NCBI GenBank assembly: GCA_038087875.1
Contig: CM075991.1
Span: 1,736,001-1,800,000, forward strand
Origin: Malacoraja senta
Lineage: Eukaryota
Direction of reading: 5' to 3'
DNA length: 64,000 nt
In this document: one piece after another, positions 1 through 64,000 of the stretch
How positions within the stretch are numbered: the stretch's first letter is position 1
Layout of the letters: each line of letters begins with the position of its first letter
Position numbers and translations under genes: made by a program
The notes under the pieces: generated by a model
Database searches by the model: none
What the model was told of the DNA's origin: nothing
The model's input: only the letters and a program-made list of their open reading frames with translations

Positions 1-3000
1 TGAGGAAGTATTAACTAATTGAAGCATCCTCTCCCATTTCTCTATAGATAAAGAAATTTGATGTTCTCTTACCCAGTCATTCTTAATTTTATCAAATGTA
101 TCTTTTTTAAATTTCAAAATCAACTCAAATAGTCGTTATTAAACCCTTCTGATAAAGGTTCAAATGTAAATTTTTTCCCAAAATTTCGGTTTGATGTGGT
201 AACGGAAAAAAGGGTAGAGTAGCCCTCAAAAAATGTATAATTTGTAGATATCTAAAAAAATGTGAGCTAGGTAGATTATATTTATTGGAGAGTTGTTCAA
301 AAGACATAAAACAACCATCCAAAAACAAATCACGAAAAGCTACTAATCCCTCTTCCATAACAGAAAGGCTTGATCAGTGCTAGAAGGTTGGAAGAAAAAA
401 TTTGATATGATGGGACTCGATAAGATAAAATCATTCAATCCAAAAATTGAAACCATATTCGGTGTAAATGTCTTAATATTGTGTTAGTCGTATATTTATT
501 CAATCTCGTAATTGTAAAAGGTAATGAGGCCCCCTAGAATAGAAGCCAATGATAGCCCTTGCATAGAGTCACGTTCAAGATTTATCCATCGTGGACATTG
601 GGTATCTTCTAAATCTTTTCTCCAAAACGTTAAATAGCGAGCATTAACTGGCCAATGGTAAAATCTAAGATTCAGCAGTGCCAAACCACCATCTTTTTTT
701 GATTTCTGTAAGTATTTTTTACTTAGTCTGGAATTTGTATTCTGCCATATATATAAGGAAATTTCGGAGTCAATAATATCAAAGAAAGATTTAGAAATAA
801 AAAATGGTATAGTCTGAAATAAATATAAAAATTTAGGTAAGATAAAAATTTTAATAGCATTGATTCGGCCTATTAGAGATAAGGACATTGGTGACCATTT
901 AGTGAACTGTTGTTTAATGTGTTCAATTAAAGGCGTAAAATTGGCTTTAAATAAATCCTTGTGTTTCTTAGTAATCTTAATGCCTAAATAAGTAAAACAT
1001 TCGGTAGTCAATCTAAATGGAAACTCTCCATAATTCGAAACTAAATTGTTTAATGGAAAGAGCTCACTCTTACTAAGATTTAGTTTATAACCAGAAAAAC
1101 TACTAAATTGATTAAGTAAAGCTACTGTTACTGGAATAGATTTCTCAGGGTTAGAAATGAATAATAACAGATCATCTGCATAAAGAGATAGCTTATGTGT
1201 CTTATTCCCACGGACAATACCAGAAATATTGGGGGATTCCCTAATAGCGGTGGCCAGAGGTTCCAAAGCGAAATCAAACATAAAGGACTTAAAGGACAGC
1301 CCTGTCTAGTACCTCGAAAGTTCCTGAAAAAAGGGAATCTCTGATTATTGGTAAGTACAGAAGCCAGATGTATATGATATATCAGCTTGATCCAAGAAAT
1401 AAATTTTGGACCAATCTTAAATTTTTCAAGAGTATTGAATAAGTATTCCCATTCTACTCTATCAAACGCCTTCGCAGCATCAAGTGAAATGACACATTCC
1501 TAAGTTTTATTTGACACTATATACAATATTCATTAATCTCCTAACGTTAAAGTATGAGTAACGATTTTTAATAAAACCTGTCTGATCTTCAGAAATAATT
1601 TGCGGTAAAATATTTTCCAATCTCATTGCTAATATTTTCGAAAGAATTTTGGATTCTACACTTCTATAGGATCTTTATCTTTTTTAAGAATTAAAGAAAT
1701 AGATGATTCATAAAAAGATTGTGGTAATCTATTCATTATAAAGGCTTCTTTAAAAACCTTGCATAGCCAGGGAGACAGTAAACTTGAGAAATACTTTAAG
1801 AATTGCAATGTGAATCCATCTAAACCAGGAGCTTTACCAGAATTCATCAAAAGGATTGCTTTCTGCATTTCTTCCTCCATGATGGGTTCATCTAACTACA
1901 GAGACTCATTAAGTGGTAAATTTGGCAAGTTCAGTTTCTTTAAGAACTCGGTATAGAGAGGTATAGAATTCCCGATTTATTAATTTCATCATGGTCTACA
2001 GTCAATGTACCATCCCGTTTACTCACTTTAGTAATCTGACGTTTGGCCGACACTGCTTTCAACTGATTAGCGAGTAATTTACCAGATTTTTCGCCATGTA
2101 TATAAAATTGACTTTTGGTTTTAAGTAGCTGGTTCTCAATTGGTAATATTAATAACAAATCATGTCTCAATTGAAGTTCAACTCTATTCTTATAAAGCTC
2201 TAAACTAGGAGCTTTTGAATATATATTTTTATCAATTTCTTTAATCTCATCAGCCAATATACGTATTTCATTTTGAGTTTGTTTTTTTAATCCCGCGGAG
2301 TATGAAATAATTTGTCCACGAATATATGTCTTAAAAGCATCCCAGACTACACCATTGGATATTTCTTAAGTAGAATTTGTTAAGAAGAAAAAAGCAATCT
2401 GATCTGTAATAAAATTAACAACATTTAGATCTTGAAGCAAAGTAGCATTAAATCGCCATTGTTTAGCACTAAACTTGGAATCAGGTAGTTTGGTTGATAG
2501 TTTCAATGGTACATGATCAGAAATAGCAATTGCATCATACACACATGCAGTGACCGATGAAACTAGCCGAGAATCTATTATAAAGTAGTCAATCCTAGAG
2601 TATCTATGATATACATGAGAGAAAAAATGAAATTCTTTGTTATTTGGGTGTAAGAATCTCCAGACTTCTAACATTCCAGAGTCAAGTAAAAAAGAATTGA
2701 TAAAACTAGCTGATTTATTTGGAAGCATGTGATCAGATGCAGATCTGTCCATCGAGGAGTTCAAACAGCAGTTAAATCTCCACCCATTATTTTAAAATGT
2801 TCATTTAAATTAGGAAAGGATGCAATTAACTTTAAAAAAACTCAGGGTGATCGATATTAGATGCATAAACATTCACCATGGCAACTTTGTGTTATGAAGA
2901 ACACCAGTAATCACCAAAAATCTACCATATGGATCAGAAATTGCTTCATAATGAACAAACGGAATTGAGGAGTCAATAAAAATATAGACTCCTTTCACCT

Positions 3001-3198
3001 TAGCCTGTGAATTTGAATGAAACTGCTGTCCTCTCCAAAACTTGAAAAATCATTGATTGTCATCTTGCCTTACATGGGTTTCCTGAACAAAGATAATCTG
3101 AGCATCTAGTCTACAAAGAACTTGAAAAAAAAATTCCTCTTAATAGGATGGTTCAAACGATTCACATTCCATGAAAGAAAGTTAATAACTTTATCCAT
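1..3198 (-). pseudogene. L1 ORF2p (endonuclease + reverse transcriptase), disrupted
   Basis: ORF fragments 2764-2366, 2257-1940, 1880-1656, 1281-496 and 358-125 carry collinear EN/RT motifs. Confidence 0.9.
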
Positions 3199-3633
3199 AC
3201 TGTTTGTGAAAATCATGTGGAGTGTAAAGGGTTAATTTTTTTAAGCATAATTTTTCATGATACTGGAAGGAGAAAAATCTAGGGCGGAGCCAGAAGTGAT
3301 GACATTTCAGACATTTTTGTAGTTCAGATTCGGCACAGATAAAAAAAATCTGAGCTAAAGGCGGAAGAAGCGGAAGACACCTAACCCCCCCCCCCACCCA
3401 TGCAAAGCCTGAAACTGAGCAGTAGACAGTCAGTACGCTACCTAATCCCTTCCCTACCCCCCATCTCCTAACGGCAGCACCCAACGTAAAAAGAAGGCAT
3501 ATTTACCACTCAATAGACAAAACAAAATTAATGTTATGGTTAAAAAGTATATGTTAACTGTGGAACACAAGAGCTACTTCATATTATTTATCCAAGGTCA
3601 AAATATGAAAAACAAGAACTGCATTCACTTTGT

Positions 3634-3761
3634 TGTAAAAGAAGGAACTGCAGATGCTGGAAAATCGAAGGTACACAAAAATGCTGGAGTAACTCAGCGG
3701 GTGCTTTCCTTCACTCCATAGATGCTGCTGCACCCGCTGAGTTTCTCCAGCATTTTTGTGT
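3634..3761. mobile_element. Miniature Penelope-end fold-back insertion in the L1 inter-ORF spacer
   Basis: Penelope terminal sequence (aagaaggaactgcagatgctggaaaatcgaag...) plus an inverted partial copy, flanked by the 17-bp direct repeat aactgcattcactttgt (3617-3633, 3762-3778). Confidence 0.85.
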
Positions 3762-4036
3762 AACTGCATTCACTTTGTCTAAAATCAGGGGAAAAAAATC
3801 CTTCACTTTTAAAAATGGAAAGGCTAACAAAGAAAATCTTAAAAATTAATATATAATAAGATTACATTAAATTAACAGTATCTTAGAGAAGGAAATGTTG
3901 TTGTTTGATACCATCATACTAAAATTCTAAAAAGTAAATTAAAAAACCCCCAACTCTTCCAATTAAAGTCTTAATCATTACAAAACGATATATTGCCAAA
4001 ATAGGAACAGTAAATCTCCAATTATAACTTAATCAG

Positions 4037-4847
4037 CTATGAATAGCTCCCGGTCGCGGCATCACCCTCATAAGCCTCCAGAAAGCTGGAAGCGTCTTGA
4101 GCATTGTTAAAAAATTGAATGTTACCATTAAAGAGTCGTATATGCAGTCTAGCTGGATAAAGTAAGGCAGGGCGCAACTTTTTCTTAAACAACTCAGACA
4201 TTACATTATGGAAAGACTTTCTTAATTCTAAAAGCTCATGACTGTAACCAGGAACAAACCAAAACTTGCATTCTTCATATTCAACCATGCCCAACTCTTT
4301 TGCTGCCTGGAGGATATTCTCCTTCATCTGCAAGAGGTGAAACCGAACAATCAAATGTCTCGGTTTATCTTGGGGACCAGATTTCTTCCCGATGTGCGTT
4401 ATCCAAAAATGGAAGATTTTAATAGTGCTTGATGTTGAAAGTCTCCTTTATCATTTTAGAAGCATATTTTATGACATTATCTCCTTCTTGACCTTCCGTC
4501 AAACCAACAACTCGCAAATTTATTCGACGGCTTCTGTTTTCCAGATCCATATTTTTAATCTTGTATTGCTGGAGTGCCCGAGTATTTTCATTCTTTCTCC
4601 GTTCCAGTTTTTCAATCTTCAAATCTCTCTCCTGGCCCAGGGTTCGCAAGTTATCAATTTGTTCCTTCTGTTCACGAGATTCATCTTGTAACATAATAAG
4701 CTTGTCTTGAACATCCTTCAATTTGCTCGAAATTCTTTTCACCATTTCTTCTAAACTGCAAAATCTTGTTTTCATTTCATTTTTCAGTTCATTGTTCATT
4801 TTCGATATTACTTCTAAGATACCAGTCAGAAGCTGTGCCTTTCCCAT
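4037..4847 (-). pseudogene. L1 ORF1p (coiled coil + RRM/CTD), frameshifted
   Basis: Two ORF pieces with L1 ORF1 motifs LENRSRRINLR and LLYPARL. Confidence 0.85.
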
Positions 4848-5040
4848 GCTTCTTTCCCTCTTGTCTCCATCCTTAACACGATTAAAGTGTTTAAAAGTGT
4901 TATCAACACTTTAAGAAAAGTTAGACCGTGTCTTGAAATCAAGTAATTACAAGTAACATTGAAAGAGTGGTAAGTAAAAGTTAAAAGTTAAAAGAGCAAA
5001 CCAATTTGCAACCTTACAGCACGCCGCCACTAGCAGAGTC

Positions 5041-6410
5041 TTGACAACATCCTTGTACACGTAAATCTCTACATTCTTTCTAGTTTAACAACATCTTCTA
5101 TAGCTGGGTGACCAACTCTGATCACAATACTCCAACTGTGGCCTCACTGGCACCCTTTTTGACCACCTTGTCAACCTGTGCTACCAATTTCAATGAACTA
5201 TTCACCTGCATTCCGAGATCTCTGCTCTGCAGAACTCCCGAGTCCTGACATTTATATAGAAGATCTTGTCCCGATTAGTGTTCCCGAAATGCTGTACCTC
5301 ACATTTATCTGCATTAAACTCTATTAACCATTCTTCTACCCCCAAGATCCTGCTGCACTTTTTGACAACTATTTTCACTGTCTACAATACCAGCCACTTT
5401 AATGTACTCTGCAAATTTATTGACCATGCCTTGTAAGTTCACATCCAAATTGTTGATGTGACAGCAGACAGCAGTGGATCCAGCACCAATCCTTGAAGCG
5501 CGTCACTAATCAGAGTCCTCAAGTCCAAAAAACAATGTTCCACCATCACCCTCTGTTTCCTTCCATGAAGCCAGTTTTCTATCCAGGCCATTAGCTCTCT
5601 TTGGATCCCATGCAATCTAACCTTCCAGAACAACTACCATGCGGAACCTCATCAAATGCCTTGCTGAAATCTATGTAGAAAATGTCTACAGCTCTGCCAT
5701 CAACCTTTCTGGTTACATAGAGTCAAACAGTGATGCAGTGTGGACACAGGCCCTTCGGCACAACCTGCCCACACCGGCCAACAATGTCCCAGCTACACTA
5801 GTCCCACTTGCCTGCGCTTAGTCTATATCCCTCCAAACCTGTCCTATCCATGTACCTGTCTAAATCTTTTCCCGTTCAAATTGAACCTATGCCATCTGGT
5901 CCTCAATTCCCATACTCTGGGCAAGAGACAATGCATCTACCTGATCTATTCCTCTCATGATTTTGTACACCTCTATAAGATCGCCCTACTCAACCTCTCT
6001 CTATAGCTCGCACCCTCCAGTCCTGGCAACATCCTCGTAAATCTTTTCTGAAACCTTTCAAGCTTGACAATATCTTTCCTATTACATGGTGCCCAGAACA
6101 GAACACAATGTTCTAAATGCGGTCTCACCAACATCTGCAACATGACCTCCCAACTTCAATACTCAATACTCTGATTGATGAAGGCAAAGTGCCAAAAGTC
6201 TTTTTGACCATCCTACCCACCTGCGACTCGACCTTCAAGGAACCATGCACCTGCACTCCTAGACCCCTCTGCTCTACAACACTACCCAGATACCTATCAT
6301 TTACTGTGCAGGTCCTGCCCCTGTTCGACGTCCTAAAATGCAACACCTCACACTTCTCAGTATTGAATTCCATCAACCATTCCTCCGCCCACCTGGCTAA
6401 TTGATCCATA
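5041..6410 (-). mobile_element. Decayed CR1-clade LINE 3' fragments
   Basis: Translations WIENWLHGRKQRV and WAEEWLMEFNTEKCEVLHF are typical CR1 RT C-terminal motifs. Boundaries approximate. Confidence 0.8.
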
Positions 6411-6619
6411 CCTGTACAAGAAGAATGAGTTGCACCTGAACTGGAAGGGAACAAATATCCCGGCAAGCAGGTAGGCTCTACTATATGGGTGGGTTTACAC
6501 TATATAGGGTGATCCACAGAGGTCACATGCACTCCCTGTCTATTTCCTTTTCTCATGCTCACCCACCAAAAACAATCACAAGACTCACACACAAGTGCAG
6601 AATTTATGTTGCCTCTAAA

Positions 6620-6780
6620 TCTACTTGCCCCCCCCCCACAACGCAGCACTTGCCCCTCCCCCACACACACAGTATTTGCCCCATCTCTCACAGCACTAGA
6701 CCCTCCCCCACACACAGTACTTGCCCCACCCCCCACACAGCACCAGACCCACCCCCACAGCATCTGACACACTGCCCTTC
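6620..6780. repeat. Imperfect C/A-rich tandem repeat (cagcacttgcccc...cacaca units)
   Basis: About 6 degenerate units visible by eye. Confidence 0.6.
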
Positions 6781-6789
6781 CCATTAATG

Positions 6790-8370
6790 CACAATCTTTT
6801 ATCTAGGGTAGGGAAATCAATAACCAAATGACAAAGGTTTAAGGAGATGAGAAAATTTATTAGATATCTGAGGGACAACTTTTTTACTCAGAAAATGGTG
6901 GGTTTTCTGGTACGAGCTGCCAGAGGTGGTACAGTAACTGTGGCAGGTACTATAACAGCATTTAAAAGACACATGGAGAGATACATGAAAGGAAAGGTTC
7001 AGAGCCATATGGGTCAAATGTGTGCAAATTAGACTACCTTAGATGGGGCAATTTGGTGAGCATGGACAATTGGGGCTGTCGTGCCTGTTTCCATGCTGTA
7101 TGACTATGACAGATGGATAACTTACCCCATGTGATGCGGCTAAACAAGATGAGAGCGCAAGGTATTAGAGGGAAGATACCTGCATGGATAGCAGGTTGGC
7201 TGAAGGCAAAGAGTGGGAAAAAGGGACTTTTTGTGATAGGCTACTGGTGGCTGGTGGTGTTCTGTAGGGGTCGGGTTTGAGGCCGCTACTTTTCACATAT
7301 TTTATCAACGATTTGGATGAGGAAATTAATGGATATGTGGCCGTTTGGAGATGATACAAAGATAGGTGGAGCGGTAGCTAATGTAGAGGAAGCAGGGAAT
7401 CTGCAGAAGGACTTGGACAGGTTGTAAGAGGTGGGAGATGGAATACGGTGAAGCAAAGTGTACTTTGATAGTAGGACAAAAGACTATTTTGTAAATAGGG
7501 AATGGCGGGTTTTCTGGTACGAGTTGCCAGAGGAGATACAGTAGTTGTGGCAGGTGTTACAATAGCATTTAAAAGACACATGTGAGATACATGAAAGGAA
7601 AGATTTAAGGCCATATGGGTCAAATGTGGGCCATATTGGAGAGGATTCAGGAATCTGAGGTGCAAAGGGACTTGGGAGTTCTGGTGGAGTGTTCCCAAAA
7701 GATTAATTTGCAAGTTAAATCGGTAATAAGAAAGGCAAATGTCATGTTAGCAATCATTTTGAGAGAACTAGAATATATAAAGCAGGGATGCAATGCTGAG
7801 ACTTTTTATAGGATACCAGTCAAACTGCATTTGGAGTTTTGTGAACAGATTTAGTCCACATATGTGAGGAGGGATTTGCTAGCATTGGAGAGAGTCCAGA
7901 AGAGATTGATGAGAATGATTGATGAGAGTGGGTTAACGTATGAGGAGACTGTGAGGGCTTTGGGCCTGGACTCGTGTGTGTTTAGAAGGATAAGTAGGAA
8001 TCACATTGAAACCTACTAAATAATGAAAATACCACATAGAGTGGATGTTGAGAGAATGCTTCCAGTAGTGGGAGAATCTAGGACCACAGGGCACAGCCTC
8101 AGAATAAAAGGTCATCATTTTAGAATGATAACGAGGATATTATTTTGCCAGAGATTAGTTTATCTGTGGAATTAATTGCCAGAGATGATTGTGGAAGCCA
8201 AGGCATTGGGTATTTTTAAAGAGGAGATTGAAAGGTTATTAATTAACAAGGGTGCCAAATGTTAGGAAGAAGGTGGGAGAACGGGGTTCAGAGGGAAAGA
8301 TCAACCATGATTGAATTGTGGAATAGAATCGACGGGCCAAATGGCCTAATTCTGCTCCTATGACATGAAC
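6790..8370 (+). mobile_element. Decayed CR1 LINE fragments (two 3' portions)
   Basis: QRDLGVLV and IRKANVML motifs; CR1 3' UTR ending ggccaaatggcctaattctgctcct. Boundaries approximate. Confidence 0.75.
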
Positions 8371-8699
8371 ATAAAAACATGAGAGTATGAAGTATTTTTG
8401 TTCTCTTCTACATTGGAGACTGATACAGGGCACAATAAAAATGAATTAAAACTGCATTCGGCATGGTGTGGTATTTTCAGGCGGCTGCCGAGAGTGCGGG
8501 TGGGCTGGGTGCCCTGAACTGTTTACAAATTGCCAAAGTCCCTGGTGGTGGAATGATGGAAATGAGAAGAACACCCACATGGTCTGGATCGTACTGTGGA
8601 CAATGGGGTCAACCATCTCCTCTCTGACGGTAAGCTTCTTTAACTGTATGTTTCTTAGATGCAGGTATCGGCTCGGTGTTGTTTCTGTTTCAAATTCAA

Positions 8700-9650
8700 C
8701 AGACAATAGACAATAGGTGCAGAAGTAGGCCATTCGGCCCTTCGAGCCAGCACCGCCATTCACTGTGATCATGGCTGATCATCCACAATCAGTACCCCAT
8801 TCCTGCCTTCTCACCAAATCCCTTGACGGCGCTATCTTTTAGAGCTCTATCTAAACTCTCTTGAAAGTATCCAGAGAACTGGCCTCCACTGCCTTCTGAG
8901 GCAGAGAATTCCACAGATTCACAACTCTGGGTAAAAATGTTTTTCCTCATCTCCATTCTAAATGGCCTACCCCTTATTCTGAAAATGTGGCCCCTGATTC
9001 TGGACTCCCCCAACATCGGGAACACGTTTCCTGCCCCTAGCGTGTCCAAACCCTTAATAATCTGATATGTTTCAATAAGATTCCCTCTCATCCTTCTAAA
9101 TTCCAGAGTATACAAGCCCATCCGCTCTATTCTATCAACATACGAAAATCCGCCATCACGGGAATTGACCTCATGAACCTACGCTGCACTCCCTCAATAG
9201 CAAGAATGTCCTTCCTCAAATTTGGAGACCAAAACTGCACACAATGCTCCAGGTGTGGTCTCACTAGGGCCCTGTACAACTGCAGAAGGATGTCTTTGCT
9301 CCTATACTCAACTCCTCCTGTTATGCAGGCCAACATGACATTCACTTTCTTCACTGCCTGCTGTACCTGCATGCTTCCTTTCAGTGACTGATGAACAAGG
9401 GCCCCCCAGATCTCGTTGTACTTCCCCTTTTCCCAACGACACCATTCACATAATAATCTGCCTTCCCGTTTTTGCCACTTAAGTGGATAACCTCACATTT
9501 GTCCACATTAAACTGCATCTGCCATGCATCTGCCCACTCACTCAACCTGTCTAAGTCACCCTGCATCCTCATAGCACCCCCCTCACAGTTCACACTGCCA
9601 CCCAGCTTTGTGTCATCTGTAAATTTGTTAATGTTACTTTTAATCCCTTC
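8700..9650 (-). mobile_element. CR1 LINE 3' fragment (same family as 30163-33535)
   Basis: ORFs QGDLDRLSEWADAWQMQFNVDKCEVIH and LYRALVRPHLE; (tctattg)n-type tail at ~8700-8715. Confidence 0.9.
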
Positions 9651-11192
9651 ATTGGTCTCTCAAGAGAAGGCGAAATAAAGGAAATAGATCCGAATAAATC
9701 CATTAATGGGCAGGTTCTTTCTCATTGGTGCATTAGAGCAGACTGCAGTTCACGCCTTACTTCGTTCACAATCTATTGGTTGTTTGGAGCAAAACATCAT
9801 TTACAATGAAAACAGTTATCAAAGAATTAACTCTCAGATACGTTAGCGTGTCAGAAGATTTTGGAGAGACCATTCTATGTCCGTAGGGGGTGTTCAGTTG
9901 ATGTTCTGGTGTCATCGCTGCAATTGGCCGCTGGCAGAATGCTGCGGTCCTTCTTGACTTTGATTGTATTGCAGATTTGGAACTGTGAGTTCATTGAGAA
10001 TGTTGAAAGTATTCGGTGATCAATTAACATGATATTTATTATTATACTCTATATTCCCGTATCTTTCTAGCTACATAATTGCACGTTATGGTGTATGGAC
10101 TGTGGATAGTAGAAAATATTTATTCTCTGAATGGAGACACAAGGGCCTGCAGATGCTGCTTTATGAAAAAAGACAGAATTAGCTGGAATAACACAGCGGG
10201 CCAGGCAGCGTCTCTGGAGAACATGGATCGATGGCATTTCGGGTCGAGACCCTTCTTCAAACTGTTGCTGCTTGATCCGCTGAGCCACTCCAGCACTTTG
10301 TGGCTATATGTTTGTGATGACAAAATTGTAATTGTTAAATTGATGATAAATTTCTGCCACGTGTGAAATTTCCACCTGTCCAGGTCAGGGGTTTGGGTGT
10401 TTTTGTAATCAGAGCACAGGAGCAGAGATGAGAAAATATGCTAATTTACTTCAAATGTATGATGGGAGAAGTGGACTTTATAATTAATTCGTTATTTTCC
10501 AATATTTTCTATTTAAGCCATTTGGTAACAAGTTGCTGACTTCAATCGGAACAGTGTGTGGATAATTTCGTCAAGTTAAACACATTTAACGTCCCATTCC
10601 GATTTTGTCAAACAGATTTAAACGTGAAATTTCATCCACGGGAATTTTCTTCAGTCACAGATCAGTCAACCCGCAAGACTCGGGTCTTGTGTACTGCAAT
10701 TCAGAAAGAGATTATGAATCTGAATTTATCAGAGGTATAGGGCGGTCACTGTTGGGACAGAGTACATCGGAGTCCGGAGAGTATAAACTCTGTGAGGGTG
10801 AACAGCATCCAAAGCTGCAGCTGTTGCTGACTGAAGCCGCACACAAATTCCTGTCGCTGATAGTGATCAGTTGCAGCTTTTTTTATCCACCATGTCATAC
10901 TGTGAACTGAGCATATTTATAAAATGTAGTTAGTATCGTGTTGTTGGAAAGTTTTTTTATTAATTTTACATCATTAAACATCATCTTGATGTAGAATGAA
11001 CACTTGTTAAAATTAGCTTTAATTTTGTCATTGAACACTCACTTCGATGACTTTTCCACACAGTGGTCAATGATCTTCAAATGCGTCACATTATATATTA
11101 ACGGAGTTTTCAGTTTGGCACTATGCGTGTCCAGCTATTAGAAGCAACACATTTATTTCTCGGGGCATTTTTGCATTCTCCATTCTGTTTAG

Positions 11193-11282
11193 GTGGAGAT
11201 TCGCAGTTAGAGAGATGTTGCAATTTTCTTTAAATGGCTTTTCACTTGCTCTATTTTGGTTCACAGTTCAGTGCAGATTTCC
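11193..11282 (+). CDS. Candidate signal-peptide exon of the SRCR gene (tentative)
   Basis: Acceptor ctgtttag| at 11192; ATG at 11215 gives hydrophobic MLQFSLNGFSLALFWFTVQCRF. The donor is weak and its phase does not match the next exon. Confidence 0.25.
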
Positions 11283-11804
11283 GTAACAAATTTCGCCTTG
11301 ATATTTTATCTCCCACATATACCTACTGTTAAATGCATAATGAACCTTCGGCGGGGCCGCAGATTCTGAGGAAAGTAAAACAGTCCACCTTGGGACTGAT
11401 GTACAAAATTCACCTCTGTTTTCTCTCTGTTGAGAGTTTCAGAATTTTATTTCTTTGTTTTGAAGATTTATCTCATTTGATGCTTTATAGATAAATTCAG
11501 GCATATATTCAGCTGTTGTTTCTCCAGTCCCGTCCACATTATACAAATCAGAAAACAAAAGGAGGACATATTCATCCGTGAATTATCGGCAGAAATTGGG
11601 CGCTGGCTAAATCAAACACCAACTTTGCTTCTGATTTTGTCGTTAAGATAACATCACGTCATTGAATATTGTTGGAGTCTGTGTAATTGACACCACGTTG
11701 GCATCTAAGTAAATGTGTAGGAAGGAACTGCAGATTCTGGTTTAAACAAACAACACGGAAAGAGCCCTTGACCACCTAGTCTCAGGCGAGCAGCAAACAT
11801 CCAA

Positions 11805-12400
11805 TTGCATATTTAATCCTATTTTATTTTTCCTCGTTCTCATCAACTCCCCGAAGATACTGCCTCTCATGCACATGAAGGAATATTTACAGTGGGTAAA
11901 TGCCCGTTTTTGGAATGTAGGATAAAAACAGAACGCGCGGGGGAAACCCACACAGGCACTAGGAGAAGGTGCAAAATCCACACTGACAGCACCCGAGGTC
12001 GGCATTGAACTCGGCTCTGTGACGCTGCCTGCAGTGGCACAACTGGTTGGAAGGAGCACGTTATCGGTATCCTCTAATTAATTATACTACCGCTGCTTCC
12101 ACCCAGTTGTAGCGATCTCGGTTCATTCCTTACTACCGGTGCTGTATGACATGCTATTACACTTGCATCTTCCCTGTGACTGCGCGTTTGCCCGGGTGCT
12201 CCGGTTTCTTCGCGCATCCCAATGATTTGTTGCTAGGTAGTTTAATTACCTACTGTAAATTATCTTGAGTAGAATGGTCAAACGGATGAAAGAAGGGTTG
12301 ATGGGGCCGAATGAAGGGAAATAAGGAGAGGGTAAATTAAATAACGAGATTGTTCCAGTGCTTGGTATGGAGCCGATGGGCTGAATAGTCTCCTTCTTGT
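11805..12400. mobile_element. Two decayed HE1/V-SINE-like copies in opposite orientations
   Basis: Similar to the SINE body at 23497-23795 (cccgggtgctccggtttc; reverse cacactgacagcacccgaggtc). Boundaries approximate. Confidence 0.6.
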
Positions 12401-13534
12401 CCTTAGAAGTTTAGAATGGGAACTGTGTTTTATACATGATGTGTAATGGTACTGCTTCCGCGTACATTAAATACTTGCATAATCGTAATACAGTCTGAGA
12501 AAATAAGATCCTAATGATTCCCAAATGGTCAGATACGATTGTGCTGCTTATATTATTACTTCGTGAGATATAACGCTAAATTAATGAGCCTGTTGTGCAT
12601 GCGGTCAATTGTCCACTGCATTGTCCACGGGCTGGGTTTGTGCAATCGCTGAAAGGCATAGAATTGAATAACATTATCTAGATTCACAAATTGTAACGCA
12701 GGTTTGAAACTGTGAACGTAAATAGACTTTCCCCACTTCTTGAAAATCGGTTAAAAGAAGATGGCAACTGGCGAGACAGTATCTGTCCCTGGAGCCAAAT
12801 CGATAACAGCACTCAGGTGTGGGAGCAATTCGTGCCCAGTTATTGCTGGACAACGCAGGACACAAACGAACCAACGTGTAACGTTGGAATATCATTCAAG
12901 CATTCTCCACAAGCAAATCTGAAAATAAATAGAGTCATAGAGTCGTAAATATTAGCATCGCCTCACCTGTATTAAGATACTGGAAAGTAGTATAGAAATC
13001 GAGGGCAGAATATCTTCAGTAGTCTGGGATCAGGTCATTTGTCTATCATGTGGTGGACGGTGTTGAACACAGAAAAATATCCTGCAAATCCATCGGAGGG
13101 AATATCATCGTAAATTTTGTTTAAGGGGAAATGAAGGAGTCCGCAGAAAATTTAAATGATCGAGATTGTGGCACACGGGTCAGTTCACTTTGTATCGCCT
13201 GTGGAAAGTAAAATTGAAATGAGAATCTGAACTCGTGATAGTATGAACCTCACAGACAGGAGTTATTTCAAGAATTTTATTTTTACTGCCATATGTACCG
13301 AAAACTGAAAAAAAGAAATTATTTCTTCTATGGGAATAAGGATGGGGTTATTCACTGTTAATTGCATTATGAATTTTCCCATGCGAATTATCAGTTAGAG
13401 TGGCAACACAATGTATTTTCAAGGCTACGTAAAATGTGCCCGAACCTGATAGTTCACCAGAGGCGATAGGAGAGTTGTCGTGGCCCAACAGGCCTACTTT
13501 TCAGGTATATTGTTCCCTGTCGTTCTAAAGGGTC

Positions 13535-14010
13535 ACCCTGGTATAAGAAGGGTGCCATTAAGATGGGAAGAATGCAGTGAAGATTTACAAGAACGTTTCC
13601 AGCACTTAAGGACCCGAGTTGTGGAGAGAGATTGGGCAAGTTAGGACTTTATTCCTTGGAGCGCAGGAGACCAAGCGGCGTTGGAGGAGCATATAATCAC
13701 GAGAGGAATTAATATAGTGAATGGCACAGAGTATTTTAAACCAGAATAGGAGAAATAAAAACAACAGAGGCCTAAGGTTTAAGATGAGAAGGGAAAGATT
13801 TAATAGGATCCAGAGGGTCGTTTTTTCCACACACAGGGTGGTGGGTATATGGAACAAGCTGCCAGGGGAGGCAGCTGGGGCAGGTATTTAAGGTATTTAA
13901 TGCATTTAAAATTCATTGATCGGGTACAAGCATTGGAACGTTTTAGAGAGACATGGGCCAAACGTGGGCAAATGGAACTTGCTTAGATGGGACAATCTGG
14001 TGGGCATGGA
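13535..14010 (+). mobile_element. CR1 (HER1-like) 3' fragment
   Basis: Similar to the 3' ends of other CR1 copies (acacagggtggtgggtatatggaacaagctgcca). Confidence 0.7.
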
Positions 14011-14309
14011 CCAAATTTACCACATCGGTAAATTGTGTCCAGATATCTGTAGATCTAACAATAAATTTCATACGATTTTCTGACTGCTGATACTCATTTA
14101 CAGTAACATCTAAAAAAGGAGGTGGGAAGGTGAAACAACTCTCTGTAGCGGTTCGGAACGCTGCCTCTCAGGTTACTGTCGGGACTTTTTCCGGTGATGG
14201 TTTCATTAATGAGATGCCCACCTCCCCATGGACCCATTCGGTCCCACATCCCAACCCCATCACTCCACCCGTCACACAGCCAAATCTCATTCTTTATTTC
14301 TCATTTCAG

Positions 14310-14342
14310 GCCGCCCCGGGGATTGTCAGGCGGACCCTTCAG
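14310..14342 (+). CDS. Short 33-nt phase-1/1 exon (GRPGDCQADPS), probable end of signal peptide
   Basis: Polypyrimidine tract + tttcag| acceptor and |gtaacc donor; frame-compatible with the following SRCR exon. Confidence 0.55.
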
Positions 14343-15122
14343 GTAACCTCGCTTAACTTTCACTGCGTTAAGAGTGCGGCTACTGAGACTGATTGTTACT
14401 GAAGACCTTTAATGCTACTTGCGATGTGACTGCAGTCTACAGACGGAGTGACGATCAGTAATGTCCCTGAAGCGCGCAGTGTGGGGAATCGACTCTGCTG
14501 ACATGGTTCCCGGTTCCAAGCGGGTTCCCCCTGCTCATCCCACTGTGGAGACCCAGTCCGGATCTTTCACCTTTGGCGTCCAATTCCAGGAATGCCTTCA
14601 CACCTCTAACACGTTTGGGTTCCATTGCCCGTCACATGAGCTTTGAGTACAGTGGGGCACTGACCCGCGCAGCTCATCAGCCGCTCTCCCGAGAATAAAA
14701 ACGAACCCGCAGCTGCACTTGGAGACACAAGGAACTGTAGATGCAGGTTTATAATAAAAATCACAGTGCTGGAGTAACTCGGTTGGACAGGCAGCATCTC
14801 AGGAGAACATGGGTGGGTGTCCGCTGAGTTACTCCAGCACTCTGTGTCCGCAGCTCACCCTGCCTGCTCGGGCGCCGCTTTCATCCCAAGAATGACCGGG
14901 TGATCCCGGTTCTCCGGACGGTTACCAGCTTACTGACTATTGTTGACACTGTTAACAGTTCATTCGGGGTCTGCCGCTCCCGTTGAACATTCCGTGGTAC
15001 ATGTGGACTTTGAATGGTTGGAGCTAGGGGTGGCTGGGAGCGCGGTGTGCGGGGCGCCGACTGACCCGCGGCTCAAACCGGCGGTAACGTTTGTTCTTCT
15101 ATTTTCTGTTCTTTGCTTTCAG

Positions 15123-15437
15123 AAAGCGTGAAGTTGAGGCTGGTGAACGGGGGCAGTCCATGCGCCGGGAGAGTGGAGGTTCACTACATGGGGAAGTGGG
15201 GGACTGTGTATGATCACAGCTGGGACCTGGATGACGCGACGGTGGTGTGTCGGGAGCTGGGCTGCGGCGCCGCGACGGGAGCCCCGGGCGGTTCTCACTT
15301 TGGACCGGGGTCCGGACCCATTGTGACAGGGAATGTTGGGTGCAGCGGGAGCGAGGCCGCTCTGCGGGAGTGTAAATCACCGCCATGGGGGGAATATAGC
15401 GATCCACACTCCCGGGACGCCGGCGTTATCTGCGAAG
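15123..15437 (+). CDS. SRCR domain exon 1 (6 Cys; lacks the C2/C7 pair)
   Basis: 315 nt, ag|...|gt, phase 1/1. LRLVNGGSPCAGRVEV...WGTVYD...VVCRELGC...DAGVICE. Confidence 0.95.
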
Positions 15438-15745
15438 GTAAACATCAGCTTTTTCTCTCTTTGTTCCGCAGTTTGGTGATTTCGGGGATGCCCTCGATGT
15501 AAATTACTCGGACTGACCGCCCGCGGCGAGTGGTGTGAAATTAAATCCAGTGTCTGTCGGTTTTATTCCTTTCCAATTGGAATCAAATTTCGCTTCTGGA
15601 TCTCACATTCTCGTTTTAATTAAACAAACACAACGGGAGCATTAAATACTCTCACCCGGTACCATGACGGGGCCAAGAAACAAGCGGCTGGAGGAACTGA
15701 GTTGGTGAAGCAGCAACTGTCGGGGACTGGTGGCAAGAGAGGAAT

Positions 15746-16974
15746 AGGGCGGTTGCACGTAACGTCATCGGGTCAAAGGGCGTGACACACGGAGCAGCTG
15801 CAACCATGTGGAGGACATGGCAGCCTTGGCACACACTGTTAACACACGAAACGCGTACTTTCTTACCTGTTAAAACCGCCGAAATGGTCAATTTTTGGGA
15901 TGTAAATAATTATGGAAACCGGGGTAACCATGAGAGACATTTATCCTACTTCAGAATTCCATAAGCGAAGAGAAATGATGGTAGAGATAAGCGACAGCTG
16001 AAGGGACAACAACAGCAAAAGTGGTTGGCGAACATTGGCCGTGCAGATATCAAGATTGAAAATATTGGGAATTATCGCGTTTGCTCACTGCATTTCATCA
16101 ACAGTAAGGCATTATTTGCGGTTTTTCTTGATTCCTTTGGTATCTAAACCGTTTCAGAAGTGATAAATCTGGCTGTAAATTTTTTAAATCGCCCATGGTT
16201 CTCAAGTGGGTTTTTACATGCACAAAGAAAATGCTTCTGAAGCTAAATTTATCATTTAAAAAATCGCAAACCATACGTGGGTTTTCAATTACATTTTACT
16301 CAAATGCAAGCCAAGGAATGGCATAATTGTCAGCTGTTAAATGGACATAATCAAATTCAGCAAATTGACAATATATTTGAAAGGGAGTGGGTGTTTCAGC
16401 TGTCAGGACATTTTATTATTTGCCAAAATATACATCTCAATAGCATAATGATAGAAAACATACTTTTTCACACACCACTCATAAGTATGGAGATTATTTT
16501 AGTGTTAAATTTAGCTTCAGAAGCGTTTTCTTTTAAAATGTTACAGTCAGATTTATCACGTTTGAAACTTTTTATATAGCAAAGGAATCAAGAAAAAACA
16601 CAAATAATGCCTTTCTGTTGATGAAATGCAGGGAGCAAACGTGATAATTCCCAATATTTTCAATCTTGATATCTGCACGGCCAATGTTCGCCAACCACTT
16701 TAGCTGTTGTTGTCCCGTCAGCTGTCGCTTCTCCCTACCATCATTTCTCTTCGCTTTTGGAATTCTGAAGTAGGATAAATGTCTCTCACGGTTACCCCGA
16801 ATTCCACAATTATTTCCAGCGCAAACATTGACCATTTTGGCGGTTTTCAACAGGTAAAAAAGTACGCGTTTCGTGTGTTAATTGTGAATGCAGAGGCTGC
16901 CATGTCCTCCAGACGGATTGAGCTGCTCCGTGCGTCACGCCCTTTGACCCGAAGACCTTACGTGTAACCCCCCT
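15746..16974. mobile_element. Non-autonomous fold-back DNA transposon with ~470-500-bp inverted arms, each carrying a THAP-domain exon (ISL2EU/Harbinger-like)
   Basis: Termini AGGGCGGTTGCACG and (reverse complement) AGGGGGGTTACACG, with AT on both flanks (15744-45, 16975-76). Arms ~15746-16251 and ~16506-16974. Confidence 0.8.
16572..16835 (-). CDS. THAP zinc-finger DNA-binding domain ORF (transposase N-terminus)
   Basis: MVNVCAGNNC...FRIP...KWL...VCSLHF matches the C2CH THAP signature with conserved P, W and F. Confidence 0.8.
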   Translation of the reverse strand: MVNVCAGNNCGIRGNRERHLSYFRIPKAKRNDGREKRQLTGQQQLKWLANIGRADIKIENIGNYHVCSLHFINRKALFVFFLDSFAI

Positions 16975-17089
16975 ATTATCAACACTCTCAGTCCCGCTGC
17001 AGGGGCTCGACCCCGAACGTTTATAGTTCTCCCCCTTAGATGCTGCTCGACCCGCTGAGATGCTCCAGCAGTTTGTTTTTATTTGCACC

Positions 17090-17700
17090 AAGTTCAAGGT
17101 CTGTCTCACGAATCTGCGGTCATTGGCGGCGAAACGGGAAGAATCTGCCGCCATAGACCGCGCACTCGTGAGAACGTACAATTCCCGGGCCGTGTTCCCA
17201 ACACCGCGCGGTGCTAAAATAAAACCGACAATGTCGAAAACACTATACTCACCGCACAACCTCCACCAGTGATGCACAAGTGCGGCACGGCCGCTCGCAC
17301 GGGCCGCCGCCAGTGTGGGTCGAGCGCCGTGCGTCAAACCTCCTCTGCCACAGCCGCCGCCAGTGAGGCACGTGCCGCCGCCAGTGAGGCACGTTTGCTG
17401 CGCGGCCGCAGGCACAGCCACCGCTACAGCGCCGCGATCAGGATGGCCGCCGCCACAGCCGCCGCTGGTGAGTCACGTGCGGGGGGCCGACGTCATCGCA
17501 GTCGGCCCGCCCTTTTTTTACTTACCGCAAGCACGTGGGACCCGCCGTGTTTGAATCACTCGGCCCCCGCGCAACATCCGTGCGACGCTCCGGTGGATAG
17601 GCTCGACGCTCTCGCCGTTGCCGCGCGGTCCTCGCTACCGGCGACGTCGCGCTTCACCGCCGATGACCGCAAACAGGTAAGACACGGCTTCCTTTCTTTT
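17090..17700. promoter_or_regulatory. CpG-island-like GC-rich segment inside an intron
   Basis: Dense CpG and GCC triplets, CACGTG E-boxes, short direct repeats gccgccgccagtgaggcacgt. Confidence 0.5.
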
Positions 17701-18206
17701 CCTTCATCTGCCGTCTCTCGTCAATAGTGCTTTTTATTGTCAGATATATTAATTGTTAACACAGTGACATTATTTTCCTTACAAACAGTCCAGTGGAGTA
17801 TTACCATACCTCTGATCCCCAATTAGTAAGTGTACAGGAATCATCTACTGAGCCACATGCAGGAGGAGCCATGTTCTGGCGCCATGTTCAAAATCCATGC
17901 TCTAGTTCTAACGAGCGGTGCCAGTTCCTGGCAAGTCCCAGGCTGTTGCTGGCCTCCAGCCGCCTCCTTCCTTGGATGCCACGTCGCTCTCTTCACCCGT
18001 CCTTTGTTGCCCAGGGTGCCTCCCGCAGCCGATCACGAGGGCGGGGTAAGCCAGACCCTGGTTCCCTCTCCTTTCCTCTCCAACTGGCCTCGCTCCTCGC
18101 CCGGACATCACTGGCTCCATCCTCCCGGTCCCTGCTCTCCTTCAGACGAGCAGAGGGCAGCACAGCAGCTCCCCCCTTCCCGGTCAGCGGTTCCCTGTGT
18201 CCGACA

Positions 18207-18552
18207 AACGAGACTAGATGCACGAAAAATGTTCCCCATGTTGGGGAAGTCCAGAACCAGGGAGTCACAGTTTAAGAAGAAGAGGGAGGCCATTTGGGAC
18301 TGTGATGAGGAATTTTTTTTTCACCCTGAGACTTGTGAATCTGTGGAAATCTCTGCCACAGAGGGCAGTGGAGGCCAATTCATTCGATATTTTCAAGAGA
18401 GATTTACCTCTTCGGGCCAAAGAAATCAAGGGATATGGGTAAAAAGCAGGAACGGGGTATAGATTTTGAATGGTCAACCATGATCATATTGAATGACCAA
18501 ACGACCTACTCCTGCACCTATTTTCTCTGTTTCTATGTCTATGTTTCTATGG
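18207..18552 (+). mobile_element. CR1 3' end fragment
   Basis: RLDARKMFPMLGKSRT; tail tttctatgtctatgtttctatg matches the tail of the long CR1. Confidence 0.88.
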
Positions 18553-20259
18553 AAGGTCTGTACCTTCATTAACCTGGCAGAGAAAGTGCAATGCAATTCG
18601 TTCAGGCTTTGTACCGAAATGAAGTGTCGCAGTCACAGAGGGAATGAACGAATAATGTGCTAGAGGAAATGGTTATGGTGCTGGATATGGAGTCAGTAAG
18701 TGAACAGCTTTCTCCTGATTGTTCTCAAACTTCCTGCGTATTATCAGAGTTGACACATGAAAGCCTCCCTGGACATTCCTGAACGCTGCCTTTTAAATGA
18801 CAGAAAGATGTTGAGGAACCAACAGATGAGCATTTGAAGATAGACACAAAAAGTTGGAATAACGCAGCAGGACAGGCAGCATCTCTGGAGACAAGGAATG
18901 GGTGATGTTTCGGGTCGAGACCCTTCTTCAGACCCGAAATGTCTCCCATTCCATCTCTTCAGAGATGCTTCCTGTCTCGCTGTGTTTCTCCAGCTTTTTG
19001 TGTCTGTCTTCGATTTAAACCATCATTTGCAGTTCTTTATGTAAGAAGGAACTACAGATGCTGGTTTAAACCAAAGATAGTCACAAAAATCGGGGTATAG
19101 TGGGACAGGCAGCATCTCTGGAGAGAAGGATTTGGTGATGTTTCCGGTGGCGACACTTGTCACTCTGCAGTTATGTGCAATGTCTGGTTCAGCTTTGGTC
19201 ACTTTATCTCCCATGTTACAGGTACAGTGATGTAGTGGCTCAGAATGTCAAAGCGACTTGTGTGGCATAAAAGCAATGCGCCAGCATGAGTGCTCGCCTG
19301 ATTACTATCAAGGCTTTGCATCCCTTTTTCGAGAAATTAGAACAGAAATGAGCATTGTGGAAAACATCAGTAATGTCTAGCTACTTATGAAAAGATGGAA
19401 AAATGTCTTTGAAAATGAAACTAAGCAGTGATTGCCTTTATATCCTTCACCGTCTCTCTCGTCTCATTATGGAAAATGTCTTCTGTGAGGTCACATAAGG
19501 CCACTGTGAGGTTTGCACCTCCCTGGTTCTGACAAAATCACATCTTACAGTCTGAAGAATGGTCCTTAACCAATCCGGATTTGATTGGCCTCAGTATTGG
19601 GGAAGGAGGGAAATGTCCCGATGGACGGACCCCACTTGAACCCTGCTGGTACCAGGGTCCTGGGGAAGCGCATAACTGGGACCGTAGGCCGTAAATAGTG
19701 GGAGGAAAGGGAGGGGTTAACAAATTGGAAATGTACGGATGAAGCTAAAGCGAGGGAAATTGCAGGAGGAATTGCTGAAGAGTCTAGAAGTAAGAGGGTA
19801 GAAATTTAAGAAGTGATAAGTGCCTAATGTCAGCCAAAATGTGGACCAATGTGAGAAGAAGGGTAGTGAATACTGAACTAAAGTTGTTACATTCGAATGC
19901 CCACATTAAATGGAACTAAGTGAATGAGCGTATAGCTCAGGTAGAAGTTGGTAGGCATTCGATGGTGGGCATCACAGAGATGTGGATGAAAGAGGATCAG
20001 AGCTGTGAATGGAATATCCAATGTTACACATCCTATCCAAATGACAGACAGGTGGGCAGAGGAGGTGAGGTAGCTATTCTGGTCAGGAATGAAATGTAGT
20101 CCTCAGCAAGGGAGGACAGAGGATGAGAAGATGTAGAATCCTTGTAGGTAGAACTAAGAAACTGCAAGGGTAACATGAGCCTGATGGGAGTTATATCGAC
20201 TCTGGACAGTAGCCAGGATTGAGGGTACAAATGACATCATGTGATACAAGAAAGCCAGT

Positions 20260-20770
20260 GTTACAGTGGTAGACAGGCAACATCTCTGGCGAGAAGGAAT
20301 GGGTGACTTCGGGTTGAGACCCTTGTTCAGATTGATGTCAGGGGAGTAGGCGGTACAAAGATAAAATGTAGTCGGAGACAGTAAGACTGGTCGGAGAACT
20401 GGGAAGGGCGAGAGGATGGAGAGAGAGGGAAAGATAGGGCTACTTGAAGTTGGATAAATCAATGTTCATACCGCTGTGTCACAATAGACAATAGGTGCAG
20501 GAGTAGGCCATTCGGCCCTTCAAGCCAGCACCGTGTTGTAAGCTGCCCAAGCAAAATATCAGGGGCTGTTCCTCCAATTTGGGCTGGGCCTCACTCTGAC
20601 AATGGATGAGGCCCAGAATAGAAAGGTCAGTGTGGGAATGGGAGGGGGAGTTAAAGTGTTGAGCAGCCAGGAGATCAGGTGGGTTTAGGCAGACTATGCG
20701 GAGATATTCAGCAAAACATTTGCCCACCCTGCGCTTGGTCTTGATATGCAGAAGTCCACAACTTGGAACA
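20260..20770 (-). mobile_element. Penelope-like element 3' fragment (GIY-YIG C-terminus + pLTR)
   Basis: KTKRRVGKCFAEYL...AQHFNSPSHSH and a degenerate ribozyme core at ~20305-20332. Confidence 0.8.
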
Positions 20771-21211
20771 GAAAATGTTACAGTGATCATGGGGGATTTC
20801 TATCTATCTATCTATCACCTCTATCTATTCATATATATCTATACTATTACTAAAAGTCTCATCTTGACCACTTCCTGTCTACGTTGTAAATACATTTTAG
20901 AAAAAACTCTACCCTATATTGCTATGATCTTTTCGCCATCTTACTCACCGTCCTTTTCTCCTCCAAGCGCATCAGGCTTTTTCCGATCGGTGAAATAATA
21001 AAAAAGTTATGAATGTTAAAAAATTGTGAGATCAGCTGATTGGTCTTCTCGCCTGTTTGTCACCATGATGAAGGCCACGCCCCTTTTGGGCGCCCAGGAG
21101 CATAAAGCCCCGGAGGCCAGACGTGAGTCAGTCACTCTGGAAGAACGTGAGTGAGCGTTGAGTCCAGAACTGTGAGTCTACACCGTGAGTGAACTGAACT
21201 GTGAGTCTGCG

Positions 21212-21450
21212 CTGTGCTTGAAATGAGTTGTTGGCCTTGCACTGTGCTTGAATTGGAAATGAAATGAGTTGTTGGCCATGGACTGTGCTTGAAATGGAAA
21301 TGAAATGAGTTGTTGGCCTTGCACTGTGCTTGAAATGGAAATGAAATGAGTTGTTGGCCTTGCACTGTGCTTGAAATCAAAATGAAAAGAGTTGTTGGCC
21401 TTGCGCTGTGCTTGATATGGAAATTAAATGAGTTGTTTGGCTTACCTGAA
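21212..21450. repeat. ~41-bp minisatellite, ~6 copies (ctgtgcttgaaatggaaatgaaatgagttgttggccttgca)
   Basis: Read directly from the sequence. Confidence 0.9.
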
Positions 21451-21883
21451 ACCACTCGTTTCGGCTCACAAGGCTCCTATTAGCCCAGAAACCAGTCCCT
21501 TTTGCCCAACATGCCCGTATTACCCCAGGAGGAGCATTTCGGCCCAAAAGGCCTGTGCCAAGCCAGGAAAAGTCCAGAAAAAGTGCCTTTCACTGTGATT
21601 TCACTCTTTTTTTATTTTAAATACCGCTTATGCCCAACAGGCCTGTACTAGCCTAGGAGGAGTCCCTTTGGCCCATCAGTAGGTATTCCCTCTGTAAGTA
21701 TTAAACCTTACCCCAGTATTTTTCTCCCTCCCTTTATTGGCTCCCTGTGAGATCCAGGCCAGGATAGACTTTCCTCCTTCATTGCTGTGATCTGCAGAAA
21801 AAGATGAAAAATGTCTAAAATTGATTCTCCCCTTCTCTCTCACAGTCTCTCACCTGTTTTGGGCAGAATTTCTGGCAGTTTCT

Positions 21884-22488
21884 GAGCTGCCAGCCCACCA
21901 GCCCTGAGTGACTGATCTACCAGCCCACCAGCCCCGAGTGGCGGAGCTGCCAGCCCACCAGCCCTGAGTGACTGATCTGCAGTCCACCAGCCCTGAGTGA
22001 CTGATCTGCCAGCCCACCAGGCCTGAAAGACTGAGCTGCCAGCCCACCATGCCTGAGTGACTGAGCTGCCATTCCACCAGGCCCGAGTGAGTGAGCTGCC
22101 AGCCCACGAGGCCTGAGTGACTGAGCTGCCAGCCCACCAGGCCTGAGTGACTGAGCTGCCAGCCCACCAGGCCTGAGTGACTGAGCTGCCAGCCCACCAG
22201 GCCCGGGTGAGTGAGCTGCCAGCCCACCAGGCTTGAGTAACAGAGCTGCCAGCCCACCAAGCCTGAGTGACTGAGCTGCCAGCCCACCAGGCCTGAATGA
22301 CTGAGCTGCCAGCACATCAGACCTGAGTGACTGAGCTGCCAGCCCACCAGGCCTGAGTGACTGAGCTGCCAGCCCACCAAGCCTGAGTGACTGAGCTGCC
22401 AGCCCACCAGGCCTGAGTGACTGAGCTGCCAGCCTACCAGGCCTGAGTGACTGAGCTGCCAGCCCACCAGGCCTGAGCTGCCAGCCCA
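21884..22488. repeat. 30-bp minisatellite, ~20 copies (GAGCTGCCAGCCCACCAGGCCTGAGTGACT)
   Basis: Read directly; it produces the periodic ORFs (LVGWQLSHSG)n and (PGGLAAQSLR)n on the minus strand. Confidence 0.95.
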
Positions 22489-23496
22489 AGAATCCATTCG
22501 CCCACAATGTTTATACTAGCCCTCTGGAAACCAGTCCCTTCGGCCCACAACACCCATACTAGCGTTCCAGAAAGCCCCGCCCCCCACTGGCCACCTATGA
22601 GGTGGAATATTGCGCTGGGGGACCTGCCCTCTCGTGTGAACATGGGAGCCAACGGGTCCCACTTAGTTAAGTACTTATTAAAACGTTGATCTTGTTTTGT
22701 GTGTACATGTGTGTGTATAGGTGGTTGTCTTTACATCTTCTCAAAAACACTACGAAGTAACGATTGCATTTTTACATATTTTGATTGACATTTCCCCCCT
22801 GAGGCCAAGTGCACCTTACTGAACATTTTGTGCTTTATTTCACGACATTATTGATTAAATGTAAGCAAGAAGTTTAAAAAAACATCAAAAGACTTTGAAT
22901 TGAAAAAAAACAGCTTTCACTGATGACGTCACCATGGTTCGGGTAGCAGCGAACAGCTTCACTGAAGATTTCATCCTACATTTCACATTAATCGCAATTA
23001 AAGCTTACAAATTGCCTACTTTCACAATATTTTTACATATTCTGATTCACATATTTCCCCTCTATGCAGAGACCATCTTCACTGAACATTTATGCTTTAT
23101 TTTTCGACTTATTACTGATTAAAGTTTAAACAAATCAAATTACAGTGAATTAAAAATGACAAGTTTCAACTGATGACGTCACAATGGCTTTGCTAGCAGT
23201 GATCAGCTTCACTTGCGTTCGGGAACGGATTGAGTTGGAGGACCACGCCTCCCGTGGGGGCTACGGGTAGGGAACAGGTGCATTGGGGGTACGGGTTGCG
23301 TTGGGGGAACGGGTGAGTGGTGGAATATTGCATTACCGAACGGGTTGCGTTGGGGGACCAGGCCTCCCGTGTGACAGGGACCCAACGGGGCCCACTTAGT
23401 CTAGTAACATGATAAAATTCAACTTGCAGTTTGGGAAGGGGATGATGAAATCCAATGTGTCGGTATTACTGGCATGTGTCGGTGTACAATCATGTG

Positions 23497-23795
23497 GGCG
23501 GCATAGTGGCACAGTGGTAGAGTTGCTGCCTTACAACGCTTTCACCGCCAGAGACCCAGGTTCGATCCCGACTATGGGTGCTGTCTGTATGGAGTTTGTA
23601 CGTTCTCCCCGTGACCGTGTAGGTTTTCTCCGAGATCTTCGGTTTCCTCACACGCTCCAAAGATGTACAGGTTTGTAGGTTAATTAGCTTGGTATAAATG
23701 TGTATAGGATCGTGTTGATGTGTGGGGATCGTTGGTTGGCGAGGACTCGGTGGGCCGAAGGGCCTGTTTCTGTGCTGTATCTCGAAACTAAACCA
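23497..23795 (+). mobile_element. HE1-type tRNA-derived SINE (V-SINE), near full length
   Basis: A box (tggcacagtgg), B box (ggttcgatccc), V-domain-like body, and CR1-derived tail gggccgaagggcctgtttctgtgctgtatct. Confidence 0.85.
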
Positions 23796-24435
23796 AATTA
23801 CTGTTGAGTAAAAGTAACTTTAGAGGCATGAGGGAAAAGCTGGCTAAAGTTGAAAGGGACCCAAACAAGAAAGGCGGAGGAGCAACAATGACAGCAGTTT
23901 CTGGGAGTAATTTGGAAGATGCAACATCTTTCCATCCCAAACAAAAAGAAAGGGGAGAATGAGGTGACAAGGGAAGTCAGAAGCAGCATAAAACTGAAAG
24001 CGAAGACAAATAATATTGCCAAGATTACGTGGAAGCTACAGAAATGGGTAGCCTTTAAAAACCAACAGAAGGTAACTAAAAAGGCAATACAGTGGGAAAA
24101 GATGAAATATGAAGATATGGTAGCCAATAATATAAAAGAGGATAGCAAAGGTCTCTTCAGATACATGAAGAATAAAAGGGAAGTAAGTGTGAACATTGGA
24201 CCGCTGGAAATGGTGCTGAAGAAGTGTTAATGGGGAATGAAGAAATGGCAGGTGAACTGAATAAGTATTTTGCATCCGCCTTCACAGCCAAAGACACCAG
24301 CAATGTGCCGGAAAGTGAGCAGAAGTTAGTGAAGTTGCTATTGCTAAAGAGAATATGCTTGGGAAGCTGAAAGGTCTGACATAGATAAGTCACCTGTACT
24401 AGTTGGACGATACCGCAGGGTTCTGAATGATTTAT

Positions 24436-24646
24436 TTAAGAAGGAACTGCAGATGCTGGAAAATCGAAGGTAGACAAAAATGCTGGAGAAACTCAGCGGG
24501 TGAGGCAGCATCTATGGAGCGAAGGAAATAGGCGACGTTTCGGGTCGAGACCCTTCTTCAGACTGAAGAAGGGCCTCGGCCCGAAACGTCGCCTATTTCC
24601 TTCGCTCCATAGATGCTGCCTCACCCACTGAGTATCTCCAGCATTT
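24436..24646. mobile_element. Palindromic Penelope-end insertion with two divergent hammerhead cores
   Basis: ~84-bp arms (24478-24561 and 24563-24646) inverted about base 24562. Confidence 0.85.
24563..24590 (+). ncRNA. Minimal type-I hammerhead ribozyme core (PLE-associated)
   Basis: CTGAAGA-A-GGGC-CTCG-GCCC-GAAA-CG-TC. A mirror copy lies on the minus strand at 24534-24561. Confidence 0.65.
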
Positions 24647-24736
24647 CAAGGATATAATGCTTAAGCTTTATAAAGCACCGGTCAGACTGTATTTGGGAAT
24701 GGTGAGCAGTTTTGGGAACCCTGACTGAGGGGGGAT

Positions 24737-24945
24737 TAGTTTAGTTTAGTTTAGTTCCGTTTAGAGATATAGCACGGAAACAGGCCCTTTCGGCTCAGCG
24801 GGTCCGCGCCGACCAGCGACCGCCGCACATTAACACTATCCTATACCCACTAGGGACAATTTTTACATTTATCAAGCCAATTAACCTACAAACCTGTACG
24901 TCTTTGGAGTGTGGGAGGAAACTGAAGATCTCGGAGTAAACCGGT
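24737..24945 (-). mobile_element. HE1-type SINE 3' portion with (CTAAA)n tail
   Basis: Reverse complement matches 23640-23795. Confidence 0.8.
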
Positions 24946-24959
24946 GATCTCGGAGGGGG

Positions 24960-25950
24960 GGCTCAGTGAAACTTGAAAGACCTGGATAGAGTGGATATGG
25001 AGAGGATGTTTCCATTTCTGGGAGTGTCCAGGACTAGAGGATGCAACCTCAGAACAAAAGAATGTACCTTTACAAGTTCACGCGATAAGAGTAGAATTAC
25101 GCCATCGAGTCCACTCCGCCATTCAATCATGGCTGATCTCTGCTTCCGAATCCCATTTTCATGCCTTCTCCCCATATCCCTTGACACCTAATCAAGAATT
25201 TGCCTATCTCTGCGTTAGAAATATCCACTGACGTGGCCTCCACAGCCCTCTGTGGCAACACAGTTTAACTACCCTCCTCAACTGCTTGCTAAAAGAGCGC
25301 CCTTTAATTCTGAGGCTATGATCCCAGGTCCCAGACGCTACCACCAGTGGAAACATCCTTTCCACATCCACTCTATGCTTTTCATTATTCTGTAAGTTTC
25401 AATGAGCCCCCCCCCTCAACCTTCTAAACTCCAACGAGTAGAGGCCAATAATGTCAAACGCTGAGCATTTGTTAACACACTCATTCCGGGAATCATTCTT
25501 ATAAACCACTGGACCATCTCCAGAGCCAGCACATTCCTCAAAAAATGGGGTCCAAATTTACTCACAAGAGCATTTGCTTAGAAAGGAGATGAAGAGGAGT
25601 TTCTTTGGTCGGTGTGGAGAACCTGTGGAATACATTGCCACAGACTGCTATGGAGGCCGTGATTGAGTTTCTTTAAGAAGGAACTGCAGATGCTGGAAAA
25701 TCGAAGGTAGACAAAAGTGCTGGAGAAACTCAGCGGGTGCAGCAGCATCTATTAGATTCTCCAGCACTTTTGTCTACCTTTGAGTTTCTTTAAAGCAGAA
25801 ATTGATAGATTCTTGATTAGTAAGGATATCAATGTTTATGGGTAGAAGGCAGGAGAATGGCGTTGAGATGGAAAGATAGACCAGATTGAGTGGCGCAATA
25901 GACTCGATGGGCTTAATGGCATAATTCTGCCCCTGTGACTTATGAACTCA
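24960..25950. mobile_element. CR1 3' fragments: a plus copy interrupted by a minus copy and by a Penelope mini fold-back at 25677-25779
   Basis: LDRVDMERMFP...SRTRG. The mini insertion is flanked by the 14-bp repeat ttgagtttctttaa (25663-76, 25780-93). Confidence 0.7.
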
Positions 25951-26501
25951 TGAACTGTCACTATCCATGTTCTCCAGAGATGCTGCTTGACTTGCTGAGT
26001 TACTCCAGCACTCTTGTATGATTTTGTACAAACCATCATCTGAAGTTTCTTGTATCTCCTGGAACGGTTTGCTCGCACTCCCAAACGTCACTCTGACAGA
26101 GGATTCCACATACACTCTAGCAGGATGCACAGGTGATTTCAGGCCAAATCTCTTCTGCCCTCAACATGAAATTTAAAACGGATATATTTTCTCTTCTTCT
26201 CGGACCTGAAGAAACGAATTCAACCTTTTTGCTGAATCTCGGCAGGATGCCTGACATTCTGAGCGTTTCCAGCACTTTTCTGTTTATTTCATGCTTCCAT
26301 GATCTGCAGTTTTGTTTTGTTTTGATTTTGAAATCCTTTCGAATGAGCATTTAGAATGTTTTACTAGCGGGAGAACCGAGGATAACTGGGAATAATCGTC
26401 AAAATGCAAAATCAATTATTTAATTAATTTTACGTATTTGTTAAATCCTGCTTTCCAATGGTCAGTAGGATGTGACGTTGTGCATACTGGCAGCCTCTGC
26501 T

Positions 26502-27230
26502 TCAAGTCAAGTCAAGTCAAGTGAGTTTATTGTCATGTGTCTCTGATAGGACAATGAAATTCTTGCTTTGCTTCAGCACAACAGAACATAGTAGGCATTG
26601 ACTACAAGGCATTCTATAAATATATACACACATGAATAAATAAACTGATAAAGTGCAAATAACAGTATTGGCTAATCAAGTTCAGTGTTATGTCCGAGCC
26701 AGGTTTAATAGCCTGATGGCTGTGGGGAAGTAGCTATTCCTGAACCTGGTCGTTGCAGTCTTCAGGCTCCTGTACCTTCTACCTGAAGGTAGTAGGGAGA
26801 TGAGTGTGTGGCCAGGATGGTGTGGGTCCTTGATGATACTGCCAGCCTTTTTGAGGCAGCGACTGTGATAGATCCCCTCGATGGAAGGGAGGTCAGAGCC
26901 GATGATGGACTGGACAGTGTTTACTACTTTTTGTAGTCTTTTCCTCTCCAGGGCGCTCAAGTTGCCGAACCAAGCCACGATGCAACCGGTCAGCATGCTC
27001 TCTACTGTGCACCTGTAGAAGTAAGAGAGAGAGTCCTCCTTGACAAACTGACTCTCCGTAATCTTCTCAGTAAGTAGAGGCGCTGATGTGCTTTCTTAAT
27101 AATGGCATCAGTGTTCTCGGACCAGGACAGATCTTCAGAGATGTGCACGCCCAGGAATTTGAAGCTCTTGACCCTTTCAACCATCGACCCGTTGATATCA
27201 ACGGGACTGTGGGTCCCCATCCTACTCCTT
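26502..27230 (-). mobile_element. Rex1/Babar-clade LINE 3' fragment
   Basis: FKFLGVHISEDLSW...KKAHQRLYLLRRLR and TGCIVAWFGN...LLPSGRRYRS; (CTTGA)n tail at 26502-26521. Confidence 0.85.
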
Positions 27231-27559
27231 CCTACCATGAAGCCAATTTTCTATCCATTCAGCTGTCCCATACGATCTAACCTTCCACAGCAGCCCACCA
27301 CGTGGAACACTTCTCGAATGCCTTACTGGAAGCCATGTATACAACGCCTACAGCTCTGCCTTCATTGACCTTTTTGGTCACGTCCTCAAAAAACGGAATC
27401 AAATTTGTGAGCCACAACCTCCCACATACAGAACCAAGTCACACGAGCAGAATTAGGTGATATGGTCCATCGAGTCTACCCCGCCAATCAACCGTGACTG
27501 ATCTATCCCTCTCAACCCTACTATCTTGCCTTTTCTCTTCACTTGCAGGAAGTGAGTTC

Positions 27560-29330
27560 CAGAGAGCATCATAGATAGGAGGTTCAGTGAGGTGAGCACA
27601 AACAAGGTGCACATGGTGGGAGCTGGGTGACCACCAGAAAAGACTGATCGGATAGGTAGAGCAATCAGGATTCCTCTGTCATGATTCCCCTCACTAACAA
27701 ATATATTGGTTCACAAAAATGCCACAAAGTGTTGGAGTAACTTAGCTGGTCGTACAGCACCCCTGGAGAACATGGATAGGTGACGATTTAGTGCGGGACC
27801 TGAGTCTGAAGAAGAGTCCTGGTCTGAAACGTCACCTATCCACGTCCTCCAGAGAAGCTGCCTGACCTGCATAGTTACTCCAGCACTTTGTGTCTTTTTT
27901 GAATATCATATTTGGCACAGTTAGAGAGGAGCAGCAGCTACCTTGTCTGTGGCACGGTAGCTGGCTTCAATTCTCATCAGGGGCGGGTGGAGACAGGGAA
28001 AGCTATAGTATTAGGATCCTCGATAGTTAGAGTGACAGCAGGAGATTCTATAGTAGCAAATGAGATACCATGACGTTACTTTGCCTTTAGGGTGTCACAG
28101 TCAAGGATGTCTCTGAGCGGTTGCAGAAAATACTCAAGTGGAAATGTGAGCTGCCAAAGCTCGTTGGACATATTTTGTTTCAAACGACAAAGGTAGGAAA
28201 AGGAACAAGGTCCTGCAGTGTGGATAAAGGAAATTAGTTTGTTTAGTTTATTGTAACGTGTAGGTATAGTAAAAACAAATATTTTGTTGTATGTTATCGA
28301 GTCAGTGGACACACAGATCTCATGGGCAGTAATCTCTGGATTAATTCAGGTGTCTAGTGCCAGCGGGAAGAGGAAGAGAAGCGCCGGACAGGTGAATACG
28401 TGACTGAGGGGCTGGTGTTCAAGTATTTGGAACATTGGCAACTCTTCTGGGGTGACCTGTACAGGAGAGGTGTGTGGCACCTGAGCTAGAGCGGGAGAAA
28501 TAGCCTGGCAGAGAGATATGCTGATGCTACATAGGAGGGTCAACTTAGTGTGTCAGGACTATGGGACTCAAATCAGTGGTGAGGTAGATAAGAAGGTTGA
28601 GACAAGTACAAGTTGAAGCGAACAAGTTTGGCAGACAGTTCTTGCACGTACATGGCAGGGAACGAGAAAGGTCTGTGTGGGAAGGAACTGCAGATGCTGG
28701 TTTAAACCGAACATAGACACTAGATGCTGGAGTAACTCAGCAAGACAGGCAGCATCTCTGGAGACAAGGTCTCCAACGAGAATGGTCTGATGGTTTAACC
28801 TGCATTTATTTCAATGCCGGACTGACAGAGGAATTCGGGAATTGGGTTGAAACACGAGGATGGAATACAATAGCTCATGGTGTGGTTCATGGCGTCAGGA
28901 CACTCAGCTCAATGTTCCGGGGCAGAAGCGATGGACCTGGAGGTAAGATTCAAGGGGAGCTTTTACCGCGGGACCAGGGTGATAATGCCGATAGCATGGT
29001 CAGTAACTTCGAAGATGACACTGACATTGGTAGTAGAGTGTACAGTGAAGAAGGATATCTAGAATTTCAACGGAGTTTTATAAACGGGGTCAATAGGCTG
29101 ATGAACGGCAACGGTAGATAATTGTGAGATGGTGCATTTTGCAGAGCAGGACCAAAGCAATAAGGTCCTGGACAGTGTTGTCGAACAGAGAGACAAAGGG
29201 GTGCAGGTACACAGTTCCATGAAGGTGGCCTAACGGCCCCGGGAAGACAGGGTGGTGCAGAAAGCTTTTGGCAGGCTTGCCTTCATCAGTCATGGTATTG
29301 TGCAGAGGAGTTGGAACGTCATGTTACAGC
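27560..29330 (+). mobile_element. Highly decayed CR1 pieces with Penelope-end insertions
   Basis: ORF1-esterase-like and RT-like remnants (SNFEDDTDIG). Penelope ends at ~27710-27900 and ~28680-28770. Confidence 0.55.
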
Positions 29331-30176
29331 TCCCCGGGCGTTGATGCATCCTTTCCCTGAACGCTCTCAAGAAGAAAAGTAAAACTGACCGGCTGCTGGA
29401 AATATGACATTCAAAATATCAACGCTGTAAAATTATGTAGGACGGATTTTTCCATATATATGAGTTATATTTCCAATCCGTGAAATAGGACTGGAAGGGA
29501 AAATGTATTGTTTTAACGAAGAATATTCCTTTGATATAACCTGGACACCAACAGAAGTAGTCTTCGTGTGAGCCAAGGGATTGGTCGAACCAAGTCCTTC
29601 TCATCGAATGTTCAGACATTAATGAGTGAGGGTATTCCAATCCTTCGGTTGGTAATTGGTTCTGCACTTCTGCAGCCACACACGCGGAATCACTGACTTT
29701 GTGACATTATGTGAGCGGATGGACGTGGAAATGAAGGCAGAGAAATGATGAATCTGAGAAAACAAAATAGCGGAGCAAGGTAATGACTATGGTAGGGATC
29801 CAATATGAATATGTGGAAACAAAGAGGAATGTCAGAGAACTTTGTTTTGACTTCCGAGGAAAGGATGCTTTTTTCGGCACAGTTCCGATATTCTGCAGTG
29901 AAAACGCACAAAGTCCACAAAAGGGGGACGCGACAATAAGCGTGAGAGATTGTTTGACTTTGTTTTAATAAACGTATTTTATCGAGGGTGTGTCAGATAT
30001 GTACTGCCTGGACAATGTAATTTGCAACACGGGAGTGAAAATTCTAGTGTCTGTTGCCAAAAAACATTCCACCGACATTGAATAAACAGGGCGGGGATGG
30101 GAGGTGGAGAAAAATAACATCGGTGGAGACCAGACTGGAACCCTGCTGATCATAGCGCCATGTTGTTATCTCCGGT

Positions 30177-30398
30177 TTGCTTCCAGTTCCTCGTGCTGGC
30201 GAGAGCAGGAACAGGGAGATACGGGACCTGAATGTGTGGCTGAGGAACTGGTGCAGGGGGCAGGGATTTAGATTCTTAGATCACTGGGATCTGTTTTGGA
30301 GTAAAAGGGAACTGTACAAAAGGGACGGATTGCATCTTAACAGGTGGGGGACCAGCATTCTGGCAGGCAGGTTTGCCACTGCTACACGGGTGGTTTAA
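30177..30398 (+). CDS. CR1 ORF1 C-terminus (SGNH/GDSL esterase-like), 5'-truncated
   Basis: LNVWLRNWC...FLDHWDLF...DGLHLN. Confidence 0.75.
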   Translation: MLPVPRAGESRNREIRDLNVWLRNWCRGQGFRFLDHWDLFWSKRELYKRDGLHLNRWGTSILAGRFATATRVV

Positions 30399-33300
30399 AA
30401 CTGAATAAGGGGGGTGGGGTGTCGAATGGGATAGTTGAGGATGGAGTTAAAGGGAAAGGGTTTCTTAAATGTGTGAGCGTAGAGACAGAGGGATGTAAAA
30501 TGAAGGTAGAAGCAATAGGTAGCAAGATGAAAAGTAAAAGTGGCAGGCAGACAAATCCAGGGCAAAAATCTAAAAGGGCCACTTTTCAACATAATTGTAT
30601 ACGGGGTAAGAGTGTTGTAAAAACAAGCCTCAAGGCTTTGTGTCTCAATGCAAGGAGCATTCGTAATAAGGTGGATGAGTTGAATGTGCAGATAGCTATT
30701 AATGACTATGATATAGTTGGGACCACGGAGACATGGTTCCAGGGTAACCAAGGCTGGGAGCTGAACATCCAGGGATATTCAATATTCAGGAGGGATGGAC
30801 AGAAAGGGAAAGGAGGTGGGGTAGCGTTGCTGGTTAGAGAGCAGATTAACGCAATAGAAAGGAAGGACATTAGCTTGGAGGATGTGGAATCGATATGGGT
30901 AGAGCTGCGAAACACTAAGGGGCAGAAAACGCTAGTGGGAGTTGTATACAGGCCACCTAACAGTAGTAGTGGAGTTGGGGATGGCATCAAACAGGAAATT
31001 AGAAATGCGTGCAACAAAGGTAAAACAGTTATAATGGGTGACTTCAATCTACATATAGATTGGGTGAATCAAATTGGCAAGGGTGCTGAGGAAGAGGATT
31101 TCTTGGAATGTATGCGGGATAGTTTTCTAAACCAACATGTAGAGGAACCAACGAGAGAGCAGGCTATTCTAGATTGGGTATTGAGTAATGAGGAAGGGTT
31201 AGTTAGCAGTCTTGTTGTGCGTGGCCCCTTGGGCAAGAGTGACCATAATATGGTTGAGTTCTTCATTAGGATGGAGAGTGACATTGTTAATTCAGAAACA
31301 AGGGTCCTGAACTTAAAGAAAGGTAACTTTGAGCGTATGAGAAGTGAATTGGCCAAGATAGACTGCCAATTGATTCTTAATGGGTTGACGGTAGATGTGC
31401 AATGGAAGGCATTTAAAGACTGCATGGATGAACTACAACAATTGTTCATCCCAGTTTGGGGGGAAAAAATCAGGGAAGGTAGTGCATCCATGGATAACAA
31501 GGGAAATCAGGGATAGTATCAAAACAAAAGATGAAGCGTACAAATTAGCCAGAAAAAGCAGCCTACCAGAGGACTGGGAGAAATTCAGAGTCCAGCAGAG
31601 GAGGACAAGGAGCTTAATTAGGAAAGGGAAAATAGATTATGAAAGAAAACTGGCAGGGAACATAAAAACGGACTGCAAAAGCTTTTATAGATATGTGAAG
31701 AGAAAAAGATTAGTTAAAACAAATGTAGGTTCCTTGCAGTCAGAAACAGGTGAATTGATCATGGGGAACAAGGACATGGCAGACCAATTGAATAACTACT
31801 TTGGTTCTGTCATCACTAAGGAAGACATAAATAATCTGCCGGAAATAGCAGGGGACCGGGGGTCAAATGAGATGGAGGAACTGAGTGAAATGCAGGTTAG
31901 CCGGGAAGTGGTGTTAGGTAAATTGAATGGATTAAAGGCCGATAAATCCCCAGGGCCAGATAGGCTGCATCCCAGAGTACTTAAGGAAGTAGCCCCAGAA
32001 ATAGTGGATGCTTTAGTGATAATTTTTGAAAACTCTTTAGATTCTGGAGTAGTTCCTGGGGATTGGAGGGTAGCTAATGAAACCCCACTTTTTAAAAAGG
32101 GAGGGAGAGAGAAAACGGGGAATTACAGACCAGTTAGTCTAACGTGGGTAGTGGGGAAACTGCTAGAATCAGTTACTAAAAATGGGATTGCAGCACATTT
32201 GGAAAGTGGTGAAATCATTGGACAAAGTCAGCATGGATTTATGAAAGGTAAATCATGTCTGACGAATCTTATAGAATTTTTCGAGGATGTAACTAGTAGA
32301 GTGGATAAGGGAGAACCAGTGGATGTGTTATATCTGGACTTTCAGAAGGCTTTCGACAAGGTCCCACATAAGAGATTAGTATACAAACTTAAAGCACACG
32401 GTATTGGGGGTTCAGTATTGATGTGGATAGAGAACTGGCTGGCAGACAGGAAGCAAAGAGTAGGAGCAAACGGATCCTTTTCACAATGGCAGGCAGTGAC
32501 TAGTGGGGTACCGCAAGGCTCAGTGCTGGGACCCCAGCTATTTACGATATATATTAATGATTTGGACGAGGGAATTGAATGCAACATCTCCAAGTTTGCG
32601 GATGACAGGAAGCTGGGGGACAGTGTTAGCTGTGAGGAGGATGCTCGGAGGCTGCAAGGTGACTTGGAGAGGCTGGGTGAGAGGGCAAATGCATGGCAGA
32701 TGCAGTATAATGTGGATAAATGTGAGGTTATCCACTTTGGTGGCAAAAACAGGAAAGTAGACTATTATCTGAATGGTGGCCGATTAGGAAAAGAGGAGAT
32801 GCAACGAGACCTGGGTGTCATGGTACACCAGTCATTAAAAGTAGGCATGCAGGTGCAGCAGGCAGTGAAGAAGGCGAATGGTATGTTAGCATTCATAGCA
32901 AAAGGATTTGAGTATAGGAGCAGGGAGGTTCTACTGCAGTTGTACAGGGTCTTGGTGAGACCACACCTGGAGTATTACGTGCAGTTTTGGTCTCCTAATC
33001 TGAGGAAAGACATTCTTGCCAAAGAGGGAGTACAGAGAAGGTTTACCAGACTGATTCCTGGGATGTCTGGACTTTCATATGAAGAAAGACTAGATAGACT
33101 CGGTTTGTACTCGCTAGAATTTAGAAGATTGAGGGGGGATCTTATAGAAACTTACAAAATTCTTAAGGGGTTGGACAGGCTAGATGCAGGAAGATTGTTC
33201 CCGATGTTGGGGAAGTCCAGAACAAGGGGTCACAGTTTAAGGATAAGGGGGAAATTTTTTAGGACCAAGATGAGGAAAACATTTTTCACACAGAGAGTGG

Positions 33301-33434
33301 TGAATCTCTGGAATTCTCTGCCACAGAAGGTAGTTGAGGCCAGTTCATTGGCTATATTTAAGAGGGAGTTAGATGTGGCCCTTGTGGCTAAAGGGATCAG
33401 GGGGTATGGAGAGAAAGCAGGTACAGGATACTGA
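30344..33434 (+). CDS. CR1 ORF2 (APE endonuclease + reverse transcriptase) with one frameshift near 31460
   Basis: LNARSI, TETW, YRPP, MGDFN, SDHN in the first frame; KSPGPD, NYRPVSL, QHGF, YLDFQKAFD, GVPQGSVLGP, FADD in the second. Confidence 0.93.
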
Positions 33435-33616
33435 GTTGGATGATCAGCCATGATCATATTGAATGGCGGTGCAGGCTCGAAGGGCCGAATGGCCTACTCC
33501 TGCACCTATTTTCTATGTTTCTATGTTTCTATGTTTGAGTTCCATCCGCATCGGGATCATCTTTAGCTTATTCTTACAGTTGTTTCTAATACTACCGTGC
33601 TTCATATATTTCTCAG

Positions 33617-33919
33617 ATCACAGATTGGTATCCAAAGATGACAAATGCTCGGGAAGACTGGAGGTGCGATATGGTGAAACCTGGGAAACCGTGTGCGACC
33701 TGCACTGGGATATGGATGATGCCAACGTGGTGTGCAATGCGCTTCAATGCGGAGTCGCTGTATCTGTGCTGGGAAGGGCTTTTTTCGGAGAGGGAACTGG
33801 GATTGTGTGGAACGATGTTTTTGGATGTAAGGGTAATGAGTCAAACCTTTGGCATTGCCCCCGTTTTTCAGGAACTCGTCATTGCAACCACGGGAATGAT
33901 GTCGGTGTGATCTGTTCTG
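33617..33919 (+). CDS. SRCR domain exon 2 (8 Cys)
   Basis: 303 nt, tctcag|...|gtgagt, phase 1/1. RLVSKDDKCSGRLEV...TVCD...HCNHGNDVGVICS. Confidence 0.95.
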
Positions 33920-33935
33920 GTGAGTGCCGCCTTTG

Positions 33936-35890
33936 TTATTATTATTATTATTATTATTATTTTTCCAAAATTTTAATATTAATTTTTTCCCAATTACTAT
34001 ACTGTAGTCAAGGAAATGTCTTTGGTTTGTTGTAAGTTTTAGGTATTGTTCTGATATGCCCTATATTATTAATTTAGGATCGGGATCCAGTTGAGTATTA
34101 ACAACTACAGAGATTATTTTAAAAATATCCATCCAATAATTATTAATTTTTATACAATTTAGAAAGGTATGGGTTAAATTAGCCGATGAGTATTGGCATT
34201 TATCACAAATAGGAGAGATATTAGGAAAGATTCTATTTAATTTTGTTTTTGAATAATGCAATCTATGTAGTACTTTAAATTGTATTAAAGAATGTCTGGC
34301 ATTTAATGAACATTGATGTATATGTTGTAAACTTTCATCCCAAATATCTTTTGTTATAGGTTGGGCTAATTCCTTTTCCCATGCTAATCTATATAATTCC
34401 GTCGACGGAGTCTCACTGTCTAAAAGAATATTATAAATATAAGATATAAATTTATCTGGATTAGGGTGTTTATTCAAACATTCATCTAGAATCCCTGGTT
34501 CTCTAGTTCTGTATTCTTGTGTATGTGATTTAACATAATCTTTAAGTTGTAAGTATCTAAAAAAAATATTTGAATGTAATCCATAATTCTGTTGTAGTTC
34601 CTGGAACGAAAGAAAAATACCGTTTCTATAAAGATCTCGTCCTTTTAATTCCATGATTTTTCCATTGTACAAAACCTTTATCAAACACTGAGAGTTTAAA
34701 TGAAGGATTATTTGCAATGGGGAGAGAAAATGTTAAATTATTCCATTTTAATGTCTTTTTTAATTGTTTCCAAATTCGAACTCCACTATATATTATAGGG
34801 TTTTCACTATAGATTTTTTAATTCAGTTTTGTAGGGGCTAACAGGATTGGACCAATTTCAAAAGGCAAACAATCTTCCTTTTCCATCTTTAACCAGTCTG
34901 GTTGTTGATCCATATCTTCCAACCAGAAATTCATATTTTTGACATTGACTGCCCAAAAATAAAATAAAAAATTTGGTAAAACTAATCCTCCTTTGGTCTT
35001 GGGTTTACATAGGTGATTTTTGCTTATTCTGTGATTCTTATAATCCCAAATAAAACTTGTCACAATAGAATCGACTTTTTTGAAGAATTTTTTTGGGAGA
35101 TATATCGGGATTGATTGAAAGAGGTATAGCAATTGCGGAAGGAAAATCATTTTTATAGCATTAATTCTACCGAGCATTGAAATGAGAAGTGTTTTCCGGT
35201 ATTGAATATTCTTATGCAATTTATTAAGTAAAGGCATGAAATTTGATTTAAATAGAGAGTTATATTTCTTTGTCACATAAATTCCAAGCTATTTAAATTT
35301 TTCATTAACTATTCTAAAGGGTGAGTTAATGCAATATATATGAATTAGGTTCCGTTATTGGCATAATCTCACTTTTATTCCAATTAATTCTATATCCCGA
35401 AAATAAACCAAATTGAGTTATAAGATTTAACAAGTTTGGAATGCTGATTTCTGGGTTTGTTATATATAATAATACACCGTCTGCATATAGAGAGATTGTA
35501 TTAACTGTATTTTTAGTATTATCCCCATATATTTCTGGATGTGCTCTAACTCTTTCTGCTAGTGGTTCGATAGCAAGGGCAAATAATAACGGTGATAACG
35601 GGCATCGTTGTCTGCAATCTTTAGATAAATCAAATTTTGTTGATAGCATTTGATTTGTCATTATTCTAGCTGTTGGGTTAGTGTATAAAAGCTTAACCCA
35701 TGTGCAAAACTTCTCACCCAATTGAAAATTTTCCATCACCGAAAATAAATAAGGCCATTCCACTTGATCGAATGCTTTCTCACCATCTAACGAGATGACT
35801 GCTAAATCTACATTAGCTATTCTGTTTGAGTATATAATATTAAAAATCGTCTCCAATTATAATATGAGTAGCGTTTTGGAATAAAGCCAG
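33936..35890 (-). mobile_element. 5'-truncated, decayed L1-clade LINE (RT to Cys-rich C-terminus)
   Basis: SLDGEKAFD, CPLSPLLF, LYADG, LGRINAIKM, ICDKC...HTFLNC; (TAA)n tail at 33936-33960. Confidence 0.88.
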
Positions 35891-36502
35891 AAAATATTTT
35901 TAACCTCAATTGCACTTGGAAGACAGAGATCAGTTGTTGACATTTATTTTGAGAAGGGCTTATAAAAATGCTTCAATGCAATTCAGTGTCATTCCATTTT
36001 GATGCTTAAGAAGGAACTGCAGATGCTGGAAAAATCGAAGGTAGATAAAATTGCTGGAGAAATTCAACGGGTGAGGCAGCATCTATGGAGCGAAGGAAAA
36101 GGTAACGTTTCGGGTCGAGACCCTTCTTCAGACTGATGTGGGGGTGGCGGGGAAATCAGGTTGGTTATTGCGAACTGAGTGAAGGTGTTGGGCGAAGCGA
36201 TCGCCAAGCCTACGCTTGGTCTCACCGATGTAGTGCAGCGGACACCTAGAGCAGCGGATGCAATAGATGAGTTTGGAGGAAGTGCAGGCTCTGCTACACA
36301 TGGAAAGACTGCTTAGGTCCTTGGATGGAGACAAGGGGGGAGGTAAAATGACACGTGTAGCATTCCCTGCGGTTGCAAGGGAAAGTACCAGGAAATGGGG
36401 TGGTTTGGGAGGGAAGGGGCGAATTGACCAGGAAGTTACGGAGGGAGCGGTCTCTGCGGAAGCCGAAAGGAGAGGAGATGGGAAGATGTGGCCAGTGGTG
36501 GG

Positions 36503-36712
36503 TGCAGAGCCGTGCATGTTCCTTTAACATGGTGACCTCACTTCTACTAACCACTCCCCATTAGCTTCAGTATAAATGTAACCTTCCCACCCCTAGCTCG
36601 CTCTCTAGCTCCGGTAACGGACCACGAACAGCTAGGGCAATATGTGTGTATACGAATACAATGTATGCAATAAACTAGAGTGAAGACACCATGTGTTTGG
36701 ACAGTCTTTACA
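36503..36712 (+). repeat. 5' LTR
   Basis: Matches 39478-39687 at 209/210 positions by eye; contains TATAAA and AATAAA. Confidence 0.95.
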
Positions 36713-36803
36713 TGGTGTCAAGAAGTTAACCCTGCGTCTCCTGTTCATCGGGTTTGTTTTCTTTTCTCCAAGTGTTTATTTTCCTTTCCAACTATTTATG
36801 TAC

Positions 36804-39140
36804 TATGGCCACCTCGTGTCGAAAGCCTGACGTTCTGGTGTTTGACTCGGACATCGTCCACCGGTGGACTATTTTCCGGCGCGACTTCCAGCACTATGTC
36901 GCCATCGCTCATCCTAATATTACCCCTGCGATTACAGCACATCTGCTCCTCAACCTGGCTGGCCCGGAGGCCATGGAACGTTCTGAATCTTTTGAGTACG
37001 CCGATGGTGAGAATGCAGAGGACCCCGTGTGTGTCTCATCAATAAATTTGCCGCGCTGTGTGACATTCCCACCAACTCCATTCTAGAGCGGTTCAAGTTT
37101 TTCAGCAGGCGCCAGAAACCCGGGGAGCACATCGATACCTTCGTGGCATCGCTGCGTCACCTGGCCCGGCGTTGCCACCTGGAGACGTTGACCCCCGATC
37201 AGTTGATCAGAGATGCCCTAGTTCACGGTCTACAGGACGTGAAGCTACGGGCTGAGCTTCTGAGAAAGCCGGACCTCACTTTAAACGACGCTTTGCATGC
37301 CTCTCGCATGTCTGCTGCTGTCGACGCTGTATCTCCCCCTGAAGCTGAGGACATTAACTATGCCGGTGCTGCTGGACGCCCGCGGCGCGATGGCCCGCCA
37401 CGCCAGCGTAGCACCCCTGCGCCTGCAAGGGTCAACCCTCGCCGATGCCCAAACTGCAACTTTGTCAATCATCAATTTGATGTTTGCCCTGCTCTGGGTA
37501 AGACTTGTAATTTGTGTAAGAAGCTTAATCACTTCTCCGCAGCGTGCCGTTCCAGGGGCCAGCCTGTCCCTGCTCCGAGAAAGAGTCTACACAACCTGAC
37601 TGCTACTGACAGTGTTTATGACTCCGAATACCTTCCAGTCGAACTCCCTGATTCTGATAACAGCTCCTCCCATGATGAATCGCTTGTTTTTTCAGTCCTG
37701 GGTGCACATGCTTTGATAGCTGATCCATCAGTTCGAGTTACTGTGAATGGGATGACCTTCTCTGCTAAAGTAGATACGGGGGCGTTTACGAATATTATGT
37801 CGTTAAGTCTTTTTCAACAGATAAGAGCTGGTGAGAAGATTACCGCTGATCACTCCCGCCTCCGTGCATATGGGGGGAGCATGCTATTCCCAGTCGGCAA
37901 GGCCACCCTTATCTGCTCAGTTCTGAAGGCCTCTCGGCCCCTCTCTTTCCTCCTGCTGGAATCTGAGAATGTTACTCTGTTGGGCGCCCGTGCGTGCCAG
38001 GACCTCGGTTTGTGTCCTTCCACCACGACATCCACCCGGTGCAGACCCCCATGGATCCCATGTGCGAGTACCCCGACCGTTTTGACGAAGTATTGGGCAA
38101 ACTACCCTGCAAGTACGAAATCGAGGTGGACCCGGAGGTCCATCTGGTAGTCCGCCCTCCTCACCGCGTCTCCTTTGCTATGAAGGACAAGGTGGAGTCC
38201 ACTTTACGCCAGATGGTGGCCATGGGCATCATCAAGGAAGTGAGCGATGCCACCCGGTGGGTCTCCACCATGGTCGTTGCTGCTAAGAAGGACAAGAGTG
38301 AGATTCGGATCTGTATCAACCCCAAGGACCTAAAGCTTGCCATCAAGCGCCCGCACTACCCCATGCGAACGGTGGAGGATGTCGCTGCAAAGGTTGGCCC
38401 GGCCACTGTATTCTCTGTCCTCGATGCCAAGAACTCTTTCTGGCAGATTCCGCTGGATGAACGTTCATCTTTACTGACCACGTTTGGTACACCTTTCGGC
38501 AGGTTCCGTTTCCTCCGCATGCCTTTCGGGATCAATTCTGCCAGCGAGGTTTTCCAGCGCACCATGGAACAGCTATTTGCAGGTCTGCCGTGTGCTATCA
38601 TCGTTGATGACATCTTGGTGTACGGGAGGGACGTCGCTGAGCACGACCTCCACCTCCGTCTGGTCCTGGATCGGGCTCGGGAAATCAACCTCAAACTGAA
38701 CCCCAAGAAGTGCCGTTTCCGCGTCCCGGAGGTCACCTACGTGGGCCACGTTTTTACGGCTGAGGGTCTGAAACCAGACCCACAGAAGACAGCTGCGGTC
38801 TCAGAGATGCCAGCTCCGGTCAACGTGCCAAGCCTGCAACGCTTCTTGGGCATGATGAACTATCTGGGGAAATTTATTCCCGACCTCAGCGAGCTGAGTG
38901 CGCCCCTGAGGGAACTGACCAAGATGGACACTGCCTGGGTTTGGTACCCGCTGCATCAGGCAGCCTTCGATGACTTGAAATCCCGGCTGGTTCGCACCCC
39001 CACTCTGAAGTTCTTCGACTTAAAGCGCCCTATCGTCATTACCTGCGATGCATCAAGTTTCGGTCTCGGTTGCCGCCTCGTTGCCTCCCGCTCCTCTGCC
39101 CTCGCGACCCTTGGCGCCCCGTTCTCCCGCTGCTCCTCCT
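36804..39140 (+). pseudogene. gag-pol (Gag with two Zn knuckles, aspartic protease, RT, start of RNase H), frameshifted and truncated
   Basis: CPNCNFVNHQFDVC and CNLCKKLNHFSAAC knuckles, KVDTGA, RMPFG, IVDDIL, TCDASSFGLG. Frameshifts near 37030 and 38010. Confidence 0.9.
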
Positions 39141-39477
39141 GACCCCCCCCCATCAGCCATCTCCCGCTCGCGTGCCCGTTGCGGTGCTCTTGTCTCCTCC
39201 CCGGTCTCCTCGTTCTCCCCCTCCTGCTCACTCCCCTTTCGGTTCACCTATCGCCGCTCCTGCCCCGGTGCCCACTCTACCTTCGGAGGGGGGGGGGGGG
39301 GGGGGGAGGCGGGCTGCATACCCGCTCCGGGCGTCTGGTCAAGCCGCCTGAACGTTACGGGGAGTTTGCTTGAATGTTTTAAGTTTTTCCTGACGATGTA
39401 CGCGCGGGTTTGTGCCTAGCGTATGAGTCGTGGTCTCACTGTCATCATTGCTATGTTTCCCTTTTCAAGGGGAAGGA

Positions 39478-39687
39478 TGTAGAGCCGTGCATGTTCCTTT
39501 AACATGGTGACCTCACTTCTACTAACCACTCCCCATTAGCTTCAGTATAAATGTAACCTTCCCACCCCTAGCTCGCTCTCTAGCTCCGGTAACGGACCAC
39601 GAACAGCTAGGGCAATATGTGTGTATACGAATACAATGTATGCAATAAACTAGAGTGAAGACACCATGTGTTTGGACAGTCTTTACA
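39478..39687 (+). repeat. 3' LTR
   Basis: Preceded by the polypurine tract and followed by the TSD GTGGG. Confidence 0.95.
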
Positions 39688-40784
39688 GTGGGATCCCATT
39701 GGAGGTGGCGAAAATGTCGGAGGATAAAGTGGCTCAGCACTTCAACTTCCCCTCCCATTCCGAATCCGTCCGTTCAGTCCTGGGCCTCCTCCATGGGCAG
39801 AGTGAGTCCCACCGTAAATTGGAGGAGCAGCACCTCATATTTCGCTTGCGTAATGTACACCCAAGTGGTATGAACATTGACTTCTCCAATTTCAGGTAGT
39901 CCTTGTTTTCTCCATCCTCATCCTCACCCTCCCCTTCCCAGCTCTCACACAGCCCACTGTCTCCGCCTCTTCCTTTCTTCTTCCCGCCCCCACCACCTCC
40001 ACATCAGTCTGAAGAAGGGTCTCAACCCGAAACCTCATCTTTTCCTTCGCTCCATAGATGCTGCTTCACCCGCTGAGTTTCTCCAGCATTTTTATCCACC
40101 TGCCATTTTGATGTGGTAAGTTTCTCAACGTGGAGTAAGGAAGGGGCAAATTAAGAACACCTACATTAGGTGACTTCCATGCGCGGAAACAACAATCTGC
40201 CAGCAAATCCGGACAGATTTGCTAATTGATAAAACATAACGTAGAACAGTTCAAGTTGATTGTGAACACATTTATTGAATCTCTGAAAACAACACCCTGA
40301 AAACATCTGGTTTTATATGATCAGCAGCATCGCTGAAGAACATGGATAAGTTAAATTTCGGGTCCGGGCCCTTCTTCAGACTGATTTTGGGGTCGGATGC
40401 GGAAGGGGATTAGTGGGCGGGAATTCTTTGAGTCTCTGATCGAGGAAAACCCGGAGAGTATTGAGACCTTCCTAGTGATGGAGATGTAAAGGAACCAGTG
40501 CTTCCATACCTCAAAAAAATGATTCCTTAAATAGAATCCCAAATTTCCTGGAATTGGATGGTATTTGCTTAAATTTTCAAAAATGCTTCCTGCGTGCTAT
40601 TTGGTTTTTTTTTCGCAGGCACACGTTAACAACACAAAGAACAAGGCAAAACAGATCTATGTAACTACACCGTATCTGCCTGCTTCTGTTACTCACGTAC
40701 AGTGTTCGGCAAGGCAGCTTTCGTTGCTTCCAACAGCTTACGTTGTCTTCGTTTTTTCAACCTGCTCTAATGTGTCTGCGTCTC

Positions 40785-41525
40785 TGCTCTCTCTCCCTCC
40801 CACTCTCCCTCCCTCCCTCTCTCCCACCCTCCCTCTCTCGCTCTATCCCTCCCTCCCTCTCCCTCGCTCCCTCCCTCCCTCCCTCTCGCTCTCTCCCTCT
40901 CTCTCCCTCCCTCCATCCCTCCCCCTTTCCTCCCTCCTTCTCTCCGTTCCTCCCTCCCGTCCTCACTCGCTCTGTCCCTCCCCTCTCTCTCTCTCTCTCC
41001 CTCTTTCCCTCCCTCTCTCTCCCTCCCCCCCTCTCCCCCTCTCCCCTCTCCCTCCCTCTTGCCCTGCCTCTTTCCATCCCTCTCTCTCGCCCGCCCTCTC
41101 TCTCTCCCGCTCTCCCTTCCTCGCTCCCCCTCCCTAACCCTCCCTCCATCTCTATCCCTCCCACCCTCTCCCTCCCTCGCTCCCTCTGTCCCTCCCTCTC
41201 TACCTCTCTCCCTCCCCCTCTCTCTCCCTCTCCCTCCTCTCACTCTCTCTCTCTCCCACCCTCCCTCTCGCCATCTCTCTCCCCCCTCTCTCTCCCCCTC
41301 TCTCCCTCCCCTACCTCTTTCTCTCTCCCCCTCCCTCCTCCCCCTTTCCTTTTTTCTCTCCCTCCCTCCCTCTCTTATTCACTCCTTCCCTCTCTCCTTC
41401 CTCCCTCTCTCGTTCCTCCCTCTCTCGCCCCCTCTCCCTCACTCCTCCCTCTCTCCCTCCTTCTCCCACTCTCCCTCCCCTCTCCCTTCGCTCCCTCCAC
41501 TCTCCCTCTTCTACCTCTCTACCCC
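40785..41525. repeat. ~740-bp polypyrimidine (CT-rich) low-complexity tract
   Basis: Almost entirely C and T. Confidence 0.95.
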
Positions 41526-41719
41526 TTGAGCCCACCCAACGTTCTGTAAAATCAAGGCCAATCCCATTGTGACTGCAATCCCACCACCCACTGGTAGCTT
41601 TTCACCACGAGGCTTATCCAGAATTCTACCACTGCCTGAAAAATAATCAAAGGCGCAGCTTCCACTGAGAAAGAGAATTCCAAAGACTCATTGTTATACG
41701 AGAATTTTCCCGAACAGTC

Positions 41720-41900
41720 GGTGACCCATAGCGCTGTGGCCATAGCGCTCTTTTTAAAGCCCAGTGCGCTGTGGCCATAGCGCTATTTTTAAAGCCCATA
41801 GCGCTGCAGCCGGTAGCGCTATATTTAGAACCCATAGAGCTGCAGCCGACAGCTCTTTGTTTAAATCCCCACGCTTTAAACTGACAGCGCTTTGTTTAAA
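41720..41900. repeat. Short degenerate tandem repeat (cccatagcgct...ttttaaag)
   Basis: About 4-5 units visible. Confidence 0.7.
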
Positions 41901-41934
41901 CCTTTGATCGCCAAACCGGCAGTGTTGTGTGTGG

Positions 41935-42335
41935 GAGGGTGGGAGGGGGGGGGGAGAATAGAATGGTGCGTGGAGATGAATTCCCTGGAGCATGAGCAGG
42001 CAGAAACAATGGGGCTGCCGTTACATTCCTGTTTGTGAATTGGGGGGAGGAGATAGAAGCTGGCGTGCGGGGCTGGTAGAAGATAAGGTTGGAGGCTGTG
42101 GAGGGCAGATCGACAGAGGTAATGAGATCAGAAACAGTCTGCGAGATGATGGTCTGGTGCACGTCTGTAAGTTCTTGGTTAAGGGGTAAGTGTGAGGAGA
42201 TGTTGGAGAGCTGCCCCCTAGCCCCAGCACGGTAGAGTGTGGAAGTCTGAAGAAGGGTCTCGACCCGAAACGTCACCTATTCCTTTTCTCCAGAGATGCT
42301 GCATGGCCGCTGCGTTACAACTTTTTGCGGCTATC
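41935..42335. mobile_element. Penelope RT fragment (minus strand) plus inverted pLTR end
   Basis: HQTIISQTVSDLITSVDLPSTASNLI; ribozyme core at 42247-42274. Confidence 0.75.
42247..42274 (+). ncRNA. Minimal type-I hammerhead ribozyme core
   Basis: CTGAAGA-A-GGGT-CTCG-ACCC-GAAA-CG-TC. Confidence 0.65.
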
Positions 42336-42817
42336 TTGAATGAATGAATGAATCAATAAGTTTATGGGCCTAGTATTCACATACAAGGAATTTGCCTTGG
42401 TGCTCCGCCCGCAAGTGACAACGACATACAGTGACAGTTAGGAATGACACATAAAACATTAAACATTAATAATAAAACATTATTGATTAAACATGTGAAT
42501 TCAATAAAATACCACAGCAAAACGGTGTAAACCAGCATCTCCAGTTCCATCCGACGCAACGAGAATATGGAAGTCAACAGAATTTCACGGGACTTGTATC
42601 TTTTGTGTTGTAAACAGGTGATCCCGTCACACGGATGTAAAAAAACGTTGTGGCATTATACTATTCAATATTATATTATTGAAATATCACTGCTCACTCA
42701 CACTTCGAAAGCAGCCATGTCAGAACGTGAAAACAGTAAACAAATCTTCCAATTTCACTGTGTACATTTATTTTTCAGAGTAATTAACTGCCTTCATGTT
42801 TTTTTTTACTAAAACAG

Positions 42818-42918
42818 GGAACCATGGTCCACGACTGGTGGGTGGGAAGAACAGATGTTCTGGCCGGGTGGAAGTTCTACACGGAGACAAGTGGGGGACA
42901 GTTTGTGATAATTACTTG
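42818..42918 (+). pseudogene. SRCR exon 3, truncated (first third only)
   Basis: aaacag| then [33 protein letters not shown], after which homology stops abruptly. Confidence 0.85.
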
Positions 42919-43063
42919 ACGGTACTTTTCCTTCCACACGGGGCCGGTTCCTTCCCCAAAGTGAGCCCCTCCGGGAGTTGCGGGCACTGCCCCGCACTGT
43001 AGGTATTCACAGACCACGCCGGCAGTTTAAAAATTTCAGTCAACCTGTTTCGTTTTGTACATG

Positions 43064-43375
43064 AGAGTTGGTCTATGTGACTGAGCAATGGGGGCAGCCG
43101 CTGCGACGGCCGAGTGGAGGTTTACCACAATGGCAGCTGGGGGCGAGTACAGGATCGCTCCTGGAACATCAATGATTCCAACGTGGTCTGCAGAGGGTTG
43201 GGCTGCGACTCCGCCATATTCGCCTACAATTCCTCAAAGTACGGAGAGAGTGAGCTGCCCGTGTGGGTGAACGACGTTCACTGTGAAGGGGACGAGGCGC
43301 TGCTCCGAAATTGCAGCACATTTACCATGAATCCGTTTCCCACTGACAGCATCGGCGTTGGGGTCCTGTGTTCAG
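43064..43375 (+). pseudogene. SRCR exon 4 (lacks C2/C7) with an in-frame stop and a damaged acceptor
   Basis: ESWSM*LSNGGSRCDGRVEV...VGVLCS|gtgaat. TGA at 43078-80 replaces the conserved Arg. The acceptor reads tacatg rather than tacag. Confidence 0.88.
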
Positions 43376-43932
43376 GTGAATATTGCTACAAAGTTTGAAA
43401 TTTAAAAAAAGATAAACTTTGTGAAAGACTAATAATGAGAAGGAAGTTCGAGTTGTAGAGGTATGTAGATCGGCATCTGGCTCTTGGGCTCATAATTTCC
43501 GCGCCAATAATAAAATCCCCTTTTACACGATGTCCATTGTGTTCTCCCGACAACTGCCACCCCCAGACTACAAATCACTTACACACTGGGGATAATATAC
43601 AATGGCAGGCGATGGTGAGGATTGGAGCGTGTGAAGGAGAAGTCTACACAAGAAACGCCCTGGTGTGGTGTGGAACAACACGAGGGGCATTTCCGAGGGA
43701 CAGCTCGTGGTTTTGCCGGGCTGGCTCCAGACTGGGATTTCGGGGCCTGCTTCCAATGAGCAATTCTAGGCGAGCGGGGTTTATCCCGGGCGTCATCACC
43801 CCGGTCTCACCGAGTTCTCCTCACCCCCATTGTGAACGGACAGTCGGGCGCTTTGACAACAAGCCACAGCGCCATGTTGGTCGCTTCCCCACCGTCTGGT
43901 CCACCCCTTCGCCCGACAGCCATGGCGGCTGA

Positions 43933-43946
43933 GCGCCCCCTAGTGG
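43933..43946 (-). promoter_or_regulatory. CTCF consensus site
   Basis: The minus strand reads CCACTAGGGGGCGC, matching the CTCF core motif. Confidence 0.5.
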
Positions 43947-44651
43947 AGACATGAGGTGCCCATGCCCAGACCCCGAAAATATCCGGTTTTATATGAATAA
44001 TCTACAACCACCGAGTGACATGGCCGATGCTTGCCACTGTGAACCGAGTGTGGTCCTGAGAGCGGTTCCTCGAACAAAGGAATCGGTCGCCAGGGTCACC
44101 CAGCTGGGATGGTCGTGATGTCCATGTATGTATCTCTGCAGGGTTTGAAGTCGGAGAGCCAGTCTGTGGGTTCAGACCGTAACCAACACGCCGAGTCTTC
44201 CAGCATTTTATGTTTCAACTTCTACTTTAGATTTTCTCTGAACTAAATGTAAAATTCTTTGTAAATATAATTGCTCAAGCAGATTCAGAAATTCTGACCA
44301 AGTGACAGACATAATGTGCGATTACATAGGGGACCCTCTGTTTTATCTTCTTCCCCTCTGTTATCGGGCTTATGAACGGTCCTTCCATAAGCTGGGATAC
44401 TGTACGATTCACCTCTACCCCATTGCGGACTTCGGACTTTGTTGATAGAACTGGTGCGCTAGATGCGGAAAAGTATATTCTGCACATTGTATATTTCCGT
44501 GTGTCTATCTATTGCAGTTTGGCTTGCTTGTATTTATGTATAGTATCAATTGATCCGATTAGATTGCATGCAAAAGTTTTTCATTGTATCTCGGTACACG
44601 TGACAATAATAACCTAAACCTTTGATCAACTCCCTTGTTGTTATTCAACAG

Positions 44652-44966
44652 ACCATCGCCGATTACGACTGACCGGGGGTGGAAGTACATGTGCTGGACG
44701 ACTGGAGCTTTATTACCACGGGTCTTGGGGCACAGTTGGTAATGATTTATGGGATCTGCTTGATGATAACGTGGTCTGTAGGCAGCTGGGTTGTGGATAT
44801 GCTTTGCAAGATAAACCTCTTGGATACTGTGGAGGAAGTCGTGGTCCTATTTGGTTGGATGAAGTAAGATGCTCGGGTAACGAATCATATCTCTGGGAGT
44901 GTCCCTCCGCACCACTGGGTGAACACGATTGCAGTCATAAAGAAGATGTGACAGTGAAGTGTTCTG
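44652..44966 (+). CDS. SRCR domain exon 5
   Basis: 315 nt, caacag|...|gtaagg. LRLTGGGSTCAGRLEL...GPIWLDEVRCSGNESYLWEC...HDCSHKEDVTVKCS. Confidence 0.95.
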
Positions 44967-45199
44967 GTAAGGGTACCTTCAATCTGCTGATTCCCTGCAG
45001 CATGGGATGGGAGGATTCATTCCAGAGATGTAATAAATAATTTACAGCATCCAAAGGGAGCATTGACTGCGGGTAACGGTGCAGAGGCTTCACTCTGAGG
45101 AAGTTGTCACCCACTCAACATCAAACTCATTCCGCGCGCAGCTGTGTTGATTTCTCTATCAGCAGTTTCCTAGGTCCACGGAAGTTAGAACAAACAACA

Positions 45200-45680
45200 G
45201 TGCGGCGCACAAACAGGCCTTTCTGCCCACAATACCACGCCGCACATAATGCCAAGTTGAACTAATCTGCTCTGCCTGTCCTTGTTCTTCCATTCCCCGC
45301 ATATGTATATGCCGATGGAAAAGCCTTCTAAATGTTAATATCCTATCTCCCTCCACGCCAACCCTGGCAGCATGTTTCAGGCACCCTCCACTCCCTGTGT
45401 GAGAAACTTGGCACGGACATCTTCTTTAATCTTTGCCTCTCTCACCGTAAAGCTCTTCCCTCTCGTCATTAAAAATTGCACCGCTATTCAAGCTGTTCTG
45501 CGCCCACTCCAAAGCCTCCACATTCTTCCTGGAACGGGGCGACCAGAACTGCACACAATACAGCAAATGCGCCCTAACCTAATTAAAGCTGAAACGTGAC
45601 TTCCTGACTCTTATACTCATTTCCCAGACTGAGGAAGGCAAGCATACCTAACGCCTTCTTTACAACTCTATCTCCTTGTG
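45200..45680 (-). mobile_element. Decayed CR1 (HER1-like) 3' fragment
   Basis: Similar to other CR1 3' ends in the window. Confidence 0.65.
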
Positions 45681-47001
45681 TGCCTACAGTCGTCTACAAT
45701 TCCAGAAACGTCTTTCGTAAAACGCACGTTTGCGTTGAATAGCAACTCCCTCACATTATAACCTGCAATGTGAGCATCTATCAATGAGGAACATATCCCC
45801 GTTCATACATTCAAATGCATTTGGATATACGAATAATTTAGATTTGGATTTAAATTTGATTTGAATATACAAATAATTGTAGTTACAAGCTCAAGTTCAC
45901 GCATTTTTATCTTTCGGGAAACGGAAGGGTAGACCATCCAGATTCCCCGATTATGCACTTGATGTTATACACTTATAATTGGTATTATGAATGTGAAACG
46001 TCATTTCGACGTACTGGAAATTTATTTTTTTCATGAAATTCTGCCAATTTCATTTTCAGCCTTTAACTCTCGAAATTATTCTCCCATATATTTTCACAAT
46101 TGGATTTCTCGTATTGCGTGCTGTGATTTTAATCATGATTCTACATAACCTACCCATTGAAACCGATAGATCCAAATTATATGCCATGCAGCTTCTAAAC
46201 GTCCATGTCCGCTCTGTGGTACACGCATGTTTCAAGAAAAATTCCTAGACCGCAAAACATTTTGAAACTACCATGGGACTGGTTAATGTACTAAAACAAA
46301 TCTGACCCCCAAATACTGACAGATAGGAACGACAGTTGTCATACATTCAGAGAGAAACATCGAAACACCTAACGATGAGAAATTCGTTATTGAGTGTGGT
46401 GGAACATCAAATTCCCAAACGGAGATGAAACGTGGTTCCTCGAGCTTCTATTGCGACGGATTTGACAATGAAGGAGGTCACAGAGGGAAGGGACAGAGTA
46501 TGAGTGGGAATTTGGTGGCGGATTAGAAGAAAGGACCAGCGGGTCGCGAAGTGAGCGTTCCCTTTGAAGTGTTAAACCGTGGGGTTTCTTCACGAACGAT
46601 TCTAGAATCATTGACCAATTATTGCCGTTCGGTTATTTCTGGAATCTCAGCTCGCGTCCCCTCAACATGGGCAAGAACAAAGTTTCCTCGTTCATTTAAC
46701 TTCCATCCCACCAGTATCCACTTCCAGTGTTTGATTTTTCGCAATTTCCCACAACTCCAACAACATTTCACCGCCAGATGCATATTCCCCTCCCCTCCAC
46801 TTTCGGCAATTTGACTGAACAGCTCACTTTGTGATTACCTGACGAAGTTATTTTTCCCAAATAACCCTCACTGATGAGTGTTTTCCGGCGATTTGTTGTT
46901 TTGTTAAACTAGATGCGCCTTTTTGTTCAGCGACAAAGAATCGTTGCTGGCTGTTGATGGAAACATTGTGATGAACTATATATTACCCGTTTCGTTCACA
47001 G

Positions 47002-47319
47002 AGCACAAAGAGATGCGCCTGGTGAACGGTGGGCATCGATGTGAAGGGAGAGTGGAAGTGCGGTACAACGGGACATGGGGGACAGTGTGCTCCGAGAAGC
47101 TTTACGGAAAGGAAGCGGAAGTGATCTGTAAACAAGTAAAATGTGGACCTCTCAAATCATATGAAGATGACGCCATGAAACATGGAGCGGGTTCTGGGCC
47201 CATATGGCTCGATGAGATGGAATGTAATTCGCACGAGTCGACCCTTTGGCAATGTCAGTCAGACCCTTGGGGGAAACACAACTGTCGCCACGGGGAGGAT
47301 GCAGGTGTTGCATGTGAAG
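47002..47319 (+). CDS. SRCR domain exon 6 (8 Cys)
   Basis: 318 nt, tcacag|...|gtaaca. MRLVNGGHRCEGRVEV...GSGPIWLDEMEC...WGKHNCRHGEDAGVACE. Confidence 0.95.
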
Positions 47320-47402
47320 GTAACACAAGAAAGACATCATATGGCGGCTGACATATTAAACCTGAATGTATAAAACCGTCAGCATCCACCTCTTCTCCAC
47401 AG

Positions 47403-47477
47403 ATGCCGAAATGCCAGAGAGATCCAGTGGAAAGGCCTGTGACGAAGGAAATGAATCTCAATCTCGCCGTTTACCAG
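47403..47477 (+). CDS. Putative inter-domain linker exon (DAEMPERSSGKACDEGNESQSRRLP)
   Basis: Good acceptor ttctccacag| and an open phase-1 frame. The phase-1 donor is non-canonical (g|tcgagt). Confidence 0.45.
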
Positions 47478-47566
47478 TCGAGTCATCTAATTAATTTTAG
47501 CATCAGCCTGACGTCAATTCCGGATGTGTATTTAACGCATAATGTGATTATTTTTTAACTTGACAG

Positions 47567-47878
47567 ATCTACCACTGCGACTTGATGGCGGCAGCAACAA
47601 TTGCTCCGGAAGGGTTCAGTTATTGTTCAACAACAGCTGGGGCACAGTGTGTGATGACTCCTGTGATCTTGCCGATGCCAATGTCGTCTGCAGACAGTTG
47701 GGATGTGGCTCTGCTTGTTGGACTTCAGGAGCGGCTCCCATTGCCCCAGTCTCCGGGGATATCTGGCTGGATGAAGTCAAATGCACAGGAACTGAATCAT
47801 TCCTGTCCCGTTGTCTGGCTTCACCGCTCGGTCAGCATGACTGTGATCACAAGGAAGATGTCATTGTTATTTGTTCCG
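47567..47878 (+). CDS. SRCR domain exon 7 (membrane-proximal)
   Basis: 312 nt, tgacag|...|gtacgt. LRLDGGSNNCSGRV...WGTVCDD...HDCDHKEDVIVICS. Confidence 0.95.
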
Positions 47879-47991
47879 GTACGTCTTGTTCGACAGATTC
47901 CTGGATCATGATAACACTTTAAAATCACAATTAAACGTGATTTTTAGTTTCTTTAATGCAGAATAATATGTGTTTGCAATAATGTTCACAG

Positions 47992-48027
47992 GTCCAGTTT
48001 TGACTCCCACTGGCTCCAGCATTTCAG
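47992..48027 (+). CDS. Putative short Pro/Ser/Thr stalk exon (GPVLTPTGSSIS)
   Basis: Acceptor ttcacag|, 36 nt; the donor reads AT instead of GT. Confidence 0.35.
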
Positions 48028-49404
48028 ATATTTATCATTCACGCGATGTTGATGTTTAGAATTCCAATCTTTGCTGACAATGCTGATACTCTCTTGGTAA
48101 GATTTGCTAATTACTAAGTACACGATGGATAGTTTACACAATGTTTAGCCCAGTATTCGAACCAGTCTTGTAAACTTCTAAAACTGTGTGTCCAACTCCA
48201 GCCAAAATATCTTTGTGACGTCACAGAATGCGGACGTCCGCATTGTTGTCCGCCCTCGACACCCCCAATAAAGTGGCGATCAGCTGCCTCAATGAAAGGC
48301 GGCAGTTGGTAGAATTTCTATGCGCTTTTCGGTTAGGATGACTGACTTTAGAGTAGCGGCTATTAATGAATTCGTATCATGTGTTGGAACCAAGATAAGT
48401 TGTGACGTTGAGAAGAATTTGTCGGTGTCATTATTCCTAACTGACGGTTGCATTTCGAGTCAGTGGACAAAAGGGTTCGCTCTTTTATAAAGTATTGTCG
48501 AAATACCCCTGATGACTTACTCTTAGTGCATATCATACATGTTCGTCCCTTTGTAACAAGCATCATCCTGAGCAAAGCGATGTTAACATTTAGGACATGC
48601 ACTTCTTGGTGTCAGTATTCCTCTGATTTGGATTTTATGACACCGGGTGTGTGCGAGCTCTGTGGATACAAATTATGTTTGAATATAATTATGTATCTGC
48701 TAGTTGGATACAGGGCGCCACTGGTTAAGAATCAGGACTTTCCGATATGTTCTGTATTCATCCCGTTCTGCCCAGCACGACAGAGAATTCCGTTGATTTC
48801 ACCACATCTCTTTGTGCCGTCATAACCCCTGTGTAGTGGTCATCGGCAGGAAAATGTAAATCAAAACGTCAACGGCAGAGCCCTAATTATGAGTGTTATT
48901 GCTTGTCTTGTTTACATGAAACTAATTCAGACACGACTCCGAAAATGTATCCTATTCGAGTTCCGCTATCGCGAGATGCTTGGTGATGATCATTGAATCA
49001 CACAACCTATTTGCAGACGCGGCTAATCTGGGGATATGTTTACGTGTTCTTGAACCGGCAATCGTTCCAAATCCAGAATTGTGCGTGGAAATGTGTGGAA
49101 ATCAAAATAACTTGCTTCGGTCGAGTTTGTCCTCCCTGGCATGAGAAAGCACGCGGCCTGCAGCCAATGGGGACCACTATGCAAGGGATAGTCCTGATAA
49201 ACCAGGCCTGATTGAGAATTAGTCTTTTTATTGGTTTCCACTCACTTGTTAATCTGCTGCAATGCCCCCAGAGGATTATTGGGAACATTCGTGTCGAAGG
49301 AAGATGCACAATCAGAGGTGAAAATTAATCAAAGTTCGCTGCGCCTGCTTTAACTATGGAGCTACAACGTCTGTTATGAAGTTATCCCTGAATTTGTATT
49401 TCAG

Positions 49405-49521
49405 TGTTGGGGAATAAGATGCCCTCTATGATTGTTGTCGCCTGTATAATCCTTGGAATCGTCCTCATCGGTGAATTACTCGCACTGATGATGATATCAC
49501 GAAGACGGGCAGCAAAAAGAG
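49405..49521 (+). CDS. Transmembrane exon
   Basis: 117 nt, tttcag|...|gtgagg. Hydrophobic IVVACIILGIVLIGELLALMMI followed by the basic stop-transfer SRRRAAKR. Confidence 0.85.
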
Positions 49522-50276
49522 GTGAGGTTCAACTTTACACAATTATTGTTCCTCATTGTATTTCACAACTCAGTGAGACTCCGGTTCCAACCACTTTTCC
49601 TAATGTTCTTGCATTATGAAATAAGTATATTTTGTAACTCTTTAAGCGGTGCTAATCGAATTCTCCATTTGTAATAACAGAACGGAAAGGTTGATGGTTT
49701 CTTGCTGGATGCCTGCTCGATTAGTCACGTGACCCTCGTTCGAATATCTGTTCAACATTTGGCTCATTTCACTAATGCAAACCCGCAGCAGAACCTCGAA
49801 CATTTTGATTAGATTCTATTCATCACATCGAGATGTTGCACATTCCTCGCGTTTAATGAACTAGGACTTCCTTATTCCCCATCTCTTAAAACTCATTTGA
49901 TGCAACGCAATCCTTCTCTGTCACTTATCTGTCACTTCCTAAATTGACAAACCTGCGAAAAGTTCATTTTCTCGTCACCGTCCGCCACACTGCTGCTATC
50001 TGCAAATACCTTGCAACGCCACCCAGAATGTAATCATTGTCAACGCGAGGAAGTCCTACTGACGCAGCATGCTTTAGATCTTCCTGATATTAATATCATT
50101 AGCTCGTTTTTGCAATTAAACAGTATCCGTGCAGCGGGATTCATCGATGTTTCTGCTCACCAACACTTTACCTTGATTATCAACGCGTTACCATTTTGCA
50201 TCTTGTTCACAAATGTTGAACTGTTAAATTCAAGTCTTGCTTGTCAGTAAGTTAAACCCAACCGTGTCTCCGGCAG

Positions 50277-50383
50277 CTGCAGATATTAGTGGCAGGGGAT
50301 CACCGATCGGCTTTTACCAGGCAATTTATGAAGAGTTGAGGATATTCCTGCTGCCACGAATTTCAGTCTGACACATGATTCAG
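50277..50383 (+). pseudogene. Cytoplasmic exon 1 with an IYEE motif and a 1-nt deletion
   Basis: ggcag|...|gtaagt, 107 nt. FYQAIYEE continues as (I)EDIPAATNFSLTHDS only after a frame shift. Confidence 0.7.
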
Positions 50384-50880
50384 GTAAGTATTTGCACCTG
50401 TCATCCACTTTTGAAATGATAAATGTGGCCTTATTTCCAACAATCGCATTAATGATCACTTAATAAAAAGAAAAAAAAAACAACAGATACGTCAGGCAAT
50501 AAAAACAATCTGCTGGAGGATCTCAGCAGTCAGGCAGAATCTATGACGGGAAATGGGCAGAGGGGCTTTGGTGTCGGGACTCTTATTCAAGGGGACCATA
50601 GGGAGGTAGATAATAGAAAGAATCGAGGGGAAGAGGTGGGGCAAGATCTGAAAAAATGAGAGGTATATCCATACGGGGGTTGGGGGGGGGGGGGTTCAGA
50701 TGAGTGAATTTGGGGGAGAAGAGTGGGGGTCGTCACGAAAGCTGGAGGTGATAAGCGGAGACATGGAGAAGTCAAAGGGCGGCAGAAGTTGGAATCAGAA
50801 AAGAAAGAAAAGTGCAAGTAAAGTATGGAACCTGAAATTGGAAGTTTAATAACTGTCGCTTGTGCTGTGTTGTCTTTTAG

Positions 50881-50991
50881 TCTCTGGTTCCATTGATTCC
50901 ATCAATCAACTCGAATATTACACCAGCGACCCTCTGGATGGTTCTCTTCTTGCACAAGAATATCCCGAAGGAAACTCCTCCAGTGTTCACG
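50881..50991 (+). CDS. Cytoplasmic exon 2
   Basis: 111 nt, ttttag|...|gttggt. SGSIDSINQLEYYTSDPL... Confidence 0.75.
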
Positions 50992-51431
50992 GTTGGTACA
51001 CATTTTTATTTTTATTTTTTTCTTATTTAATTTCATTCTGCCTGTGATCAGAAACGAACATAGAAATGTGCGCGAAAACGTCCGCCGATAAATGAGTGGG
51101 AAAAGATCTCAAGGTGTTGGAAGAGATTTGCTTTCCGAGGAAACAGTGATCGAGTTTGAATTTGAAGAACAATCTCCCCTCTATAGCCAGCTGCGTGATT
51201 GAACGAAACATTCAATGTTTCTCCTTTGACACACAATGCGTTGTAGGCCTTGCTGTGTGAAATGAAAGCGCAGGCTTGATGCGCGATCAATTAGTTCATC
51301 GCCACAAGACGACTCAAGATCCTCTCGTTCCAAATCCCCATTCACACCATCAACAGACTCTCTCATCAGGCGGAGCTTGCTGTACAATATTGACTTTCAG
51401 GACCATAATTCTGGCTTATGCTTCCTCATAG

Positions 51432-51563
51432 ACCTTGTTCCTGACGACCATGACGATGCCGAGAGTAAAACCATTGCTTCTCGGGGTTGTCAGTTCCCGA
51501 TGGGCGCTGGCGACGATGACCTACTGAAGATCACAGTTGCCGGCGATGATGTCAACAATGACG
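51432..51563 (+). CDS. Cytoplasmic exon 3
   Basis: 132 nt, tcatag|...|gtgagt. Acidic DLVPDDHDDAE... Confidence 0.75.
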
Positions 51564-52024
51564 GTGAGTTCAGTCTCTTCAATCCCACAGTAACCGGGCA
51601 TCTGTGTGGAAAATCGTTCCACGGATTGACTTTTTACTGTATTCACTTTCGTGCTTCAAAGTTTTCATGAAATAAAAAACAATGTTCGGAGAAGGAAACC
51701 CACGAGCAGTTCTGTTCTCACTCCAACAAGGTGCCACTCCCGTCTGTAATGTCGACCTCATGACTATCAGATATTGCACGTTCATGTCGGCTTTTGTTTT
51801 CCATATACTGTGTTGCCGACCTGCACTTGAATGGCGGTAGAAAACAGAAACCATTCCCAGTCACCGTGCACCAACAACGGGTCATTTCACGAAACAGAAT
51901 TATGTACAATCCGCATTGATGATTATTCCAATATCGCCGTTCTTCCATAATTGGACACAAACCTCGCCGTGCGATGCCGTCTCTCACGCACTGAGATTCC
52001 TGTCATTCTTTATCACTCCCGCAG

Positions 52025-52179
52025 AGCGGACTTCGCAGATTCTCCCCGATCCTGCTTTCCCGGCTGCCTGCTCTACAAACAGCAATGACCAACTTCACTG
52101 CGGCACATTCACTGTTCCTGCCCTTGCAGCACCCATTGGGGTCGACGACTCGTTTCCATGTTTTACATCAGAGCCATGA
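52025..52179 (+). CDS. Last coding exon (stop TGA at 52177-79)
   Basis: Acceptor ccgcag|, open phase-1 frame; a donor gtaaag follows shortly after the stop. Confidence 0.55.
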
Positions 52180-53006
52180 AGGCGGTAAAGAAAACATTTC
52201 ATTGTTTCCTTCCTCTGTCTGTATCCCGACACCAGTGATGTGTGGGTTGGGAGTTGTGCAATTCAGGATGCATTTCCCACCGAACAATGAGGACTATGGT
52301 GGAATATCAGTGACACTATACGAATTAAATTTATCAATGAGAACATTCCTTAGAAATTATTTAAAAAATTACTTTTACATTCCCTCCACATGATATCATG
52401 ACGCCGGTTTCTATTAATTTTCAGGAAATACTTTCCGTATCCTTAGACCATGCATTGGTATTTAAGAGGCTAAACCGAATTAATGGAGACAATATTATCA
52501 CGACTATTTCTATTTAACTCCATTGTACATTTTAGCTTAAGCAATGTTTTTATTCCTCAGGTACTTTCTTCCAACGCGAGACCTGAAGTGATGAACAAGG
52601 TTCTGCGTTACATTGGACAGCACATACCTCTCACCTTTCCAGCAACATGAACAAGCAGATCTCCACTGCATTGTCTTCACTCGCTGTATAATCACACACA
52701 CCACACATATTGATTTGCTTTGAGATCACTGCATTTGATGTTTGTCCGAGAGCTTGCACGAAAACATCTTTATTCTGCTAATGCGCTAGTGTAGGAAAAT
52801 GACTGGATAGATATTCCCATGGAAGAGAGATCAGTGACATTCCTTGAATGATAAACAATTTATCGGAATTTGTGTTTTTTAGCCTTTTCCAATAATCTGC
52901 ATAAATGCTTAAGAGAGCGCGGTTTTACCACACCTTACATTGTTCTGGTTATGGTCAATAATATTTTTTCACTCTCACCGTGTTTAATGGAAAGATCGAA
53001 AAACTT

Positions 53007-53012
53007 AATAAA
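53007..53012 (+). terminator. Candidate polyadenylation signal
   Basis: AATAAA followed by GT-rich sequence, at the end of a putative 3' UTR exon starting at 52561 (cctcag|). Confidence 0.45.
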
Positions 53013-53119
53013 TACTTTGAATGATGTTTGATATTAATGTGTTCTTATTTTGTCAAGAAACAAGTGTTTCTGAGACACTGAAACAACAGCCATTAGTTTT
53101 GTTGTAATCTTAAAACAAG

Positions 53120-54880
53120 GACACCTCAGATATCCTGGAGTGGAAGCATTATCTTGGGAGCAATTGGAGAAGAGGCGGAGAGACTCAGAGTAAGAGATGG
53201 AGACCTTGCAAGAGGCGTGGGTGTAGGTGTAGTAAAGGTAGCTGTGAGAATCAATGGGTTTCTACTACGTGTCGGTGGATATTCTATTCTATCCCCTGTG
53301 ATCGATCCAGAGATCTCAAGAGACTGGAGAGAGTTATCACAGATAGACCAAATGAAGTTTAGGGCTGGGTCGAAATTATTAGTAAAATTGACGCAATCAA
53401 TCAGTCCCTGTGTGCAGGAGGCAGCCCAGACACAGCCATCGATGTAGCAGACACATGCTTGGGGATTCTGCGGGTTATGTGTAGAGCAAAGAGCATTCGA
53501 TGTAATCAACGAAAAGACAGGCATAAATGGGCCGATGCGACTATCCACTGCTACACTTTTGACACGGGGAAAATAAGAGAAACCAAAATAAAGCTTGTTG
53601 GGTGAGACATATCCATCAGGTGGAGTAGAGGAAAAAGGCAAAAACTCTGCGGATCAGGCAGAATCCCCATAGAACATAGATAGGCGAGGTTTCAGATCGG
53701 AATCCTTCTTCAGACTGATTGCGGTGGTAGTGGTGGGTTGGGGAGCTATAGGGAGGAGAGACAGGGCAAAGTCTGGCAAGTAATAGGTGGATGCAGGTGA
53801 TGGTGGAGGGTGGTGGTATTTTGCAGGCAGATATATTAAGTAAATGCCAGAGATGAAAAGACTGATGCGAGACACAAGGATTGAAGAGTTATGAATTTAG
53901 AAGCTTGAGAAGGAATGTACATGAAAGTGGAGAGAAATGCATGCGAGTCCACCGTCGGGTACGGGGGTGGGGGGAGGGGGGGGGGGTTGGGGGGAATTGA
54001 CGTTACCTAAATTTGGAGAATTCAATATTTATACTGTTGGGATTCAAGCTACACAAGTGTATTATGAAGTTCTGTTCCTCCAATTTGAGCGTGGCCGCTC
54101 TCTATCAATGGAGAAGGGCCAGGACAGAAAGGGCAGTATGGGGATTGGAAGGGGAAGTAAAACGGTTAGTAACCGGGAGATCCACTAGGCCTTGGCGGAC
54201 CGAGCGCTTGTTTGGCAAAACGGTCGCCGAGTCCACCCTTGGTCTCGACCCTCGAGCAGAATGTTAACTGAGGGGATCTGATTGATTATATCTTCAAGGA
54301 AGAAACGGAGGCCCCGAGGCCTTCCTGATGGGGAATGTATCTGTAAAGGGACTGGACGATAACGACTGGGCAACGGGGAAACGGGTTGGAGGCTGTGGAG
54401 GCGTCACTGGTTCAGTGTCAATGGTAGGTGTCTGAGATCTGATGCCTGGCCTCAGCACGCTAGAGGTCAGTCTACCAGACTACGACGGCACTTCCCTTGT
54501 CAGTGGATTTGATGCTAATATTGGGAGTCGTATTGAGTGAGTCGAGAGCTGTGTAGGGTAGTGGAGAAATAGCGATGGTCGATGTTGTGGTGGCAGTAGG
54601 AGATCAAAAGATCGAGAGAGGTTAGACGTCTGGCAGGGGTTGTCCGGGGGAGGGGTATTTGAGTCGGGAGAAGGGTGTCATCAGTAGGGACGAAATAAAG
54701 AGGCACGCCGGGGTAGACGATGCACGAAAAGCTCGACATCATGGCGCCTCGGGACTGATCGAGTAGTCGGCGCATGGGATGCAAATATATCGCCTCCACT
54801 GAGGACTGCTATGTCAGTGGGTCGTGAAGAATTAATGTAGTCAGCTCTATTGCAGATATCGTGCTCGTGGAAGTTCACAC
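53120..54880 (-). mobile_element. Old, rearranged Penelope fragments (RT, pLTR, GIY-YIG, upstream region)
   Basis: YIDG (decayed YIDD)...NFTNNFDPALNFIW; degenerate ribozyme at ~53685-53715. Confidence 0.65.
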
Positions 54881-54898
54881 GAGCCATTAAAACTGATT

Positions 54899-55046
54899 GT
54901 TTAAGAAGGAACTGCAGATGCTGGAAAATCGAAGGTACACAAAAATGCTCGAGAAACTCAGCGGGTGCAGCAGCATTTATGGAGCGAAGGACATTCGCTC
55001 CATAGATGCTGCTACACCCGCTGAGTTTCTCCAGCATTTTTGTGCA
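54899..55046. mobile_element. Miniature Penelope-end fold-back insertion
   Basis: Flanked by the 15-bp repeat ccatt(a/t)aaactgatt (54884-98, 55047-61). Confidence 0.8.
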
Positions 55047-55570
55047 CCATTTAAACTGATTAGATGATTGGTGCTTGTCATTACAGCTGGGTCATTTTTT
55101 CAAATAATAACTTATCGCGATTCTGGCAATTTGTTCTATCGCGATCTGCCCTCAGAATATAAGACCTTAATATTGAGGTGTCGCCATTGTTAATAGGTGA
55201 GCCTTGAGGAGGCAAAGCAACAAAACTCTGAGATAGGCACAAAATGTAGGTATGTTACAAAACTTACCTTCAGTCGCGCTGTAATTCTGCCACTGGCCGT
55301 GTGTGCGATCTTGGCGCCTTTAAGGGGGGGCGGGGTTAAAACGCGGGTTTCTCCTCCCTTGGTACACAAAAATGCTGGAGAAACTCAGCGGGTGCAGCAG
55401 CATCTATGGAGTGAAGGAAATAGGTAACGTTTCGGGCCGAAACCCTTCCTCAGACTGATAGGGGGTGGGGAGAAGAAAGGAAAAAAGGAAAAAGGCGGAG
55501 GAGGAGCCAGAGCGCTGGGGGAGGGGAGGAGACAACCAGATGGCTGATGAAGGGGAGGGGACAGCAAGGG

Positions 55571-56137
55571 CTAGCAGAATTGGGAGAATTCAATGTTCAA
55601 GCCCGCAGGATGTAGACTGCCCAAGCGGAATATGAGGTGCATTTCCTCCAATTTACGTTGTTGCTCGCTGTGGCCATGGAGGAGACCCAGGACAGAGAGG
55701 TCAGATACGGAATGGGAGGGGGAGTTGAAGTGCTGAGCCACCGGGAGGTCAGGTTGGTTATTGCGGACCAACCGGAGGTGTTCGGCGAAACGATCGCCAA
55801 GCCTCCGCTTGGTCTCACCGATGTAGATCAGCTGGCATCTAGAGCAGCGGATGCAATAGATGAGGTTGGAGGAGATGCAGGTGAACCTCTGTCGCACCTG
55901 GAACGACTGCTTGGGTCCTTGAATGGAGTAGAGGGGGGAGGTGAAGGGACAAGTGTTGCATCTCTTGCGGTTGCAAGGGAAAGTACCAGGGGAGGGGGTG
56001 GTATGGGAGGGAAGGGAAGAATTGACAAGGGAGTTACGGAGGGAGCGGTCTTTGCGGAAGGCAGACATAGGGGGAGATGGGAAGATGTGGCGAGTGGTGG
56101 GGTCACGTTGGAGGTGGCGAAACTGACGGAGGATCAC
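55571..56137 (-). CDS. Penelope ORF C-terminus: Cys-rich linker + GIY-YIG endonuclease (5'-truncated)
   Basis: CNRKRCNTC, NLIYCIRCSRCQLIYIGETKRRLGDRFAEH, GLNIEF. Confidence 0.9.
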   Translation of the reverse strand: MILRQFRHLQRDPTTRHIFPSPPMSAFRKDRSLRNSLVNSSLPSHTTPSPGTFPCNRKRCNTCPFTSPLYSIQGPKQSFQVRQRFTCISSNLIYCIRCSRCQLIYIGETKRRLGDRFAEHLRLVRNNQPDLPVAQHFNSPSHSVSDLSVLGLLHGHSEQQRKLEEMHLIFRLGSLHPAGLNIEFSQFC

Positions 56138-56743
56138 TTGTTGTATGTGACGGCTGGTGGGGTGAAAGGTGAGGACTAGGGGGACTCTGCCCTTGTTGTG
56201 AGTGGGGGGATGGGGAGAGAGAGCAGTGTTGCGGGGTATGGCAGAGACCCTGGTGCGAGCCTCATCTATGGTGGAGGAGGGGAACTCCCGTTCCCTGAAG
56301 AATGCAGTCGTTCCAGGTGCGACAGAGGTTCACCTGCATCTCCTCCAACCTCATCTATTGCATCCGCTGCTCTAGATGCCAGCTGATCTACATCGGTGAG
56401 ACCAAGCGGAGACTTGGCGATCGTTTCGTCGAACACCTCCGGTCGGTCCGCAATAACCAACCTGACCTCCCGGTGGCTCAGCACTTCAACTCCCCCTCCC
56501 ATTCCGTATCTGACCTCTCTATCCTGGGTCTCCTCCATGGCCACAGCGAGCAACACCGTAAATTGGAGGAAATGCACCTCATATTCCGCTTGGGCAATCT
56601 ACATCCTGGGGGCTTGAACATTGAATTCTCCCAATTCTCCTCCCCTTCATGAGCCATCTGGTTGTCTCCTCCCCTCCCCCAGCCCTCGGGGTCCTCCTCC
56701 GCCTTTTCCCTTTTTTCCTTTCTTCTCCCCACGCCCTATCAGT

Positions 56744-56771
56744 CTGAGGAAGGGTTTCGGCCCGAAACGTT
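56744..56771 (+). ncRNA. Minimal type-I hammerhead ribozyme core
   Basis: CTGAGGA-A-GGGT-TTCG-GCCC-GAAA-CG-TT. Mirror copy at 55426-55453 (-). Confidence 0.6.
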
Positions 56772-58759
56772 ACCTATTTCCTTCGCTCCATAGATGCTGC
56801 TGCACCCGCTGAGTTTCTCCAGTATTTTTGTGTACCTTCGATTTTCCAGCATCTGCAGTTCCTTCTTTAACAATTTCTCCTCCCTTGTCCTGGTTAATAT
56901 TTTGTTGGAGTACAAGCGTTGGCTGAAGAATCGTTCCTAGTGGCCTTTTGTGTATTTTTTATTTTTATTAAATCGTTAATGTCAGCGCTGGAGTAATTTT
57001 AAAATCAGCTCCTGAAGCGTCAACGCCGATAACGGGGACGGATTTCACACACGGGACAGGTAAACGAAAGTGGTTTCTTTTAATGTATAAAAGTGCTTCT
57101 TAAGAAGCCTTTAATTCACATTTTTTCATGCGACACGGTGATTTTATTCCCCGAATTAACGGCAGTATTTTTCATGCCAATACGGGGTTAAATTCACCGC
57201 AAATGAACGTTCCAAAACATCGCGTTCCAGAAAACCTCACTCGCAAGATGATTTAAATCCCCATTAATTTACAGGTATTAAACATTCAATTCCTTCCATT
57301 TGGCCTGTAAATTCATGAAAATGAGATTTAAAAATTATGTTATATTGTGAATTATTGTGTGAATGTTATTTGGACACTTAGGCTATTTAAAAATGTTAAT
57401 CTATTCTTAAGAAATTGATAGATGTTTAGATCTAGTAATTGAATTTTGTAATTAGCTACAATTAGGTAACTAACTAATTATATGCTTTGCTTTCATGTCT
57501 TCTGAGTAAGATTGTTTCATATTTGTTTCAGAATGCTTCAATCTATAATAACTGAAAATTTGTTTCAGTTATCTTAATTTTTAAGAAAGTTATGGGCTTT
57601 TAACTGTCCTCGATCACAGCTTTTGTGTTAAGTCAATGGAAAAGCAATAGGGAACAAGATGCTAATTTCCGACTATGAAAATGGCCATAACCTCTTTAAT
57701 ACTGAAGATATGAAAGTGAATTAGGTGTCAAATTAAACTTCTTTTTATGCTTTATCTGATGGGATAAATTGCAGACTTTATTTTTAAAATCTCAAAATTT
57801 TGTAACATTTCTACAAAATGCTGGAGTAACTCAGTGGGACAGGCAGCATCTCTGGGTAGAAGGAATGGGTGACGTTTCGGGTCGAGACTCTTCTTTAGAC
57901 TTGTGTCAGTCTAAACACATAACAATATCTCTTTCGCAGTCTGTCAGTTACTTCTCTTCTGATTGTTCGCACTTCGGTGTCCACAAGGACCAGTAAATCG
58001 CCGTTGTTGCTTCCTCTTTTGCAAACAGTCACCGCCACTCGTGTTTCCACGTCTGAAACAGAAAGCACCCATCGCCATACATCCGCAACACCAACATAAC
58101 CCCTGGCAATTCCGCTTTAATTTTATATTCCATTATCCTGTGCAGATAACTCTCATCTCTCTCTAGATTCCCACTTCGAAGATAACATTGACAAACCTTT
58201 GATCTTCCTCGTATTACGGGCCAACATTCTGGTCGTGCGGGGATACAAACAATATTGGTTTTTGCGGCACTCCCATGGCGTTCGTAACGATATCCCGGTA
58301 AAAGTATAAAGGTTTCAAAGGTTTCAAAGGTCTTTTTATTGTCACGTGTACCAATTAAAGTACAGTGATGTGTGAATTACCATACAGCCATACGAAAAAA
58401 AAGAGCGAAAAGACGCAAAACTACATAAAAGTTAACATAAACATCCACTACAGCGGATTCCCCACATTTCTCACTGTGACGGAAGGCAAACAAGTCCAAT
58501 CTACTTCCTCTTTAATGATGGATGTCATTGTATTCACAACCATTTGATATTTTGCCGCGTAAACCCGCTTCTCACATGCCCGAAGCTGCTTTTCCCCCTC
58601 TCAGTCCCCGAATCAGCTGAATTTTAAATCGCAACCCCCCCCCCCCCACCTCAAATGGCAGAGCCTTCCAGATCCTCCAGGTGCAGAAAAACACTGACAG
58701 AAAGCTTCAGATGCTGGGAATGTAAAAACGTACAGTGCTTCTATAGTATTCACTTTCGC

Positions 58760-58930
58760 ATCATACATTTAAACCCACAAATGTAAAAGTCTTTGGAGTG
58801 TGAACGGAAATGCCGCGCACCGGGAGAAATCCCACGCGGCCATCGGGAGAACGTACAAACTCCGGATAGACAGCACCCGGAGACAAGATCCAACCCGACG
58901 TTGTGAGGCAGCAGCTCAACCGCTGCGCCT
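58760..58930 (-). mobile_element. HE1-type SINE fragment
   Basis: Reverse complement of the SINE body (gggagaacgtacaaactcc...gacagcaccc). Confidence 0.7.
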
Positions 58931-59369
58931 CTGGACAGCCCCGTGGCAGGAGTAAGAGAGTTGATTTTTGAGGTGGAAGACCATTGTCAGAAGTTGAAAG
59001 GAGTGAAAGGATTCTCGTTAGGCTGCAGTGTGGACAGGAAGTAAAGGTTTCCTCGTTTCATTTCAGTTTCCTTTGCCATTCGTTTCATTTCATGTCCTTC
59101 CGGATTGTTTTTTATCTTTTCTCCGAAGGCTTGATGATTTTGTTTTATCCACATGCCATTGAGGTTTCCTGATTGTTATGATGGATTTTCAGACCCTGAC
59201 ATCCCGTTCACACTCGAACAGCTTCCTCTTTAACGATTCTATGTGAATATAATGTTGTGCTTGGACTCACTTTAGTAAATCTACTTTGAAACTTATCTCA
59301 GCCATTCACACCTCTCCTGGACTCCTGCGTGCGGGACAGAGCCAAACTGTAGTTGTGGCCGAACAAGAA

Positions 59370-61340
59370 TAGACAATACACAATAGGCAACGGGTGCAGG
59401 AGTAGGCCATTCGGCTCTTCAAGCCAGCACCGCCATTCACTGTGATCATATTGATCATCCACAATCAGAACCCCTTTCCTGTCTTCTCCCCATATCCCTT
59501 GAATCCGCTACCTTTAGGAGCTCTTTAACTCACTCTTGAAAGCATCTAGAGAATTGTATAATTCTACAACTGTGGGACCTCTTTGCTCCTATACTTAATT
59601 CACTTTGTTATGAAGGCCAACATGACATTAGCTTTCTTCACTGCCTGCTGTATCTGCATGCTTTCAGTGACTGCTGAACAAGGACACACAGATCTCGTTG
59701 TACATCCCCTTTTCTTAACTTGACACCATTCAGATAATAATTTACCTCCCCGTTCTTGCCACGAAAGTGGATAACCTCACATTTATCCACATTAAACTCC
59801 ATCTGCCATGCCTCTGCCCACTCACCTAACCTGTCCAAGTCACCCTGCATCCTCAAAGCATTCTCCTCACAGTTCACACTACCACCCAGCTTTGCGTCAT
59901 CTGCAAATTTGCTAATGTCACTCTTAATCCCTTCATCTAAATCATTAATGTATATTGTTAATAGCTGTGTTCCCAGCACCGAGCCCACTAGTCTCTGCCT
60001 GCCATTCTGAAAGGGACCTGTTAATCCCTACTCTTTGATTCCTGTCTGCCAACCAATTTTCTATCCATGTCAGTACCTACCCCCAATCGCATGTGCTCTA
60101 ATTCTGCCCACTAATCTCCTATGCGGGACCTTATCAAAGTATTTCTGAACGTCCAGGTACACTACATCCAATGGCTCTCCCTTGTTCACTTTCCTAGTTA
60201 CATCCTCAGAAAATTCCAGAAGATTAGTCAAGCATGATTTCCCCTTCGTAAATCCATGCTCGGACCGACCCTGTTACTGCTATCCAAATATGCCGCTATT
60301 TAATCTTTTATAATTGACTCCAACAGCTTCCCCACTACCGATGTCAGGCCAACTGGTCTATAATCCCCTGTTTTTTCTCTCTCCCTCCTTTCTTAAAAAG
60401 TGGGATAACATTGGCTACCTTCCAATCCACAGGACTGATCCTGAATCTATAAAACGTTGGAAAATGATCGCCAATTCATCCACGATTTCTAGAGCCACTT
60501 CCTTAAGTACCCTGGGATGCAGACCACCTGGCCCTGGGGGTTTATCAATCGTCAGTCTACCCAACAGCATTTCCTGCCTAATGTGAAATTCCTTCAGTTC
60601 CTCCGTCGCCCTAGATTCAAGATGCAAGAGAGTTTATTGTCATGTGACCCTAGGTCCTCTGGCCACTAATACATCTGGGAGATTGTTTGTGTCTTCCTTA
60701 GTGAAGACAGATCCAAAGTATCTGTTCAACTCGTCTGCCATTTCCTTGTTCGCCATAATAAATTCACCTGCTTCTGTCCTCAAGGGACCCACATTTGTCT
60801 TAACTATTTTTTCCTCTTCACATGCCTAAAGAAGCTTTTACTATCCTCCTTTATATTCTTGGCTAGCTTGCCTTCGTATCTTATCATTTCTCCCCGTATT
60901 GCCTTTTTAGTTATTTTTTGTTGCTCTTTAAAAGTTTCCCAATCCTCCGTCTTCCCGCTCATCTTTGTTATCTTATACTTCTTCTTTTTTATTTTTACAC
61001 TGTCCTTGACTTCCTTTGGCAGCCACGGTCGCCTCTTACTCCCCTTAGAATCTTTCTTCCTCTTTGGAATGAACTGATCCTGCACCTTCTGTATTGTTCC
61101 CAAAATACCTGCCATTGTTGTTCCACTGTCATCCCTGCTAGGGTATCTTTCCTGTCAACTTTGACCAGCTTCTCCTTCTTGTCTCCATTGTCCCCTTTGC
61201 TCAACTGCAATACTGACACTTCCAATTTTCCCTTCTTGCTCTCAAATTTTAGATTAAAACGTATGATATTATGGTCACTACCTCCTAATGGCTCCTCTAC
61301 ATTGAGTTCCCTGATCAAATCCGGTTCATTACACTCTGCC
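59370..61340 (-). mobile_element. CR1 LINE ORF2 fragment with internal deletions
   Basis: GSDHNIIRF, KPPGPGGLHPRVLKE, YINDLDEGI..KFADD; tail at ~59370-59385. Confidence 0.9.
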
Positions 61341-61344
61341 AAAA

Positions 61345-62612
61345 ATCGGCCGCCCATCAAAACTGCAGAGCACGATAGAATCCTTCCACATCAACACGAA
61401 GGGAACAGTGCAGTTCAATGGCAGCTTCTTGGAGCCCTTCGACATCTGCAGTGGCATAAAACAAGGCTGTGTACTCGCTCCCGCACTCTTTGGGATTTTC
61501 GTCGCTCAGCTCCTGAAACGTGCCTTTGGCACTGGAACAGTGGGGATCTATCTGCGTACTAGATCAGATGGCAGGTTCTTCAACCTCACCCGCCTCAGAG
61601 CAAAGACAAAGGTACGTGAAGCTCTCATCAGAGATATGTTGTTTGCCGATGAGGCTGCAGTTGTGTCCCACACCCAGCAGGAACTACAGTCACTGATGGA
61701 CCGCTTCTATCGTGCATGCAAGGATTTCGGGCCGACCAGCAGCCTGAAGAAGACGAACGTCTTGGGGCAGGATACAGAGGCGCCGCCTGTCATCACCATC
61801 GACTACTATGAACTTGATGCCATCCATCAGTTCACGTACCTCGGCTCCACCATCACCAACAACCTCTCCTTGGACACAGAGATTGATAAGAGGATCGGGA
61901 AGGCAGCTATAACTTTCGCCCGCCTCACAACTCGAGTGTGGGCCAACCCAAAGTTGACAATGAAGACAAAGATAGCAGTCTACTACGCCTGTGTCAACAG
62001 AACGCTGCTATTCGGCAGTGAGACATGGACTATATATGCCAGACAGGAGAGAAGACTCAACACCTTCCACCTTAGAAGCATCGGCCGTATCCTGGGCATA
62101 TCGTGGCAAGACAGAGGGTCCAACGTCGAGATCCTGTCTCGCAGTGGCCTTCGTAGTATGTACACTCTGCTCAGGCAGCGCAGACTGCGGTGGCTGGGCC
62201 ATGTCCACCGCATGGAGGATGGCTGTATTCCAAAAGACTTCCTCTATGGAGAGCTGACACCTGGGAGGAGAACCATCGGCCGCACCCAGCTACGTTACAA
62301 GGATGTCTACAAGAGGGATATGAAGGCGCTCGACATCGACGTGGAGTCCTGGGAGAGCCTTGCAGCTGACCGCATGATGTGGAGAGATACCCTGAACCAA
62401 CATCTCAAACAGGGGAAGAGAAACTGGGGAAGGGAAAGCGGGCACGCAGAAAGGAGCGCAGCAACTTCAACAAACCAGAGACCACACACAAGTGTGACCT
62501 TTGCCACAGAGACTGTCAGTCCCGCAGTAGTCTCTTCAGCCACAGGTTTGGAACAAGCAGCCAACAACTAGCATGCACCACCTATGGTCAGTCATGACCG
62601 AGGCGGGCCTAC
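61345..62612 (+). mobile_element. RTE-clade (BovB-like) LINE, 5'-truncated
   Basis: ORF 61408-62571: GIKQGCVLAPALF, DMLFADE, FTYLGS, RRLRWLGHVHRM. C-terminal Zn finger CDLC...H in a shifted frame. Confidence 0.9.
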
Positions 62613-62959
62613 GATCCATACCGACTCCACATCTCCTGATTAAATGTGACTCCCAGCAAGGGACTGAATTTCATTCCTCACCAACAGAGCTACCCCACCC
62701 CCAGTTTTATTACGGGTGACAGTTATAGCATGAACCTGCTGCACATTTATATCTTGGCAGAAGTGTTTGTAGGTTTGTGACGCGCTGTCAGAGTGGGCTG
62801 GATGAGTAACTGCAATCTAATTTGTTGTTGTACACCCAACAACCATTGTGCGCTGGTGCTGGAGGGAAAGGGTGTTGAGGGCGGTGATGTGGTGCCAATC
62901 TATCGGATGCTTTCTCCTAAATGTTTCTAGCCGTTTGAATGTTGTTGCAGCTGCATTCA

Positions 62960-63185
62960 TCCGCCCACCAGCGATCCCAGCATACTAACACTATCTTACC
63001 CCACTAGGGACAATTTTACTAAGCTAATGAACCTACAAACCTTTACGTATTTGGTGCGTGGGAGGAAACCGGAGTTCCCGGAGAAAACCCTCGCAGGTCA
63101 TGGGGTCAGCGTACAAACTCGGAGAGGATCGAACACGGGGCTCTTGACACGTAAGACAGCAACTTTAGCGCTGCGCCACTGTGTC
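62960..63185 (-). mobile_element. HE1-type SINE, decayed
   Basis: Reverse complement starts ...cacagtggcgcagcgctaaagttgctgtcttac. Confidence 0.75.
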
Positions 63186-63229
63186 TCCTCTTGTTGAGGT
63201 TAATATGAAAAACCTCATAGCACCAGTAC

Positions 63230-63480
63230 CTTAGAATAAAGGACGTACCTTTATGATGAACATGAGGAGGAATGTGTTTAGTCAGCCGGATGGTGAATCT
63301 GCGGAATTCATTGTGGAGGTCACATTGAGGAGTTTGACAGATTCTTGATTTGTAAAAGGTGTGAAAGGTTGTGGGGAGAAGGTGGGAGATTAGGGTTGAG
63401 AGTGAAAGATAGATATCCCACGAATGGATGGCAGGGTAGAATCGATGGGCCGAATGGCCTACTTCTGCTCCAATTATTTA
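63230..63480 (+). mobile_element. CR1 3' end fragment
   Basis: 3' UTR gggccgaatggcctacttctgctcc. Confidence 0.7.
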
Positions 63481-64000
63481 TGCACCATTAAAAGACTAAA
63501 GGAAGGAACGCCATGAGAGGGGGGGGGGAGAAAAAAAGAGGGACCTGGCACTTTGGAAGCGCCCTTCATTGGGCCGCTCTTTGCATACATTGGGTATGTA
63601 AGAATTTCACTGTGACTTGTCACATGTGACAATGAAGTATTCATTCATTCATTCACTGTCAAATATGCATTTACCAAAACCGTTCTCAGCGAACTAAGTA
63701 TTGAACAATTAAATTTTCAACACTTAAATAAACATAAATCTAGATGTGGTCTTAAAAGGACAATTTATAATTGGAGCATTTTGCCCAGGTTATTTAAATT
63801 TCCCTACAGGGCGACAGTGTTCCGTGTTTCATGTACCGTGATACTCAGGCCCTCACTAACACCATTGTCATTCAAGTTATCTTTATTATTTGTCCTAGAT
63901 GATATTATTGATGGTTCATCCAGTGAGGGTGTATGAGCGGGGCTGAGAAATTAAAAAGGAATGATCACCACTGTCTCCCCATCTCCTCAGGCACGCAACC

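Follow-up and report, generated by a model that had tools for sequence, protein, structure and literature searches.

The superfamily of DNA transposons known as ISL2EU (PHIS/Harbinger-like) is described in PMC4482050 as encoding a transposase with THAP, HTH_Tnp_4 and DDE_Tnp_4 domains together with a second open reading frame (ORF) carrying a YqaJ domain, as inserting at an A-AT-T target and as having termini that usually begin with GG. The account in PMC4122938 gives the same architecture. Table S2 of PMC4482050 contains 25 ISL2EU families, none of them from cartilaginous fish, although Leucoraja and Callorhinchus genomes are listed there. ISL2EU is also reported as undetected in elephant shark in PMC9179366, where horizontal entry into teleosts is proposed. 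Of the other superfamilies with THAP domains, Kolobok is defined by a TTAA duplication (PMC9587614), and it is for this definition alone that we draw on PMC5753468, PMC3673617 and PMC9587614. The terminal repeats of Galileo are described as recruiting internal sequence (PMC3573991, PMC4168063). In maize, the Mu killer locus is described as carrying MuDR sequence duplicated in inverted orientation and as producing a hairpin RNA by which the gene for the transposase is silenced (PMC1563492).

Here we analyse a fold-back element in a window of 64,000 nucleotides of Malacoraja senta DNA, the whole stretch that was studied. We estimate a probability of about 75% that it is an aged copy of a non-autonomous ISL2EU family composed of two THAP-side ends placed back to back.

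Architecture, insertion site and decay of the element

Self-alignment and BLAST of the window delimited a fold-back element of 1229 bp at 15746-16974. Its left arm is 520 bp long (15746-16265) and its right arm 483 bp (16492-16974); the two are about 89% alike and flank a spacer of 226 bp (16266-16491). The main arms pair over 15743-16188 and 16531-16977 with 400 of 444 columns matching, 40 mismatched and 4 gapped (BLAST: 89.5% across 447 nt, E 1e-170), and a second block pairs 16224-16265 with 16492-16533 at 37 of 42 positions. About 38 nt of the left arm (about 16185-16222) are missing in the right arm, and the longest perfect run between the arms is 59 bp. A preliminary description of this DNA had reported a 1.23-kb near-palindrome with inverted, THAP-bearing arms, which the alignment and a Pfam THAP match in each arm confirmed; the sizes it gave for the arms (about 470-500 bp) and the spacer (about 250 bp) need the small corrections given above. 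No further copy of the fold-back was found by BLAST within the 64-kb window, and an Rfam scan of 14500-18500 returned no matches. The features of the locus are as follows.

15143-15437, plus strand: host exon encoding an SRCR domain, followed by a GT donor at 15438; the element lies 309 bp downstream
15677-15745, no strand: older palindromic repeat of the host, the half to the left of the insertion, from the joined-flank alignment
15744-15745, no strand: left copy of the putative AT target duplication, in the context A-AT, which fits the A-AT-T target as described in PMC4482050
15746-16974, no strand: whole element, a probable non-autonomous ISL2EU fold-back of 1229 bp (self-alignment, BLAST, reads and end comparison)
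15746-15883, plus strand: terminus of the left arm with a leader of 138 nt; its opening 25 nt resemble the THAP-side end of L040, a related full-length locus
15884-16103, plus strand: exon 1 of the transposase in the left arm, with 73 codons and one further nucleotide, followed by a phase-1 GT donor at 16104
16104-16265, plus strand: left arm, putative start of the parent's intron 1, including the approximately 38 nt with no right-arm counterpart
16266-16491, no strand: AT-rich spacer of 226 bp, repetitive in four other organisms and probably further intron 1
16492-16615, minus strand: right arm intron part, its donor mutated to GA (16615-16614) where the read majority has GT
16616-16835, minus strand: right arm transposase exon 1 with C2CH intact, running into the intron as an 87-aa ORF with its stop at 16574-16572
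16836-16974, minus strand: right arm terminus and leader, closer to the THAP side than to the YqaJ side of L040
16975-16976, no strand: right copy of the putative AT target duplication, in the context AT-T, from the sequence
16975-17080, no strand: right half of the same palindromic host repeat, from the joined-flank alignment

The ends of the element read gaAT-AGGG ... CCCT-ATta, where the hyphens mark its boundaries. Joining the two flanks gave a sequence that aligned, through the junction, with a paralogue at 24477-24642 that has no interruption (66%, E 1e-11). The joined flanks thus form one older repeat, which indicates that the element inserted as a single unit. Had TA been duplicated and the element ended in G..C, the filled site, AAT...ATT, would look identical, and the paralogue that represents the empty site is, at 66%, too degenerate to fix AT against TA. 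The boundaries first proposed, with AG..CT ends under the AT reading, are supported by the match to L040 given below, and the proposed AT duplication is compatible with the site, as is TA.

The repeat that hosts the insertion is an abundant short palindromic one, present at 24478-24646, 18836-19011, 27714-27901, 54934-55048, 25696-25788 and 3669-3765, and it also forms the ends of a second fold-back at 55361-56836. This second element, which we take to be Penelope-like, has 550-bp arms at 94% around a weak GIY-YIG match (E 5e-4, below cutoff), and a related piece lies at 36131-36523. Elsewhere in the window are a tandem array whose period is about 30 bp (21882-22488), a LINE with endonuclease and reverse transcriptase (30341-33434) and an LTR-type reverse transcriptase/RNase H region (37967-39142). 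Further SRCR exons on the plus strand start at about 33.6 kb, making six plus-strand SRCR exons in all. Those at 15143-15437 and 43081-43398 lack the same two cysteines, presumably the second and the seventh, as do some CD163/WC1-type domains.

Each arm contains the THAP-encoding exon of a transposase. The right-arm ORF (ATG 16835, minus strand) has all of C5, C10, P26, W47, C67, H70 and F71 and matched Pfam THAP with 34.1 bits (cutoff 23.9, E 4.8e-08); its splice donor is GA at 16615-16614. In the left-arm ORF (ATG 15884), C5 is changed to Trp and C10 to Tyr, codon 27 is TAA and the donor at 16104 is GT; the piece downstream of the stop scored 26.9 bits, above the curated cutoff. The Pfam comparison that had been suggested was thus positive for both arms. 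It had also been claimed that the left arm lost both N-terminal cysteines and gained a TAA but kept its donor, which we found to be so, and that the right arm has a GA donor and the full THAP signature. The GA donor and the C2CH, P, W and F residues of the right arm are indeed there; the signature is not full. A functional THAP domain is defined by C2CH, the invariant P, W, F and P, and a C-terminal motif, and both the last proline and the motif are missing from both arms, the Pfam match spanning only model positions 1-58 of 87. The domain is incomplete because the last invariant proline sits in exon 2, which is not included in the element: every frame of the spacer was checked and exon 2 is absent from it.

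We compared the arms with related sequence in contigs of four runs from four other organisms, aligned to 16190-17250, a region that takes in the spacer, the right arm and the flank and leaves most of the left arm outside. These runs are not close to the window, the share of words in common with it being 0.22 at most. At 17 of the 19 sites listed the left arm agrees with the read majority and only the right arm differs; at one site both arms share a non-majority letter, and one site falls in a gap. The GA donor is a change private to the right arm, the family majority in the reads being GT. Among the exon differences between the arms, 2 of 15 are synonymous, compared with 21% expected (p 0.75). 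We rejected arm-to-arm conversion because both arms share a non-majority letter at only that one site of the 19 listed, and selection on the THAP exon because the synonymous fraction fits neutrality. The two arms thus appear to have decayed independently and neutrally, by roughly 5% each. That each arm is damaged differently, as had been pointed out, is true as an observation; since the family keeps the GT donor, ordinary neutral decay from one ancestral sequence accounts for it.

These results bear on the suggestion that a THAP-only peptide made from the element occupies its ends in competition with transposase, in the manner of the KP product of the P element. In the right arm a frame of 87 aa is indeed open and encodes C2CH, P, W and F, and as the majority of the family keeps the donor, some copies could splice into host exons. 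The idea is nevertheless weak because exon 1 does not contain the last invariant THAP proline: the frame spans 58 of the 87 THAP model positions, and that proline and the C-terminal motif are encoded in exon 2. In THAP1, mutating any of four invariant residues is described as abolishing DNA binding (PMC3479173). The changes in the exon are moreover neutral, and the left arm is dead. Among proteins of 47-153 aa, no THAP-only candidate resembling the right ORF was found; a protein library clustered at 50% gave 252 matches, and the best 150 of the 252 were all distant (29-60% identity). We therefore consider a KP-like DNA-binding repressor unsupported and a peptide of this kind very improbable.

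An ISL2EU transposase lineage in skates

Searching with the right-arm peptide yielded two proteins among seven candidates, Leucoraja erinacea LOC129707898 (76%) and a Rhinoraja longicauda model (78%). LOC129707898, called P0002 here, contains THAP, HTH_Tnp_4 and DDE_Tnp_4 domains by Pfam, and the same THAP, HTH and DDE_Tnp_4 architecture is shared by the parent-lineage proteins P0002, P0009 and P0128. Between the arms and these three skate transposases, 49-58 of 73 residues are identical (67-79%). The skate proteins track the arm as far as HFIN and then diverge in sequence, which indicates a phase-1 intron at the predicted donor; the donor position predicted earlier is precisely where these transposases leave the reading frame of the arm. 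In a tree of the exon, the two arms were sisters (95/85) inside a skate clade (100/99) and most deeper branches were unsupported; this tree was built from the THAP exon of search hits only.

The little skate, L. erinacea, has five annotated loci of this transposase lineage. Three of them, P0009, P0128 and P0127, are 97-100% alike, and P0009 and P0128 are full length, 100% alike and intact in their D-D-E triad, on contigs that differ in size. This near-identity and the intact triad suggest recent activity, and P0009 and P0128 may be a transposase source in a relative. P0002 and Amblyraja radiata LOC116985328 (P0006) are full-length proteins of ISL2EU type, 95% alike, and in both Lys replaces the catalytic Glu. 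They may represent a domesticated transposase or simply an old shared insertion, as 95% between two close skates may be neutral. P0007 and P0008 are spliced parent-type products on 1.6-kb contigs. In R. longicauda, a single annotation (P0003, XP_078277539.1) fuses the transposase THAP domain and linker to a CDK2AP domain (THAP-CDK2AP1) and is possibly a host-transposase fusion.

Using an alignment of 23 transposases as query, we found 13 related loci in genome contigs. Eight of these were screened for ORFs, and the six with long flanks were examined for ends. Convergent ORFs from relatives at 35-58% identity had a YqaJ domain by Pfam in four of five cases, the ORF of L041 having no YqaJ match, and the fold-back element itself has none. 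The convergent YqaJ ORFs indicate that full-length elements have one THAP-side end and a different, YqaJ-side end. The enclosing repeat starts with AT-AG in five of the six loci examined for ends and with AC in L042. Compared with the window, the THAP-side end of L040 matches the left end of the element at 20 of 25 positions and the right end at 18 of 25, and the YqaJ-side end matches them at 15 of 25 and 14 of 25. Of the 421,428 25-mers in the fetched loci, none but the THAP-side end of L040 reached 19 matching positions against the left end of the element. This match backs the predicted boundaries and indicates that both arms are the same, THAP-side end. Seven of the loci (L033, L035, L036, L038, L040, L041 and L042) are animal-type ISL2EU in contigs labelled as bacterial MAGs, one of them in a 5.2-Mb 'chromosome'; host contamination is the most likely explanation, and horizontal transfer is possible.

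The parent would thus be an ISL2EU (PHIS/Harbinger-like) transposon of skate type with both arms derived from its THAP-side end, as supported by these comparisons. The assignment to this superfamily, one of those the preliminary description had considered, is borne out by the THAP, HTH_Tnp_4 and DDE_Tnp_4 domains of the parent lineage, by YqaJ in its relatives and by the matching ends. An autonomous parent, proposed as the thing to look for, was traced as far as DDE_Tnp_4 transposases in skates and YqaJ ORFs in more distant relatives. One departure is that the element begins with AG under the AT reading rather than with the GG typical of ISL2EU. Since the source says only that termini are 'usually' GG, the AG start marks a subgroup and does not exclude membership. 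RR..YY termini are reminiscent of Kolobok and long terminal repeats of Galileo, and the element could be assigned to Kolobok or P/Galileo on such grounds; the flanks are however GGAAT and ATTAT with no TTAA duplication, the 7-8-bp duplication of P/Galileo is absent, and the parent transposase is DDE_Tnp_4 and not P-type. Membership of either superfamily has next to no chance of being correct.

A probable dispersed family and what it may do

We wished to distinguish a transposed family from a single local event, and the contigs of the four runs bear on this. Between 3600 and 6101 contigs aligned per run, flanking repeats included. At the sites listed, the exon and leader were covered by 24-106 contigs and the spacer by 13-62. 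Summed depth, which is not a copy number, was 3921-25184 in the element's final bin and 22-817 in the one that follows, just past 16981; near the junction of spacer and arm it was 729-5379, compared with at least 33,000 over most of the exon. As depth is lowest at the junction, most of the related sequence is not this exact fold-back. Two X4 contigs (records 17 and 18) bridge the spacer and the right arm. A joint in X7 connects 16254 and 16501 on opposite strands (depth 78, short side 65 nt), passing from spacer to an inverted arm that still carries the segment absent from the window's right arm. In X4, a joint from 16250 to 16700 (depth 213) connects intron sequence to an inverted exon 1, a deleted fold-back form. 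Same-strand joints from 16210-16219 to 16553-16569 were set aside, their short sides being 21-29 nt; local palindromy does not account for them. A separate GC-rich element at 17102-17684, with 38-nt inverted ends and internal 34-nt repeats, has, over its first 160 bp, a summed depth near one million in X1 and hardly any in the three remaining runs, a pattern that is a lineage-specific burst.

The dense coverage of arm and spacer, the drop at the terminus and the bridges across the junction argue that the element is a family member and not a local duplication. Many dispersed copies were seen for parts of the element and not for whole copies: among the contigs of the four runs over 16190-17250, not one extends over this entire region, and no complete second fold-back with both termini and its own flanks was seen. 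A search for the 18-nt terminal pattern gave 32 loci in metagenome contigs, all chance matches of at most 23 nt, and 102 matches in viral contigs, none of them related. It could be argued that two one-ended ISL2EU fragments met head to head, or that one end was duplicated in place, in a one-off event that was never mobile as a unit; a second whole copy was not seen, depth is far higher over the exon than at the junction, and other fold-backs of unrelated repeats in the window suggest that such events are common in this genome. Against this, contigs that bridge the junction occur in runs of other organisms, both ends of the element are complete and flanked by AT, and the flanks rejoin into one older repeat. 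We consider such an accident improbable. The repeated parts and junction contigs place a transposed fold-back family well ahead of it, and the original proposal of a non-autonomous family made from two copies of the parent's THAP-side end is supported by the reads, the lineage and the end comparison.

For this family we propose the following origin. A parent would have been rearranged, either by break repair that copied one end onto the other or by aberrant transposition, such that a second THAP-side end replaced the YqaJ-side end. A short terminal inverted repeat (TIR) common to both parental ends could then have let the transposase and YqaJ proteins of full-length copies move the fold-back in trans. 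One copy would have inserted into an intron of the SRCR gene, probably a transcribed one, and both of its arms would have decayed independently. Where the spacer came from, and what the other end of the parent was, we infer by comparison with distant relatives. The THAP exons are most likely passengers of the duplicated end, and the window copy most likely does nothing today.

The long hairpin that had been envisaged can form, with a predicted fold of -772 kcal/mol. Since any fold-back folds in this way, the energy is not evidence of function. The family might also work as a silencer resembling Mu killer, in which a hairpin of about 480 bp over the leader and exon 1 would give rise to small RNAs that repress full-length ISL2EU; host-gene read-through or the inward promoter of either arm could supply the hairpin. 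The geometry is that described for Mu killer (PMC1563492), the fold energy and the 59-bp perfect run fit such a role, the element sits 309 bp downstream of the SRCR exon donor, and there are the spliced parent-type products P0007 and P0008. However, the arms are about 10% apart without conversion, given the single shared non-majority letter at the 19 sites listed, and an intronic hairpin stays in the nucleus. To our knowledge, vertebrates do not have the RNA-directed methylation route of plants. We regard this silencing role as unlikely. A self-propagating 'killer', with two inward ends that each carry a promoter and exon 1 and a family that would spread on ISL2EU transposase and silence it, is speculative and unlikely. 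In such a family a transcript started at either end would fold into a hairpin directed at the parent's transposase mRNA. This would make it the counterpart in animals of Mu killer, though in many copies, within a lineage of skate ISL2EU whose transposase genes are still intact and near-identical.

The copy in the window is an ordinary decayed insertion, and it is the lineage and the build with two left ends that are of interest. Skates evidently carry their own ISL2EU lineage, as judged from these sequences, and two models that are 100% identical with an intact catalytic triad make a candidate for an ISL2EU that was active recently in a vertebrate. The existence of a family with THAP-side ends on both sides suggests that transposition can do without the subterminal DNA of the YqaJ side. 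Such a family also distributes, across the genome, long hairpins and a THAP exon whose donor is intact, which provides raw material for gene fusions, as in the THAP-CDK2AP1 model, and possibly for silencing. We found no report in the open literature of ISL2EU in skates or of a fold-back of this construction in ISL2EU, and a curated repeat-database entry may exist; ISL2EU in cartilaginous fish and a family that apparently moved with two left ends may be new.

Comparison with known systems

P-element KP retains a complete THAP domain and a dimerisation region. The fold-back resembles KP in being a deletion derivative that retains the N-terminal DNA-binding region and differs from it in that its THAP domain is incomplete. 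The likeness to ISL2EU (PHIS) as described in PMC4482050 and PMC4122938 lies in the domains of the parent, the convergent YqaJ ORFs of relatives and the AAT...ATT flanks. The TIRs of ISL2EU listed in PMC4482050 are 6-259 bp long and usually start with GG, whereas here they are about 480-520 bp, start with AG and contain exon 1.

Like this family, Galileo has non-autonomous fold-backs, and in D. willistoni 69 bp of coding sequence are described as lying inside both repeats (PMC3573991, PMC4168063). Galileo, as described there, differs in belonging to the P superfamily, in its 7-8-bp duplication and in a parent that already has long repeats. Here, by contrast, a whole first exon and leader were duplicated, and the relatives mostly have short terminal repeats.

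Mu killer may be the closest functional model for the fold-back family. Both are inverted duplications of part of an autonomous transposon, and in both a long hairpin against the 5' region of a transposase gene is possible (PMC1563492). Mu killer, in the same account, is a single plant locus with proven silencing, whereas the element described here belongs to what appears to be an old, multi-copy animal family.
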